From assembly GCA_031426555.1 (NCBI GenBank), contig JANPLN010000009.1, positions 1 to 64,000 of the forward strand: DNA of 64,000 nt, read 5' to 3'. This document shows positions 1 to 64,000 of the stretch, one piece after another. The notes beneath the pieces are model-generated. The model searched no databases. It worked only from the letters and a program-made list of their open reading frames with translations, and was not told the DNA's origin. Each line of letters starts with the position of its first letter. Position 1 is the first letter of the stretch. The DNA comes from Bdellovibrionales bacterium. GTDB lineage: Bacteria > Bdellovibrionota > Bdellovibrionia > Bdellovibrionales > JAGQZY01. Made by a program: the position numbers and the translations under genes.

Positions 1-694
1 GCAAGAAGATCCAGATCTATTATGTTTGCAGGAAACCAAGGCCCACAAAGATCAGCTCGAGCCCATTCTTTTTAGCCCCACGCCCGATTATTCAAGTTAT
101 TGGTCCTCGGCGTCACGAAAGGGTTATTCCGGCGTTGTGACCTATTCGAAAAAAGAGCCGCTTTTGGTGGAGCATGGGATTGGTCTGGAAAAGTTTGATT
201 CTGAAGGGCGATTTATTATCACGCACTTTAAAGACTTTGTTTTATATAATGTTTATTTTCCAAATGGGGCCGCGCGCCTCGAACGCCACAATTTTAAACA
301 AGAGTTTTTAGAATTGTTTCATTTGCACTTAAGAAAGCAGATGGAAAGCGGCAAAAAAATAATTTTGGTTGGGGACTACAATATCGCCCACAAAGAGGTG
401 GATATTTACGATCCCGTTCGTCTAAAAAACACGAGCGGTTTTTTGCCCGAAGAGCGCAAATGGTTTGATGGTTTTATACAGTCGGGATTCACCGATACCT
501 TTCGCCACAAGCATCCTTCAGAAAAAGAAAAATACACGTGGTGGTCCTATCAGGAATTAGCCCGCCCCGCGAATCGTGGCTGGAGAATTGATTACATCTG
601 CGTAAGTCACACTCTGCAGGCGCATATTCAACGAGCTGATATTTTGGATCAGCAGCACGGGTCGGATCATTGCCCCGTGCTTTTGAAGATGTAA
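1..694 (+). CDS. xth: Exodeoxyribonuclease III / AP endonuclease (5'-truncated by window edge)
   Basis: Frame is open from the window start (..DPDLLCLQETK). Motifs GYSGV, YFPNG, GDYNIAH, YTWWSY, GWRIDY, GSDHCP. Confidence 0.95.
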   Translation, partial: QEDPDLLCLQETKAHKDQLEPILFSPTPDYSSYWSSASRKGYSGVVTYSKKEPLLVEHGIGLEKFDSEGRFIITHFKDFVLYNVYFPNGAARLERHNFKQEFLELFHLHLRKQMESGKKIILVGDYNIAHKEVDIYDPVRLKNTSGFLPEERKWFDGFIQSGFTDTFRHKHPSEKEKYTWWSYQELARPANRGWRIDYICVSHTLQAHIQRADILDQQHGSDHCPVLLKM

Positions 695-697
695 CGA

Positions 698-1912
698 TTA
701 ATTATTAAACAGATCTTCCATAAATTGAACTTTATCCTGGCACTTCGGATCGTTCCAAAGATCATCGACAAATGTCGTTAGAACTTTATCTTTCTTGCCT
801 GTTTTTACGAGATCGACGGAGTACACATTTCCCTCTTTATGGGACATAAAATAATGTGTCACGGTTTCTGCGAAATCTTCTGTGTAATCGACCATTGCAT
901 AAAGCGAAGAGAAACAGGTGCTGTTGAGGTGCTTATATATTACAAAGGCTTCTCGATCGGTAAATTTAGCGCTTTCGTCTGTGCTGTAAAATTTGATCGC
1001 TTTGTTTTTCAAAACTGGATCCAAATAAGCGGGAACATTGCGCGAGGCCAAATAGGCGGGTTCTGAAGTTGCTGTTTGGCCTTCAGTTAAAATCCAAGCA
1101 TAGGTTAAAAAGGGAAAGGCTTTATCTAATGGTTCGCTAGCGCCGGACCATTTTTGAAATTCCGTAAAAGGAATCGCTTTGTTTCTGTATTTAAAAGCTG
1201 GGTGAATGCTTGGCACAGCGTTCACAATAAGATGCGCAGTCTCATGAATCAAAAAATGGCGCAGATTATCGGTAAGGGTGCTTTTTTCTCCAGGGCGAGC
1301 GTACGACATAGAAAGTTTGGATTTACTATCTACAAAAGCGGTTTCTTCGCGAAATGCCAACCACTCGTTGAGTGTTCGATTTTGAATATTGTCGGCGTTA
1401 ATAATAATAACTGCTCCGGGCTTTAGCGGAACGCCTGTTGTTTCCAACACAGAGGATGCAAATCCCGTCCATCCCACTCCGCTCACCAGCATAAACCCAT
1501 AAAAGTGCTCATTGATATATTTAGTGAGGGGAGCCGGGAGCTCGTTAAGAGCCTTTTGTGCGGCGGCGATGAGTTGTGGATCGGAGGCCGGCTTAATATT
1601 TTCGTAGGGAAAGTCCCAAAGAAGATTGTCGAGGGTCATGAATTGAATCATCTCTTCGGTGGCAACAACGAGTCGATCTTCCACTGGTTTTTTGATCACA
1701 GCTTGCCACTCTGGCAGCGAAGTGAAGTTCATGGGATGGTTATTATAAAAAGTTTCGACACAGGCTTTGTCGTAGATAAATTGCGATGACTGAAGAGCCG
1801 CGCAGCCTGTAAAGGCGAGATCCACTTTAGATTCGAGTTGTGTTGTTGCAAACAGACTCTGCACGTTGATCGTCATAAGAACGAATATGATGCTATGAAT
1901 AAATTTTGACAT
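698..1912 (-). CDS. Secreted putative zinc metallopeptidase-like protein
   Basis: N-terminal signal peptide, HExxH (HETAH) and a downstream EDFAET third-ligand-like motif. Confidence 0.6.
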   Translation of the reverse strand: MSKFIHSIIFVLMTINVQSLFATTQLESKVDLAFTGCAALQSSQFIYDKACVETFYNNHPMNFTSLPEWQAVIKKPVEDRLVVATEEMIQFMTLDNLLWDFPYENIKPASDPQLIAAAQKALNELPAPLTKYINEHFYGFMLVSGVGWTGFASSVLETTGVPLKPGAVIIINADNIQNRTLNEWLAFREETAFVDSKSKLSMSYARPGEKSTLTDNLRHFLIHETAHLIVNAVPSIHPAFKYRNKAIPFTEFQKWSGASEPLDKAFPFLTYAWILTEGQTATSEPAYLASRNVPAYLDPVLKNKAIKFYSTDESAKFTDREAFVIYKHLNSTCFSSLYAMVDYTEDFAETVTHYFMSHKEGNVYSVDLVKTGKKDKVLTTFVDDLWNDPKCQDKVQFMEDLFNN

Positions 1913-1957
1913 AAAATCCCCCCGTCATTTATTGACTTGAGGGATGGTTAACAGAAG

Positions 1958-2797
1958 TTATTGAAGATGACAAAGGCTGAGATCAATTTTTTTGCTCTGA
2001 TTAAAGCACGCATTGAGATCAACGATGGGAATGGCGTAGATTGCGCCGTTATAACTCGTGGAATTACCGCTTTCGCGTTCGCGCTCGCAGGGATTCATAA
2101 CGGTGCACTTTTGACCACCCTCATACATCGTGTTCATAAGGGCCACGAGATTTCCTGCGGCATCAAGAACCGGAGAGCCCGATGCGCCGCCCTGGGCGTG
2201 GCAGTTTTCGCCCGTTAAGCGCAGCACATTGTGCCATACCCAAAAGCCTTCAATGACCATGTCGGCGTAGGCTTCAAGCTGGCAACTCACTTGGCTTCCC
2301 CAAGCACTGGAGTGGTACGTCACTTGTGATTGAAGTGACGGAATTTTTGAACCTAAGATGAGGGGATAATATCCGCCCTCTTCAAGGAGCGCATAGGTGT
2401 GTTCGATTTCGTAAATGGCGAGATCTTTTTTGTACATCGTAGCAACAAGCAGACGAGCCGTGCTGTTATAGTTAATATCTATTTGACCCTCACTTGCCGT
2501 ATTTTTTTTAAAAAGAACAAGGTAGGTGTTTGGAGCCTCAACATAATTGAGTTGCTCTGTGGCCGCGAGGTAGGTGCCGCCAAAGATGTTCGCGCTCCCC
2601 ATCCCTGTACAATGACCGTTGGTAATGACCAAGGCTTTTTGATTCTTGTCGTAACCCTGGGGGGCGAAAATGCTACCCGAGCAAAAAGAGCCGGGATTTT
2701 CGATGTAGACAAGTCCGTCAACAATGGGCGCTGCTGCCCATGCGCTAGAGGAGAGTAAGTCGGCGGAGATTGCGATTAGTAAATGCGTAAAGTTCAT
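1958..2797 (-). CDS. Secreted trypsin-like (S1) serine protease
   Basis: Likely start MNFTH at 2797 with signal peptide. Triad motifs TNGHC, KDLAI, GASGSP. Confidence 0.85.
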   Translation of the reverse strand: MNFTHLLIAISADLLSSSAWAAAPIVDGLVYIENPGSFCSGSIFAPQGYDKNQKALVITNGHCTGMGSANIFGGTYLAATEQLNYVEAPNTYLVLFKKNTASEGQIDINYNSTARLLVATMYKKDLAIYEIEHTYALLEEGGYYPLILGSKIPSLQSQVTYHSSAWGSQVSCQLEAYADMVIEGFWVWHNVLRLTGENCHAQGGASGSPVLDAAGNLVALMNTMYEGGQKCTVMNPCERERESGNSTSYNGAIYAIPIVDLNACFNQSKKIDLSLCHLQ

Positions 2798-2854
2798 AAA
2801 AGTCTTTCTTTTAAAAAAAATTAAATAGTGATTAGAGTTGTTCAGACAGATAGT

Positions 2855-2870
2855 AGCAACCGGTGTGCCG
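2855..2870 (-). promoter_or_regulatory. Putative sigma54 (-24/-12) promoter of the serine protease
   Basis: Minus strand CGGCACaccggTTGCT with GG-N10-GC spacing, ~60 nt upstream of the ATG. Confidence 0.65.
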
Positions 2871-2958
2871 GTGTCTGAGAGGATATAAATAAGCCTCAAG
2901 CAGTTCTGTGAATTTTCACCTGTCTAAGCAAAACACAAGGATGACTTTTTTACAGACA

Positions 2959-3005
2959 TATCAACTGGACTATCAGTTGGATTTGCAGTTGGAGTTATCG
3001 ACTGG
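2959..3005. repeat. Four imperfect 12-bp tandem repeats
   Basis: tatcaactggac / tatcagttggat / ttgcagttggag / ttatcgactgg between divergent genes. Confidence 0.5.
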
Positions 3006-3043
3006 TGTGGGCAGTGACAGCGGAGTTTGATATCCTCACTGAT

Positions 3044-3499
3044 ATGAAAACTCTTCTCGTTAGCATCCTCTTTTTTATGCAGTTATCTACCCATGCAGCT
3101 TGTATCGCTCAAAATAAGGTTAAATTGCACGCCAAGCCCGATCCCAAAGCCAAAGTGAGTTGGATGGTGGGTGAGAACATGCCGGTGCTTGAGATTAACA
3201 AAAAAGGCGCTTGGTACGAGGTGCAGGATTTTGAAGGCGAGAAGCATTGGGTGCATGCACGCCACCTCACGTGGAAGGGCAGCTGTGTTGTTGTGAAGTC
3301 GCTTGTGGCAAAACTGCGACTGGGGCCGGGGCAGAAGTTTGCCTCTACAGATTTGGGAAGCGTTAAACGTTACGCCGTTTTTAAAAAAGTGGGTCGCGAT
3401 GATGATTGGCTCAAATTACAGGACAGCTACGGCCAAATTCACTGGGCCCATGAGAACAATTTTTGGGAGCCTCGCGAGTATTCCCGGGTGAATTTTTAA
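3044..3499 (+). CDS. Secreted tandem bacterial SH3-domain protein
   Basis: Signal peptide from MKTLL. Two SH3b-like repeats (LHAKP..WYEVQDFEGEKHWV; LRLGPG..WLKLQDSYGQIHWA). Confidence 0.8.
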   Translation: MKTLLVSILFFMQLSTHAACIAQNKVKLHAKPDPKAKVSWMVGENMPVLEINKKGAWYEVQDFEGEKHWVHARHLTWKGSCVVVKSLVAKLRLGPGQKFASTDLGSVKRYAVFKKVGRDDDWLKLQDSYGQIHWAHENNFWEPREYSRVNF

Positions 3500-3796
3500 A
3501 TAAGAATGCGACTGTTTTTCGCATCACATCACAACCCAAAATACTAGGTGCCTATTAAGAAAACATTCGTCGCGGAAGCCAGTTCCGGTGCGGATTTCCG
3601 GCACGACGTTGGTCCAGGTATAAGCAAGACTTTGATCAAGTATCTAATATTTTTAAGATATTTTAAGTAAATTGACTTGCCTTTTTTCTTCGTCACGTGT
3701 CTTAATAGTCCCCAGTTCCAAAACGGGACTTGGAGCTGGGAAAGAATTCAAAACCTCAGGGGTGGGGTTTCGAGTCTTAAAACATGGAGGGGAAAT

Positions 3797-4174
3797 ATGC
3801 CTATGATTACGAAGGCCTTAGTGGATGAGTGCCGCGGCAAATTGTTAGAAACGAAGGAAGATATCCTGAACCGCGTACAGGAAGTCCGCAAGGACCTTTA
3901 CTTCGAGGATAAGGGTGGGGACGAAGCTGATCAAACAGCGCGCATTCTCAACGAGAAAGAGATCCTAACGCTGCACGATCGCTTACGTGGGCAGTTGTTT
4001 GAGATCGAGCAAGCTCTGTCGCGCATCGAAATCGGTACGTTTGGGGTTTGTGAAGAGACCGAGGAGCAGATCGAGCCAGAGCGCCTTAGAGCGATTCCCT
4101 GGACACGCCTTAGCATCGAAGGTGCTGAAATTCGAGAAAGCATGAAAAAGCGTTACGCCCAAGGCGGCGAGTAA
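3797..4174 (+). CDS. dksA: DksA/TraR family transcription factor, single-Cys (zinc-finger-degenerate) type
   Basis: RBS GGAGG upstream. Coiled-coil tip DEAD, ALSRIE.GTFGVCEET..I..ERL.AIPWTRLSIE. Confidence 0.85.
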   Translation: MPMITKALVDECRGKLLETKEDILNRVQEVRKDLYFEDKGGDEADQTARILNEKEILTLHDRLRGQLFEIEQALSRIEIGTFGVCEETEEQIEPERLRAIPWTRLSIEGAEIRESMKKRYAQGGE

Positions 4175-4179
4175 GCAAA

Positions 4180-7100
4180 CTACTCGCTCTTCGCGATCCA
4201 TTTCATATAAAGATAGGGAACAACGAAGAGCGTGGAGAGTGTTGCGGTGATAATGCCGCCCACGACAACGATGGCTAAGGGTCTTTGAACTTCTGAGCCC
4301 ATTCCCGAACTAAAAATCATCGGCAAGAATCCGAAGGCGGCCACCATAGCCGTCATCAAGACCGGGCGAAGGCGCGTTTGGCAAGAATGCGTAACAGCTT
4401 CTAAGGCGGTTTTAAATTCGTGACGGGTTTCGATCATAAATTCAACAAGCACCATGCAATTTAAAATCGAAATTCCCATGAGTGCGATAAAACCGATAAT
4501 GGCCGAAACGCTAAGATCCACACCAAACAGCCATAGCGAAATCAATCCGCCACTGACCGAAAAGGGAATTCCCGAAACCACCAGGGCCGTGATTTTGAAA
4601 TTTTGAAAATGGCTAAAAATCAAAAACAGAATGGCGAATAGTACGGCGGGGATAATGATCGCCAAACGAAGGCGCGCCCGTTCTAAATTTTTAAACTGGC
4701 CGCCCCACTCCATGCGAACACCGGGCTCCAGTTTTAGTTTTTTACCAAGGTGGCGCTTAGCTTTTTGCACATAGCCACCGATGTCGGTGCCTTTGAGAAA
4801 AATCGAGATGGCGCCGTAACGTTCCCCAAAACTGCGCGCAATGGTTGTCACGCTGGTTTTGTTTTCAAATGTTGCAATTTGCCCCAACTTCACCTCGCCG
4901 CCATCTTGGGTCGAAATTAAAAGATTTGGTATTTGCTTTGGATCATTGCGATATTTTTCGTCCAGCTTCATCACGATGGGGTAACGCCACAGAGTATCCT
5001 GAAAACTTCCCACGCGTTCGCCAGCAAGCAATGAGCTGATAGCCAGTTGGGCTGAGGGCAAAGAGACATTGAATTGCGTGAGCTTATCCAGGTCGAATTC
5101 GATATTCAGGTTGGGGCTCATGCGAAGTGCGGTGAGAGCATCCACTTGCACTTCGCTGGTCTCAGCAAAGCCTTCCAAAATCTCCATGGCCTGCTCCACG
5201 TAACTCAAAAGTTGCTGCAGATCGGAGCCATAAAAACGCAAAGACACATCGGCGCGGCTTCCTTCGAGCATTTCGTTAAAACGCATTTCGATGGGCTGAG
5301 TGGGGCTGAGTTCCACGTCGGGAAAGCGTGTTTTCAAAGCGACCACAATTTTATCGAGTGCTGCTTCGGTCATTTGATTTGTGAGGCCGTCTTTTTTAAG
5401 GATTATAAAAGTATCCGCAAAATTTGGTCCCATGGGATCTGTCGCTGACTCCGGGGTACCGAGGCGGGAGAAAACATGTTCCACTGCGGAAAATTGCCGA
5501 ATGATTTTTTCCACTTCTTTCTGCTGCTCGATGGATTCTGTTAAAGAGATCTTTGCATCGCGAATCACGCCAACGACAAGATCATGCTCGTTGAGCTGCG
5601 GAACAAATTCGGAGCCAGCGCGGTAAAAGATGAGGACTGTGAAAAAAAATAAAATTCCCATCGCCGTCGGAATGGCCCAGGCATGGGCGAGGGCTTTTTT
5701 TAAAGCCAAAGAGTACCCGCGCAACACGGTTGCAAAAACTTTGGTCTCCGCATGGTCCTTGTGCTGAGCATTTTTAAGTAAGTACGAGCTCAAAGTGGGC
5801 ATTAAAACAATGGCTACAATAAGGCTTGCACTGAGTGCTGCGATCACTGTCATCGCCATCGGGTGAAATAGCTTGCCCTCTGTGCCTTCAAGGCCAAGAA
5901 TAGGAACATAGACCAACACAATAATCCCAATTCCCAAAAGTACAGGTTTTGAAACCTCGGCACAGGCGGCGATGATCGTCTCCTTGACCGAGACGGTCGT
6001 TGTGCGCAGACGGCGTAGAATATTTTCTACAATAACCACCGAGCCATCAACCAATAGACCAAAATCAATGGCCCCAAGGCTCATCAAATTTGCCGTGATG
6101 TGTAGCGGTCCCATGAGAAGTGTGGCCATGAGCATCGAAAACGGAATGGCCAAGGCCACCATCATGGCTACCGAAAAGCGCCCAAGAAAAATAATCAAGA
6201 TAACAATCACCAGCAGCGCACCCTCGATCAGATTGGTCATCACTGTTTTGATGGTGGCGCCGACCAAATACGATCGCGAGTAAACTACGTTCAATTGCAC
6301 ATCCTGCGGCAATGGAAGTTGTAGCACGGCAGCCTCTAAGTCAGTGGCCACCTGCTTCGAGTTTGCACCCACGGCCATAAGAGCAGTTCCCAGGACAACC
6401 TCCTGCCCATCGTAGGTAGCAGCTCCCACGCGCAGAGGTTTACCGATTTCGACGTCGGCAATCTCCTTTAGCTTTACGATTTTTCCGGAGTAGTTGAGTT
6501 TCACCGGAATATTTTGCAACTGTTCGACGTTATAAAGAGCCGTGGTGGTTTTTACGATGATTTGCTCTTTGTCGCTTTCAAAGTACCCGCCACCAAAATT
6601 TTCACCGATGGTGGCTAATTGATCGCGCAGCTGCTCGATGCGCAGTCCATACTGGCGCATTTTAAAAGGGTCCAGACTGATATGAATTTCTTTGGGATAA
6701 CCGCCATTGGTGTCAATTTCGGCCACGCCTTTTATTTTTTTTAATTGCGGGCGCACAGTTTGTTCTTGGATTGTTCGCAAATAAATTAAATCTTCAACCG
6801 ACGGAGGAGTGGAAGAATCTTTTTTTTTGAGCACGTACATAAACACTTCGCCAAGACCGGTGGTGGGGGGCGCCATCTCGGGGACAAGTCCTGCAGGCAT
6901 TTGCGTGGGAAGTCGCTGGAGTCGTTGCGAAACTAAATTTCGCGCATGATACAGATCGGTTCCGTCTTTAAATATAAGGTTCACCTGCGATAGGCCAAAT
7001 TTGGATATGGAGCGGATTTCATCCAGGTTTTCAATTCCCGACAATTCAGTTTCGATGATTTTGGTCACCAACTTTTCGATTTGGTCGGGTTCTAACGGCC

Positions 7101-7257
7101 CAGTGAGGGTGTTGACCATCACTTGCACATTTGTAATATCTGGCACGGCATCCACCGGCAGATTTAAAGTTTTATAGATCCCAGCCAGACTTAAAAAGAA
7201 AAACAGTGCAAGAACCGTAGAGCGCCGTTCGATCAAAAAGCTATAAATGGATTTCAT
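4180..7257 (-). CDS. czcA: CusA/CzcA-family heavy-metal efflux RND permease
   Basis: LPVDAVPDIT N-terminus, TM4 motif GAIDFGLLVDGSVVIVEN, C-terminal RLRPVLMTA..GSEVQRPLA. RBS AAGGAG before ATG 7257. Confidence 0.92.
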   Translation of the reverse strand: MKSIYSFLIERRSTVLALFFFLSLAGIYKTLNLPVDAVPDITNVQVMVNTLTGPLEPDQIEKLVTKIIETELSGIENLDEIRSISKFGLSQVNLIFKDGTDLYHARNLVSQRLQRLPTQMPAGLVPEMAPPTTGLGEVFMYVLKKKDSSTPPSVEDLIYLRTIQEQTVRPQLKKIKGVAEIDTNGGYPKEIHISLDPFKMRQYGLRIEQLRDQLATIGENFGGGYFESDKEQIIVKTTTALYNVEQLQNIPVKLNYSGKIVKLKEIADVEIGKPLRVGAATYDGQEVVLGTALMAVGANSKQVATDLEAAVLQLPLPQDVQLNVVYSRSYLVGATIKTVMTNLIEGALLVIVILIIFLGRFSVAMMVALAIPFSMLMATLLMGPLHITANLMSLGAIDFGLLVDGSVVIVENILRRLRTTTVSVKETIIAACAEVSKPVLLGIGIIVLVYVPILGLEGTEGKLFHPMAMTVIAALSASLIVAIVLMPTLSSYLLKNAQHKDHAETKVFATVLRGYSLALKKALAHAWAIPTAMGILFFFTVLIFYRAGSEFVPQLNEHDLVVGVIRDAKISLTESIEQQKEVEKIIRQFSAVEHVFSRLGTPESATDPMGPNFADTFIILKKDGLTNQMTEAALDKIVVALKTRFPDVELSPTQPIEMRFNEMLEGSRADVSLRFYGSDLQQLLSYVEQAMEILEGFAETSEVQVDALTALRMSPNLNIEFDLDKLTQFNVSLPSAQLAISSLLAGERVGSFQDTLWRYPIVMKLDEKYRNDPKQIPNLLISTQDGGEVKLGQIATFENKTSVTTIARSFGERYGAISIFLKGTDIGGYVQKAKRHLGKKLKLEPGVRMEWGGQFKNLERARLRLAIIIPAVLFAILFLIFSHFQNFKITALVVSGIPFSVSGGLISLWLFGVDLSVSAIIGFIALMGISILNCMVLVEFMIETRHEFKTALEAVTHSCQTRLRPVLMTAMVAAFGFLPMIFSSGMGSEVQRPLAIVVVGGIITATLSTLFVVPYLYMKWIAKSE

Positions 7258-8494
7258 GAACAACTCCTTGCAAGGGAATCATCTCGCCCACAAGAACAGA
7301 AAGTTGTCCCAGAGCGTGAATGTAGTTCATTTGAATATTGAGAGTCTCGTCAATTAACATATCGTGAGAGAGATCGGCTTCGACAAAAGTCATCAAATCC
7401 ACTTGGCCGCGTTTAAATTGCTCGGTCATCCGCAACATCGTGTCTTCCATCTCGGAAAGTTTTTTAAGCGGAAATTTTTGTATTTGCTCTTTGCTCAAGC
7501 TGTACTGGCTGTAAATATCTTCAAATTCACGAGCGAGCTGCTGGGCGACAAGCTCTTTTTTTGTTTTGGCCTGCTGAAGTGATAAGTGGCTGGCCCGAAC
7601 TTTGTTATTATTCATATTAAAGAGTGGAACGGCCACTTGCAAACCCACCGTGTAGTTGTCTTCGGGATTGCCGCTCTGACCTTTACTGACGCCGCCAGTT
7701 AAAGAGAGATCGGGAAGACGTTGATTTTTTTCGTACGACGATTCGCTTTGGCTGCGCTCGATTTCGAATTTTGAAAGCTCCAAATCGTGATTTGTGCGCA
7801 ACATTTTCTGGTGGTATTCATTTTTAGGAATTTCCAAAGCTTGGTTCACCCAAAAGGTTTGCAGCTGTTGCTGTGTTTCGAGCTGAAGAAGCATGTTGAG
7901 TTGTAGCCAGAGACTGCGCGTGTGCACACTGAGGTCTTCCAGCTCTTTGCGCAGGATGCGAATTTTATTTTCGACAATAAAAGCTTCTGATTTTTTTTGT
8001 GCCGAAACAAACTGCCTCGAACGCAAATAGCCTTTAAGAATTTCGATGCGTTTAACGTGATTGTCGACGCGTTTCATTTTTTCTAAAGCAATATTATACT
8101 GAAATATGAGCTGTAATGTCGAAACCCTCGCAGCGAGCTGTTGATCTTCGAGGTGGTGATTTTCGATGTCGTTTGTGGAACTGGTAATTTTCGACTTCAG
8201 ACGGGTTTTCCACGGAGAGGTGAGGGGTTGCCAAACAGCCACCTGATACTTGTTGATGGTGCTACCCGTGTTATCGTCGCCCTTTTGACTTTCCACAGTC
8301 ACATGTGGGTTGCTCCAAGCCGTTTGCGCGGACCCAAGATATTTTGTTTCTTCCACTTTCAGCGTTTGGATCTTCACTTGCAGGCTGTTGTTGACAGCGC
8401 GCTCAAGAAGTTGATCAATGCCCAGCTTTTCTGAGGCGTCGGCACGGCCGATATGCAGAAGTAGAGATGCGAGGAGGGCTAATTTATCGCTCAC
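7241..8494 (-). CDS. TolC/CzcC-family outer membrane efflux protein
   Basis: Likely GTG start at 8494 with signal peptide (ORF open to 8563). OEP repeat motifs (RLPDLSL..VAVPLFN, EQFKRGQVDLMTFV). Overlaps the czcA start. Confidence 0.85.
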   Translation of the reverse strand: MSDKLALLASLLLHIGRADASEKLGIDQLLERAVNNSLQVKIQTLKVEETKYLGSAQTAWSNPHVTVESQKGDDNTGSTINKYQVAVWQPLTSPWKTRLKSKITSSTNDIENHHLEDQQLAARVSTLQLIFQYNIALEKMKRVDNHVKRIEILKGYLRSRQFVSAQKKSEAFIVENKIRILRKELEDLSVHTRSLWLQLNMLLQLETQQQLQTFWVNQALEIPKNEYHQKMLRTNHDLELSKFEIERSQSESSYEKNQRLPDLSLTGGVSKGQSGNPEDNYTVGLQVAVPLFNMNNNKVRASHLSLQQAKTKKELVAQQLAREFEDIYSQYSLSKEQIQKFPLKKLSEMEDTMLRMTEQFKRGQVDLMTFVEADLSHDMLIDETLNIQMNYIHALGQLSVLVGEMIPLQGVVHEIHL

Positions 8495-8957
8495 TGGCTT
8501 CTTCAACAAGGGCTTGTTCCCACTGTTTTTGTTGATCGAGAGCCGATTGGATTTCGCTGGCACCTCTTACGGGGCCCTTATCGATACCGGGGCAAAAACC
8601 CACCACATCTTTTTTCCAAGATTTGGCCGACATGGTTTCGGGCCAAAACGGCCAAGTTCGACATTGCATGGGGCGAGCCGCGTAAATGGTGCAGCGTTTG
8701 TTTTTTAAAAAAGAGCAGTCTTCGCCGTTATCTTTAAGATGAAAAAAATCATCTGTTTTGTTGCAATGCTTTTTGGTGAAAGCAGCGGTGCTGATGCCAA
8801 GGAGTTTGGCCATGGCCTGCCGATCGCTTTTTGTCACGTAAACAAAACCGTACTCTCCATGGGAGACGCAACAGTTACCGGAGCCTTGGCATTGAAACTG
8901 AACTCCGTTAGCCCACCATTTCTCTGGTTTTCGCTCTGGCGACATTTCTGTTCCCAT
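8484..8957 (-). CDS. YkgJ-family cysteine-cluster protein
   Basis: FQCQGSGNCC, CSFL, CTIYAARPMQCRTWPFW, CPGI. Confidence 0.88.
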   Translation of the reverse strand: MGTEMSPERKPEKWWANGVQFQCQGSGNCCVSHGEYGFVYVTKSDRQAMAKLLGISTAAFTKKHCNKTDDFFHLKDNGEDCSFLKNKRCTIYAARPMQCRTWPFWPETMSAKSWKKDVVGFCPGIDKGPVRGASEIQSALDQQKQWEQALVEEASER

Positions 8958-9754
8958 TAAAACTTCGCAATCAGCGCCGTTACGTGGCGAAAGTCGAAGC
9001 GAATCGTATTTGGCGCCACAGGCAGATTTCGATAATAGCCTTCGTAGCCAAACTTGAGAGAGAAGGTGTCCGACAAAATGGCTGTCATGAAAGGACTAAA
9101 ATTGACTCGATAGTTTTCTTCCTCTTTGAGATCGGGAAGGTATTCTAACCACAAACCAAATTTAATCGAAGGTGTGTAGATGTAGTCTGCTTGTGTGAAC
9201 AGACGAATAAAGTGCGATTCACGATAGGCTGGCGTGGCCGGGTTTGCATCGTCTCTAAATTCTTCTTTTAAAAACTGATAGCCGCCCTCCGTAAACCACT
9301 TGAAAGATTCGTTGGAGATGATGAAATATTTTGCACCCACGTCATAAAGCTGACCAAAATCAACACCCACGAAACGATCGCCGCGCACTCCGGCCTGGGT
9401 GAATAGATTAAAGGTGTTCGGAATAATAATGTGTTCGTAGCGAAGATTGGCAGACCAGTTTTCGGCCACGCCCTCCAATTGACGAGTGGCTTGGTTTTGC
9501 GCTTGCGAATTGAGATAGTGTCCAGAGAGTTTTAAAAGATCACTTTCAAATTGGTACCACGTTGACTGCTTACCACTAAAGGATTGCGACTTGGCGTTAC
9601 CACCGACAACGATGTATCCCGCCTCGCTTTCACTGTGCAAGCCCAGGGCCGCCTCTTTCGCAGCGGCGGCGGCCACAGCAGCTTTGTCGGCAGCTTCATC
9701 GGCCTGCGCGAACGAAGAAACAAACACAAAAAGAAAAGCAAACGAGCGCAACAT
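8957..9754 (-). CDS. DUF481-like outer membrane beta-barrel protein
   Basis: Signal peptide, GGNAKS motif, amphipathic beta strands, C-terminal Phe. Confidence 0.7.
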   Translation of the reverse strand: MLRSFAFLFVFVSSFAQADEAADKAAVAAAAAKEAALGLHSESEAGYIVVGGNAKSQSFSGKQSTWYQFESDLLKLSGHYLNSQAQNQATRQLEGVAENWSANLRYEHIIIPNTFNLFTQAGVRGDRFVGVDFGQLYDVGAKYFIISNESFKWFTEGGYQFLKEEFRDDANPATPAYRESHFIRLFTQADYIYTPSIKFGLWLEYLPDLKEEENYRVNFSPFMTAILSDTFSLKFGYEGYYRNLPVAPNTIRFDFRHVTALIAKF

Positions 9755-9777
9755 GACACCTCCGATGATGGAGACAA

Positions 9778-10818
9778 TTAATCATTGGAAGCTAAAGTGT
9801 AGCAACATAAATTGTATAAAACGCGGCTTCCCACATTGCCATCCCACCCGTCGAGCTCTTCAGGTGCAGGTGGTGACACCTCGCAGAGGTCAAAACCAAC
9901 AATGCGTTTTTTATTGGAATAAATAAAATTAAAGAGTTCGAGAGCTTGATCGTAATCAAGGCCCCCCGGAACTGGGGTTCCTGTGTGCGGGCACAGAGCG
10001 GGATTTAAGCCGTCGATATCAAACGAGAAGTAAACGTTTTGCGTGGGAATTTGTTTGAGCACATCTTCGCAAATGGAAATCCAACTTTCGCCTTTCGCAA
10101 GGCGACGTTTTGTGGCGCGGTCGTAGTAGGTGGTGATGTCTTTTCGCGTTTCGATAAATTCGGCTTCTTCCGGGCAATAGTCGCGAATGCCCAGCTGAAT
10201 TAATTTTTTTGCCAGTCCGTGCTCCATCACATTGCGCATGATAGACGCATGGGAAAATTCGTAACCCTGATAGGATTTACGAAGATCGGCATGGGCGTCC
10301 ACATGGATCACTGTAAAATCGCCTTTGTATTTTTCGGAAATGGCGCGCAGAGCTCCGAAGGGAGACGAGTGATCGCCGCCCACAATGCCCAAAATTTTAT
10401 TTTGCGCCAAAATTTCTTTGCAAGTTTGATAAACGTCGTCGTGAAACTGAGCACCTTGCAGATTGATTTGCTCTTGCATTTGCAAAAAGCCACCGACAAG
10501 TTCACTGCCGCTCTCCAGGTGGTTTTTGATTTTGACGGCCATGGGTTTTAGCTTATCGTTTAAAGCCTTCCACTCAGACTGTTTACTGTTTGACCAAAAC
10601 ATTCCTTTTTCATACGCCCGCCCGGTGTCGGCGTGGGTGACGTCGATCTGTCGACTGCATTCGTAAACGGCGTCCGGCCCCAGGGAGGTGCCGTTTCCGT
10701 AGGACGTGGTGACTTCCCAGGGAATGGGAAGAAGAACAAGCTTTGCGTTTTCGAAGGTAAAAGGTAGACCAAAAATTCCGGCCGATGCGACGCCGGTGGC
10801 GTTGGGATCAAATTTCAT
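9778..10818 (-). CDS. speB: Agmatinase (ureohydrolase)
   Basis: GGDHS, DAHADLR, SHAS, SFDIDGLNP..GTPVPGG. speA lies nearby. Confidence 0.9.
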   Translation of the reverse strand: MKFDPNATGVASAGIFGLPFTFENAKLVLLPIPWEVTTSYGNGTSLGPDAVYECSRQIDVTHADTGRAYEKGMFWSNSKQSEWKALNDKLKPMAVKIKNHLESGSELVGGFLQMQEQINLQGAQFHDDVYQTCKEILAQNKILGIVGGDHSSPFGALRAISEKYKGDFTVIHVDAHADLRKSYQGYEFSHASIMRNVMEHGLAKKLIQLGIRDYCPEEAEFIETRKDITTYYDRATKRRLAKGESWISICEDVLKQIPTQNVYFSFDIDGLNPALCPHTGTPVPGGLDYDQALELFNFIYSNKKRIVGFDLCEVSPPAPEELDGWDGNVGSRVLYNLCCYTLASND

Positions 10819-11399
10819 CGCTGACTCCAATAGTAGTACAATCCAAAAAACAAAAAGATCACGGCTGTGATCACAAGAACAATTCGCTCTAAATACTTAT
10901 CGATATATAATTTTACCGGCTCGCCCCAAATGTAGAGGGGAATGCCGACGGCGAAAAACCGCAAACTTCGTCCCAAGATAGACCCGATGATAAACGTTAA
11001 AAGTGGCGCGTGGGTGGCGCCACCGATAACCGCCATCACTTTAAACGGCATGGGTGTGACCGAGGCGGTAATCAAAGCGGCAATGGCGTTGTTGTTGTAA
11101 ACTTCAACAACATTCTGATACAGCTTTTCGGAAAAAATATAGCGAAAGAAAAATTCCTGACTCCACTCCCAAAAAAAATAACCGATGGCGTAGCCAAGCA
11201 GGCCTCCAGCCACGGAAGAAATTGTATTTAAGAACGCGATCCACAACGAGCGTTTGGTATTTTGGATAGAGATCGCAATTTGTAACGGGTAGGGCGGGAT
11301 CATAAAGAAAGACGCTTCGATGAAAGTAAAAAACATCATAAACTTTATAGCGTGTGGGTGGGAGGCAAACTGTAAAACCCAATTGTAGATCTTGCGCAT
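10815..11399 (-). CDS. YqaA/DedA (VTT domain) membrane protein
   Basis: EASFFMIPP, GGLLGYAIG, TPMPFK, GRSLRFF. Confidence 0.85.
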   Translation of the reverse strand: MRKIYNWVLQFASHPHAIKFMMFFTFIEASFFMIPPYPLQIAISIQNTKRSLWIAFLNTISSVAGGLLGYAIGYFFWEWSQEFFFRYIFSEKLYQNVVEVYNNNAIAALITASVTPMPFKVMAVIGGATHAPLLTFIIGSILGRSLRFFAVGIPLYIWGEPVKLYIDKYLERIVLVITAVIFLFFGLYYYWSQR

Positions 11400-11448
11400 C
11401 CCTCGTTATAGTCTGCACGCTGAACGATGTCAAAACAGGGGAATATTA

Positions 11449-12093
11449 TTAGTGAAACACCAGCCCGAGACTGATCCCCAAGGCATCAAGCACAAAGCTT
11501 TCGTTGTCGATAATGCCGTCCACACGAGTGACTTGATAATCCAGCGCAGGACGAAGTGACATTGTTTTCGAAAAGGGAATGTCCATCCCAATAAGTACCT
11601 TGCCCCCGTAGGAAGGCTTTAAGTTTTTTTGTTCAACTCCAACGGGCGGATTTACAAATTCAATGGACTTGAGACCACCAATAAGATCGATTTCGAAAAT
11701 AGGCTTAATATAAGTATCGTTGTAAGGTTTGATGGAAATTCCAAAAATGAGATCCGCCGACATGAGTGTGGTTGGTATAGCGCTGCCATTATTAATGTAA
11801 CTATTAGCCGCCGAGTACAAAAGCTGTCCACCAAATAAAAAGCGGACGGTGTCTCTGCTTTTAACAGTGGTAATGAGCAGACCCTGTCCAAAACTGCCCA
11901 CCATACTTCCTGTACGTTCGCCGTAGTAAGAATTAAACTGCCCAGCGATGAGGGATTCACGGCGTGCGCCGTTTCTTTGACAGTAGTCCCTGTTGCCATG
12001 CACGTCATAACAAAGTTTATCGGTGTCATCGCTAAACCAGCCGGCATGGGCCGTGGCGGAAAACAGCATAATAAGGTTCAGAATTTGAATCAC
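11449..12093 (-). CDS. Putative small outer membrane beta-barrel protein
   Basis: Signal peptide (..TAHA), alternating beta strands, C-terminal ISLGLVFH. Overlaps the upstream lipoprotein gene by 4 nt. Confidence 0.6.
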   Translation of the reverse strand: MIQILNLIMLFSATAHAGWFSDDTDKLCYDVHGNRDYCQRNGARRESLIAGQFNSYYGERTGSMVGSFGQGLLITTVKSRDTVRFLFGGQLLYSAANSYINNGSAIPTTLMSADLIFGISIKPYNDTYIKPIFEIDLIGGLKSIEFVNPPVGVEQKNLKPSYGGKVLIGMDIPFSKTMSLRPALDYQVTRVDGIIDNESFVLDALGISLGLVFH

Positions 12094-13013
12094 GGAATCA
12101 CCAGAATGTTTTCGGGTGTACTCAATAAACCTGATCCAAAAGTGCCAACGAACGCTCCGGCCGTCGTGATTTCGACAACAAGATTAAAGACTCGATCAAC
12201 AACAAGAAGATTGCCACCATTAGAGCGTTGGGCAATGCCTCCAGGCGCACCCAAGAAAGCGGTGTTGCTGTAGCTGGCAACTGGCGCAAGGCTGGAATTG
12301 TAAATCGAAACGGTGTCGGTTGTGCCAGACCAGGTCGTGGCAATGCTTCCATCAAACATCGTAAAGCAGTCCATGGCATCAGTCGTTGCAGCAATTCCTG
12401 AAGAGCGGGTCGCAACTTGTACGCCAGCATTCGTATACGTGCGAACCACGTCGGTGGTCGTTGAACAGTGAACAAATCCACCATTTGAAAGAGCAGACAA
12501 TCCGGTGGCTAAAGTTTGTGCGGCCAGAGGCCAGCCCGATGTAACACGGTTTCCGTTGCTTCCGAAGCGTTCGATATTACTGGTTTCGCTAATGAGAATA
12601 TCTCCATTTGTAAGTTGTGTAATTCCTCGCACGGTACCAGTGAGATTCGCTTCGATAATTATATTTCGCGTTGTACAATCGGTGGGGTTGAGAGCAACAA
12701 CGCGATCGACGCCATCGACTACAATCAAAATTTCGCCTGTGACTGAGGACCAACTGATTCCATACAAACTCTCTGTGGCACTCAACACGAAGAATGGAGT
12801 CGATTTGTAGGTGCCATCCGAATTAAAAACGACAAGTGCATCACTACCGCTATTGGTGACAACGATGTCGCCGGACTCGATACAGATTTCGTCTTCGGAA
12901 TCGGCGGTTGTGGAGTCGTCAACATCCTCTGGGCTGCAGCTAACCAAGCAAACAGAAAAGATCGCAACTCCGAAAGCCAAACATAACAAGTTGAATTTAC
13001 TTCGTATCATCAT
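12090..13013 (-). CDS. Lipoprotein with NHL/beta-propeller-like repeats
   Basis: Lipobox LVSC, acidic linker, repeated blades (GDIVVT..LVVFNSDG, GEILIV..RVVAL, GDILIS..IERFGSNG, GNLLVVD..VVEITTAG). Confidence 0.7.
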   Translation of the reverse strand: MMIRSKFNLLCLAFGVAIFSVCLVSCSPEDVDDSTTADSEDEICIESGDIVVTNSGSDALVVFNSDGTYKSTPFFVLSATESLYGISWSSVTGEILIVVDGVDRVVALNPTDCTTRNIIIEANLTGTVRGITQLTNGDILISETSNIERFGSNGNRVTSGWPLAAQTLATGLSALSNGGFVHCSTTTDVVRTYTNAGVQVATRSSGIAATTDAMDCFTMFDGSIATTWSGTTDTVSIYNSSLAPVASYSNTAFLGAPGGIAQRSNGGNLLVVDRVFNLVVEITTAGAFVGTFGSGLLSTPENILVIP

Positions 13014-13019
13014 GCACTT

Positions 13020-13046
13020 TTATCGGGGTTTCTCTCGATTTTTTTA
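13020..13046 (-). promoter_or_regulatory. Putative sigma28 (FliA) promoter
   Basis: TAAA-N15-CCCGATAA, ending 6 nt before the ATG at 13013. Confidence 0.65.
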
Positions 13047-13172
13047 ATAGATTTGTAGGCATTTCTTGCGACTCTGCCTACGATATTGGCCCAACGTCAG
13101 AGGGACGTGGGTCGAGGCCGGCTCAAATAAAAAGAATTCGGGAGACTTTTTGGTGCCGTCTCTCGAAAAACA

Positions 13173-13637
13173 TTATTGTACGCAGTTACCGGCGGGATCT
13201 TCTAATGTTGCTGGTGCTACTGGTGTTACTGCTGGCTTTAGAAGCGCTAAACATCGATAAAAGGAACTTGTAGAATTAGAGACACGCGCACATTGGTTAA
13301 TCTCATTTTCAGAAAGACGGTTGTCGTGAGAATATTTAACACAGTCAATTTCTAGTTTGTCTGCGTTGAGAGCAGACGCACATGCATTGATGACAGCCGT
13401 GGAAGCGTTTAAAGTCCCTAAGTTCGCCAAGCAATAAAAATTGGACGAGTCGTCGCTGGTGAGGTTGTCACACATACTGATCAAAGAAACACTCAACCCG
13501 TGATCCTGAGCATACTTGAAGCACGCAAACTCGTTTTGGTTTCCGTAGAATGCGTTTGCACACGCGTTTAGCAATTCGTTTGCATGAGCGGACGACGAAA
13601 TGAACACAGCCATCGATAATATGATTGATTTAAACAT
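13173..13637 (-). CDS. Small secreted protein with four C-x12-C repeats
   Basis: RBS AAGGAG, signal peptide (..SAHA), four repeated Cys pairs. Confidence 0.75.
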   Translation of the reverse strand: MFKSIILSMAVFISSSAHANELLNACANAFYGNQNEFACFKYAQDHGLSVSLISMCDNLTSDDSSNFYCLANLGTLNASTAVINACASALNADKLEIDCVKYSHDNRLSENEINQCARVSNSTSSFYRCLALLKPAVTPVAPATLEDPAGNCVQ

Positions 13638-13675
13638 TTTAATTCTCCTTGGTTAAACTGGTTAGTGCTTTACAA

Positions 13676-13691
13676 AGCAAGCCAGATACCA
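13676..13691 (-). promoter_or_regulatory. Putative sigma54 promoter
   Basis: TGGTATctggcTTGCT (GG-N10-GC), ~40 nt upstream of the ATG at 13637. Confidence 0.55.
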
Positions 13692-13915
13692 CTCAAAGGA
13701 CGCTCTAAATCGTTTTAAGTTATCAATCTACATTTAGAGGTTTTGAAAAGGCGCCATATGGCTAACAAGTGTCAACAGATTAGCCAGTAGCAATGCTTGT
13801 CATACGATCGATGATTCGAGCTTTCATTGAGCGCCGGAAATGATGCATGCGTGCTACCGCTACGGAAGTGAAGTTGATTTTTACACATCGCCGCCGGCAA
13901 AGGTACTTGGTACCT

Positions 13916-15874
13916 TTACGCGCCGAAGATATGATCTGGTTCTTCGAGGTAGGTGTAGCCAGAGAGTCCCTCTTGATACAACTGAATCAGCATCTTGGCT
14001 TCTTGCTTCGACATCGTGTTGTTGACGATACTGCTCTCGCTGGCTTTGCGGATGCGGTTGATCAACTCTTCGCGGTTGTACTGAACATAGCTCAACACTT
14101 CGGCCACGGTGTCGCCTTCGACCACATGCTCAATCTGGTAACCATCCTGCGAAATGGAAACGTGAACCGCATCGGTGTCGCCGAACAGGTTATGCAAATC
14201 GCCCAAGATTTCTTGGTATGCGCCAACAAGGAACGCACCCATGTAGTAAGGAGCATCGGGCTTGAGCTCATGGACAGGAAGAGTCGTTTTAGGCACGCCG
14301 TCTTCCAAACATAAGTACTTGGCAATCTTGCCATCAGAATCGCAGGTTAGATCCACAAGCATGGTTTGCTTGTTGGGAGTTTCGGTGTGGCGATGAATGG
14401 GCATCACAGGAAAAATTTGATCCACAGCCCAGGAGTCGGGAAGGGATTGAAACACTGAGAAGTTACAGAAATACGTATCCGAAAGAACCTCTGTGAGATG
14501 GCTTTTTATTTCTTCGTGATCCACATCGTTCTCTACAAGTTTTGCCATCTTTGTGGAGATGGACCAGAATAGCGTTTCCACCGTGGCTTTTTCGGCCAGC
14601 GATAAAAGACCAAAGGTGAAAAGCTGAAGCGTGTTGTCTTTGAGATCGTTTAAATCGTTGTAGTTTTCGCGAAGATTGCTGATCGTGAGGTTATTATAAA
14701 TATCGCGCAGCTCGTGCACAACTTTGTGATCAGTTTCTTTCACCTCAGGGATCGGGCCTGGCTGGGCCACTTTGTTGAGGCCGAGAACATCAAAAACCAG
14801 GACAGAATGGTGGGCCACTGTGGCGCGACCCGATTCTGTAACGATGGTTGGCATCGGAGCGTTTTTCTCTTCGCAAATAGATTGAACAAGGGAGATCACA
14901 TCGTTGGCATACTCTTGCTCGGTGTAGTTCACCGAAGAGTCAGAAAGACCTGTTCCATCGTAATCAATTCCGAGGCCACCGCCCACATCGAGATAGCTTG
15001 GGTAAGCGCCCATTTTATGAAGTTCCGCATAGATCTGTACACCCTCTTTAAGGGCGTTTTTAATTTGCTTGATGGATGGGATTTGCGAGCCCACATGGAA
15101 GTGCACCAAATCCAAACAATTCAACATGTCTTCTTTTTTGAGGGTTTCGAACGCCGTGAAAATTTCGGACGTTGTTAAACCAAATTTGGAGCGATCGCCG
15201 CCAGAGTCAATCCAGCGGCCCGAGCCTTTGGATTGAAGTTTTGCACGGAGACCAATTTTAGGACGTGTGTTGAACTTGCGAGCCGCCCGCATGATCAACG
15301 TGAGTTCCTCGAGGCGCTCCACAACGATAATGGTATTGCGGCCCAGTTTTCGCGAAAGTATAGCGGTTTCGATGTACTCGGCGTCTTTAAATCCGTTACA
15401 AATTACAATGGATTTTGGGTTGTTGAGCATGGCGAGAACCACGAGAAGCTCGGGCTTACTGCCGCACTCAAGGCCCAGAGAGTGGGTCTCACCAAAGCGA
15501 ATGATTTCTTCGACGAGGTGTCGCTGCTGGTTCACCTTGATGGGGTAAACGCCTTGATAACGGCCCTTGTAGTTGTAATCGTTGATGGCTTTGGCAAAAC
15601 ATTCGTTTAAAAGTTTAATGCGCTCTTTGGTGATATCGGGAAAACGCAGTAGCATGGGCGAACGAATTCCGCGCTCTTTGAGATCGTTCGTAAGTTCCAT
15701 CAAATCCACTTTTGGACCGTTTTCGCCGCGCGGGCAAATAATCACGTTGCCGCGTTCGTTGATATCAAAGTACCCACGACCCCAAGTTTCGATGCCGTAC
15801 AGCTCTTTTGATTTTTTAGGAGTCCATGGGGTTGCGGACGTCGGTGTTGAGGGCGTCGGTATTTGAGTGGTCAT
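13916..15874 (-). CDS. speA: Biosynthetic arginine decarboxylase
   Basis: YPIKVNQ (PLP Lys), GSKPEL, HFHVGSQI, DVGGGLG, NFSVFQSLPDSWA, DLTCDSDG, GAYQEILGDLHNLFG. Likely start MTTQI. Confidence 0.95.
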   Translation of the reverse strand: MTTQIPTPSTPTSATPWTPKKSKELYGIETWGRGYFDINERGNVIICPRGENGPKVDLMELTNDLKERGIRSPMLLRFPDITKERIKLLNECFAKAINDYNYKGRYQGVYPIKVNQQRHLVEEIIRFGETHSLGLECGSKPELLVVLAMLNNPKSIVICNGFKDAEYIETAILSRKLGRNTIIVVERLEELTLIMRAARKFNTRPKIGLRAKLQSKGSGRWIDSGGDRSKFGLTTSEIFTAFETLKKEDMLNCLDLVHFHVGSQIPSIKQIKNALKEGVQIYAELHKMGAYPSYLDVGGGLGIDYDGTGLSDSSVNYTEQEYANDVISLVQSICEEKNAPMPTIVTESGRATVAHHSVLVFDVLGLNKVAQPGPIPEVKETDHKVVHELRDIYNNLTISNLRENYNDLNDLKDNTLQLFTFGLLSLAEKATVETLFWSISTKMAKLVENDVDHEEIKSHLTEVLSDTYFCNFSVFQSLPDSWAVDQIFPVMPIHRHTETPNKQTMLVDLTCDSDGKIAKYLCLEDGVPKTTLPVHELKPDAPYYMGAFLVGAYQEILGDLHNLFGDTDAVHVSISQDGYQIEHVVEGDTVAEVLSYVQYNREELINRIRKASESSIVNNTMSKQEAKMLIQLYQEGLSGYTYLEEPDHIFGA

Positions 15875-15899
15875 CGTGTTATCCGCGTTTGTTGTGTTA

Positions 15900-18284
15900 T
15901 CACCTTGCGATGATGTTGAGAATTTTTCCTGGTACATAAATAACTTTCCCCACCCCTAAGTTGCCAATTGCATTTTTAACCGCTTCGATCTCCAGAGCCT
16001 TAACCATAACTGAGTCTTGGCTTTCGTCTACCTGGATTTCAATCGCGCCGCGTTTTTTTCCGTTAACCTGAATTCCAATACTGACAGTGTTATCAATAGT
16101 CAAATGAGAATTGTAGGTCGGCCATGTCGACAGAGAAGCGAGGCCGGTTTCGCCGATTTTTTCCCACAAATCTTCGGCGATATGGGGCGCAAAGGGAGCC
16201 AGAAGACTGAGTAGAGGCCTTAGCACCTTTCGCGAGTGGGAGCCGTGCTTATAAATTTCGTTCACCAGAATCATCAGCGAGCTGATGGCTGTGTTGAAGT
16301 TTAAGCTCTCAATATCCTCGCCGATTTTTTTGATCGTTTTGTGGAGTGCGCGTTCGAGCTCTTCGGGAAGGGCCTCGTCTGTCAGCAAGGATTTTTGATT
16401 TTCGTCCACACACAATCGCCACACGCGTTCTAAGAACTTGCGCACGCCGATGATACCCGTGGAGCTCCAAGGTTTATCGCGGTCGAGAGGTCCCAAGAAC
16501 AAAATAAAGCAGCGCAGAGCATCTGCGCCATACTCTTCGCGCACGTCATCAGGGTTGATCACGTTGCCGCGGGATTTTGACATTTTTTCGCCGTCGGTGC
16601 CGAGAATCATTCCTTGGTGGGCGAGTTTTTGAAAGGGCTCCGGGTGGCTCACGAGGCCCGCATCGAACAGCACCTTGTGCCAAAAGCGCGAGTAAAGCAA
16701 ATGCCCTACAGTATGTTCGGGGCCGCCCATGTAAAGATCTACAGGCATCCAGTATTTTTGTTTTTCAAAATCAGCCAAAGCAGTTTCATTGTGGGGATCA
16801 GTGTAACGCAAAAAGTACCACGAGGAGCCCGCAGACCCCGGCATGGTGTCGGTTTCGCGCCTGCCGCTTGGAGTGTTTACCCAACTTTGATTTCGCGAAA
16901 GGGGCGCTTGGCCGTCCTCGGAAGGTTCGTAATTAGGAACAGACGGGAGCATCACGGGGAGCTCGGCTTGGGCCACTGTTTTGGGTTGGTCAGTGGCATC
17001 AAATAAAATGGGAAACGGCTCACCCCAGTAGCGTTGGCGACTAAAAAGCCAATCGCGAAGTTTGTACTGGAAGGTTTTTTTGCCCACTTTTTTCTCTTCG
17101 AGGTAGGCAATTGTTTTTTGAATGGCCGCTTCTTTACCGAAACCATTTAAGAATTCAGAATTGACTAATTTGCCATCGCCCTCGAAGGGAAGAGCCTCTT
17201 CGTTTTCGAGCACGCGCACAATGGGCAGCGAAAACGTTTGGGCAAATTCAAAATCGCGAACATCGTGCCCCGGCACGGCCATGATGGCGCCCGTTCCGTA
17301 ATCCATCAGCACATAATCCGACGTCCAAATGGGAACTTCTTTACCGGTGAGCGGGTGGAGAGTAAAGGCCCCGGTAAAAACTCCGGTTTTTTCGGTATTG
17401 GCTTTGCGATCCTTTTCGGACTTGCTGGCGGCAAGCTCGATGTATTTTTCGACGGCTGGCTTTTGCGCCGTGGGAGTGATTCGCAGAGTGAGCGGGTGCT
17501 CGGGGGAAATCACGCAGAAGGTGACTCCAAAAAGCGTATCGGGCCGAGTTGTGAACACGCTCAACGACTCGGAGTGATCCTTGATTTTAAAATCCACGTA
17601 GGCGCCGGTGGATTTTCCAATCCAATTTTTTTGCCCTTCGCGGGTGCGCTCGGGCCAATCAATGGTGTCGAGGTCGCTGAGAAGGCGATCGGCGTAGTCG
17701 GTGATTTTAAGCATCCACTGCTTCATGGGTTTACGAATCACCGGATGGCCGCCGCGCTCGCTCTTGCCGTCGATCACTTCTTCGTTGGCCAGAACTGTTT
17801 TAAGCGCTGGACACCAATTGACGGGGGCTTCTTTTTGGTAAGCCAACCCGCGCTCAAAAAGAATTTTAAAAATCGACTGTGTCCATTTGTAAAACGACGA
17901 ATCGCAGGTGGAGATCTCGCGCGACCAGTCGAAACTAAAACCAAAACTTTTTAGCTGGCGACGAAAGTTTTCGATGGCTGTCTGAGTTGTTTTTTCGGGG
18001 TGAACCCCAGTTTGAATGGCGTACTGCTCAGCTGGCAAACCGAAGGCGTCGTAGCCGATGGGGTGCAAAACGTTGAACCCCTTTTGCCGTTTGTAACGAG
18101 CCACAACGTCGTTGGGTGTGAGCGCGGCCATGTGCCCCACGTGCAACCCGGCGCCGGAAGGATAGGGAAACATATCAAGGGCATAAAATTTAGGTTTTGG
18201 AGAAAAATCGATGGCCTTAAAAGCCTCGTGCTCTTCCCATTTTTTTTGCCACTTAGAATCAATCACGTTGTGTGGATACGACAT
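15900..18284 (-). CDS. leuS: Leucine--tRNA ligase
   Basis: MFPYPSGAGLHVGH, FTTRPDTLFG, RDWLFSRQRYWG, KMSKS. Confidence 0.97.
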   Translation of the reverse strand: MSYPHNVIDSKWQKKWEEHEAFKAIDFSPKPKFYALDMFPYPSGAGLHVGHMAALTPNDVVARYKRQKGFNVLHPIGYDAFGLPAEQYAIQTGVHPEKTTQTAIENFRRQLKSFGFSFDWSREISTCDSSFYKWTQSIFKILFERGLAYQKEAPVNWCPALKTVLANEEVIDGKSERGGHPVIRKPMKQWMLKITDYADRLLSDLDTIDWPERTREGQKNWIGKSTGAYVDFKIKDHSESLSVFTTRPDTLFGVTFCVISPEHPLTLRITPTAQKPAVEKYIELAASKSEKDRKANTEKTGVFTGAFTLHPLTGKEVPIWTSDYVLMDYGTGAIMAVPGHDVRDFEFAQTFSLPIVRVLENEEALPFEGDGKLVNSEFLNGFGKEAAIQKTIAYLEEKKVGKKTFQYKLRDWLFSRQRYWGEPFPILFDATDQPKTVAQAELPVMLPSVPNYEPSEDGQAPLSRNQSWVNTPSGRRETDTMPGSAGSSWYFLRYTDPHNETALADFEKQKYWMPVDLYMGGPEHTVGHLLYSRFWHKVLFDAGLVSHPEPFQKLAHQGMILGTDGEKMSKSRGNVINPDDVREEYGADALRCFILFLGPLDRDKPWSSTGIIGVRKFLERVWRLCVDENQKSLLTDEALPEELERALHKTIKKIGEDIESLNFNTAISSLMILVNEIYKHGSHSRKVLRPLLSLLAPFAPHIAEDLWEKIGETGLASLSTWPTYNSHLTIDNTVSIGIQVNGKKRGAIEIQVDESQDSVMVKALEIEAVKNAIGNLGVGKVIYVPGKILNIIAR

Positions 18285-18534
18285 GGATTTGGTATAACAA
18301 CCCGGTGTGGCTGAGTCATGGAAAAACATGCCAGGTTCGAAGCATTTTGCAGAAATTTTTTCTGTAAAATGCTTCAAATTGAATCGTTGTGTCTGAATAA
18401 AGCGGCGAAGCGGTCGGGGCGTGGTAATCTGAGAAAAGCAGGCCAGTCCGTCTGGCCTTGGGGGCTGTTCACTATGAGACTGTTCAATTTGGGACTAAGT
18501 TCGAGTCTGTGGTCTAGTATCGATGCGCCTATCT

Positions 18535-18561
18535 TCAAAAATTCAGGTGAAAAACCGATAG
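18535..18561 (+). promoter_or_regulatory. Putative sigma28 promoter of the diguanylate cyclase
   Basis: TCAA-N15-ACCGATAG, ending 8 nt before ATG 18570. Confidence 0.5.
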
Positions 18562-18569
18562 AATCTTTA

Positions 18570-19526
18570 ATGAATAATAAAGTTTTGTTGATTGATGATG
18601 ACAGAGACAACCTCAAGCTTGTCACGCGGCTTTTAGAACACGAGCAGTTGCTGGTGAAACAAGCCAGATCAGGCGTTGAAGGTTTGCAAATGCTCTCGGA
18701 CTACCGACCGGATCTCGTCATTCTTGACATCAACATGCAAGGTCTCAATGGCTTCCAGACCCTCAAGCTCATTCGCCAACGCAACGAGCAAGTATCGGTT
18801 ATGTTTTTGACTAGCAATCGCGACACCGAAGACATCATCCGCGGCCTCGAAGCCGGTGCTTTGGATTATATTTGCAAACCCTTTCAACCTCTTGAGCTCA
18901 TCGCTCGGGTGAAAAGCCAGCTCAAGTTCAAAGGCATCCAAGACGATCTGCGCATCGCCAACGAAAAGCTGCAAAACCTTGTGGATATTGATGATTTAAC
19001 CGGCTTGTACAATATGCGGTCGGTGTACGAAAGACTCAATCAAGAAATCGACAGAGCCCGTCGCTACAAACATAGCATCGCCGTTTTTATGATGGATATG
19101 GACGACTTCAAACGCGTCAACGATAATCACGATCACCTCTTTGGCAGTTATGTTCTCTCCGAAGTGGGAAAACTCATTAAAGCCAATATTCGATCTGTTG
19201 ATTTTGCCGCTCGCTATGGAGGCGATGAATTTTTGATTTGCCTCACGCAAACGCAGCCCGTGGGAGCCGTGCGCTTTGCCGATCGTTTGCGCAAAAAAAT
19301 CGACGAACACGAGTTTGTTAATGGCCCCGATCGAATCAATTTGTCTGCCAGTTTTGGTGCGGCTATTATGGAAAATGGAAAAAGCCAATTGGATGCACAT
19401 TCTATTGTTCGCTTAGCTGATGCGAAACTTTACGAAGCCAAGGCTGAGGGTAAAAATCGTGTCATCAGTGCTATGGTCAACGACGAGACGGAATTTGATA
19501 TCCGTCGGCTGCGCAAAGCTAGCTAA
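18570..19526 (+). CDS. Response regulator diguanylate cyclase (REC-GGDEF)
   Basis: REC: VLLIDDD, PDLVILDINM, DYICKPF. GGDEF: DDLTGLYN, FKRVND, I-site RSVD, ARYGGDEF. Confidence 0.93.
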   Translation: MNNKVLLIDDDRDNLKLVTRLLEHEQLLVKQARSGVEGLQMLSDYRPDLVILDINMQGLNGFQTLKLIRQRNEQVSVMFLTSNRDTEDIIRGLEAGALDYICKPFQPLELIARVKSQLKFKGIQDDLRIANEKLQNLVDIDDLTGLYNMRSVYERLNQEIDRARRYKHSIAVFMMDMDDFKRVNDNHDHLFGSYVLSEVGKLIKANIRSVDFAARYGGDEFLICLTQTQPVGAVRFADRLRKKIDEHEFVNGPDRINLSASFGAAIMENGKSQLDAHSIVRLADAKLYEAKAEGKNRVISAMVNDETEFDIRRLRKAS

Positions 19527-19537
19527 ACAATCCTACG

Positions 19538-19680
19538 GAATAATACTTTTGAGATTTCCCAATTTTTAAAACCTCCTTTTTAAGACACGTACATCCATGT
19601 ACTCAGTTGACACCCCATCCGGGTCGCAAAGGTCTTAAAAAGGAGGTTTTAAAAATTGGGAAATCTCAAAAGCATTATTC
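19538..19680. repeat. 49-bp near-perfect inverted repeat enclosing a 45-nt core with two small hairpins (MITE/REP-like or sRNA)
   Basis: 19538-19586 is the reverse complement of 19632-19680 with one mismatch. Confidence 0.9.
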
Positions 19681-19733
19681 AAGCTAAGGATCTCGCCTAG
19701 ACATCGTCTTAAAGCTTAGCTATATGAAATGGT

Positions 19734-21503
19734 ATGAGTACTGAAACCGTTTCTTCATTGGATCCTATTTATTTAACGATGGCGCACGCGCTGCAAAAAG
19801 CGTTGGTGGAGTTGGGCGTTGTGGATGCTTCGGTGGAGAAAATTGCTGCTGAGTTGACGACGCCGCCGAAGGTTGAGATGGGGCATTTTGCGTTTCCTTG
19901 TTTTCAGTATGCGAAGGCCTTGCAAAAGAAGCCGACGGAGTTGGCGCAAGAACTTGCGCACAAGTTGCAGGCTCCGTTTTCTAAAGCGCCCTTTTCTAAG
20001 TCTCAAGTTGCTGGGCCCTACTTGAATTTATTTTTATCGCCGCAGGAATTAGGGAAAAGTGTGATTGCGCCTTTGCAAAAGGGGCAACTGCTTCAGCGGG
20101 CGCCACAAAAAATGGATCCTATTCTCATTGAATACTCGCAGCCCAACACCCACAAGGAGCTGCATGTGGGACACATGCGCAATATGTGTTTGGGCAACGC
20201 TCTTGTGCGCATTTTGCGTTACACCGGTCGACCGGTGGTGGCGAACACCTATCCAGGAGATGTGGGGACGCATGTTGCAAAGTGTTTGTGGTACATGAAA
20301 TATCACAATTCACAGTCCGCCCCTACCGAAGGTAAAGGGGAGTGGTTGGGCAAAATGTATTCGTTGGCCCACAATAAACTCGAAGACGAGCGCGGCACTC
20401 CGCAAGAGGAAGTAAATCGCCAGCAGCTGACCGCTATCCTTAAGCAACTGGAACAAAAAAGTGGTGAATTTTACGAACTTTGGCAGCAGACACGGAAGTG
20501 GTCCATCGATTTGATGAAAGCCTTGTATGCGTGGGCCGACGTGCAGTTCGATGTTTGGTATTGGGAGTCCGAAGTGGATTCCGCCTCTGTCAAGGCGGCT
20601 GAAGAACTTTACCAGCAGGGCAAACTGACAAAATCGGAGGGCGCCATTGGCTTGGATCTCGAGGCTGAAGGTTTAGGATTTTGTCTGTTGTTAAAAACTG
20701 ATGGCAATGGCTTGTACGCCACTAAGGATATTGAGCTTGCCCGCCGAAAATTTGCCACCTACAAACCGTCGCGCTCCATCTATGTTGTGGACATGCGCCA
20801 GGAGCTGCACTTTAAACAAGTATTTGCAGTGCTTAAAAATATTGGTTTTGCCGAAGCCGAAAAATGCTTTCATCTAAAATATAATTTTGTGGAATTGCCC
20901 GACGGAGCGATGAGCTCGCGCAAAGGTAACATTGTGCCGATTATGGAACTCATCCACAGAATGCGCGATCACGTGAAGACGCACTACCTGGCGCGCTACA
21001 ATGAGGAATGGTCGCAACAAGAGATCGATCAGACGGCCGACATGGTCACCCATGGGGCCATCAAGTACGGCATGAACGCCATGGACCCGAACAAAAAGAT
21101 TATTTTTAAAATGGAAGAGTGGCTCAAGCTGGATGGCGAGTCGGGGCCATATGTTCAGTATTCTTATGCACGAATTCAATCGTTGCTACAAAAGATTCCG
21201 CAAACCTCCGCCACGGTGAACTTTGCAAAGCTCGAAATGCCCGTGGAGCTTGAGCTGTCGTTGAAGCTCGCTCAGTTTAATAAAACCGTAGAGAATTGCG
21301 CACAAAATTTAAGAACATCCACGCTGTGCATATATCTTTACGAAACCGCTAAATTGTTTAATAGTTTTTACCACGACTGTCCCATTGGGAAGATCGATGA
21401 CGTCGAGCTTCAACAAGCCCGGTTAGCTTTGGTGCAAGCCACGGGCGATCTATTGAAAAAAGGCTTAGAGCTTTTGGGTATTCCCGCACCTGGTAGAATG
21501 TAA
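19734..21503 (+). CDS. argS: Arginine--tRNA ligase
   Basis: EYSQPNTHKELHVGH, MSSRKG, GESGPYVQYSYAR, C-terminal LLGIPAPGRM. Confidence 0.96.
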   Translation: MSTETVSSLDPIYLTMAHALQKALVELGVVDASVEKIAAELTTPPKVEMGHFAFPCFQYAKALQKKPTELAQELAHKLQAPFSKAPFSKSQVAGPYLNLFLSPQELGKSVIAPLQKGQLLQRAPQKMDPILIEYSQPNTHKELHVGHMRNMCLGNALVRILRYTGRPVVANTYPGDVGTHVAKCLWYMKYHNSQSAPTEGKGEWLGKMYSLAHNKLEDERGTPQEEVNRQQLTAILKQLEQKSGEFYELWQQTRKWSIDLMKALYAWADVQFDVWYWESEVDSASVKAAEELYQQGKLTKSEGAIGLDLEAEGLGFCLLLKTDGNGLYATKDIELARRKFATYKPSRSIYVVDMRQELHFKQVFAVLKNIGFAEAEKCFHLKYNFVELPDGAMSSRKGNIVPIMELIHRMRDHVKTHYLARYNEEWSQQEIDQTADMVTHGAIKYGMNAMDPNKKIIFKMEEWLKLDGESGPYVQYSYARIQSLLQKIPQTSATVNFAKLEMPVELELSLKLAQFNKTVENCAQNLRTSTLCIYLYETAKLFNSFYHDCPIGKIDDVELQQARLALVQATGDLLKKGLELLGIPAPGRM

Positions 21504-21510
21504 ATGGGTA

Positions 21511-21825
21511 TTAGTTTTGACCGATTTCTTGGTAGCCAGAAACAAACGAAATAAATTTGTCAGTCTTCATGTTGCACTTGATGACCATTCCACCGTAAGT
21601 GCTTCCGCGCACTTCGACATTCACTTCCACTTCGCCATTTTCGTTGGGGAAGCCCGAAGTCGGCGTGTAAGAAACAGAGTATTGATCTAAGTTTGAACAT
21701 TTAAAGGCATTGGCTATACACGATAATGTTTCGTCCAATTCGCACGAAGGCGGTGTTGAAGTTCCATTGGCGCTGGCGATGTTTGCAGAAAGTAAGAATA
21801 AGGAAAAAAAGAAAACTCTTAACAT
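21511..21825 (-). CDS. Small secreted hypothetical protein
   Basis: Signal peptide from MLRVFF (..IASA), four Cys. Confidence 0.6.
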   Translation of the reverse strand: MLRVFFFSLFLLSANIASANGTSTPPSCELDETLSCIANAFKCSNLDQYSVSYTPTSGFPNENGEVEVNVEVRGSTYGGMVIKCNMKTDKFISFVSGYQEIGQN

Positions 21826-21908
21826 GTGCAAAACATACAGGAACAGTGCGCGAAATGGCAGGTATTTGCTAGTGATATGAAAATATTGCAGGAATGAGAG
21901 ATTTTTGG

Positions 21909-23315
21909 TCATGGGCTGTTCGGTCTTGGAGTTGAGCAAAGGGCCTGTGCAGTATCCTTAAAGGTAAACATGCCTTTTCGTAGATAAGCGATCAAAACCT
22001 GAGTCGATTGTTGACTGATTTCCGAAACCACGTTGTCGGGTTGTTGCAGAGATGCCACACCCAAAGTGAGATGGTTTTTGATTTGTCCTTCACCCTCATT
22101 TTTCAGATAGTCTTCGGTGTACTTTTTAGCTTCGGCGCGAAGGGTTTTTAAGTTTACGGTGGAGGCTAAATTATTTCTGTGAAATCTCCAATCAAATAAC
22201 AAACGGTGATTGGTCGAGCGCAATACAGCACCTCCGGCATAGAGGTTAAATGCAAAGAGAACGTAATCGATCACAAGCTGTCGGTTTGCCAGCTCAATAT
22301 CTTGAAACGAACTAATCCCTGAGAGCCACGAATTGCGTGTGCTGTGGATTCGCACATAATCGGCGCGCACGTTGTTAACCGCGATGTACAGATTGAGTGC
22401 CGAGCAGGCAATGGCGAGGACGGGATTGGCCGTTGCAATGGCGGCGATGGTGCAGGCCAGCGGGGCTAGAGCGGGGAGAATTCCCTTGATATAGGCGATG
22501 GCTTTTTCAAAAAGGCCTTGCGGCTCAATCTTCAGTCGAAGACTTTCGGAAAAATTAATCAATCGCGGGTTGGCTTCGACGAGCTCTTGAGCGATGCCTT
22601 GATAAGCCCACAAGCCTTCGACTTTGTCATCGTTAGTAAGATCGAGTTTTTGAAACGAGTGGAGGGTTTCTTCCATGTTTGCGAGCAATTCCTGATAGGC
22701 CGCGACCACTTCGTCGTCGGTTGGAATGGGGCCGGCAGCATTGATTTGCAAAACCACAGGAGCCAGAGCTAAAATTTCGCCGAGTTGTTTTTTATAGAAA
22801 TTCGTCATGCTTTTTCTTCGCAGCCGACAGGATTCCATTTTTTCGACAAGGAATTTCCTGTCCTCAAGATACATCTGGCGATAGCGTTCACGGTCCTGTG
22901 GGGTGAGATAAAAGTCGTAGGGAGTGTACTCGTTATCTTTGAAAGGCATTGTGAGATGGCGCACAGATGCCGGAACCGTTTGCCCTGCAGTGCCAAAAGA
23001 ATCTGCCGACATGAATAAATAGGTTTTGTACTGAGCGTAAGCGCTTTTTACAACAGAGAGGGTCATTTGTTTGTATTCGCCATTGCTTTGAATAAATTCA
23101 AGTTGCTCACCGGTGGTGGTGATGCTTTCGTTGACGATCTCTTGAGCGCGGACCGAGATGAGTTTTAAAAATTTTCTTTCGTTATCAGTAAAGCGTGAAG
23201 CTTTAGGCTGGGGAGCACGACCGGGAAAGCCACCTGGGCCGGCAAAGGCGAGGGAGCTTCCGAGGAGGGAAAGTGCAAACATTAAAATAAAGAAAACGTG
23301 CTGTCTTCGAACCAC
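21909..23315 (-). CDS. Secreted hypothetical helical protein with internal hydrophobic hairpin
   Basis: 468-aa ORF with signal peptide (..LAFA) and hydrophobic segments LAPLACTIAAIATANPVLAIACSAL and YVLFAFNLYAGG. Confidence 0.7.
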   Translation of the reverse strand: MVRRQHVFFILMFALSLLGSSLAFAGPGGFPGRAPQPKASRFTDNERKFLKLISVRAQEIVNESITTTGEQLEFIQSNGEYKQMTLSVVKSAYAQYKTYLFMSADSFGTAGQTVPASVRHLTMPFKDNEYTPYDFYLTPQDRERYRQMYLEDRKFLVEKMESCRLRRKSMTNFYKKQLGEILALAPVVLQINAAGPIPTDDEVVAAYQELLANMEETLHSFQKLDLTNDDKVEGLWAYQGIAQELVEANPRLINFSESLRLKIEPQGLFEKAIAYIKGILPALAPLACTIAAIATANPVLAIACSALNLYIAVNNVRADYVRIHSTRNSWLSGISSFQDIELANRQLVIDYVLFAFNLYAGGAVLRSTNHRLLFDWRFHRNNLASTVNLKTLRAEAKKYTEDYLKNEGEGQIKNHLTLGVASLQQPDNVVSEISQQSTQVLIAYLRKGMFTFKDTAQALCSTPRPNSP

Positions 23316-23326
23316 ACCTCACGTTG

Positions 23327-23342
23327 AGCAATTCTTGAACCA
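23327..23342 (-). promoter_or_regulatory. Putative sigma54 promoter
   Basis: TGGTTCaagaaTTGCT (GG-N10-GC) just upstream of GTG 23315. Confidence 0.5.
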
Positions 23343-23456
23343 CAAATGCTGAGAATAAGAGGGGTTTGAGCTCGACTTGCGCCTCTTAAATGTCACATTT
23401 TTCTTTGCGGAGGACACAAATTGTCACACTGTCGAACTAGTTGTCGGTGCTGTAAA

Positions 23457-24209
23457 TTAGTAAAAGAAATCAGGATAGGAGCTCGCAACAGCAAATCCCG
23501 CTGCCGAAAAAAAATCCATAGCCCATAAAAGATGCGCACGCGAAGGCCGATAGTGGCCACTGTTTCGAGACAGGAGCGAAATTTCCCCATTTGGTTGAAT
23601 CTGGATGTGGCCCGCAAACAGAACGGGCTCGCCCGCAAAAAAACTGCTGTGCCGGAAGAATCTAGGGCGGGGGACGGAGCCAGAGGCAATATAAACTTGT
23701 TGATCAAGGCCAATGACAAAATCCCCGGAGATGGCAGCGTCGATTTTCGTACCAGAGGCTGCATGTAGGACGCCTTCCGCTGTCCAAATAAAACGGAACT
23801 CCTCTCTCTGCGCCTGAGTTAGCAACGGGGCTTTTGTTTGTAAACCTCCCGAGCGCATGTTCACAGTCGTTGGCCAGTAAAACTCCGGTGTAAAATGGCT
23901 CTGCACAAAAAGAGCCCCGGGATGCGAGGACGGTGGGGGAAGGTAGATGAGCATTTTTTTATGCACTCGCATCAGCTGTAAGCTGAGGAGCCGTTCTGGA
24001 ATCGATAAAAGAGACAGTGGCGTGCTAGCCAATTTTTCTGAGAGCGAGAGCGCCCGCTGCGCGAGCATTTGCAAGGCGCTTTCGTGATGAAGGGTCACAT
24101 GAAAAATATTTTTACACAGTAAACCCTCAGCGCGCCCCTCTGAAACTAACAGAGAAAAGAACAGCGAAATGCATAGGAGCGATAAGGTTGAAGATTTGAG
24201 CCTGAACAT
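23457..24209 (-). CDS. Secreted protein with C-terminal HSSF..AG..NSGHYRP domain
   Basis: Signal peptide. C-terminal RHSSFFAGEPVLFAG...NSGHYRP motif. Confidence 0.7.
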   Translation of the reverse strand: MFRLKSSTLSLLCISLFFSLLVSEGRAEGLLCKNIFHVTLHHESALQMLAQRALSLSEKLASTPLSLLSIPERLLSLQLMRVHKKMLIYLPPPSSHPGALFVQSHFTPEFYWPTTVNMRSGGLQTKAPLLTQAQREEFRFIWTAEGVLHAASGTKIDAAISGDFVIGLDQQVYIASGSVPRPRFFRHSSFFAGEPVLFAGHIQIQPNGEISLLSRNSGHYRPSRAHLLWAMDFFSAAGFAVASSYPDFFY

Positions 24210-24293
24210 TTTTAAACCGATTTAGAGAGTAACAAAAAAATGCATATTTCACTGCAAATCACTCAGCTGGTGTAATTTATTCAGCGATAAAAG

Positions 24294-24998
24294 CTATGCG
24301 CGCTTGAGTTCGATAATGACGACTTGATCTTTATGAATCTGAAACCCAATGTCCCACTTGCCATAATGCAACCAGTACGTGTGCGACACTTTCTCGAGGT
24401 AAGCCAGGGGGCGAGGATCTTCGCACAAGATTTCGCGCAATTGTTTTTTAAATAATGTGCGCTGGGCGGGCTCGATGAGCTGCAGACTGCGCGCAGCGAA
24501 GCGAACTTTAAGTTTTGCAAACGGCGTCTCCTTGGTCCACAGCACTTGTTGACCACGGGGCCGATCATAAGACGGCAAGTAAGGTTTTATATCGTAGAAT
24601 GGTGTTCCGTGGACCACATCCAGGCCCGATACGGTCAATTTATTTTTGTGGATCGCTTCGATTCGTGCCAACGAAAGTCCGATGGGATTGGGGCGGTGGG
24701 GGGAACGAGTCGCAAGCACGCCCATTTTTTTTCCGCGCAATCGCGGAGGATGAACTTTGACCAATGGCTTTTTTTGCCGGTTCAGGTGGAAACCAAAGAG
24801 CACCCAAATGTAGGTTCCTTTTTGCAAGCCGTCGAGAGTTTCCACGGGAATTTTTTTGTCGAGAATCAGTTCGGAGACAGAGTTTTTAGCAATTTGAGAC
24901 TGCCGAGGAGTGCCAAATTTATCGATAAATGGAGAATGAACAAAACCGAGTGTTATTAAAACCATAGGATTTCTGTTGTATAGTCCTTGGGGCTCCAT
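24294..24998 (-). CDS. tsaA: tRNA t6A37 N6-methyltransferase TrmO
   Basis: SPFIDKFGTPRQ, GVLATRSPHRPNPIGLS, GTPFYDIKPY, DPRP. Confidence 0.92.
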   Translation of the reverse strand: MEPQGLYNRNPMVLITLGFVHSPFIDKFGTPRQSQIAKNSVSELILDKKIPVETLDGLQKGTYIWVLFGFHLNRQKKPLVKVHPPRLRGKKMGVLATRSPHRPNPIGLSLARIEAIHKNKLTVSGLDVVHGTPFYDIKPYLPSYDRPRGQQVLWTKETPFAKLKVRFAARSLQLIEPAQRTLFKKQLREILCEDPRPLAYLEKVSHTYWLHYGKWDIGFQIHKDQVVIIELKRA

Positions 24999-25012
24999 TA
25001 GTCTAGAAATTG

Positions 25013-27103
25013 ATGAAACATTCGGCGACGAAACAAACTGGACAGACCGGTAAAAATCAAACGAAAACTATTTTTGGATCAGTCAAACGCCACCCCGACG
25101 GGTTCGGCTTTGTGCTCCCGGTTGAAGACGGTGTGCCCGATGTATTTGTTTCCCGGGAAGACATGACCGGCGTGATGTCCAACGACAAAGTCGAAGTGGA
25201 AGTTTTTAAATCTGCAAAAGGTGATAAATATTATGGCAAAATCGTGCGCATTACCGAGCGCGCAGCGAGCCGCATCGTGGGCCGATTTGAAAAACTAGAT
25301 AACGGCGATGGACGAATTGTCGATGGTATTAACCAATGGGGCCAAAGTATAAAAATTCCTTTCCGCTCCAGCCGAGGTGCCATTCACGGTGATCTGGTCG
25401 CTGCCGAAATTGTGCAATATCCAATGAATGGGCAGGAATTTACAGGGCGGGTGATCGAAATCATCGGCGATGTGGACGATCCCCTCAATGATATCAAGCG
25501 TGTGCTCCATCTGCAGAAAATTCCCAAGGAATTTCCCCCTCCCGCTTTGCGCGAGGCCGACCTTTTGCCAAGCCATGTGCTCGACAAGGAGGTGGCGGGG
25601 CGAAAAGACCTTAGAGATATTCCCCTCATCACCATCGACGGTGTCACCGCCAAGGATTTTGATGATGCGGTTTACGTGAACACCAACTCTAAGGGATTTC
25701 ATCTTTGGGTGGCGATCGCCGACGTGAGCCACTATGTGCGCACGGGAACAGCGCTTGATGACTCCGCCTACGAGCGCGGAACCAGCGTTTACTTTCCAAA
25801 TTTTGTGGTTCCCATGCTACCCGAAAAAATATCCAATGAGTTGTGTTCGTTAAAGCCAAACGTGGATCGTTTGTGCTTTGTGTGCGAAATGCAAATTTCT
25901 TTTCAGGGTGAAGTGGAGGCATCGGAGGTTTACGAGGCTGTGATGCATAGTCAAGCTCGGGTCACTTACGGTGAGGCGCAGGATATTCTCGATGAAAATA
26001 TCGAACACAGTAAGCCAGAAGTTTCAAAGAATATTCGAGCCGCAGCAGATTTGGCAAAGGTCTTGATGGCTCGACGGTTTCGCGAAGGATCCCTGGAAAT
26101 CAATGTTGGTGAGACTCAAGTGATTGTCGACGAGGCGGGGAACCCCACGGACATCATTCGCTCCCAGCGCGTGTTCTCGCATCGACTGATTGAAGAGTTA
26201 ATGTTGATTGCCAACGTGAGTGTGGCAAAAATTCTTCATAAAGCGCAAATACCATCCCTCTACAGAATTCACGAAACACCAGACCAAGAAGACATCGAAC
26301 GATTACAAAGATTTTTGCACGGTTTTGGGTCGACAAAAAAGATTCAAATTAAAGATTTGCAAAAAAAATTGACCAAAAGTTTACAAGATTTTGAGAATAA
26401 GCCCGAAGGGATTGTTCTCAACATCATGACTTTGCGAAGTATGAAGCAAGCCAAGTACAGCCAAGAAAACATCGGCCACTTTGGTTTAGGTTTTGAGTAC
26501 TATACACACTTTACGTCGCCCATTCGTCGGTACCCGGATTTGATTGTGCATCGCCTGCTTAAGAGTTTGAAAATCAACTCTTATAAAAGAGAGCAGATGA
26601 GCCCCGAGCGAGTTACATCGGCGGGAACATTCTTAAGTGCCTGTGAGCAAAGAGCCGTGAAATCGGAACGGATGCTGGTTTCTATTAAAAAAGCACGTTT
26701 TATGCATCAACATTTGGGCGAAGTGTTTGAGGGTGTGGTTAGCAGTGTTGTGCGTTTTGGGATTTTTGTACTTTTGAAGCAATTTGATGTGGACGGTCTT
26801 GTGAAAGTGGAGAACCTAGGCAAAGATCAATTTGAGTTCGACGAGGAAAATCTGCTTTTGCGTGGCAAAAAATCGGGTCTCATGTTTCGAATAGGTGATT
26901 CGATAAAAGTTCAAGTGGCAGCAGCGAACACCATCGAAGGACAAATTGATTTTGTGTTAGAAGGGGGATCGCTTGCAAAAAATAATGAGACCTCAAAGCC
27001 GTTTCAAAAAAACAATCAAAAACGCTTCGAGATTAAAAAACATATTAAAAGTTCTAGTAGCGCACGGCTTTCAGGATCTCGTAAGAAAAAGCCATCTCGC
27101 TGA
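25013..27103 (+). CDS. rnr: Ribonuclease R
   Basis: HPDGFGF cold-shock domain, TIDGVTAKDFDDA, HFTSPIRRYPD, S1 domain, basic C-terminal tail. Confidence 0.95.
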   Translation: MKHSATKQTGQTGKNQTKTIFGSVKRHPDGFGFVLPVEDGVPDVFVSREDMTGVMSNDKVEVEVFKSAKGDKYYGKIVRITERAASRIVGRFEKLDNGDGRIVDGINQWGQSIKIPFRSSRGAIHGDLVAAEIVQYPMNGQEFTGRVIEIIGDVDDPLNDIKRVLHLQKIPKEFPPPALREADLLPSHVLDKEVAGRKDLRDIPLITIDGVTAKDFDDAVYVNTNSKGFHLWVAIADVSHYVRTGTALDDSAYERGTSVYFPNFVVPMLPEKISNELCSLKPNVDRLCFVCEMQISFQGEVEASEVYEAVMHSQARVTYGEAQDILDENIEHSKPEVSKNIRAAADLAKVLMARRFREGSLEINVGETQVIVDEAGNPTDIIRSQRVFSHRLIEELMLIANVSVAKILHKAQIPSLYRIHETPDQEDIERLQRFLHGFGSTKKIQIKDLQKKLTKSLQDFENKPEGIVLNIMTLRSMKQAKYSQENIGHFGLGFEYYTHFTSPIRRYPDLIVHRLLKSLKINSYKREQMSPERVTSAGTFLSACEQRAVKSERMLVSIKKARFMHQHLGEVFEGVVSSVVRFGIFVLLKQFDVDGLVKVENLGKDQFEFDEENLLLRGKKSGLMFRIGDSIKVQVAAANTIEGQIDFVLEGGSLAKNNETSKPFQKNNQKRFEIKKHIKSSSSARLSGSRKKKPSR

Positions 27104-28550
27104 TTTTTTACCCGGGCCTTGGAGTACCGAAACCACCTCGGTTTTTAGCACACCCCAGCGCTTTCGCATGTGTCTTGAGGAGCTGGGCCCCACATTTATA
27201 AAGTTTGGGCAAATTCTTTCAACAAGAACAGATTTATTGTCGCAAGACTTCTTGCTTGAATTAAAAAAGCTTCAAGACGAGGTGCCGCCAGTTGCGTTTG
27301 AGCAAATTCAAAAAATTCTAAACGTTCAGTATCCACAGGGTGTAGAGAGTCTCTTTGAATGGATTGAATCTAAACCCATTGGCTCGGCGAGCATTGCACA
27401 GGTTCATCGAGCACGGCTCCGTACGGGAGCTTCGGTTGTGTTGAAGATCCAAAAGCCGGGTATTCAGCAAACTCTTTCTGAAGATGTTGAAGTTTTGCGA
27501 TTTTTAGCAGAAGCTTTAGACACGTGGATTATTGATTTTAAAAAGTACAATTTGGTAGCTATGGTTGACGAGTTTGCTCAAACAATCCAGCAAGAAGTAA
27601 ATTTTTTGCTAGAGGCACAAAACACTCAACGATTTTACGAAAATTTCAAAAATCGGGAAAGCATTGTCGTACCTCGGCCCTTTGTAGAACTCTCAGGTTC
27701 CCAGGTTTTGGTCATGGAATACATCGAAGGGACTTCCCTGAACGACTTCGCAGCGTCTGCAACCCTTGCACAGAAAAAAAATCTTGCCGAACGCAGTCTG
27801 ACAGCCTACGTCTCAATGGTTTTTACTGATGGTCTTTTTCATGCTGATTTGCACTCGGGCAATCTGCTTGTTGTGGACGGGAAGCATTTAGCTCTCGTGG
27901 ATTTTGGGATGGTCGGTCGGCTTTCAAAACGACTGCAAAGAGGAATTACCAACGTCTTTTTGTCACTGTCTCAAGAAGACTACGAGAAAATGGCCATCGA
28001 GTATATCGAGCTTGCGGCGGTTTATCAGGCCATAGATCGCGATAAACTCACGGAAGATCTTAGAAAAATTTTCGCCCCATACAATACGGGTTCGGGTGTG
28101 TCGGGTGCCAATGTTGCAAAACTTATGATGGAGGCTGCGGCCGTTGCCTTTAAGCACGACCTCAAGTTGCCTTCAGAATTTTTGCTGTTGTTTAGATCGC
28201 TTTTAGTACTAGAAGGAGTCGCGAAATCACTTTACGTCGATTTAGACTGGCTTTCGTTTATCACTAAAAAGGCAGCCGAAACCCAGTCGCCGCAAGATCC
28301 GTTAAAAATGATGGGTGAGGTTGCAATGATGACCCGCGAGTTCAATAGCTTGACCAGGACCTTGCCCCTGGAATTGCGTTCTTATTGGCGAAAGCGAAAT
28401 CATCCAAGTTTTGCGGAGCAAGTCGAAATCAAAAATTTGGATGAATTGGTGAAAGCACAAATAAAAAGTGCAAAGATTATTTTCTTTGCACTTATCGTGT
28501 CTAGTTTGATTATTTCGCTAACTCTTATTCTGATTAGCCGATCAGTTTAA
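26973..28550 (+). CDS. AarF/UbiB (ABC1) family atypical kinase
   Basis: LGPTFIKFGQ, SASIAQVH, VLKIQKP, FHADLHSGN, DFGMVG, C-terminal TM. Start is 26973 (TTG) or 26985. Confidence 0.9.
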   Translation: MQKIMRPQSRFKKTIKNASRLKNILKVLVAHGFQDLVRKSHLADFLPGPWSTETTSVFSTPQRFRMCLEELGPTFIKFGQILSTRTDLLSQDFLLELKKLQDEVPPVAFEQIQKILNVQYPQGVESLFEWIESKPIGSASIAQVHRARLRTGASVVLKIQKPGIQQTLSEDVEVLRFLAEALDTWIIDFKKYNLVAMVDEFAQTIQQEVNFLLEAQNTQRFYENFKNRESIVVPRPFVELSGSQVLVMEYIEGTSLNDFAASATLAQKKNLAERSLTAYVSMVFTDGLFHADLHSGNLLVVDGKHLALVDFGMVGRLSKRLQRGITNVFLSLSQEDYEKMAIEYIELAAVYQAIDRDKLTEDLRKIFAPYNTGSGVSGANVAKLMMEAAAVAFKHDLKLPSEFLLLFRSLLVLEGVAKSLYVDLDWLSFITKKAAETQSPQDPLKMMGEVAMMTREFNSLTRTLPLELRSYWRKRNHPSFAEQVEIKNLDELVKAQIKSAKIIFFALIVSSLIISLTLILISRSV

Positions 28551-29367
28551 GAGCTAAGTTTGTAATATTATTTGCCTGCGCTAGGGAAGCCGTTGAAGCC
28601 TGCAACATCACATTGTTACGTGTGAGTTCTGCTGTTTCTTCTGCGATATCTGCATCACGAATTCGTGAGTTAGCTGCCGACAAGTTTTCATGGGCGATAT
28701 TTAAGTTATTGATAGTGGAGACCAATCGGTTTTGGAAGGCTCCCATATCAGCTCTGATCGAATTCACTTTAACAAGTGACTCATCAATCACAGCTAGGGT
28801 ATTTCTCGCACCCTCTTTGTTTGAAAGAGTTTCTGCAGTCAATCCCATCGCTTCAAGAGTAGCGTCTGCGTTTGTAGCATCAAAAGAAATTCGATCTTGG
28901 AATGGATCGTTGTGCACGCCTACCTGAATTTCGTAAACGCCACCGAGTCCATTAAGCAATTCTTGCCCGTTGTACTCTGTCACTTCGGCAACACGTTGAA
29001 TTTCTTTTTTGAGACCTTGGAATTCCATATCTACAAATCCACGTTCAACGTCGCTCACTGTATCAGAAGCACTCTGAATCGCAAGTTCTCGCATGCGGAT
29101 GAGCATGTTTGAGACTTCGTTCAATCCACCTTCTGCAACTTGTGCGAGTGAGATACCGTCGTTCGCATTTCTGTTGGCTTGCTTTAAGCCACGAATTTGC
29201 GCCCTTAAGTTTTCTGAGATGGCGAGGCCCGCAGCATCATCAGCAGCTTTATTGATTCGATATCCAGAGCTCATGCGCTCTAAATTCGTTTGCATGCTTC
29301 GATTCGTATTGAACAGCTGTCTTTGGCTGTTAATAGATGCGAGATTGGTAGATATACGCAACGACAT
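28534..29367 (-). CDS. fliC: Flagellin (short, 277 aa)
   Basis: MSLRISTN, SSGYRINKAADDAAGL, GAFQNRL, SRIRDAD. Confidence 0.96.
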   Translation of the reverse strand: MSLRISTNLASINSQRQLFNTNRSMQTNLERMSSGYRINKAADDAAGLAISENLRAQIRGLKQANRNANDGISLAQVAEGGLNEVSNMLIRMRELAIQSASDTVSDVERGFVDMEFQGLKKEIQRVAEVTEYNGQELLNGLGGVYEIQVGVHNDPFQDRISFDATNADATLEAMGLTAETLSNKEGARNTLAVIDESLVKVNSIRADMGAFQNRLVSTINNLNIAHENLSAANSRIRDADIAEETAELTRNNVMLQASTASLAQANNITNLALKLIG

Positions 29368-29385
29368 AGTTTTCTCCTCTTGCGT

Positions 29386-29405
29386 GACCAATCTTCCATG
29401 AGGTC
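29386..29405 (-). promoter_or_regulatory. Putative CsrA site (AUGGA in hairpin) in flagellin leader
   Basis: gacc-tcATGGAagatt-ggtc, followed by a second GGA in the SD. Confidence 0.5.
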
Positions 29406-29464
29406 TTTGTCGACACGGGTTTATTGTTGTTTATTGTGTCAACAGCTTGTGCAATATGAACAAC

Positions 29465-29491
29465 AGATCGGAACATCATGATACAATTTAA
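29465..29491 (-). promoter_or_regulatory. Putative sigma28 promoter of flagellin
   Basis: TTAA-N15-TCCGATCT upstream of the flagellin leader. Confidence 0.55.
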
Positions 29492-29626
29492 GTCTAGATT
29501 TGAGAATTTAGACTTTTGTTGGGGCAAATAGCGTTTCACCCAGAAACAGATAGTATACAAAAACGAAACAGGATCTTTTCAGGACTCAAGTAATAGAACT
29601 TCACAAATCGAAATAAAATACCGAAG

Positions 29627-30724
29627 ATGGTATGCATGCAAAAGCTTATGAAGTTTTTTATTAGTCTATCTCTAGTTTTCCCTGGCCAACAATTGTTGGC
29701 TAAAGAAAAGCGAACTTTAGATTACAGAATCTACACAGCTTCTCTTTGGATCGATAACTTAAAGATGCCAATCACGAGTGGTAAAGCCGTTTGGATTGAC
29801 TCCATGTTTGTTATATTTAAAGCGAGTAAGGAATTAAGTTTGAATGATGTCCATTCAAATGTAATTCTTCAAATCAACGATTCCAAAGCGACCGGGACAC
29901 GAGCTGTGGTCGTGGATTACGATCTCTCTTCGGGTTGGATGTTGGCGGAAGTCAAAAAACAGGCTGTTTCAGCTCCACGACAAAAATTGGGCGATCAGCA
30001 AGTTGTGGATTTGCTGACGCAAAATGATTTGATCGATCATCGAGATAGAAAGCTTATTCTATCAGCCCTGGTTAAGTTTGACCAAAACCGCCACTCCCGT
30101 GGAATCGCCGGTGACAAAGATTTTTACGAAATGTTGGGACTACAAATTAAAGACTATGCGCAAAAAATGACCAATGCGATGGTTAAGAGTCAGCGTAAAA
30201 TTTTCTGGAAGAATAATATTTCGATGCCACTTCCGCTAGTGGACTCATGTTCAGTGGATTCAGATTTATTAATTAGAACAAAAAACCATGCTCAGCTCCG
30301 ATTAGAGCAGGCTTTTGCGTGTCATGTGCAAGGGTCACTCTCCTCTCGCGAGATCTCGTCAACCCTTAGGCCTGAGTATACAGTCCTGACAGGAGTACTT
30401 AAGACGGATGAGCCTTTTTTAAAGATACCATCTGTCGCGACGCAATTGGCGTTATTAGGCACACAAATGGATGCAGACACTGTTAGCGGAATGGCCTTGG
30501 GGCGTTGCATTTCCCATTGGATTGGCGAAAAGCAACTATACATGAAATCATGTGTTACTAAAAACGGAACCTTTAATGACTTATATAATGGCTATCATCT
30601 GATTGGCTTTTACCATAATCAAAAAATTATCTACAAATTTTTAAAGGCCAAAGGCTTTACGAAAGATAACCAAACGGAAATCGTTGAAAAAATGTTAAAT
30701 GCAACCCGGGGAAGCGTTCTGTGA
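29627..30724 (+). CDS. Secreted/periplasmic hypothetical protein (possible catalytically dead trypsin-like N-domain)
   Basis: Signal peptide (start may be 29636 or 29648). Overlaps the next gene by 4 nt. No His/Ser triad motifs. Confidence 0.7.
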   Translation: MVCMQKLMKFFISLSLVFPGQQLLAKEKRTLDYRIYTASLWIDNLKMPITSGKAVWIDSMFVIFKASKELSLNDVHSNVILQINDSKATGTRAVVVDYDLSSGWMLAEVKKQAVSAPRQKLGDQQVVDLLTQNDLIDHRDRKLILSALVKFDQNRHSRGIAGDKDFYEMLGLQIKDYAQKMTNAMVKSQRKIFWKNNISMPLPLVDSCSVDSDLLIRTKNHAQLRLEQAFACHVQGSLSSREISSTLRPEYTVLTGVLKTDEPFLKIPSVATQLALLGTQMDADTVSGMALGRCISHWIGEKQLYMKSCVTKNGTFNDLYNGYHLIGFYHNQKIIYKFLKAKGFTKDNQTEIVEKMLNATRGSVL

Positions 30725-31665
30725 CAAAAATAAGTGTATTTGTTGAGTCGAAAACGGGAGAAGTGCTGGGAGAAGTCTTTTCATTTAAAGATCGAATTTC
30801 CATTGGATCTGGTGAAGAATGCTCAATCTGCTTAAAAAATAATAAACTGGCCGAATTGGAACACGAAATTTATTTTTTGAACGGGGAGTGTTGGCTCCAG
30901 GTGGGGAAAGACGGTGCGCCGATTACCTCTTTAGGCAAACAGCATAGGTCTTTAAAAATCTCACAAAGTTCACAATTTCAATTTCGCGACATGGTGTTAA
31001 AAGTGATACTTGATTCCATTCCAGAATTTGAGAGTGAAGCCACAAAAATTGTAAACGAAACGATGCTTGATAATTCAGATAAAACGCGCGTTGTCAGCCA
31101 AAGTGAGCGGACCCTGGAAGTCGTTTCGTCGGCACCAGATCTAACTGATTTAGAGGCGACGAGAGTTGTTTCCAATCTTGAGCAAACAAAAATTCTTTCT
31201 GCCCAAGAAGCCACGCGCATATTGACGGTCGCGGAAAGCGTGGCGCCAGCTTTTGACGAAACTACTTTAACGAACACAAAAATACAGTTTAAAAAAAATA
31301 AGCAGAGCTATGAGATTCTGATCGCAAGAAGAAATATCTCCAGTCAGATCAACGATTTCTTCGACAGTCAGGATTTTAGTCGCGTAAGAGCGAACGTCCA
31401 GGATCTTTTAAATCAATTTCAAATAAAAGAACGAATATTTCCCATTTTAGGTGTCTTTTTTTTAGCTATTGCAGTTTTTATGATCGCCACGCGCGAAAAC
31501 CCAGTCGCAAGTACTGACATCCTAGCCAGCAACAAGCAAAAAAGCGACAGATTACCACTTTCAATAAAACCGACTCCCGCGCCAAATGGGACTGCCGGAT
31601 CCGAAGTGCCTTCGTCCCAGACAAAAGACGGGTATCTCAGCGAAATGTCCCGACTGTTTGAGTAA
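30721..31665 (+). CDS. Degenerate FHA-like domain membrane protein with repeated Thr motifs
   Basis: N-terminal FHA-like ISIGSGEECSICL (GR changed to GS, no SxxH). Repeats EATKIV/DKTRVV/EATRVV/EQTKIL/EATRIL. One TM near the C-terminus. Confidence 0.7.
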   Translation: MTKISVFVESKTGEVLGEVFSFKDRISIGSGEECSICLKNNKLAELEHEIYFLNGECWLQVGKDGAPITSLGKQHRSLKISQSSQFQFRDMVLKVILDSIPEFESEATKIVNETMLDNSDKTRVVSQSERTLEVVSSAPDLTDLEATRVVSNLEQTKILSAQEATRILTVAESVAPAFDETTLTNTKIQFKKNKQSYEILIARRNISSQINDFFDSQDFSRVRANVQDLLNQFQIKERIFPILGVFFLAIAVFMIATRENPVASTDILASNKQKSDRLPLSIKPTPAPNGTAGSEVPSSQTKDGYLSEMSRLFE

Positions 31666-31674
31666 GTCTAAGTA

Positions 31675-31702
31675 TAAAGATTTTTTCATCAAATTCCGAT
31701 CT
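31675..31702 (+). promoter_or_regulatory. Putative internal sigma28 promoter
   Basis: TAAA-N16-TCCGATCT in the 56-nt gap before the MotB-like gene. Same -10 octamer as the flagellin-1 promoter. Confidence 0.5.
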
Positions 31703-31721
31703 ACACATTGGAGAATTACAT

Positions 31722-33218
31722 ATGCCATTTGATAGAAAAAAAATTGGAAAAGAATCCCAAGATTCAATGTGGACATCGACATCCGACTTATTTTTAGGAT
31801 TGTCCGTTGTCTTCTTGCTCCTCTATGTTTCAGCAAGTCTGAAGCAAGGCACAGAGGGCTTTCAAAAACAGCAAGAGTACAAAGAGCTTACAAAAATAAA
31901 TCAAGATCTCAAAGAACAGATCAAAGTTTATGATTCTTTAAAGAAAAATTATCTTGAGACGCAGGCCTCCGAAGGCGAAAAAGAGACCTATGAAAAACTC
32001 ATGGGACAGTTGGATCTCCTTCAAGATGAATCACAAAAAGAAAAAAAAGATCTTATGAAACAAGCTAAGCAGCTTCAGGATAAAGAAGTTGCTTTGAATC
32101 AGTATCAACAGATTGTACGAAATATTATTAACTCGAGTATGCTTTCAAAATCACGAATCAAGCAACGTGATACGCTGATCGAGAAAAAAGAAGTCGTGAT
32201 CGATCAGAAAAATACTGAAATTGACTCTTTAGCCCAACAGATTGACGAAAAGAAGAAGGCGCTTGATGAAGGGCGTGCCTACGCAGAAAAATTGGAAAAT
32301 AATTTGAGTAGTAGTTTAAGCGATTTGCAAAAAGCTTACAAAAAGCAAAAAATGACGCAAACGAAGTTCTTAGCCCAGAAACAGAAAATACAATCCGAAT
32401 ACGAGCAAAGAATGGGTTCATTAAAAGAGGCGAATGCGCAAACAGAGGCTCAGCTCAACGCTCTAAGTAGCGATCTTCAGCAAACCAAGGGCCAACTCGG
32501 AAAAGCAAGTCAAGAGCTTGAACAGGCTGGACAAAATATCTCCGACCTCAAAGGGAAGTATGCTGGCGCTCTAGGGCAGGCACAGGAAATGTCAGGAAAA
32601 TTTGCGCAGGCCAATCAAAAAGTTTCTCAGCTCAGTGGTGATCTCGCAAAAGCACAGGAAAATCTCAACGCAAAGAGAAAGCTTGCCGAAGGTATTAAAG
32701 GAGCATTTGCAGCCAAAGGTATCAAAGCAGAAGTGGATCAAAAGAGCGGAGATGTTCTACTTTCCTTTGGAGAGGAATATTTTGATACGGGACGCTCTAT
32801 TTTAAAGCCCGGTATGAAAAAAGTGTTGGAACAGACGGTTCCCGAATATTCCAAGAGCTTATTTCAAAACAGATCCATCGCATCTAAAATATCGAACATT
32901 GAAATCATTGGTTTTGCATCGCCAACTTATAAAGGTAAGTATATAGATCCCACTAAGTTAAGCGGAGAAGATCGCGGAGCCGTTAATTACAATTTGGATT
33001 TAAGCTATCAACGCGCAAGATCTATTTTTGACCACGTGTACAGCAATATGACCTTTGAGCACAAAAAAGAAATGCTACCTCTCATTAAGGTCGCAGGACG
33101 TAGCTTTCTGGCAAATAAAGAGCGAAACATTGCAACTTCGGGCGCAGAAGATTTTTGTCTGAAAAATGATTGCTCAAAGCTACAAAAAGTTATCATTAAA
33201 TTTAATTTGAAAGACTAG
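31722..33218 (+). CDS. MotB/ZorB-like protein: TM, long coiled coil, OmpA-like PG-binding domain
   Basis: TM WTSTSDLFLGLSVVFLLL with the conserved-position Asp, ~300 aa heptad-rich region, then FDTGRSILK, IEIIGFAS, NLDLSYQRA. Confidence 0.8.
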   Translation: MPFDRKKIGKESQDSMWTSTSDLFLGLSVVFLLLYVSASLKQGTEGFQKQQEYKELTKINQDLKEQIKVYDSLKKNYLETQASEGEKETYEKLMGQLDLLQDESQKEKKDLMKQAKQLQDKEVALNQYQQIVRNIINSSMLSKSRIKQRDTLIEKKEVVIDQKNTEIDSLAQQIDEKKKALDEGRAYAEKLENNLSSSLSDLQKAYKKQKMTQTKFLAQKQKIQSEYEQRMGSLKEANAQTEAQLNALSSDLQQTKGQLGKASQELEQAGQNISDLKGKYAGALGQAQEMSGKFAQANQKVSQLSGDLAKAQENLNAKRKLAEGIKGAFAAKGIKAEVDQKSGDVLLSFGEEYFDTGRSILKPGMKKVLEQTVPEYSKSLFQNRSIASKISNIEIIGFASPTYKGKYIDPTKLSGEDRGAVNYNLDLSYQRARSIFDHVYSNMTFEHKKEMLPLIKVAGRSFLANKERNIATSGAEDFCLKNDCSKLQKVIIKFNLKD

Positions 33219-33227
33219 GAGCGTAAA

Positions 33228-34163
33228 ATGAGCGGTTTAGACCATGGTTTAAATGAAATGTTTAGTCAGTTTGTGACAGTTGCCAAGGCAGTGCATTTTC
33301 CAGCAATGCTATTGATGTTTGCTGCTGGCGCCTCTCTGCGTTGGTTGACTTACAAAATGGTGTACAAATACTACTATTTTGCGAGGGAGTTTGAGAACCG
33401 GGTCAGCCAATTTTTGGCCGAACAAAGTCCAAAAAAGACGACCCAATACTCATTTTATGTACTGTGTAAAAAGCTTTTGGAAAAAACGTTCTTTGAAATC
33501 ACCTCAGCTCGGGAAAAGAAAGAGAAGGGTGATTTTGATAGAATTGTTTTAGTGGATGACAGGCTTTTTTTAACAAAATGGGGAGCTTCATGGTTTGTTG
33601 TAAACAGTCTTAAGCAAATTCGTTTTTTACAATACGGAGCTAGTGACCCTAAATTAATGAACATCACAAAAACGCTACTAGGTAAAAATCCGGTATTCAC
33701 CAGACTTTTTGGTGTGATTCCGCTCGGTGGACTTAATGAGTTTTTAAATATGCTTCCAGGACTTTTTGTGATTGGCGGGATTTTCGGAACATTTTTGGGA
33801 GTTATGAAGGGTCTACCTGGCTTAAGTGCTATGGATTTAAGTGATCCGGCGACCACTAAAACTGTAATGGATTACTTTCTTGTTGAAGTATCGCTCTCCA
33901 TGGGAGCCTCGGTCACTGGTATTTTATTGAGCGTGATGATGACAATTGTTAACGTTTCGTTCAATCCTGAAAGACTGTACTCCGACATGACAGAAAGACT
34001 GGAAAACAATTTTGATTTGATTTGGAACTACGCAACGAACAACGAGGTTCCTTCGGACCTCAAATCTTTCGATGAGAACAGAAGTCCCGACGAAGTTCTT
34101 GCGGAGGCCAGTGTTATTCAGGAATTTAAAAAACATACGGGTGATTACGATAAAAGCGCTTAA
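33228..34163 (+). CDS. MotA/TolQ/ExbB (ZorA-like) ion channel subunit
   Basis: Three hydrophobic segments. LPGLFVIGGIFGTFLG and SMGASVTGILLS match the ExbB/TolQ/ZorA TM2-TM3 pattern. Confidence 0.75.
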   Translation: MSGLDHGLNEMFSQFVTVAKAVHFPAMLLMFAAGASLRWLTYKMVYKYYYFAREFENRVSQFLAEQSPKKTTQYSFYVLCKKLLEKTFFEITSAREKKEKGDFDRIVLVDDRLFLTKWGASWFVVNSLKQIRFLQYGASDPKLMNITKTLLGKNPVFTRLFGVIPLGGLNEFLNMLPGLFVIGGIFGTFLGVMKGLPGLSAMDLSDPATTKTVMDYFLVEVSLSMGASVTGILLSVMMTIVNVSFNPERLYSDMTERLENNFDLIWNYATNNEVPSDLKSFDENRSPDEVLAEASVIQEFKKHTGDYDKSA

Positions 34164-34180
34164 GCTAAGGAGCAATTACT

Positions 34181-36199
34181 TTGTTTTCTATTAAGATTAA
34201 GAGAAATAACAGCTTTGAGCTTTTCACATCGAAGGGTCCAGAGTTCATACTGGGGCGCGCCACGGATTGCAATATTGTAATCCAATCCGACGTTATTTCT
34301 CGTCATCATCTTAAAATCGTTGTGACTCCAGAAGAGGTTTTCATTCTTGATTTAAAATCAGCGAATGGTACCTACGTCGACGGACATCTCATCACTCCTC
34401 AACAACCCTATGTGGTCAGTGAGCTAAGTGATATCCGACTTGGAAACATGAAGGAAACCATTAAAATTTGTGATCCACGAGAAGAGCCTGAGAAGGTCGA
34501 TGTGCCTGCACCTAAAGAGGTATTTAACAAACCGTTGACTCCCAAGCCGCAGTCAACAGCTGTAAAAATCGCAATAGCTCCCCCAGAGGTTTCGCTGCAA
34601 GAAGTGAGTAAAAAAGCCGAAGCCATCTTGGAAAACGCTAAGAAAAAGGCTCGTGAAATTATTGCGCTGGCGGAACACGAAACTGATCAAAAATCTGCAA
34701 AAATGCTAGAAAATTCAGAAGCAATTATACGGGACGCAAAAGATCAGGCCGAGAAAATCATCATCAATGCTGAGGAGTCCACAAAGGTCATTATTAAAAA
34801 AGCAAAATTTGATGCCGAGACCATTGTTGATAAGGCAAATGTCCAATCCAAACTCATCGTAGATAAATCTTTAATGGAAGCTGATTTAGCTGTAGCTGAA
34901 GGACGACGTCGAGGCGAAAGCCTTGTAAAAAGTGAGCTACTACAAATAGAGAATGAGAAAATTAAGTTAAAAGAAATTTGGCTCGAAGAAGAAAAACGTT
35001 TGCGCGCTGACTTTAATAAATTCAAAGAAGAAGAAGGGGCTAAATTAAAGCAGCTTCATTTTGAAGAGCGCGAAAAAGTAAGAAAAGAGTTGGATGAAAA
35101 AAGAACTCTCTTCGCTAAGGAATTGCTTAAAAAGCAAGAAACTCTGCGGGTCGAAGAATCGGATTTGGTGAGTAGAAAGTATATCATCGAGAATGAAATA
35201 GAAACGATGCAAAATAAACACGAACAGTTAAAAAATGACTATGCACAGAAAAGTCTTGCTTTAAAAATTCAGTATGAAGAAGAAAAGGGTAAATCGGAGC
35301 TTACAGTTAATGCGTTAAAGAAAAAGTACGATGTCGAGATGGAGATCTACAAGAAAAGTGAACTCGAGCGGATGCAGTCCTACTTAAAGCAGCATCAGGG
35401 AACCCTCGATGAAAACCAAAAAATGCAAAATCTCAAGGCGAATTACTCTTTAAAGAAATCCATTGCTGCAGCCTTAGACCAAGGGCTCGGAGAGCATATC
35501 GACAAGGAACAAGTGAGTGTTCTCCTCGAGCGAGTGAGTAATAACATCGATCAAACGATTCACCAAATCGAAGAAGAAAAAAGAACGACGAGTGCTCTTT
35601 CTGAAAATTCGTCAGAAAAAACGGTACAGAATAGAAATTCAAAAACGGCAACGATTTTTGCTGTCGGACTTTGCGCAGCACTTATGGGCGTTTTTATGTT
35701 TTGGGATATCATCTATCAATCTCTCCGCCAGAGTGAGACCTATGCAAAGTTTATGTTTGATAAAATGCAGATCGAGAGTGTTTACGTGCCCATTCAAACC
35801 GCGGCATGGCGTAATTCTTACCGTGAGCGTGTGCTTTATTTAAAAGATTACGTGGAGTTTAAAACAAATTCGCTGTATTTGGATAAGTGGACCCAGCATC
35901 TTACAAACATCGAAAACGCCCAGTCTTTGCGACTTAGTGAAGATGAAATGGTTCAATTTTTAGCCCGTGAAATTAACCTCGTAAGTCAACTCTCGGCTTT
36001 GCAGAAGACCATAGATGCTCGTCAGCTCGAGCTAAGCCTCACAAAGCTGAAAGCAGCAGAAGATGAAGCGATGGCTGACTTCACTAAAACACTCAAATCC
36101 AAAGAGAATTTACAAAAAGTTTTAGATTGGGAAAAGCAGTTCGTGATGGAACATATGACCCGGCTTCAGCAACAGCGACTGCCAACAGGAAATAAATGA
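34181..36199 (+). CDS. FHA domain-coiled coil-TM protein
   Basis: Canonical FHA (LGRATDC..ISRHH..DLKSANGT), Pro-rich linker, A-x2-II-x2-A repeats, long coiled coil, one TM (~aa 490-510), C-terminal domain. TTG start with AAGGAG. Confidence 0.85.
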   Translation: MFSIKIKRNNSFELFTSKGPEFILGRATDCNIVIQSDVISRHHLKIVVTPEEVFILDLKSANGTYVDGHLITPQQPYVVSELSDIRLGNMKETIKICDPREEPEKVDVPAPKEVFNKPLTPKPQSTAVKIAIAPPEVSLQEVSKKAEAILENAKKKAREIIALAEHETDQKSAKMLENSEAIIRDAKDQAEKIIINAEESTKVIIKKAKFDAETIVDKANVQSKLIVDKSLMEADLAVAEGRRRGESLVKSELLQIENEKIKLKEIWLEEEKRLRADFNKFKEEEGAKLKQLHFEEREKVRKELDEKRTLFAKELLKKQETLRVEESDLVSRKYIIENEIETMQNKHEQLKNDYAQKSLALKIQYEEEKGKSELTVNALKKKYDVEMEIYKKSELERMQSYLKQHQGTLDENQKMQNLKANYSLKKSIAAALDQGLGEHIDKEQVSVLLERVSNNIDQTIHQIEEEKRTTSALSENSSEKTVQNRNSKTATIFAVGLCAALMGVFMFWDIIYQSLRQSETYAKFMFDKMQIESVYVPIQTAAWRNSYRERVLYLKDYVEFKTNSLYLDKWTQHLTNIENAQSLRLSEDEMVQFLAREINLVSQLSALQKTIDARQLELSLTKLKAAEDEAMADFTKTLKSKENLQKVLDWEKQFVMEHMTRLQQQRLPTGNK

Positions 36200-36951
36200 T
36201 TCTTATTAAATTAATTCTCATTTATTTTTGCCTTGCAGAAACCACGAGTAATCCATCGGCGCTCCGCGAGCGATTGAGCGTACCGTCCTTCTCCCAGCAA
36301 GATGCACGGAATGTCGGTTGGACTCCGAGAAACGCAGAGTTAAAAAATGTGTATATAAAACTCTATTTGGCCAACGAAGTTAACAAAGTCGCGCTCCGCA
36401 ATGCTTTTGAGTTTTACGAGAAAAATAGTTGCTCGTCATCTGCGAGATCCCAATCGTGCTGCCGCAATATGAGCTCTCAGACCTTAGCCATTTCGGATTT
36501 TACTCGTCCTTCTAACGAAAATCGTCTGCATCTGATTAATTTGCAAACTGGAACGTCTACCAATATGCTTGTGGCCCACGGCAGTGGTTCAGATCCCGAT
36601 CATGATCGCCGAGCGCAGACCTTCAGTAATCTCGCAAACTCAAATCAGACGCCTGCAGGATTCCATATCGCTCGCGGTCAGTATATGGGGAGCAATGGAT
36701 TGAGTTTGAATTTGCACGGCGTAGAACCGTCGCGGAACGGCAACTCCTATCGCCGTCGAATCGTAGTGCACGGAGCAAGTTATGTGCAAAGCGGAGGACG
36801 AAGCCACGGTTGCCTCGCAGTTGAACCAAAAAATATTCGCTCAGTGGTAGAAATGCTAAGTAACGATTCGCTTGTTTACAACTTTAACGGTGAGGCCGCG
36901 ATCAATGCGAATGCCTCAGAACTGTGTGCCGGAGCCACGGGACCTCAATAG
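36196..36951 (+). CDS. Murein L,D-transpeptidase catalytic-domain family (YkuD_2) protein
   Basis: DFTRPSNENRL, VAHGSGS, FSN, LNLHG, IVVHGASYV..GRSHGC. Confidence 0.88.
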   Translation: MILIKLILIYFCLAETTSNPSALRERLSVPSFSQQDARNVGWTPRNAELKNVYIKLYLANEVNKVALRNAFEFYEKNSCSSSARSQSCCRNMSSQTLAISDFTRPSNENRLHLINLQTGTSTNMLVAHGSGSDPDHDRRAQTFSNLANSNQTPAGFHIARGQYMGSNGLSLNLHGVEPSRNGNSYRRRIVVHGASYVQSGGRSHGCLAVEPKNIRSVVEMLSNDSLVYNFNGEAAINANASELCAGATGPQ

Positions 36952-37016
36952 ATTGCATCTGACGCCCTAATTCCCTAGACCTAGGGATAGTTTTATCAAA
37001 ATGAGATAAATACCCC

Positions 37017-37043
37017 TAAAGACTCATATTGAAACACCGATGA
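37017..37043 (+). promoter_or_regulatory. sigma28 promoter of flagellin
   Basis: TAAA-N15-ACCGATGA. Confidence 0.7.
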
Positions 37044-37082
37044 GTGATACAAGAGTAATTGCCCATAGAGTTATCTCTTAAA

Positions 37083-37120
37083 GTATCAATGGATGATACG
37101 TAGTGTTTTCAAGGAGGAAG
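37083..37120 (+). promoter_or_regulatory. Tandem CsrA-binding sites in flagellin leader
   Basis: Perfect hairpin gtatca-ATGGA-tgatac plus AAGGA overlapping the SD. Confidence 0.65.
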
Positions 37121-37121
37121 T

Positions 37122-37967
37122 ATGGGTTTGCGTATTAACACAAACACAGCGGCTTTAAACGCACAGAGAAATTTGTACGGTACAAAGCTAGCATTAGATA
37201 AAAGCTTGGAAAAGCTTTCTTCGGGTTTCCGAATCAATCGGGCCGGTGACGATGCTGCGGGTTTAGCGATCTCAGAAAGTTTGAGAGGACAGATTCGTGG
37301 ATTGAAAATGGCTTCGCGAAACGCACAAGACGGCGTCTCGATGATTCAGGTTGCCGAAGGTGGATTGCAAGAAGTCAGTAACATCCTCATCCGATTGCGC
37401 GAACTGGGTGTACAAGCAGCTTCTGACACTGTCGGGCCCATTGAACGCCAGCTTCTCAATGTAGAATATCAACAGTTACTCGATGAAATCGACCGTATTG
37501 CCGATTCCACAGAATTTAATGGCACGCCTCTTCTCAGCGGAACAGGAGCGATCCTAGATTTCCAAGTGGGCACACGGAACGATCCAAATATTGACAGACT
37601 TTCATTCGACGCTTCGAAAGCAGACGCGAATAGTGCTGCACTTGGAGTGAATTTAACCACAGTGGCAGATAAAGCCTCTGCACAAAATTCACTTTCGGCC
37701 ATTGACGAAGCCATCGTCGCAGTTTCGGCGACCCGGGCCGACTTTGGAGCCATGCAAAATCGATTGCAATCGACGATAAATAATTTGTCGATCTCTCTCG
37801 AGAACATGGCTGCAGCAAATAGTCGAATCCGTGATGTGGATGTTGCCGAAGAAACCGCTGAGCTCACCAAACAAAATATTCTGATGCAAGCAGGAACTTC
37901 TGTTTTGGCTCAAGCCAACCAAACATCTAAAAACGCTTTACAATTATTAAACTCAGCCTTTGGATAA
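37122..37967 (+). CDS. fliC: Flagellin (short, 281 aa)
   Basis: MGLRINTN, SSGFRINRAGDDAAGL, GAMQNRL, SRIRDVD. Confidence 0.96.
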   Translation: MGLRINTNTAALNAQRNLYGTKLALDKSLEKLSSGFRINRAGDDAAGLAISESLRGQIRGLKMASRNAQDGVSMIQVAEGGLQEVSNILIRLRELGVQAASDTVGPIERQLLNVEYQQLLDEIDRIADSTEFNGTPLLSGTGAILDFQVGTRNDPNIDRLSFDASKADANSAALGVNLTTVADKASAQNSLSAIDEAIVAVSATRADFGAMQNRLQSTINNLSISLENMAAANSRIRDVDVAEETAELTKQNILMQAGTSVLAQANQTSKNALQLLNSAFG

Positions 37968-38046
37968 CAAAGGCTGAATTTCTAGAGAAATTATCCTGAG
38001 CCTTCTCCCCCCAAAAGAGCTGGTTCAAGACCTGTCCCATCTGCTC

Positions 38047-38082
38047 CCGGGATTACGAATTCCTTCGTAATCCTGGATTTTT
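38047..38082 (+). terminator. Intrinsic terminator after flagellin
   Basis: ccgggattacgaa-ttcc-ttcgtaatcctgg followed by a T run. Confidence 0.7.
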
Positions 38083-38201
38083 GCGTTTTAGAACGAGTTC
38101 TTTGCAAACGCCGCAGTCAAAATAGCGACACTTCAATCCTCCAAGCGACAGAAAAATTAGGTCCAGTCTCGTCAAAAATGAATAAAAGACGCTCTCTCTG
38201 T

Positions 38202-38217
38202 TGGCACTGTTTATGCT
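38202..38217 (+). promoter_or_regulatory. sigma54 promoter of the flagellar basal-body operon
   Basis: TGGCACtgtttATGCT (GG-N10-GC). The operon encodes a sigma54 activator. Confidence 0.65.
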
Positions 38218-38231
38218 TTATAGGTTGTTAG

Positions 38232-41045
38232 ATGAAACTATTTTCTTTGCTAAACCTTTGTCGAGTCTTGGAAGTCGCATTCGTAATGAGTACGAGTGTT
38301 TTCCTGTTTTTGGAACAAAGCCATGCTTCGGGTGAAACAGAAATCAATCATCTCAACGAAGTCACGCATCTCGAAATGCAGGACATAGCACCTGCAGATT
38401 ATGTAATTAAAAGAACCGGCGAAAAGCTGGAATTAAACGTGGATGCCCTGTCAGAAACTACAAAAAAGAAACTAACGAACTATTCTGATCGATTTATTAA
38501 AAAGATCGAAATACAGAAAAATACCTCATTGAGCAAAGACATCATTACATTTCATCTTGCCGACAAAGACCTCGAAGTTTTTGACTATTTGACGGATGCT
38601 CCATCTTCACTTTCTCTCGACTTCTTCGCAAAAGAAGAGGGAAAGGAAACAGATGCCGAATATGAAATGGCACAAAAATTACTAAAGAAAAATAATTCAA
38701 AAAATTCAGAAAAAAGTGCTTCGAAAAAATCCTTACAAAACGCCAGAAGAGATGTCGCTTCTTCGGAATTTATTCAAACAATAGGACATGTAACCATTGC
38801 CGGTGACACGGCAGATGTAAAAGACCACGCCAAGAGCGAAGAAGAGAAGAGTCAAAAAAAGAAAGAAGTGAACGCAGAGTTATTAAGAATAATTCGACTG
38901 GCCAAACAGGATGCCGGAGATATTTTAAAGTTCGACACGGACAAGTTGAATTTTAGTAAAGATTCTCTCATAGAGGGAAAAAATAAAATCTATATAAAAT
39001 ATCCAGTTTTGTTGAATGAGCACAAATATATTTCTGAAATACTGCAAAAAAATATACAGTACGAAGTAAAAGAAGCAAAGGATGCAGCGGGAAAAGATTT
39101 TTTGAAGATCCGTAAGTTCTACACCAATAGTGACTACAAAAACTTTTTAAAGTCGGAAAAAATATTTCAAAAAAGGCATCCAACCTCAAAATTCGAGGAA
39201 ATGATTACCTATATGGAAGCAGATGCCTACTTAGAGCTTTATAAATTGGAAAAAGAAAAGATTTTCTTTGACCGAGCACTTAAAATCTATGACTCCTTGC
39301 TCAGCAAATATCCGGACTCTCAGATTTCGGAACGAACGCTTTTGCTAGCCGCCTATCTGCGCTTAAAAGACCAACAGTATTTCGAAGCCTCTAGGAATCT
39401 CAAGCAGTACACTGTGAGATACGAAAAGTCGCCTCTCCGCGAAAACATAGAACTTATTCTAGCCCAGTCACTTGTTCGGCTGCATGAATACGAAGATGCC
39501 AAGAAAATATACAGCCAGTTGTTTAAGTCGGACAATCAAGAAATTCAAGCCTCCGCCTACTACGAGTATGGCAATATCTATTTTGAGGAAAAAGACTACC
39601 TCAGCGCCATTTCGGCCTACGAGACAGCGCTGAAGTTATATCCACACGAAGATAGAACCCATGAAAATATCTATTTTAACCTGGGGGAGACGCAGTTTCT
39701 GATTGGCGATTACAAGGCCAGTCTCAATCATTTAAGAAAATTTATTGCACAACATCCGCAGCATGATTACGCCTCCTATGCCTGGACTAGAATGGGTGAA
39801 ATATTTGAACTTTCCGAGGTGGATCCGAAAATATGGAGGGGCTACTACAATGAAAGCCACTTCCGTTTTCACAATCACCTTGGTGGAGCCATTGCAAAGA
39901 TAAATCTTTTGTACCACCAAGCAATTGGTGACAAAAAGAAATTTGACTACTTGCTGGAGCAAATCAAAAAGTTTGAAAATCAAATTCCGCTCAAGCAAGC
40001 TAACGAATACATCACTTTTAAAATTGCAGACGCCTATTACGAAGTGGGAAAATATCCGGAGTCCACACAAACACTGATCAATGAGTTTAAATCGGGTCGC
40101 ATGCCAGAACACACTGACAAACTACACAAGCGAATTGGACGTGGTCTTGCGGCGCAACTAAGATCAGCCGTCGAAGATAAAAAAGTGGTTGTAGGAATGA
40201 AAATTTTTGATGAGGTAGACCCTTTATGGTTTAAAAAATCCGAGCGCTTTGATTTCAGTTTCTATAAAGGTGAATTGTTTCGCGAAGCAAATTTATGCGC
40301 CAAAGCGCAAAAGCAGTACGAGGTTTATCTTGCAGATTTCGAAAAAGTGCCTAAAAAAGACGAGCTCGATAAAAGCCAAAGACTGCCATACCTTTCAGAA
40401 GTTTACTTAAAAAGTTCGATTTGTCTCAACCAACTCGATCAGCAATCAAAAGCTCAAGAAATGTTGTCAAAAGTGGATCCGCAAAATCTTGGGCAACAGG
40501 AGTTAGATGACTACTACCTGCTACAGGCAGATATCGCGACGAAAAATGTTGCACCAGATGAGGCGCTAAAGTTCTTGGCAAAAATTCAAAACCAAAATCT
40601 CGATACTTTGAACAAAAAGATAGATATTTTAAACGAAAAAGGGCTCAGCAAAGAGTCCATTGCCTCTATCGACTCGTATATGGACGGAAATTCGTTGAAT
40701 GAAAAAGATCGATTTAGTCTTTTACGAAAAAAGCTTTCGATCTTAGAAAATAGCAAAGATAAAAAAATGCCACAGTTTTTACAGAGCTTTTATGAAGAAT
40801 TCAAAAATAAGCCTTTTGATTTTGACAGAGAAAAGTATCTTCTTTTTGGAAATTTATTGGACCAAAAAAAAATGAAAGAAGCCGAGGAAGTGTTTTCTAA
40901 AATTAAAGCGGACAGCTACTGGGCTAAGTTAGCCGCCGAAAAAAAGACTTCGACGCAATGGGGTCAAAAATACCAAAAATTTGTAGATCGAATTCCTGCT
41001 ATGCAAAAACCTAAGGAGTCTGTTGATGATAAAAACCCAAAATGA
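38232..41045 (+). CDS. Large TPR-repeat protein (likely exported)
   Basis: Hydrophobic N-terminus and multiple TPRs (AYYEYGNIYF..AISAYETALKLYP; IYFNLGETQF). Confidence 0.85.
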   Translation: MKLFSLLNLCRVLEVAFVMSTSVFLFLEQSHASGETEINHLNEVTHLEMQDIAPADYVIKRTGEKLELNVDALSETTKKKLTNYSDRFIKKIEIQKNTSLSKDIITFHLADKDLEVFDYLTDAPSSLSLDFFAKEEGKETDAEYEMAQKLLKKNNSKNSEKSASKKSLQNARRDVASSEFIQTIGHVTIAGDTADVKDHAKSEEEKSQKKKEVNAELLRIIRLAKQDAGDILKFDTDKLNFSKDSLIEGKNKIYIKYPVLLNEHKYISEILQKNIQYEVKEAKDAAGKDFLKIRKFYTNSDYKNFLKSEKIFQKRHPTSKFEEMITYMEADAYLELYKLEKEKIFFDRALKIYDSLLSKYPDSQISERTLLLAAYLRLKDQQYFEASRNLKQYTVRYEKSPLRENIELILAQSLVRLHEYEDAKKIYSQLFKSDNQEIQASAYYEYGNIYFEEKDYLSAISAYETALKLYPHEDRTHENIYFNLGETQFLIGDYKASLNHLRKFIAQHPQHDYASYAWTRMGEIFELSEVDPKIWRGYYNESHFRFHNHLGGAIAKINLLYHQAIGDKKKFDYLLEQIKKFENQIPLKQANEYITFKIADAYYEVGKYPESTQTLINEFKSGRMPEHTDKLHKRIGRGLAAQLRSAVEDKKVVVGMKIFDEVDPLWFKKSERFDFSFYKGELFREANLCAKAQKQYEVYLADFEKVPKKDELDKSQRLPYLSEVYLKSSICLNQLDQQSKAQEMLSKVDPQNLGQQELDDYYLLQADIATKNVAPDEALKFLAKIQNQNLDTLNKKIDILNEKGLSKESIASIDSYMDGNSLNEKDRFSLLRKKLSILENSKDKKMPQFLQSFYEEFKNKPFDFDREKYLLFGNLLDQKKMKEAEEVFSKIKADSYWAKLAAEKKTSTQWGQKYQKFVDRIPAMQKPKESVDDKNPK

Positions 41046-41964
41046 GCAAATGAAGAATATCTTAGCATTGCTGGACAATGTTGCTCAAGCTCGGTCGACC
41101 ATTCTTCTTTGTGGCGAAACGGGTGTTGGTAAAGAGGAAATGGCTAAGTACATTCATCATATGAGCCCACGCAGAAAAAAGCCCTTTATCGCAGTGAACT
41201 GCGCGGCTTTTCCAAGCGAATTGCTCGAGAGCGAACTCTTTGGCTCGCAAAAGGGTGCTTTTACCGGGGCGCACCAAGATCGAGTGGGCCAAATAGAGGC
41301 AGCTCACGAGGGGACTTTTCTCCTCGACGAAATTAGCGAAATGCCATTTGAACTCCAAGGGAAATTATTGAGAGTCATTCAAGAAAAAGAGATCGTTCGT
41401 TTAGGCAGCAACGAACCCAAAAAGGTGGATGTTCGGTTTATTTGCACAACAAATCGAGACCTGAAAGAAATGGTCAAAGAAAACTCTTTTCGAAGTGATT
41501 TGTTTTATAGAATTAATGTAGTGCCTGTAAAAATCCCATCCCTAAGAGAGCGCTACGAAGATATGCAAACAATCACACAGTTCTTAATTGAGAAGTTTTG
41601 TTTAGAGAATGGTGTTCCGTGCAAGGATATCGACTCAACAGCAATTTCAAAAATTAAAAAATGGTCCTGGCCAGGGAATATTAGAGAATTGCAAAATGTA
41701 ATCGAACGAAGCGTTTTGGCTTGCTCTGGACCTCAGCTGACAGCCGAGAACGTGCTCATTGATGGGTTCCAAGAAGTTCGCAATTTACGTTTAGAGCCGG
41801 GAATGACCATTCAAGAAGCTGAGAAAATTTTAATCCTCAAAACTCTTCAACATACCGAGCGAAATAGAACGCAAGCAGCTAAGCTTCTTGGAATTAGTAT
41901 TCGCACACTGAGAAATAAATTAAACGAATACAAATTGGAGGGCTTCAGTGAATCAAATTTTTGA
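41026..41964 (+). CDS. sigma54-dependent activator (AAA+ and HTH, no N-terminal regulatory domain)
   Basis: GETGVGKE, ESELFG..GAFTGA, LLDEI, FRSDLFYR, WPGNIRELQN, Fis-type HTH. Confidence 0.93.
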   Translation: MIKTQNEQMKNILALLDNVAQARSTILLCGETGVGKEEMAKYIHHMSPRRKKPFIAVNCAAFPSELLESELFGSQKGAFTGAHQDRVGQIEAAHEGTFLLDEISEMPFELQGKLLRVIQEKEIVRLGSNEPKKVDVRFICTTNRDLKEMVKENSFRSDLFYRINVVPVKIPSLRERYEDMQTITQFLIEKFCLENGVPCKDIDSTAISKIKKWSWPGNIRELQNVIERSVLACSGPQLTAENVLIDGFQEVRNLRLEPGMTIQEAEKILILKTLQHTERNRTQAAKLLGISIRTLRNKLNEYKLEGFSESNF

Positions 41965-42313
41965 TAAAACCCTAAGAGCTCTTGCGACATCGAATAAAAT
42001 TCGCGAAGTAAAGCAGAGCGTACTTTCAGCGAACGTCGCCAACGCAGAAACACCCGGTTACCATGCTCAAAAAGTGGATTTTGAGTCGGAGCTTAAGCGA
42101 GCATTGAATATCAACGAAGGATCCATCGAGTCGGTAAAAGCCGACATTTACGATAATCCTGAAGTCGATGTTTCCAACGATGGCAACACCGTCGATTTGG
42201 AAAAAGAGCTTTCGAGTATGGTCGAGAACAACATCATGTATCGAGCGGCCAATCAGCTGATTAACAAAAAACTCGCATCGTTAAAGTATGTAGCTTCGGA
42301 CGGAGGTAGATAA
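41948..42313 (+). CDS. flgB: Flagellar basal-body rod protein FlgB
   Basis: ANVANAETPGY, DGNTVDLEKE. Confidence 0.93.
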   Translation: MNQIFDKTLRALATSNKIREVKQSVLSANVANAETPGYHAQKVDFESELKRALNINEGSIESVKADIYDNPEVDVSNDGNTVDLEKELSSMVENNIMYRAANQLINKKLASLKYVASDGGR

Positions 42314-42750
42314 TGGATTTTGGAACAGGGTTCAGAATCAGTAGTAGTGGTATGAATGCTCAGCGCATTCGCATGAACACGATTTCGAGCAACATTGCCA
42401 ATATCAACACCCTCAATACGCCAGAGGGTGGCCCTTACAGACGAAAGGAAGCTGTTCTACAGGCTCTCCCCGAGGCCAAGTCTTTCAGTGAGATGATGCT
42501 AAAGGATCCAAATCAATCCATGAGCCGGGTGCAAGTAACTGACATCCACGTAGACACCGGTGCCCCACTGATGAAATACGAGCCAGACCACCCCAATGCG
42601 GATGAAAGTGGAAACGTAGCCTACCCAAATATTAATTTAATGGAAGAAATGGCTAATATGATTCAAGCAACGCGCTCCTATGAGGCTAACGTCTCGGCTC
42701 TGAACGCGACCAAAGACATGGCCATGTCAGCATTAAATATTGGAGAGTAA
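42313..42750 (+). CDS. flgC: Flagellar basal-body rod protein FlgC
   Basis: SNIANINT, GGPYRRK, YEPDHPNA, EMANMIQATRSYEAN. Confidence 0.95.
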   Translation: MDFGTGFRISSSGMNAQRIRMNTISSNIANINTLNTPEGGPYRRKEAVLQALPEAKSFSEMMLKDPNQSMSRVQVTDIHVDTGAPLMKYEPDHPNADESGNVAYPNINLMEEMANMIQATRSYEANVSALNATKDMAMSALNIGE

Positions 42751-42802
42751 TTTATAGTTTTAAATTTGCGACTTTGAGTTAAAATAAAAGGAAGGATTTG
42801 CC

Positions 42803-43126
42803 ATGGACGGTTTATCGATCAAAAATTCTAATCTCAGCGGCGGCATCGGAAAAATATCCAATGCTCTGGGCCCTCTTAAGCCCAACGCAGGAGCCAACGA
42901 GGCCGGCGAATCTTTTGCGGACACTTTAAAAAATGCGGTTGGAAAAGTGAACGAATTGCAAGTGCAAGCTGACGTAAAAATGCAACAACTAGCCACCGGA
43001 GAAACCACCGACATCGCAGATGTTAAAATTTCCGCTGAGAAAGCGGATATCGCTCTTCGCTTAATGACTTCTGTTCGCAACAAAATGATCGATGCTTACC
43101 ACGAAATTATGAAAATGCAGGTTTAA
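42803..43126 (+). CDS. fliE: Flagellar hook-basal body protein FliE
   Basis: SFADTL, VRNKMIDAYHEIMKMQV. Confidence 0.95.
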   Translation: MDGLSIKNSNLSGGIGKISNALGPLKPNAGANEAGESFADTLKNAVGKVNELQVQADVKMQQLATGETTDIADVKISAEKADIALRLMTSVRNKMIDAYHEIMKMQV

Positions 43127-43138
43127 TAGGGAGCCCTT

Positions 43139-44785
43139 GTGAAGAATTTATTTAATGTCTTATTTTTGCAACTAAGAGATTTTTTTAAGAGCCTGACGCC
43201 TCTTAAAAGAATGTCTGTTATAGCCAGTGCCGCCGTGGCTTGCGCTGCCCTCGTGACCATTTCGATCATGGGTGGGAAAAAAGACTTTGTGGTTTTGCTC
43301 AAAGATGTGGGGCCAGACCAATCGGTGTCGGTCATTAGCATCCTCGAAAACAAAAAAATTCCGTATCAACTCATCGACAGCGGAAAAACCATCATGATAC
43401 CAAACAGCTTTTTGCCATCGACACAGATGCTGATCATGTCCGAGGTGGGTTCAGAAAAATTGAGTCAAGGTTTGGAGCTCTTTGATAAACAAAACTTTGG
43501 AACAACGACCTACGAGCAAAAGATAAAATACCAACGCGCCATCCAAGGTGAACTCACTCGAGCTATTAACACCATTGATTCGGTAAGTAGATCAAAGATT
43601 ATTTTGGCGATCCCTGAGAAAAAGACATTTATGTCTGAGAATGACACACCTCCCACAGCTTCGGTAATTATCGAACTTCATCACGGAAAAATTCTCAGTG
43701 AGGAACAAGTTCGCGGCATTACTTACCTGGTTGCAAGTTCCGTGGAAAACTTAAAATCCGAGAATGTGTCGGTTGTGGATTCTCGCGGAAAAGTTCTTTC
43801 GAAGAAAGGCGATTCGTCCATGGCGGATTCCGCCGAGATGATGGATTCTCGACGTAAAATCGAAAACTATTTTCAAGAGCGCATCGAAGGCATTTTGGCC
43901 AAGGTCGTTGGCGAAGGAAAAGTCATTGCGCGCGTGAGTGCCGATTTAAATCTGAAGCAAACTTCGAAAGTGGAAGAGATCATCGATCCTGATAAAGTCG
44001 CAATTAAATCAACTCAGTCGGATCAAGAGACCATGGCTGGGAATCGCTCGAATCCGACAGGTGTTCCTGGGGCCAGAGCCAACCTGCCTGGGGCCAACGA
44101 GGCTGGAAACGTTGTTTTTAATCAAGACGTCAACAAAGAGCACAAGAATGTAACCTACGAAGTTCCAAAAACCACAGTGAATGTTGTGGAAGCTGCGGGC
44201 GGAATCAATCGCATCAGTGTGGCAGTGATGGTTGATGGGATGATGGTTGATGTTAAAGAAGGCACGAAGACCGTAAAAAAATGGCAACCAAGAAGCCCGG
44301 AAGAAGTTGCTCGGCTTGAAAATATAGTTAAGAATGCGATTGGCTTTGATGATAAGCGTGGAGATTCAGTTAAGATTGAATCCTTTGAATTTGCCAAAGT
44401 ATCGATGGAAGACGCGGATGGTATTTCGCGCGAACTCTACAGACAAAAAATGATCCGCTTTATCTTGAGCTGGGTATTAGCTGCGCTCGGCCTCCTCCTC
44501 GTGTACTTATTTGTTATCCGTCCTTTCAGCTCTTGGGTCACGGACAGCTTTCAGGAGTCCATCGAAGATATGTTGCCCAAAACCATCGAAGAACTGGAAG
44601 AGTTGCAATCCATTGATAACCGACTCCCTGGAATGTCGAACCTTGTTCCGGTTTTAGAATCGCCAATTGATCCGGAAAAAGCAGAAAGCGAAATTTTGAA
44701 AGATCGAATATTGACCTTGATTCAAGATGACACCGAAAAAGCCTCTGGCGCTCTGAGTCTGTGGCTTGTAAGGAGAGATATCTAA
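43139..44785 (+). CDS. fliF: Flagellar MS-ring protein FliF
   Basis: GLELFD, YQRAIQGELTRAI, LVASSVENL, NAIGFDDKRGD, two TMs. Confidence 0.95.
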   Translation: MKNLFNVLFLQLRDFFKSLTPLKRMSVIASAAVACAALVTISIMGGKKDFVVLLKDVGPDQSVSVISILENKKIPYQLIDSGKTIMIPNSFLPSTQMLIMSEVGSEKLSQGLELFDKQNFGTTTYEQKIKYQRAIQGELTRAINTIDSVSRSKIILAIPEKKTFMSENDTPPTASVIIELHHGKILSEEQVRGITYLVASSVENLKSENVSVVDSRGKVLSKKGDSSMADSAEMMDSRRKIENYFQERIEGILAKVVGEGKVIARVSADLNLKQTSKVEEIIDPDKVAIKSTQSDQETMAGNRSNPTGVPGARANLPGANEAGNVVFNQDVNKEHKNVTYEVPKTTVNVVEAAGGINRISVAVMVDGMMVDVKEGTKTVKKWQPRSPEEVARLENIVKNAIGFDDKRGDSVKIESFEFAKVSMEDADGISRELYRQKMIRFILSWVLAALGLLLVYLFVIRPFSSWVTDSFQESIEDMLPKTIEELEELQSIDNRLPGMSNLVPVLESPIDPEKAESEILKDRILTLIQDDTEKASGALSLWLVRRDI

Positions 44786-45828
44786 TGTCGGCAAATAAAT
44801 TAAAAAAAGTTGAAAGCATCGATTTTCGCAAACTCAAGGGCTTTGAAAAAGCCGCCATTCTGGTAAATTATCTTGGACCAGATGCCGCTAAATTATTTTT
44901 TAAAAACATGGACGACGCTGATTTAAAAAAGATCCTCTCTCTCATGAGTAAATACCGCGTTGTACCCATCGAAATAACAAAAAAAGTTCTTGAAGAGTTT
45001 TATGAGCTCGTGAGTGAATCGGAAGACTACATCTTTTCGGAAAAAGTAGGATCCCGTGAAATTATCACTGAAGCCTTGGGCGAAGAAAAAGCACGGCATA
45101 TCCTTGGTCACATGGACTATGCCGTCCGACAAACCCGCAGCCTCGAAAGCTTGGAGATGGTCGATGCAAAGACACTGGCCAACTTTTTAATCAGCGAGCA
45201 CCCACAGACCATCGCCGTTATTTTAGCGCATTTAGAAATTGAAAAGCGCGGTGATGTTCTCAAGCGGCTTCCCGACGGACTTCAAGGTGAAGTTGTTTTA
45301 CGTTTGGCGAACTTGGAGCATGTGTCTCCAGAGCTCTTGGCCGAAGTGGACAAAGTTCTCAAAGATGAGCTCGCCAACGTTGGAACGGTGGATAACGCCC
45401 AACTCGGTGGTGTTCAGGTTGTAGCCGAGATGCTGAACATGATGGATAAGAATACCGAGAAAACTATTCTTGGTGTTATTGAAGAGCGCGATAAAGAAAT
45501 GGCTGATGAAATTCGCAAATTGATGTTTGTCTTTGAAGATATTGGCAAAATCGACAACAAGGGAATTCAGCTTCTTCTTAAAGAAGTTCCAAATGATAAA
45601 CTTCTGTTGGCTCTTAAGACTGCTAACGAAGATATTAAAGCAAAAGTATTTGCCAATATTTCTAAACGTGCGGCTGAAATTCTCAGTGAAGATCTCAATT
45701 CACTGGGTCCGGTGAAAGTGGCGGATGTTGAAGCGGCGCAGATGGAAATCGTAAATGTAGCTCGTCGATTGGAATCTGAAGGAAAAATTGCAATAGCTAG
45801 AGGTGGTTCGGAAGATGTCTTCGTTTAA
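44785..45828 (+). CDS. fliG: Flagellar motor switch protein FliG
   Basis: KAAIL, EHPQTIAVIL, GGVQVVAEML, MFVFED. Confidence 0.96.
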   Translation: MSANKLKKVESIDFRKLKGFEKAAILVNYLGPDAAKLFFKNMDDADLKKILSLMSKYRVVPIEITKKVLEEFYELVSESEDYIFSEKVGSREIITEALGEEKARHILGHMDYAVRQTRSLESLEMVDAKTLANFLISEHPQTIAVILAHLEIEKRGDVLKRLPDGLQGEVVLRLANLEHVSPELLAEVDKVLKDELANVGTVDNAQLGGVQVVAEMLNMMDKNTEKTILGVIEERDKEMADEIRKLMFVFEDIGKIDNKGIQLLLKEVPNDKLLLALKTANEDIKAKVFANISKRAAEILSEDLNSLGPVKVADVEAAQMEIVNVARRLESEGKIAIARGGSEDVFV

Positions 45829-46555
45829 AATTGCGACCCCCACTAGAATTGATACTCATGTTCCTGAGAAGCTGGAAAATGCCGACTCACCACAGAGTCG
45901 TGCATTTTTTGGGAATACGAATGATGCACCGAAAGACTTCTTTGTTTTAAACCCGGAAATTTCGCACTTTATTGGATTAACAGCGGCTCGAACCAAGGAA
46001 GAAAAACGTCGATTTGATGCAGAAGTTTTAATGTACGTGCAAAAAATTAAAGACAATGCTTTTCAGGAAGCCTACGAACAAGGACTGCAAAAGGGAATTG
46101 AAGAGTCGAAAAAAGAGGCTTTTAATCAAGCAAAACAAGAGATCGGTATGCGTTTGCGTGTCTTTACCGAAATTTGCGAAAAAATTAATCAAATGACAAA
46201 GTTAGTCTTTGAGCAAAACGAAAAAGACATAGTTGATCTGTGTTACTTGATGGCCGAAAAAGTTATTCAGAGAACTGTGCAAAGAGAGCCAGGAATGGTT
46301 TTTAATGTTTTTCAGCAGGTCTTAAAAACTCAGGCTGTGACGAATATCCAAATTTCCGAAGAGGATTTTAACTATTTCGAAAAAAACAAATCTGAAATCG
46401 GTTTAGACATTGATTTATCCCAGGTGAGCGTAGAAGTGAATCGCGATCTTTTGCCAGGCGATGTACTTTTTTCGAACGACCTTGGAATTCTTGATGGAAC
46501 ACTGCAATCACGACTCGAAATGTTACGACAGATTGTAACAGAGGTCGAAAGCTAA
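45815..46555 (+). CDS. fliH: Flagellar assembly protein FliH
   Basis: Lies between fliG and fliI. AYEQGLQKG repeat, C-terminal LPGDV..GILDG. Confidence 0.85.
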   Translation: MSSFKIATPTRIDTHVPEKLENADSPQSRAFFGNTNDAPKDFFVLNPEISHFIGLTAARTKEEKRRFDAEVLMYVQKIKDNAFQEAYEQGLQKGIEESKKEAFNQAKQEIGMRLRVFTEICEKINQMTKLVFEQNEKDIVDLCYLMAEKVIQRTVQREPGMVFNVFQQVLKTQAVTNIQISEEDFNYFEKNKSEIGLDIDLSQVSVEVNRDLLPGDVLFSNDLGILDGTLQSRLEMLRQIVTEVES

Positions 46556-47889
46556 TGTTTCTTAATTTACGAAAGCTACATCATCAAATTGAGGATGCGG
46601 ATCTTTTTAAAAAAAAAGGCCGAGTGACAGATGTTTCACAGCAAATTGTTCAGGGCTATTTACCAAACGCTCAAATCGGATCACTTTGCCAAATCGACGC
46701 GGGTTCTAGCGCCGAACCTTGTCTGGCAGAAGTGGTGGGTTTGAAAAATGGCAAGGTTGTTCTTATTCCTTACAATAAAATATCGGGTGTGAGCGTGGGT
46801 AACCAAATCGAACTGCGCAGGCAATCCAACGATTGCCTTGTGGGCCCAGAGCTCTTAGGTCGCGTAATCGATGGTATGGGGCAACCCATTGATCAATTGG
46901 GTGAACTGCGCTGTCGTTACCATAGACCGCTCACAAAAAATTCCACAAATCCGCTGGCAAGACGCCCTATCGATCAATCTTTGGATTTGGGAGTGAAAGC
47001 TGTCAACGCGTTCAACACGATTGGCCGAGGTCAGCGTGTATCCATTATGGCAGGCTCTGGCGTTGGAAAATCTGTCCTTATGGGAATGATGGCCCGTTCC
47101 ACCGAAGCGGATGTCATCGTTATTGCCATGATTGGCGAGCGCGGCCGAGAAGTGAAAGAGTTTATTCAAGATATCCTAGGGATTGAAGGGCAAAAGAAAG
47201 CGGTCATCGTTGCGGTGACGAGCGATCAAAGCCCGCTCCTGAGAATGCGTGGAGCTCAGCTTGCCACAACAATTTCCGAATACTTTAGTGAGCAAGGGCA
47301 ACAAGTGCTGTTGATTATGGATTCTCTCACTCGCTTTGCAATGGCGCAAAGGGAAGTGTCTTTATTATCCGGAGAACCTCCAGCAATGAAGGGATACACC
47401 GCAAGTTTGTATCCCACGCTTTCAAAATTGCTCGAAAGAGCTGGAAATTTTGAATCAGGCGGAAGTATCACCGGAATTTACACAGTGCTTGTTGAAGGTG
47501 ACGATATGGATGATCCCGTTGCCGATACGGTACGGTCCATCGTCGATGGTCATATCGTTTTAACGCGAAAATTAGCGCAACAAGGTCACTTTCCGTCTGT
47601 CGATATTTTACAAAGTTTAAGTCGAGTAATGGATAAAGTCGTCACTCCGGATCATCTCGCGGCGGCGCGTAAGCTAAAACGAAAACTCGCTATCTACCGT
47701 GAAGCCGAAGATTTAATTAATGTGGGCGCTTATAAAAAAGGTATCAATCAAGAGATTGATGAAGCGGTTTCTTGTTACTCCGAGCTGAATCGATTTCTTC
47801 GTCAAGATTTAAATCAACCTGCGAACTACATGGAAACTATCTCGGAAATGCTGTCCATTGCCATGCGCTATAGTGGAGATATGAAATGA
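46555..47889 (+). CDS. fliI: Flagellar export ATPase FliI
   Basis: AGSGVGKS, GERGREV, MDSLTRFAMAQRE, DGHIVL. Confidence 0.96.
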   Translation: MFLNLRKLHHQIEDADLFKKKGRVTDVSQQIVQGYLPNAQIGSLCQIDAGSSAEPCLAEVVGLKNGKVVLIPYNKISGVSVGNQIELRRQSNDCLVGPELLGRVIDGMGQPIDQLGELRCRYHRPLTKNSTNPLARRPIDQSLDLGVKAVNAFNTIGRGQRVSIMAGSGVGKSVLMGMMARSTEADVIVIAMIGERGREVKEFIQDILGIEGQKKAVIVAVTSDQSPLLRMRGAQLATTISEYFSEQGQQVLLIMDSLTRFAMAQREVSLLSGEPPAMKGYTASLYPTLSKLLERAGNFESGGSITGIYTVLVEGDDMDDPVADTVRSIVDGHIVLTRKLAQQGHFPSVDILQSLSRVMDKVVTPDHLAAARKLKRKLAIYREAEDLINVGAYKKGINQEIDEAVSCYSELNRFLRQDLNQPANYMETISEMLSIAMRYSGDMK

Positions 47890-48344
47890 AGAAGCACCAC
47901 TTTCGCATGGAATCGTATTTAAAAATTAAAGAATTTGAAGAAAAACTTTCTTGGACCGAAGTACTTTCTCAGATGAATCGTGTCACCGTCATCGTACAAA
48001 AAATTACTCAATTAAAAAACCAACAAAAAACAATCCGAAAAAATATTTCCATGATCGGGCAAAATCAAGGTCCACAGATTTACGAACTATCCCTCGCCGG
48101 GGAGTCCATTGAGGGTACAAAAGTAAGAATAGAAAGCCTTCTTTTGGAGCAAAGAAATGAAGAAAAAATCTTGGAACGCCTGCGTTTGAAGCATTTGGAG
48201 TCAAAAAAAGATTTAAAAACAATCGAAAAGCTAAAGGAAAATGATCTGAGAAATTTTAAAATTGATCGAGATAAGAAGGATTTAAAAATAACCTCCGAAA
48301 TTGCTTTGCAAATGTATAATCGAGAGAAGGCCGAAAATGAATAA
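47886..48344 (+). CDS. fliJ: Flagellar export protein FliJ
   Basis: Follows fliI. Coiled coil with FRMESYL N-terminus and IEKLKE. Confidence 0.75.
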   Translation: MKKHHFRMESYLKIKEFEEKLSWTEVLSQMNRVTVIVQKITQLKNQQKTIRKNISMIGQNQGPQIYELSLAGESIEGTKVRIESLLLEQRNEEKILERLRLKHLESKKDLKTIEKLKENDLRNFKIDRDKKDLKITSEIALQMYNREKAENE

Positions 48345-49050
48345 TTATCAGAAGCACTTTCAAAAAATAAAAAAACAAAAAAAAATGAGTCTTGGCTACC
48401 AATCTGGAAAGATAAAAAAGGAAAGTCCGTATCTCCAATTTTTGGGTCTCGTGGCTCTTCTGGCGTTTTGTCTGACGTTGTACGGGATCTTGTATCCGGA
48501 GAATGTGGAAAAAATGTCGCAAGTTCGTCTGAGCCTTTTCTCGAAAAGTCTTGCCTCTGACGCGGAAGAAAAGTCCCCATCCAAAGAGGTAGCTGTGGAA
48601 AAATCTGCCCCTTCAGAAGCTGACAAGGTAGCAGCGGAAAACAAAAAGTCGAAGGCTGCAGTTGAAAAGAACGCCAGTCATGTTGAACAGTTACTTGAAA
48701 AAGAAAAAGAATTAGTTGAGCGCGAGAAGAGAGTTAAAGAAATGGAAGAGAAATTGCAACAGGTACAAGTAGAGATGGAAAGTCGGATGGCGCAACTCGA
48801 CCAAACACGTCGAGACATAGCGAGTCGGCTTGAATCGCGAGTGGTTGAAGAAGAAGAGAACATCGACAAGTTGGTAGGAGTTTACTCGAATATGAAACCA
48901 CAGAGCGCAGCGATGGTACTTTCGAAACTTGATGAAGAGTTGGCCATCGCCATTTTGAAGAAAATGAAGAAACAAGATGCTGGGAGTATATTAAATTTTA
49001 TAGATACGCAGAAAGCAAAAGTACTCTCCGAAAAATATTCAGGTTACTAA
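48337..49050 (+). CDS. MotE/FlbB-like protein (TM, coiled coil, MgtE_N-like)
   Basis: TM, coiled coil, KLVGVYSNMKPQSAA..ILKKMK motif. Typical position after fliJ. Confidence 0.8.
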   Translation: MNNYQKHFQKIKKQKKMSLGYQSGKIKKESPYLQFLGLVALLAFCLTLYGILYPENVEKMSQVRLSLFSKSLASDAEEKSPSKEVAVEKSAPSEADKVAAENKKSKAAVEKNASHVEQLLEKEKELVEREKRVKEMEEKLQQVQVEMESRMAQLDQTRRDIASRLESRVVEEEENIDKLVGVYSNMKPQSAAMVLSKLDEELAIAILKKMKKQDAGSILNFIDTQKAKVLSEKYSGY

Positions 49051-49066
49051 GGAAAAGGGGCGATAA

Positions 49067-50320
49067 ATGGTTTCAAATTCAATTTCACCATTAGAGATAA
49101 AGTCTTTAGATAGTAAAAAAGCGCCCAAAAAATCTAAAAACGACGACAACTCTTTTAAAAACGAAATGCTGGAAAATGAAAAGCGCATGAAAAAGAAATC
49201 CGTCGATGGCCGTGAGTCAACAGGTCAGAGTCACGCGGCACGATCACAAAAGTCAACTTCGACCAAGCAAGAACCGCCGAAGCAAACCAGTCGCACAGAA
49301 AAATTTGCGGCTGGAGCAACAGAAAAGCAAGCCAATCAGATAGACAAGCAACAAGCCGGGGCATCGGCCGCGGGAAACACGGGCGAAAGTAAAGTAACAG
49401 CCGAGCTGCCAGCACAGGCAAAAGCGATTTCGACTGACACAGTGGCAAAAGCCGAATTCACTCAGGAAATGATGGCGGAGTTGCAAACGGCAGGAATCGA
49501 CATGGCGTCTCTTCAGAAGAAAGACGGAAAGCTGAGCATTGAGGGGATGCAGCTTGTTCAACCACAGATGTTGCAAACTTCAGCAACGTCCGCGGTAGAG
49601 CCCAGCGCCGAGATCGCCTCTGCTGTTGAAACAATTTTAGCGGCGGCACCGCCGGCTGTTGAACAAAAGTCGTCTGATCTCTTATCGCAAGATTTTAATC
49701 AAGACTTTAGCGGTTTTAATAGCGGAAGTGAATTTTCTGCAGTCCAAAATACGATGGTGAAAGAAAATGCTCCCAATCAACAGGCTTTTGCCGCCGTGTT
49801 AGATTCTAAAGTGCAAAACCCTGAGCAAGTCAGAGAAAACAATATAGAGAACATGATCACGCAAGCCCGCGCTATTTTAAAAGATGGCGGCGGCGAAATG
49901 ACATTGAAACTAAGTCCTGAAGGAATGGGCACAGTGGATTTAAAAGTCGTCACTGAAAATGGTCAAGTGTCGGTGGAGATTATCACTCAAGACCAAACGG
50001 TGAAGAAGATGTTTGAAGACAGTGTCTTTGATATTCGCGGAGCTCTGGAGAGCCAAAACCTAAAAATTGATACATTCAAAGTGGGTGTTTCGGAAAACTT
50101 TGATCAAACGATGGGCCAGCAAAACGGAGCGCAACAACAATTTGAAGAACGCGAATTTGCCCGAGACTTTATGGGGCAATTTAGAAATGAGAGACAGGGA
50201 TTTCGTCAGCAAGGAATTGACAGCGTCCTCAACGGAAGAACGCCCGCAAATGCGAGACCTGAGGGGCTTTCACCAGCGTCATCGAAACATATCAACGGTC
50301 GACTTAACATTATTGCTTAG
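49067..50320 (+). CDS. fliK: Flagellar hook-length control protein FliK
   Basis: Low-complexity N-terminus and C-terminal LKLSPEGMGTVDL domain. Precedes flgD. Confidence 0.9.
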   Translation: MVSNSISPLEIKSLDSKKAPKKSKNDDNSFKNEMLENEKRMKKKSVDGRESTGQSHAARSQKSTSTKQEPPKQTSRTEKFAAGATEKQANQIDKQQAGASAAGNTGESKVTAELPAQAKAISTDTVAKAEFTQEMMAELQTAGIDMASLQKKDGKLSIEGMQLVQPQMLQTSATSAVEPSAEIASAVETILAAAPPAVEQKSSDLLSQDFNQDFSGFNSGSEFSAVQNTMVKENAPNQQAFAAVLDSKVQNPEQVRENNIENMITQARAILKDGGGEMTLKLSPEGMGTVDLKVVTENGQVSVEIITQDQTVKKMFEDSVFDIRGALESQNLKIDTFKVGVSENFDQTMGQQNGAQQQFEEREFARDFMGQFRNERQGFRQQGIDSVLNGRTPANARPEGLSPASSKHINGRLNIIA

Positions 50321-50329
50321 AGGTAAACT

Positions 50330-51238
50330 ATGAAAGTGAATACGCCGACACAACAAATGATTGCCCCAACGGCCAAACAGACATCTGAGCCCGGGAAGGC
50401 ATCTAAAGAAAATATTGGCGACATCGGCAATCGCGTGGCTAGCACGGGTAAACCCGCATCCGGGCGGATGGTCGAAGGAAAAGGAAATCCTAAACTTGAT
50501 AAAGACGCATTTTTTAAACTGATGTTAACCCATCTTAAAAATCAAGATCCAACAAGCCCACTCAAGAGCCATGAAATGGCCGCTCAACTAGCGCAGTTTT
50601 CGTCGCTCGAACAGATGTCCAATATCAACGAAGTGTTAAAAGATATGAACAAAGGACAAACAAGTACGGGTCAGTTTCAGGCTTTGGATCTCATCGGTAA
50701 AACGGTGGGTGGCGACAGCTCTAAGATCGAACATAAAAATGGGGACACACGCCATTCGGTTTCTTTTAATCTCGCTGATAGCGCTGAAGAAGTTAAGGTT
50801 GCGATCAAAGATTCTGAAGGTAAAGTTGTTAAAAACTTTGATCTTAAAAACCAAGCAAAGGGAACAGTGAAGCTCGAGTGGGATGGAAAGAGCCTGGATG
50901 GGCGACCACAGCCAGCAGGAACTTATAAATTACAAGTTGAGGCAAAGACTTCGTCGGGCACTAAAGTGGCAACAGAGACTCAATTTAAAGGCCAAGTGAC
51001 AGGAATTCAGTTTGCAGAAACCGGTCCTATCGTATTTATCGGTAACAAATCTGTTCCACTAAAGGAAATTAAACAAATTCAGATGGAAGAAAGTAAAAAG
51101 TCTTTAAACCAAGCGGCGGGCGAGGCTGCAAAAGCAATGACCGAGGCTCCGGCAATGGCGGCGCTATCGGGACTACCAACAGACGGCGGCATGCCGTCGG
51201 CTTCGTTGGCTGCATTTTTAAATAGTAATAAAAAATAA
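50330..51238 (+). CDS. flgD: Flagellar hook capping protein FlgD
   Basis: FFKLMLTHLKNQDPTSP, QLAQFSSLEQ, WDGK. Confidence 0.95.
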   Translation: MKVNTPTQQMIAPTAKQTSEPGKASKENIGDIGNRVASTGKPASGRMVEGKGNPKLDKDAFFKLMLTHLKNQDPTSPLKSHEMAAQLAQFSSLEQMSNINEVLKDMNKGQTSTGQFQALDLIGKTVGGDSSKIEHKNGDTRHSVSFNLADSAEEVKVAIKDSEGKVVKNFDLKNQAKGTVKLEWDGKSLDGRPQPAGTYKLQVEAKTSSGTKVATETQFKGQVTGIQFAETGPIVFIGNKSVPLKEIKQIQMEESKKSLNQAAGEAAKAMTEAPAMAALSGLPTDGGMPSASLAAFLNSNKK

Positions 51239-51261
51239 AGTTTAAATAAGAGGGGGATTTC

Positions 51262-52551
51262 ATGGGGATTATTAGTTCAATGCATACAGCGGTGAGTGGT
51301 TTGACCAGTAATGGTCAGGCGTTGAGTGTCACTGCTGATAATATTGCGAATGCTTCGACGAATGGATTTAAAACCAGCCGTGCGGAGTTTCAAGATATGA
51401 TGAGTCGCAGTATTCAAGGGGCGCAGGGTGGTTTGCAAGTGGGACGAGGTTCTAAAGTAGGAGCCATTACACCGATTTTATCCCAGGGGAGCATTGATAA
51501 CACTGCTCGCGATACAGATCTTGCCATTAACGGTGATGGATTTTTCATTGTCGATGGACCAACCGGCCGTTCATTCACCCGCAACGGTGAATTCCACTTC
51601 GACAAAGATGGTTATTTGATCACATCAGATAACTATCGCTTGAAAGGCTTCGAATTCAATAACGAAGGCGAAGTGACTAATAAAATCGGCGATGTTCAAT
51701 TGCCCCGAGCCCTTGTTCCAGCACGAGCCACCAAGGTGGTGCGTCTTGATATGAACTTGGATTCGCGCATTCCAGCCAGCGAAAACAAAGAACTCAGCCT
51801 TGCAGATCCTTACAAAACAGCCGATTTCACAACGGGCGTTGAAGTGCATGATAGCCAGGGAACAAAACATTTGATCACTCTTGCTTTTAACAAAAAGGCG
51901 GACGGAGCCTGGGACTGGAAAGCTTTGGCCAAGTCTTCTGAAATCGCCGGTGCAGACCCTGCACAACCCTACGCACAGGTAGCGAGTGGACAGCTCACTT
52001 TTACACCAGATGGAAAATTGGATAGCGAAACCACAGCAGAGAAAAATTTTAACTTTGTGGGAGCCATTCCAAACCAAGATGTCGTATTAAACTTCGGTGA
52101 TGCTCTGCAAGCTGGTGGTTCGGGTCTTAAAGGGCTTCGACAGTTTGGTCACGTATCAGATTTGATGTCGTGGTCACAGGATGGCGCAGCCGCGGGAACA
52201 CTCACGGGTGTGAACTTTAGTGATGATGGAATATTAACAGCTCTCTACAGTAACGGCGAAGCCAGTGAGTTAGCACAGGTAGCCTTAGCGCGTTTCGAAA
52301 ATCCCGAAGCATTAGTTAAAGTTGGTAACAACAAAATGAAGGAATGTCGTGAAGCTGGCGGAGCGGCCATTGGATTCCCATCCAAGGGAGGTCGCGGTCA
52401 GATCGTGGCTGGAGCTCTCGAAAGATCCACAACGGATCTCGCTGGAGAATTTGTTGATATGATCAAAACGCAACGGAACTTCCAAGCGAACGCTAAAACC
52501 ATCACGACGTCTGATGAAATGCTAAGTGATGTGATCAACATTAAGAGATAA
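51262..52551 (+). CDS. flgE: Flagellar hook protein FlgE
   Basis: DNIANASTNGFK, DLAINGDGFF, TRNGEF, QRNFQANAKTITTSD. Confidence 0.95.
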   Translation: MGIISSMHTAVSGLTSNGQALSVTADNIANASTNGFKTSRAEFQDMMSRSIQGAQGGLQVGRGSKVGAITPILSQGSIDNTARDTDLAINGDGFFIVDGPTGRSFTRNGEFHFDKDGYLITSDNYRLKGFEFNNEGEVTNKIGDVQLPRALVPARATKVVRLDMNLDSRIPASENKELSLADPYKTADFTTGVEVHDSQGTKHLITLAFNKKADGAWDWKALAKSSEIAGADPAQPYAQVASGQLTFTPDGKLDSETTAEKNFNFVGAIPNQDVVLNFGDALQAGGSGLKGLRQFGHVSDLMSWSQDGAAAGTLTGVNFSDDGILTALYSNGEASELAQVALARFENPEALVKVGNNKMKECREAGGAAIGFPSKGGRGQIVAGALERSTTDLAGEFVDMIKTQRNFQANAKTITTSDEMLSDVINIKR

Positions 52552-52598
52552 TAACGGGAGCTGGCCTTATGTCAGCCTTCAGTAAATGATTCACAATG

Positions 52599-52624
52599 GG
52601 GAACTTTTCAGTTCCCTTTTTTTT
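52599..52624 (+). terminator. Intrinsic terminator of the flagellar operon
   Basis: gggaact-tttc-agttccc followed by T8. Confidence 0.8.
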
Positions 52625-52709
52625 ATTTTGGATTACCATTAATTTTTACCTCGGGAGAAGACCTTGATTATTTTAGTGATCGGTATTTTAGCGCCTTTGT
52701 TTTTTGTCA

Positions 52710-53135
52710 TGGCCTTCGAATTCTTTGCACCCAAGTAAGCGCCGATGTTTATTGGCCACGATGCTTCGGCTGTCGCCCTTTCATCGTGGTGCAGCGAACG
52801 GGGTGCTCTGACGTACGAGCTCATTCCTTAGCTAGGCTTTTTACTTCCGTAGCGGAAGTGGATCTAGAAATTTTCCCAAGTCAGCAGTTTCGTGGAAAAG
52901 TCATCCTGACGCAAAGGACTCTGTCCTTTGAAACCTGTTTCGGTTGATCGTCCTGATTAACCCGACACTGTTAAAGAAAAGTTTTCGACAATGTTCGTCA
53001 CTGCTTGACGCTATTTTTGGTCATTTAAAATATCTTTTGTGAGATCTTCGAAAGAAGGTCGTCAAGGCGTTTTAACCAATTGCACTTGTCTTCGGGGCAA
53101 AGCCCTTAACGTTGTTTAAATAACAATAAACATAG
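52710..53135 (+). ncRNA. Candidate large structured non-coding RNA (family not recognised)
   Basis: At least 8 helices, two multiloops, a possible pseudoknot and a GAAA tetraloop. G-U pairs are consistent with the + strand. No credible ORF. Confidence 0.5.
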
Positions 53136-53221
53136 TTGTTCTAATTGGGATTAATTTTTGAGTTCTTCTAAAAATAGATTTTTAAAAGGTGCCGTATATT
53201 GTTGGTTTAAGAGGAGAAAGC

Positions 53222-53714
53222 ATGTCTCGGCAAATGAACTTTTTTAAACCTATCGAAAAAGAATCTGGTGGAGTTTTATCAGTAAAAGGAAAACGTAAAA
53301 CGGCTCGAATATTAGATCGGCGTAAACCTCTCCACTTCGTTTTAAAAGCCAAAAAGAGTGTAAATCTTTATTCTCACTGAATTTTACTCAAAAAATTCCT
53401 CTTTCTTTATTCGAAACAGTTTGGAGTTAAGGTCTACACGGAAAGCGTTCAGAAAGATCACTTCCATTTTTGTATTAAGATCACCAACCGACAATTGTAC
53501 CGCGCATTTTTCCGAGCGCTCACTGGGGTGGTATCGCAAAAATTAGGAAAAGGACTCTGGATCTTGGCGCCCTATTCGAGAGTGGTTACATGGGGAAGAG
53601 ATTTTTTTAGGAGTTTTGGACTACATTCTTTTCAATGACTGTGAGGGCGGTGGAAGAATGCCTTATGCCATACATAAGAGGACCAAGAAGAAAACCACCT
53701 ATTTAAGTTTCTGA
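53222..53714 (+). pseudogene. Decayed Y1 HUH (IS200/RAYT-like) transposase
   Basis: RBS GAGGAG. In-frame TGA at 53378, after which the frame continues to HUH motif DHFHF and PYSRVVTWGRDF. A frameshift in the T7 run (~53602-53608) restores the DYILFN catalytic Tyr motif. Confidence 0.75.
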
Positions 53715-53925
53715 TCTGATCTAAAGACATCGGCTTGTTAGAGATTGGCACTTCTTTAATAGAGCGACGAGGTGTGCTTAGAAGAGATTATTTCGTATTA
53801 AGTTCGGAGTTCGCAAAAGCTGCTTAAGATTTAGGACGTAAGTCCCTAATTTTTATCATTACTTATGAAATAAGTTTTTCACGCTTATACTAGGAGTGTA
53901 TTAAAAAACAAGGGGTTAGTGTTTT

Positions 53926-54522
53926 ATGATAAACTTATTCAGTTTTCTGTTTTCTATTCTTAGCACTTTTGTCTCTGCAGAGACTACCACGACTCTGGAT
54001 ATTCAAGTTACGCCAAGTAGCGCCTCTACGGCTCAACAAACTTTTTCACCCTACTTGGGTTGCATAAACGCTTTTCACCCCGCCAACTTTCAAGGCCGAT
54101 TGCAGATACCAGTTACAAATAGTTCTCCTAATGACAGAACTCGGCCTGTGGTTCTCTTTGGAAATCACGGGGGTGAAAATGGTTTTTTCGTTATTGAAGC
54201 AGACCGTCCGACCTTTAATAAGGTGCCCATAACGTATAATTCAAATAATGAGCCCTATTATAAGTTTTCTTATGAATCGCCGACTGAGCCAGGGTTGAAT
54301 GAGTATGCTGTTTACGTCCAAAATGGGATTCCCGACTATGCTCGCCGTTGGGCGATGCTTAAAGATAATGATGTACACCATCCTCAGGTCGCAACACGAA
54401 TCGGTCAAACAGGAGTCCGACTTTCACAGCAAGAAGCGGAGAAAGTTCTGCAAGCCAACATTGTTCCTTTTATAAATAACCTCAACGTATTTGAGGCAAG
54501 CAACAAAGCAAATGCTAGTTAG
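53926..54522 (+). CDS. Secreted hypothetical protein, possibly truncated by an internal TAG
   Basis: Signal peptide. The same frame stays open past TAG 54520-54522 to 54969. Confidence 0.55.
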   Translation: MINLFSFLFSILSTFVSAETTTTLDIQVTPSSASTAQQTFSPYLGCINAFHPANFQGRLQIPVTNSSPNDRTRPVVLFGNHGGENGFFVIEADRPTFNKVPITYNSNNEPYYKFSYESPTEPGLNEYAVYVQNGIPDYARRWAMLKDNDVHHPQVATRIGQTGVRLSQQEAEKVLQANIVPFINNLNVFEASNKANAS

Positions 54523-55117
54523 GATCTCGATGAAGAAACACAGCATGGTCTGTGTGAGTGTACGCATTCTGGCAATGATGCAATACAACGAGCTGCGATG
54601 GCTGAGATCTCTGAACTGAAATTAGATAATAACTGTGAGGCTCTGATATCCTCGAACATAAAAACGTGGATGAAAAATTTGAGCTGGATTGTTCCTCTTG
54701 CGTACGCGTTGCCACCTAACAAAGCTTCAAAAAATGAAGACTTAACTGGGATATTTTCGCGTAAACCCATAAAGCTGATTGTAAAAGGGAAAAACTTAAA
54801 AGTTTGCACGCTCGGTCAAAGTTATGTTGTAGAACCAAAAGATGGAGCGCTGATAAAGCGTAGTTCTGCTTGTTCTGCTAGTGAACTCAAAATGGGAAAT
54901 CGTCTAATAACAATCAATAAATTAACGATCAAAATTGAGGAAAACAGAATAAAGACATCCCGTCTTTAGTTATCTATTTCGCCACGAAAGAGTAAACGTA
55001 CCGACAGATATCGTGCTTTCCTAAGGCTCTAGTTATCGGAAAAAATCCAGAGAGCTCTACCAAAAACCCTCTATGAAAGAATAAGCCATTCTTTCGCAAC
55101 AAGACCACCGTCCAAAC

Positions 55118-55146
55118 AAAATCAAAGGCTGAGAAAGACTCAGCCT
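55118..55146 (-). terminator. Intrinsic terminator after the symporter
   Basis: aggctgag-tcttt-ctcagcct then a T-rich tract on the minus strand. Confidence 0.6.
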
Positions 55147-55157
55147 AGTACTTTTTT

Positions 55158-56594
55158 TTAAGCCCGCGCTTTTAATTTTGTAACATAATCATTCAGCGAG
55201 GCTTTGATCTCTTTGCGCATTAAAAACACGCCGATCAAATTGGGAAATCCCATTCCTAAAATCATCAAATCGCCAAACTCCATCACGTGGGTTGATTTGA
55301 CAATGGCTCCCGAAAAAAGTGTTACTAGTAAAATGATATGATAAACTCGTTTCCTCTTCGCTCCGAATAAATAAACGAAAGCGCGCTCTCCATAATATCC
55401 CCACGAAATCATCGTGGCATAGGCAAACATAAAAATAACTGCACAGAGCAGGTAAATAAAGCTCACGTGATAGCTGCCATAAGCCTTCAGAGTTAAAGCA
55501 GACCCTTGGTTGCCATGAATCAGATCAATGTAATCAGGGTTGTTATAGGCGCCGGTAATCACCATTACCAGGGCGGTCATTGTGCAAATCACAACGGTGT
55601 CGATAAATGGTTCTAGTAGCGAAACCATACCCTCTTCCACGGGATGTTCTGTCTTGGCTGTGGAGTGGGCAATGGCCGCCGATCCCATACCGGCCTCATT
55701 GGAAAAAGCGGCTCTACGAACACATTGCACAAGAACGCCTAAAAAGCCCCCATACATGGCCTCGGGTGAGAAGGCACCGTGATAGATTTTAGAAAACGCC
55801 AAGGGGATAAGATCGTAATTCTGAAACAGAATCATCAAGCTCATGACGATATAAAGCGAACACATAAAGGGAACGATTTTTTCCGAAACATGGGCAATGC
55901 GTTGAATGCCGCCAACAAGAACTAAGCCCACGGCAACCACAATAAAAAGACCATAGGCCCAGTTATAGTCTTTGAGCCATGGCATCACTTCCACCATCGC
56001 GTTCATGGACTGATTCACCTGAAAGGATCCACCACCACCAATGGCACCACCAATACAAAGAATGGTGAATACAACAGATAAAAATTTACCTAATTTAGGT
56101 TTGTTGAGTCGACTTAGGCCTTCTTGCAAATACACCATGGGACCACCGACGATGGCGCCTTTTTCATCTGTCCGGCGATAGATCTGTGCCAGTGTGCATT
56201 CGGCAAACTTCGAGCTCATGCCAAATAGACCACAAAGAATCATCCAGAATGTAGCTCCAGGCCCGCCTAAAGAAATTGCGATGGCAACCCCAGCGATATT
56301 ACCCAGACCGATGGTGGCCGAAAGAGCGGTGCTCAATGCCTGAAAGTGGGAGACTTCGCCTTGGGCCTTTTTAGAATCATAAAAACCAAAGGTCACTTTG
56401 ATGGCATGGCCAAAGTAGCGAAAATTAATAAAACGAAAATAAACTGTTAAGTAAACAGCCGCGACGAAAAACCAAACGACGGTGAGGGGAAGGTAGGCGC
56501 CTTCTATAAAAAACAAGGTGTTGAAGAAAAACACATTGGCGACGACAGTGTTTATGGTTTCAAAAAGTGAATTGATTGTAGCTTCAAAGTTCAT
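55158..56594 (-). CDS. Alanine/glycine:cation symporter (AGCS family)
   Basis: FQALSTALSATIGLGNIAGVA, GGPGATFWM, GGPMVY, FSNEAGMGSA, EPFIDT. Confidence 0.93.
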   Translation of the reverse strand: MNFEATINSLFETINTVVANVFFFNTLFFIEGAYLPLTVVWFFVAAVYLTVYFRFINFRYFGHAIKVTFGFYDSKKAQGEVSHFQALSTALSATIGLGNIAGVAIAISLGGPGATFWMILCGLFGMSSKFAECTLAQIYRRTDEKGAIVGGPMVYLQEGLSRLNKPKLGKFLSVVFTILCIGGAIGGGGSFQVNQSMNAMVEVMPWLKDYNWAYGLFIVVAVGLVLVGGIQRIAHVSEKIVPFMCSLYIVMSLMILFQNYDLIPLAFSKIYHGAFSPEAMYGGFLGVLVQCVRRAAFSNEAGMGSAAIAHSTAKTEHPVEEGMVSLLEPFIDTVVICTMTALVMVITGAYNNPDYIDLIHGNQGSALTLKAYGSYHVSFIYLLCAVIFMFAYATMISWGYYGERAFVYLFGAKRKRVYHIILLVTLFSGAIVKSTHVMEFGDLMILGMGFPNLIGVFLMRKEIKASLNDYVTKLKARA

Positions 56595-56655
56595 TGGTTC
56601 CTCGTTAAGTATAATTGCTTACACTCTATGTGACCGAGGACCTGATTTCAAAATA

Positions 56656-56680
56656 AAAAAGCCAGCGGGTGCTGGCTTTT
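56656..56680. terminator. Bidirectional-type terminator after hup
   Basis: aaaaagccagc-gggt-gctggctttt. Confidence 0.7.
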
Positions 56681-56723
56681 CTGTAAATAATTCGTCGAAT
56701 AATTCGCCCAATAAAAGCTAAAA

Positions 56724-56996
56724 TTATTTTACAAGTGATTTGAACTCTTGGCCCGGACGGAATTTTGGGTACCAAGCAGCAGGGATCTTAATTTCGGCGC
56801 CAGTTTGTGGATTGCGGCCTTTGCGAGCTTTTCTTTTCGCTTTTGTGAAAGTTCCAAAGCCAACGAGTTTTACTTCATCGCCTTTTTTTACTGTTTTGCG
56901 GATGATTTCAAGTGTTGCATCTAAGAGACGCTCTGCTTGAGCTTTTGTGCACTCAGATTCAGTGGCAACTTTTTCGATCAGTTCTGCTTTATTCAT
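56724..56996 (-). CDS. hup: HU family DNA-binding protein
   Basis: MNKAELI, LVGFGTF, ARKGRNPQTG, PKFRPG. Confidence 0.95.
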   Translation of the reverse strand: MNKAELIEKVATESECTKAQAERLLDATLEIIRKTVKKGDEVKLVGFGTFTKAKRKARKGRNPQTGAEIKIPAAWYPKFRPGQEFKSLVK

Positions 56997-57197
56997 AAAG
57001 ACTCCTTTTTGTTGATACGACGTCGATCATGACGTTTAAGGATTAGATTCAAGCGCCACTCATAAAATGGGTCAAGGTAAATTCTAATTTTTTATTCGTA
57101 ATCAAAAAGTGGTGATTATTTTATGTGCAAAAAGACCCTACTTATCAGTAGGGCCCAAACACAAGGGGGGTTGGTTTGTATTGATCTTTTGGGGCGA

Positions 57198-57812
57198 TTA
57201 TCTAATGGTAACGTTACCGAAACGGCTGGAATAGCGTCGGTTCGAATTATCATACCATATGTAGTACACATCAAAGTTGTCTTCGCGCACATTTCCAGAG
57301 TTATCCATCGTTGTTAAAAGTGCTAATGCACCTGCTTCGATAAGAAAGCGTCCATCGGTATATCTTGTCAGAACACCCTCAAACGGAATCTCGTAAGCAT
57401 TCGACTGTGGGTTTGCAACCCAAAGGCCTTCCACTCGGTTGTTCTGTTTAAAAATGAGTTCAACAAGGGCTGGTGCACTGGCTAAGTTCGACATTGAACT
57501 GTTTCCAGAATTACAATCAACGATCTGTCCACCACCAAAAACCCACCGGAGCACATCGAGGTTACAACTTACGTTGTAGTTGTACTGTTGATTGTATTGA
57601 TAACCGAACGCCGTGTTTAAAAAGTTTTGATAGGTCGTTCTGTTATTGATAGTGACCGGTCCACTCCAGATTTCTCCGTCTTGTCCGCCACCTTGATAGT
57701 AGTCATCGTCGTCATCAGTCACACGCGGCGGTGCTGCAGATGAGCTGTCTTTTTTGCTACAAGCAGTTACGCTGAGCCCTAAGGCTATGAGTATCAGTAA
57801 AAAGTATTTCAT
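57198..57812 (-). CDS. Hypothetical lipoprotein
   Basis: Lipobox VTAC. RBS AAGGGG. Confidence 0.75.
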   Translation of the reverse strand: MKYFLLILIALGLSVTACSKKDSSSAAPPRVTDDDDDYYQGGGQDGEIWSGPVTINNRTTYQNFLNTAFGYQYNQQYNYNVSCNLDVLRWVFGGGQIVDCNSGNSSMSNLASAPALVELIFKQNNRVEGLWVANPQSNAYEIPFEGVLTRYTDGRFLIEAGALALLTTMDNSGNVREDNFDVYYIWYDNSNRRYSSRFGNVTIR

Positions 57813-58059
57813 GGTTTCCCCCTTAAAAATTTCAATCTCCTACAGGTATGTACTTCATGATTCATGCCAACCGGGTGTGAAATAAAAACCCTGTATGCCA
57901 GCCCTGTAATGCAATTTAATGCACTCTCAGAGGGGAATTTGCGCGATTCAATCGGGGGAAGCCCAGAGAAATAAGGGAGTTGCCTCGACAACTGTCAAAA
58001 GAAAAGACAGGAGCCCTTTTGTGTCTTTTTAAAACGATTCTACAGGCAGATTTTTGAGC

Positions 58060-58782
58060 TTATGCCTTTGTCTCATTCTGAGACAATTTGAGGTAGCAAA
58101 CACTGAGAGCGATAAAGACAAGGCTTAAGAGGGAAGAGAGGCTGAGAAATCCCAAGGTGGGGCCTCTGGGGTCTCCACGAAACAGCTCGACGATAATTCT
58201 ATTTATCGAATGAACAGCAAGCCACGTGGCAAAAAGTCGACCTGCAAGGGCTTTACTCCACGGGGTCTTTTCGATTTTAAGTATTCCAAAAAACAACAGA
58301 AGCTCTAAGACCACGGCATAGAGTTGGGTGGGATGGCGACCATTGATGGCCCATGGCAGGTCGCAGAGCCGGCCGTAGCAACAGCCGGTAACAAAGCAGG
58401 CGATTCGCCCCGTGGCATAGCTCAACGATACGATGGGAGTAAAAAAATCAAGCCAATGGGGAAACGATTGTTTTTTCCATAGTAAGCAAAGCCAACCCCC
58501 CGTAAAACCAAAAATAAGACCACCGTAATAAACAAAACCGCCCTGCCAAAACGAAAAGATGCGGAGAGGGTTTTCTATATAATATTGAGGTTCTTCAAAA
58601 AACACATGCAGCAGGCGAGCACCAACGGCTCCCGAAAGCGTCACCACAAAAAACAAATCCATGGCTGTCGCCCCAGAGTACTGCATTTTACGCGAGCGCT
58701 GGTTGATCCAAAACACCACAAAGGTCAGGATGAAGCTGATAAATACAAAATAAATAGATGAAGAAAGACTAGCCGCGAGCAT
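58060..58782 (-). CDS. lgt: Prolipoprotein diacylglyceryl transferase
   Basis: GARL, WQGGFVYYGG, GRIACF.GCCYG, HPTQLY, VELFRGD. Confidence 0.9.
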   Translation of the reverse strand: MLAASLSSSIYFVFISFILTFVVFWINQRSRKMQYSGATAMDLFFVVTLSGAVGARLLHVFFEEPQYYIENPLRIFSFWQGGFVYYGGLIFGFTGGWLCLLWKKQSFPHWLDFFTPIVSLSYATGRIACFVTGCCYGRLCDLPWAINGRHPTQLYAVVLELLLFFGILKIEKTPWSKALAGRLFATWLAVHSINRIIVELFRGDPRGPTLGFLSLSSLLSLVFIALSVCYLKLSQNETKA

Positions 58783-59272
58783 TTTTCTTTTTTAAAGCCC
58801 GGGTATTTAAAAATTCCAAAAGCAGCATCACACAGATGCCCGTGACAATGCTGATGTCGGCCACGTTAAAGGCCGGGTAGTGAGCTTTGTAAAAATAATG
58901 GAAGTCGAGGAAGTCCACCACGAAGCCGTATTTAAGGCGATCGATATAATTCCCGATGGCACCGGCGAAGATGGACGAAAGCGCAACCACCGATACCAAG
59001 TCGGAGATGGGAGTTGCACGTAACATAAATAGAATAATCACTGCAGCAATGGGCGGCACGCTTAAAAAAAACATCTCGCGGAAATTTTCGCCCATGGTGG
59101 CAAAGAGTCCAAAAGCTGCGCCGTAGTTGCGTACATACATGATGTTAAAAAAATTCTGAATCACCGAAACGCTTTCGCCTTCTAAAAAATGCGTGTGGAT
59201 GTAAAGCTTCGACCATTGATCCAGGCTAATAATAAAGCCAGTGAGCGCCGCAAGGATGAGATATTTTTTCAT
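58769..59272 (-). CDS. lspA: Lipoprotein signal peptidase
   Basis: DQWSK, NYGAAFG, GAIGNYIDR, VVDFL, FNVAD. Confidence 0.95.
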   Translation of the reverse strand: MKKYLILAALTGFIISLDQWSKLYIHTHFLEGESVSVIQNFFNIMYVRNYGAAFGLFATMGENFREMFFLSVPPIAAVIILFMLRATPISDLVSVVALSSIFAGAIGNYIDRLKYGFVVDFLDFHYFYKAHYPAFNVADISIVTGICVMLLLEFLNTRALKKKNARG

Positions 59273-62046
59273 GTCATAGCTCCAGTGCATTTAGGGCAAA
59301 GTGCCGGGTGATCGGCATGGGTTCCAAGAGTTTCGCTATAGTACCAGCAGCGCGGGCACTTCTCGCCGGGAGCCGCTGCCACTTTTACGTCGAGCAGTCC
59401 TTCGTGCAGATTCACCTTAGAGACAATAAAAAACTCACAAAGTGTGTCGGCATATTTTTTTAACAAACGAAGCTCGTCGCCTTGGGCGGTGATATGCACC
59501 TGCGCCTCAAGGCTTGCGCCAATTTTTTTATCTCGGCGCATCTCTTCGAGAAGGCGTGATACAGACGTCCGAATGGTGAATAACTTTTCAAATTCATCGC
59601 GCAGAGCGGGGTGTCCCCAAGAGGCGTTGGCCTGCGGGAACGGCAGCAAAAACACGCTGTCTTTTTTGCCTTCGTCAGGGAAGAAGTCATGCACCTCTTC
59701 AGCTAAAAACGAGGTGATTGGCGCCATCATGCTCATCAGTGAAGTGGTGATATAATGAAGGACAGTTTGAGCAGAGCGGCGCTCTGTTCCTGTGGTCTTC
59801 CAGGTATAGAGGCGATCTTTGAGAATATCCAAGTAATGCGCCGAGAGTTCCACTGTGAAGTAATTGTTCAACGCATGGTACACTTTATAATATTCGTAAT
59901 TTTCGTAAGCGGCACTCACTGTTTCGATAAGTGCATTCAGTCGATCCAAAGCCCAAGCATCGAGAGGTAGCAATTGATCAACCGCGATCTGATCCTTCTT
60001 GAAATCAAAATCGCCAAGGTTACCCAACAGAAAGCGAAACGTGTTTCTGAACCGTCGATAGGATTCAGTCACTCGTTTAAAACTTTCGGCGCTGTAGTTA
60101 ATATCTTGGCCGTAATCCTGGGACGACGTCCACAGACGAAGCAGCTCGGCACCACTCTGATCGATCAACTTGATGGGATCCACCACGTTGCCAAGACTCT
60201 TACTCATTTTTCGTCCATGCTCATCATTGACGAAGTTGTGGGTGAGCAGCGCTTTAAATGGCGCTTTTCCCGTTGAGGCTATGGAGGAGATCAAACTCGT
60301 CTGAAACCACCCACGGTGTTGATCACTGCCTTCCAAATAAAGATCCGAAGGAAAATTAAGACCTGTGCGGCGCTTCTGCACGGCCGCATGGCAAGTGCCG
60401 CTGTCAAACCAGACGTCTAAAATATCGGTGCCCTTGGACCAATTTTTTGAAGAGCACTTCGGACACGATACATCTTTGCCAAGAAGTTCTTCGGCAGAGC
60501 TTTCAAAATACGCTTCGATTCCGCCGCCAGTCTCCATGCGATCAGCCACTTTAAAAAGAAGCTCCTCAGTCATATGCACATGGTTGCAATCGGCGCAAAA
60601 GAAGACCGGGATGGGTACACCCCAATTGCGCTGCCGACTGATACACCAATCGGGACGGGCCGCAATCATAGAGGTGAGGCGCTTTACGCCCCAGTCAGGG
60701 ACAAACTGAATCTTCTCAATGGCGTCCATGGCCATTTTGCGAACATTGTATTTTTCGTCATCCATGCGAATAAACCACTGCGAGGTGGCGCGAAAAATCA
60801 GCGGCGTTTTACTGCGCCAACAATGTGGATAACTGTGTTCGATCTGTTTAAAAGCAATCAGACGGTTCAGCGAAGTTAAACGCTCCACGATTTGTGGATT
60901 GGCTTTAAACACATGCACACCGGCGTATTCGGGAACGTCGCTGGTGAATTCGGCTTTCTCGTTAACGGGACTCAAAACCTGCAGTCCATAGTGCAAACCA
61001 ACGATATAATCATCCTGTCCATGGCCAGGAGCTGTATGCACAAGGCCCGTCCCAGCTTCGAGACTCACGTGGTCCCCAAGAATCAGTAACGAATCTCTGT
61101 CGTAAAAAGGATGGCGCGCTTTTTCGTATTCAAAATCGGCACCCTTAAAAGTTTTGCCGGTGTCTTCGAGCGTTTTTCCAGTTTCCTTTTCGAAAGACGC
61201 TTTCATTTCCTTCGCCAGCAGCCAGTATTCATTTTCGTGTTTAAAAAACGTGTATTCAAAATCTTTATTAAAGGCGATTGCTAGGTTGCTTGGAAGTGTC
61301 CACGGAGTGGTTGTCCAGATCACACAAAAAACATCTTTATCAAAGGTTCCAAATTTTTTAGCATTCGGAACAAAAGGAAACTTCACGTAAACCGAAGGAC
61401 TCTTGTGAGGGGCATATTCAATTTCGGCTTCAGCCAAAGCAGTTTGTAAAGCATAGCACCAGTACACCGGCTTCAGTCCGCGATAAAGTATGCCATTTTT
61501 TAAAATTCGCGCGAGCTCGCGAACCTCTTCGGCCTCGTAATCGGCGTTGAGTGTGAGGTAAGGATTTTCCCAATCGGCTAAAATTCCCAAGCGTTCAAAC
61601 TGCGTTCTTTGAAAAGCCACCCATTTCAAGGCTTCTTGACGACACAGCTCGCGAATTTGCAGCGGCGTATGCTGCCGTTTTTCTCCACTCTTTTTATCCT
61701 GGTCACCAAGATCTTTAATCACTTTGTGTTCGATGGGAAGACCGTGGCAGTCCCAACCGGGAATAAACACAGCTTGTTTGCCGCTGAGGTTGCGATATTT
61801 TAAGGTAATATCTTTAAGACATTTGTTGAGAGTATGACCCATGTGAATCCCACCATTTGCATACGGGGGACCATCGGGCATGGTAAACAGTGGGCGACCA
61901 GCGCGCTCGGCAATCATTTTTTCGTAGATTTTGTTTTGCTGCCAGCGGGCAATCCATTGTGGCTCGCGCTGAGCGAGATCGGCCTTCATTGGGAAATCTG
62001 TTTTTGGAAGATTTACGGAGTCTTTGTAGAGGGCTTCTTGAGACAT
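59269..62046 (-). CDS. ileS: Isoleucine--tRNA ligase
   Basis: DGPPYANGGIHMGH, WTTTPWTLP, DWCISRQR, KMSKSLGN, C-terminal CPRCW..CPKC. Confidence 0.97.
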   Translation of the reverse strand: MSQEALYKDSVNLPKTDFPMKADLAQREPQWIARWQQNKIYEKMIAERAGRPLFTMPDGPPYANGGIHMGHTLNKCLKDITLKYRNLSGKQAVFIPGWDCHGLPIEHKVIKDLGDQDKKSGEKRQHTPLQIRELCRQEALKWVAFQRTQFERLGILADWENPYLTLNADYEAEEVRELARILKNGILYRGLKPVYWCYALQTALAEAEIEYAPHKSPSVYVKFPFVPNAKKFGTFDKDVFCVIWTTTPWTLPSNLAIAFNKDFEYTFFKHENEYWLLAKEMKASFEKETGKTLEDTGKTFKGADFEYEKARHPFYDRDSLLILGDHVSLEAGTGLVHTAPGHGQDDYIVGLHYGLQVLSPVNEKAEFTSDVPEYAGVHVFKANPQIVERLTSLNRLIAFKQIEHSYPHCWRSKTPLIFRATSQWFIRMDDEKYNVRKMAMDAIEKIQFVPDWGVKRLTSMIAARPDWCISRQRNWGVPIPVFFCADCNHVHMTEELLFKVADRMETGGGIEAYFESSAEELLGKDVSCPKCSSKNWSKGTDILDVWFDSGTCHAAVQKRRTGLNFPSDLYLEGSDQHRGWFQTSLISSIASTGKAPFKALLTHNFVNDEHGRKMSKSLGNVVDPIKLIDQSGAELLRLWTSSQDYGQDINYSAESFKRVTESYRRFRNTFRFLLGNLGDFDFKKDQIAVDQLLPLDAWALDRLNALIETVSAAYENYEYYKVYHALNNYFTVELSAHYLDILKDRLYTWKTTGTERRSAQTVLHYITTSLMSMMAPITSFLAEEVHDFFPDEGKKDSVFLLPFPQANASWGHPALRDEFEKLFTIRTSVSRLLEEMRRDKKIGASLEAQVHITAQGDELRLLKKYADTLCEFFIVSKVNLHEGLLDVKVAAAPGEKCPRCWYYSETLGTHADHPALCPKCTGAMT

Positions 62047-62082
62047 TTCCCCAAGTTATAAGGTCTCAGCGGGATGGTCAAT

Positions 62083-62118
62083 CAGTTACGGCCACAGTTA
62101 AGGCGACAGTTAGGGCCA
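62083..62118. repeat. Three 12-bp tandem repeats upstream of ileS
   Basis: cagttacggcca / cagttaaggcga / cagttagggcca. Confidence 0.7.
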
Positions 62119-62628
62119 CTGGCGAATTTGTTTGTTACCCACAGAAATCAACATTCGCAGGGCCTCTTGCGGAGTGCTTAAGTTGAAGCGAGTTTGCACG
62201 TCGAGCACAGCCTGTAGCGAACCTTGATCCAAGCTTTGCATATACGACGCATGGAATGGAATGTTGGCGGCCTTTGTTTCCGTGACGGTGACCGTTTGTG
62301 AAACCTGTTGCGACATTTGTTGGGAGACTTGCGTTTGCATGGAGCTGTTGTTCTGCATGGCTCCAGTCGGTGCGCCTCCGCCGAGGGACTCTTCAAACGG
62401 CGCAAAATCTTTTTTTAAATTTTTGAGGTCTGTCAAAAATCTTTTCGAACTCACGGGGGCATCAATATCGATATTGTCGATGCCTTGTCTTTGGGCTTTT
62501 AGAAACAGGCTCACAAGCACGTCGGGAGATGTGGCCACTTGTTTTACTGAGTCTGGCTGGTATTGAAGCCAGTCAAACGCCTTCGACAGGGTTTCTTTTG
62601 TGTATGCTTGTGGGGCTAAAAAAGACAT
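62110..62628 (-). CDS. Hypothetical protein
   Basis: 172-aa ORF co-oriented between the PBP and ileS, with a Q/S-rich linker. Confidence 0.75.
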   Translation of the reverse strand: MSFLAPQAYTKETLSKAFDWLQYQPDSVKQVATSPDVLVSLFLKAQRQGIDNIDIDAPVSSKRFLTDLKNLKKDFAPFEESLGGGAPTGAMQNNSSMQTQVSQQMSQQVSQTVTVTETKAANIPFHASYMQSLDQGSLQAVLDVQTRFNLSTPQEALRMLISVGNKQIRQWP

Positions 62629-62666
62629 AGTGAAAAAGATCTAATGTCATCCTAGAAAACATGCAA

Positions 62667-64000
62667 TCACTTTTTGGGGCGCGTCGAAAGCAGAACCGTT
62701 GGAATTGCTTTTTCCTCAGGAATTCCAAGCTCCACGAGCTCCTCGGGCGAAAGAGAAAGTGTTGTCACATCCTCGCGCGGCCAAGCAAATGCCGAAGGTC
62801 CCTTTTGCGCCGTCGCAGACTTCATGTAGCTTGTCCAAATGGGCAAGGCACCAGACGCTCCCGATAGCTGCACCGGTGTGTTGTCGTCGTACCCGGTCCA
62901 CACCACGGCCGTCTGATCGGCGCTAAAGCCGGCAAACCATGCGTCTTTGTAATTTGTTGTGGTGCCCGTTTTTCCAGCACACTCAATATCAAGTCCCATG
63001 GCCTTGATCGCTTGGCCAGTTCCAGATTTCATGGCTTCCGACATTATACTTATTAAATTTAAAAAACTTCCAGTGTCGATCATGGAAGTCTCTTCGCCGG
63101 TGTCGGGGCGCCAAACGCTGACACCCTCTTTGTTTTCAACACTTCTCACCAGTCGCAATGTTTTTTTGTGGCCCCAGCGAGCGATGTTTGTATAGATTTG
63201 TAAAACTTCAAAAGGTGTCATCTCGAAGGCACCCAAGCTTAACGACGCGTAGGGTTTGATTTCCGAAACGGCGCCGAGATCGCGAGCCACAGCAATAATT
63301 TTATCCAACCCCACTTCTAAGGCCAATTTGGCTGTCGGGATGTTGATCGACTCCTTTAAAGCGTAAAAGGCCGGGACATGCTGCGAGGTTTTACCGTCGT
63401 AATTTTTTGGTTTCCATTTTTGTCCGTGGGAGGTGTACTCAAAGGGTTCGTTGGTGAGCAATGACGTTGGCGAAAAATCTGCGAGTTCGTAAAAAGCAGT
63501 CAAAAAAACCAGCGGTTTAAAGACCGAACCCACCTGTCGGGAGCTTTCGATGACTCTGTTAAATGGTGTCATGCGATGATCGCGCCCCCCCACTAGGGCG
63601 AGCACATCACCGGTTTTCACATCGCTCGAAACGAGCACCGCTTGCAAGGAATGGGGGGTATTTTTTTTGTGATAGGCAGAATTTTCTTCGAGATTTTTTA
63701 AATGATTCTGTACGGCCGTTTGCGCGGCTCGCTGCGACGGTAGATCCAATGTCGTGTAGATTTTGTATCCCGAAAGATCATTAAAGCCTTCAGCGTGCAG
63801 GGTTTTAATCACTCCGTCGATAAAGTACGGTGCAGTTTCACGAACTTCGATGGCCGCTTTCTCCGGCAAAGGTTTTTTGTGTGCGAGAATTTTGTCTTCA
63901 GGTAGAATTCGCTTTTGCTCTTCCATATCCGACAGCACTTTTTCACGTCGCTGCAGAGCCCGTTCCTGATTCTTAAAAGGGTTAAATAATCCCGGACTAT
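62667..64000 (-). CDS. Class A penicillin-binding protein, transpeptidase half (5'-truncated by window edge)
   Basis: RQVGSVFKP (SxxK), SIN (SxN), GKTGT (KTG), DAWFAG. Confidence 0.92.
   Translation of the reverse strand, partial: SPGLFNPFKNQERALQRREKVLSDMEEQKRILPEDKILAHKKPLPEKAAIEVRETAPYFIDGVIKTLHAEGFNDLSGYKIYTTLDLPSQRAAQTAVQNHLKNLEENSAYHKKNTPHSLQAVLVSSDVKTGDVLALVGGRDHRMTPFNRVIESSRQVGSVFKPLVFLTAFYELADFSPTSLLTNEPFEYTSHGQKWKPKNYDGKTSQHVPAFYALKESINIPTAKLALEVGLDKIIAVARDLGAVSEIKPYASLSLGAFEMTPFEVLQIYTNIARWGHKKTLRLVRSVENKEGVSVWRPDTGEETSMIDTGSFLNLISIMSEAMKSGTGQAIKAMGLDIECAGKTGTTTNYKDAWFAGFSADQTAVVWTGYDDNTPVQLSGASGALPIWTSYMKSATAQKGPSAFAWPREDVTTLSLSPEELVELGIPEEKAIPTVLLSTRPKK

Follow-up and report, generated by a model that had tools for sequence, protein, structure and literature searches.

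Judging from gene order across related genomes, the conserved unit at this locus is a three-gene operon of predatory bacteria, B-A-C (g3 to g5), and the adjoining genes g1, g2, and g6 are local passengers. By comparison of residues and models, the product of the trio is likely an A5B2 motor that runs on protons and belongs to the ZorAB lineage. The window, i.e., the whole stretch of 64,000 nucleotides analysed from a Bdellovibrionales bacterium, holds six co-oriented ORFs with a flagellin on either side and with successive inter-gene gaps of -4, 56, 9, 17, and -4 nt.

29627..30724 (+): g1, orphan limited to its own genus, probably exported; outside the conserved core
30721..31665 (+): g2, rapidly evolving TM protein with a degenerate FHA and five [DE]xT[RK][VI] repeats; genus-restricted, possibly a local accessory
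31675..31700 (+): predicted sigma28 (FliA)-like promoter site in the gap upstream of gene B (consensus from PMC3627812)
31722..33218 (+): g3, B subunit, 498 aa; TM segment with Asp22, helical periplasmic stalk of about 290 aa, and C-terminal ZorB-type wall-binding domain (Y423, N424, L427, R431); orthologue of Bd1167
33228..34163 (+): g4, A subunit, 311 aa; three TM segments, P177/T188/S228; orthologue of Bd1168
34181..36199 (+): g5, C protein, 672 aa; FHA-rod-TM-periplasmic domain; orthologue of Bd1169
36196..36951 (+): g6, YkuD_2 L,D-transpeptidase-family gene; passenger at the locus

Gene order and distribution

The first-pass annotation had described six tightly packed genes between two flagellins, which is confirmed at these coordinates, and had read them as a single module, which is not borne out. 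Gene order was scored in 98 loci around chosen matches, a set that leaves out the window, two Zorya loci, and loci L071 to L100. In all 94 loci that could be assessed, B immediately precedes A, and C follows A in 70 of the 80 loci outside a paralogous clade (B-A without C, 10 of 80); these counts are descriptive, because the loci are related and hand-picked. g3 to g5 alone travel together: g1 plus g2 occur in 4 of the 98 other loci, all from their own genus, and g6 in 2, one copy being broken, so that the module is largely refuted by synteny. At four loci where C is missing, an ankyrin-repeat gene lies just upstream of B (L137:3586-5673, L139:3718-5742, L160:10259-11905, and L051:12505-14193), and three of these four genes have, by eye, an FHA-like N terminus.

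The paralogous clade comprises 14 loci (L145 and L147 to L159; e.g., L154:8716-14058, minus strand) from other Bdellovibrionota families, in 13 of which a stand-alone cNMP-binding gene follows A (12 co-oriented, one inverted). The stalks of its B proteins span 399 to 1519 residues, and B' reaches 1780 aa, with a periplasmic coiled coil of about 1500 residues.

Searches detected A in 41 of 61 relatives (with two weak matches to true Zorya loci among them), in 160 of 251 order-level genomes (three weak; about one third lack A), and in 127 of 301 phylum-level genomes, mostly as a single copy; a search of the whole library returned 367 representatives at E ≤ 0.001. Within the genus, A and B are conserved at the level of RNase R. 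In a quick tree of A, the well-sampled genera (genus labels g1, g4, g14, and g35, distinct from the genes of the window) stay together and families are split. Patchy order-level presence and split families are traits resembling those of accessory genes. The tree points to inheritance within genera combined with older transfer or paralogue sorting. Plasmids and phages gave no match to the trio.

Regarding the passengers, g1 had been called secreted, which holds as far as a signal peptide recognised by eye; its sequence matches nothing, as family searches gave no match and an atlas search no usable one, and a trypsin-like protease assignment was rejected. It is present in 5 of 121 genomes, all from its own genus; the g1-g2 pair lies ahead of B in five genomes of this genus, with a contig break intervening in G003. 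For g2, annotated as a degenerate-FHA TM protein, the single TM segment and a degenerate N terminus resembling FHA stand, but g2 itself has no domain match, and canonical phosphothreonine-binding FHA residues are absent. An orthologue matches Yop-YscD_cpl at E 3e-5, under the cut-off. The g2 repeats (window 31036-31224, plus strand) number 4 to 5 in each of four orthologues despite 22 to 81% identity, and they are possible candidate phosphothreonine sites for FHA binding. The YkuD_2 call on g6 is sound (Pfam E 1e-35). g6 has a GC content of 0.478, compared with about 0.40, and three paralogues in G000. In G003 it is a pseudogene with an early stop and internal deletions (L070:12850-13560), and it is missing from the locus in G002, G004, and G005, the best G004 match lying on another contig; no YkuD genes were found among 140 flanking ORFs of 36 loci. 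The suggested link of the motor to cross-link remodelling is thus not supported, the L,D-transpeptidase being a higher-GC passenger that is broken or missing in these relatives. YkuD_2 may be linked to 1-3 cross-linking enzymes; a preprint on such enzymes does not name the family.

Subunit features and kinship with ZorAB

Among the six ORFs, Pfam families were found in g5 (FHA, E 5e-17, as originally called) and g6 only. The MotB/ZorB-like call on g3 is upheld by PADLOC ZorB1 (E 4e-31) and the single TM segment bearing Asp22, and the MotA/ExbB-like call on g4 by its three TM segments and the NCBIfam ZorA models (E 4e-9). The Zorya membrane core and wall-binding domain are hence found in A and B, though the ZorA matches stay under the NCBIfam cut-offs. 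A itself has no PF01618 match, and G000 carries nine separate PF01618 proteins; A homologues carry the precomputed family PF28082.

ZorAB uses ZorB D26, ZorA T147/S184 and P136, and the wall-binding residues Y151/N152/L155/R159 (PMC11946911). In A, T188 and S228 align to ZorA T147/S184 and occur in 95 of 95 proteins, and P177, the equivalent of ZorA Pro136, occurs in 94 of 95. An assignment of A Pro207 to ZorA Pro163, at least 90% conserved in close relatives, was not reproduced in a wider alignment. D22 of B is invariant in 141 of 141 aligned rows. The TM-Asp pattern was detected in 107 of 116 B proteins and in 2 more by inspection, the remaining 7 being cut by locus or contig ends; the wall-binding motif, with residues spaced as in ZorB, is present in 114 of 116. 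The residue alignments thus contain both elements of an ion motor, the TM aspartate of B and the Thr/Ser filter of A, which, together with the co-conservation of C, supports the earlier proposal of an ion-motor pair with an FHA-TM partner. At E ≤ 0.001, the B model (pLDDT 75) has two structure matches, both ZorB, and the A model (pLDDT 78) has none, its top match being ZorA (E 1.6e-3), followed by TolQ and ExbB.

The B stalk is helical and proline-free over about 290 residues, which corresponds to about 42 nm if straight; in E. coli, the membrane-to-wall distance is about 9 nm. Stalk lengths are 245 to 456 aa (n = 94) and 399 to 1519 aa (n = 13). C consists of a canonical FHA domain (residues 23 to 88), a proline-free helical rod (141 to 480), a TM segment (489 to 507), and a conserved periplasmic domain that gave no family or structure match, including TonB_C, and no usable match in an atlas search. 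The FHA residues in g5 are G25, R26, S40, H43, and N62, and this GR...S..H...NG pattern, whose residues have roles in phosphothreonine binding, is found in 68 of 85 C proteins; 182 to 1082 residues separate FHA and TM. Phospho-regulation may therefore act through the FHA domain of C; no Ser/Thr kinase was linked to the trio. A predicted complex of C(480-672) and two copies of B(1-170) scored 0.12 (mark, 0.32), a value that favours neither contact nor its absence. Mutual information between paired A/B/C alignments had low power (effective n, 51).

With ZorAB of Zorya types I and II, the trio shares a three-TM A, a single-TM B, and the Asp/Thr/Ser ion path (PMC11946911, PMC11890865), as well as the ZorB-type wall-binding domain and its residues, and ZorAB gives the best sequence and fold matches. 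It differs in several respects. (i) Zorya needs the ZorA tail, and its ZorB has no linker, on which the sensing model depends (PMC11946911), whereas A is tail-less, ending about 45 residues past its last long helix (281 to 447 aa, n = 95), and B has a stalk of 245 to 1519 aa instead of a direct fusion of TM and wall domain. (ii) B precedes A, and the third gene is FHA-rod-TM or cNMP binding. (iii) No linked effectors (ZorC/D or ZorE) were found among the flanks, and ZorC was found in none of four carriers (G000, G002, G079, and G347) and in both true-Zorya controls; a DUF3348 search for Zorya effectors ran without a positive control. (iv) The trio lies in a housekeeping context rather than in a defence island and is expressed in the attack phase. 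On these sequence grounds, the trio would work like a ZorAB-type motor, and its tail, linker, and linked effectors set it apart from Zorya proper. The statement that the locus does not match Zorya under-called the kinship, both subunits being closest to ZorAB. At L066 and L067, in G059 and G032, lie true Zorya type I-like loci encoding ZorA, ZorB, and ZorC along with a gene of 1000 aa; neither genome yielded the trio in these searches.

A stator is defined by a four-TM A with a torque interface, and a recent stator phylogeny left ZorAB out as too remote (PMC12505986). The trio resembles MotAB/PomAB in the 5:2 family and in a B that combines a TM Asp with a linker and an OmpA-like anchor to the wall, but its A has three TM segments and the helical linker of its B is much longer. 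Nor does its presence track the flagellum: it can be missing from flagellated genomes and is present in G024 and G027 (99 to 100% complete), which lack a FliG and flagellin match but still have FliA as well as the trio (C is split in G024). The separation from flagellar stators drawn on first reading is thereby sustained, as is that from Tol/Ton and Agl-Glt. Like TolQRA, ExbBD-TonB, and AglRQS-GltG, the trio combines a motor with a third, single-pass inner-membrane protein, and the fold of A is like that of TolQ/ExbB; however, the stalk of B carries a wall-binding domain of the ZorB and not the ExbD/TolR type, and the long portion of C is cytoplasmic, C lacking a TonB_C/TolA-type domain. In G024 and G027, near-complete Bdellovibrionales genomes, the flagellum has apparently been lost and the attack-phase sigma factor retained.

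Predicted promoter, genomic context, and Bdellovibrio bacteriovorus orthologues

The FliA consensus is TTAAG-N16-CCGATA (PMC3627812). Its -10 box, CCGA[TA], occurs upstream of B in 66 of 103 loci; dinucleotide-shuffled sequences gave 14.8, the reverse strand gave 14, and among other ORFs the box preceded 141 of 953. At the -35 position, the aligned columns upstream of B show TTAAG, and the strict two-box pattern is found in 26 of 105 cases (0.9 expected), including the 56-nt gap of the window. Given this FliA-like site, B-A-C probably has its own promoter here. A scan for sigma70 promoters and terminators stayed at chance level.

A canonical sigma28 site precedes the second flagellin (window 37017-37040, plus strand) and is conserved in the genus; the first flagellin has a similar one upstream, on the minus strand. 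Beyond the locus, window 38232-53000 encodes a TPR protein and a sigma54 activator and includes the beginning of a cluster of flagellar basal-body genes, with a FliG domain at 45478-45795; this flagellar linkage is limited to the genus. The 140 ORFs that flank 36 loci mostly encode housekeeping or uncharacterised proteins, with one PD-(D/E)XK nuclease and, at E ≤ 1e-8, no restriction, toxin-antitoxin, integrase, or transposase family.

The orthologous trio proteins are identical to CAE79080-82, i.e., Bd1167-Bd1168-Bd1169 (Q6MNS1, Q6MNS0, and Q6MNR9; Q6MNS1 is listed as Bd1167), annotated as a "microtubule binding protein", a hypothetical protein, and a "large Ala/Glu-rich" FHA protein, respectively. 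An identification with Bd3178-3181 proved wrong. Family and gene order are as in the window, but no g1, g2, or YkuD_2 gene adjoins; UniRef gives Bd1168 a MotA/TolQ/ExbB domain. A 2010 Ccrp paper may discuss Bd1167.

The three genes share one mapped attack-phase start, scored "no" for FliA, and RPKM values of about 932/35, 1354/23, and 527/14, columns that we read as attack/growth phase, are 26- to 55-fold higher in the attack phase (PMC3627812). On prey entry they fall to 0.6 to 0.8, in a study terming Bd1167 crescentin-like (PMC2797640). The proteins dip at 3 to 4 h and recover together, and in these data their profiles co-vary (r, 0.84 to 0.94), which may be common to attack-phase proteins (PMC12546842). 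A tie to the motile phase, proposed from the window, agrees with an orthologue operon whose expression is higher in the attack phase. An essential predatory role is contradicted by published Tn-seq, in which insertions were neutral under four prey conditions (W 1.5 to 2.0, like most neighbours), so that the genes are neither essential nor needed for predation in this host-independent library, where they were matched by name and gene order (PMC6561027). Full-text searches of openly available papers returned no paper treating the trio as a motor, with passages of PMC11890865, PMC12505986, PMC8938487, and PMC12034629 among the text covered; passages of a 2026 review (PMC13689555) do not mention 1167 or Zor, and the supplements of PMC11025332 gave no match.

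Proposed function and competing explanations

We tentatively propose, with a probability of roughly 45%, that in the free-swimming phase the trio acts as an envelope sensor-motor, driven by protons, tethered to the wall, and signalling via the FHA rod. By homology, five A subunits would surround two B helices, with protons passing via B Asp22 and A Thr188/Ser228, and the C-terminal domain of B, with its conserved residues, would bind the peptidoglycan wall. Since about 42 nm is too long for an upright strut, the stalk would extend laterally in the periplasm or double back, and the motor might be gated by strain in the stalk. C, which is co-conserved with A and B, may bind the motor and supply a cytoplasmic rod in trans in place of the ZorA tail, its FHA domain recruiting phosphothreonine proteins. 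Attack-phase cells would use the motor to sense or resist envelope deformation; published data show the orthologue to be dispensable in laboratory predation.

The main rival, unlikely in our judgement, is an attack-phase anti-phage system, i.e., a Zorya-like sensor in which C replaces the tail and the effector is encoded elsewhere. Kinship with ZorA and ZorB, patchy presence, and mixing across families in the tree would suit defence, as would expression while the cell is outside its prey; neutral Tn-seq without phage also fits. A Glu85 and Glu90, kept in 76 of 81 and 79 of 81 proteins, may match the ZorA Ca2+ glutamates in a putative alignment. However, A has no tail of the kind that Zorya needs, the 245 to 1519 residues in B conflict with a sensing model that requires no linker, ZorC was detected in the controls and not in the carriers, and the trio has housekeeping neighbours and is fixed within genera.

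It is less probable still that the trio forms a purely mechanical periplasmic scaffold or winch, in which rotation tensions the B coiled coil between membrane and wall and so stiffens small attack-phase cells, with C merely positioning it. Stalks of up to 1519 aa, attack-phase RPKM of about 500 to 1350 (PMC3627812), and the earlier crescentin-like label of Bd1167 (PMC2797640) are compatible with such a role, but each of the two main clades has a signalling domain, FHA or cNMP, in its third gene, and curvature is set by Bd1075.

We give little credence to the idea that the trio is an accessory motor for gliding or surface motility, in which C would act as GltG does. The FHA-TM topology of C presumably recalls GltG, the trio is kept in the flagellum-less G024 and G027, and gliding defects could escape Tn-seq done in liquid and biofilm; against this, the B end is of the ZorB and not the ExbD/TolR type, the periplasmic domain of C matches neither TonB_C nor any other family, and G000 has its nine separate PF01618 proteins. 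A six-gene machine coupling the motor to L,D-transpeptidation is hardly credible: g6 overlaps the g5 stop codon and may be co-transcribed with g5 in G000 and G001, and g1-g2 precede B throughout five genomes, but g6 is intact in 1 of 98 other loci and g1 and g2 are confined to one genus.

Within the sensor-motor reading, the significance of the trio lies in its relation to Zorya. Phage sensing is the sole known role of ZorAB, and its tail-less relative, spread across Bdellovibrionota mostly in single copy, offers a handle on the origin of the Zorya sensor. Bd1167, long filed as a crescentin-like cytoskeletal protein, would be re-read as a motor subunit, and because it belongs to a predator amenable to genetics, for which mutant libraries exist, its function is directly testable. 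A bolder version, which we regard as doubtful, is that the trio is a non-defence, developmentally regulated branch of ZorAB, whose proton-driven rotor winds or is strained by a wall-anchored coiled coil of 40 to 200 nm and whose signalling tail has become a swappable separate subunit (FHA rod or cNMP reader). If true, 5:2 machines would gain a new class, the envelope winch-sensor, which may show what the Zorya sensor derived from or was domesticated into.
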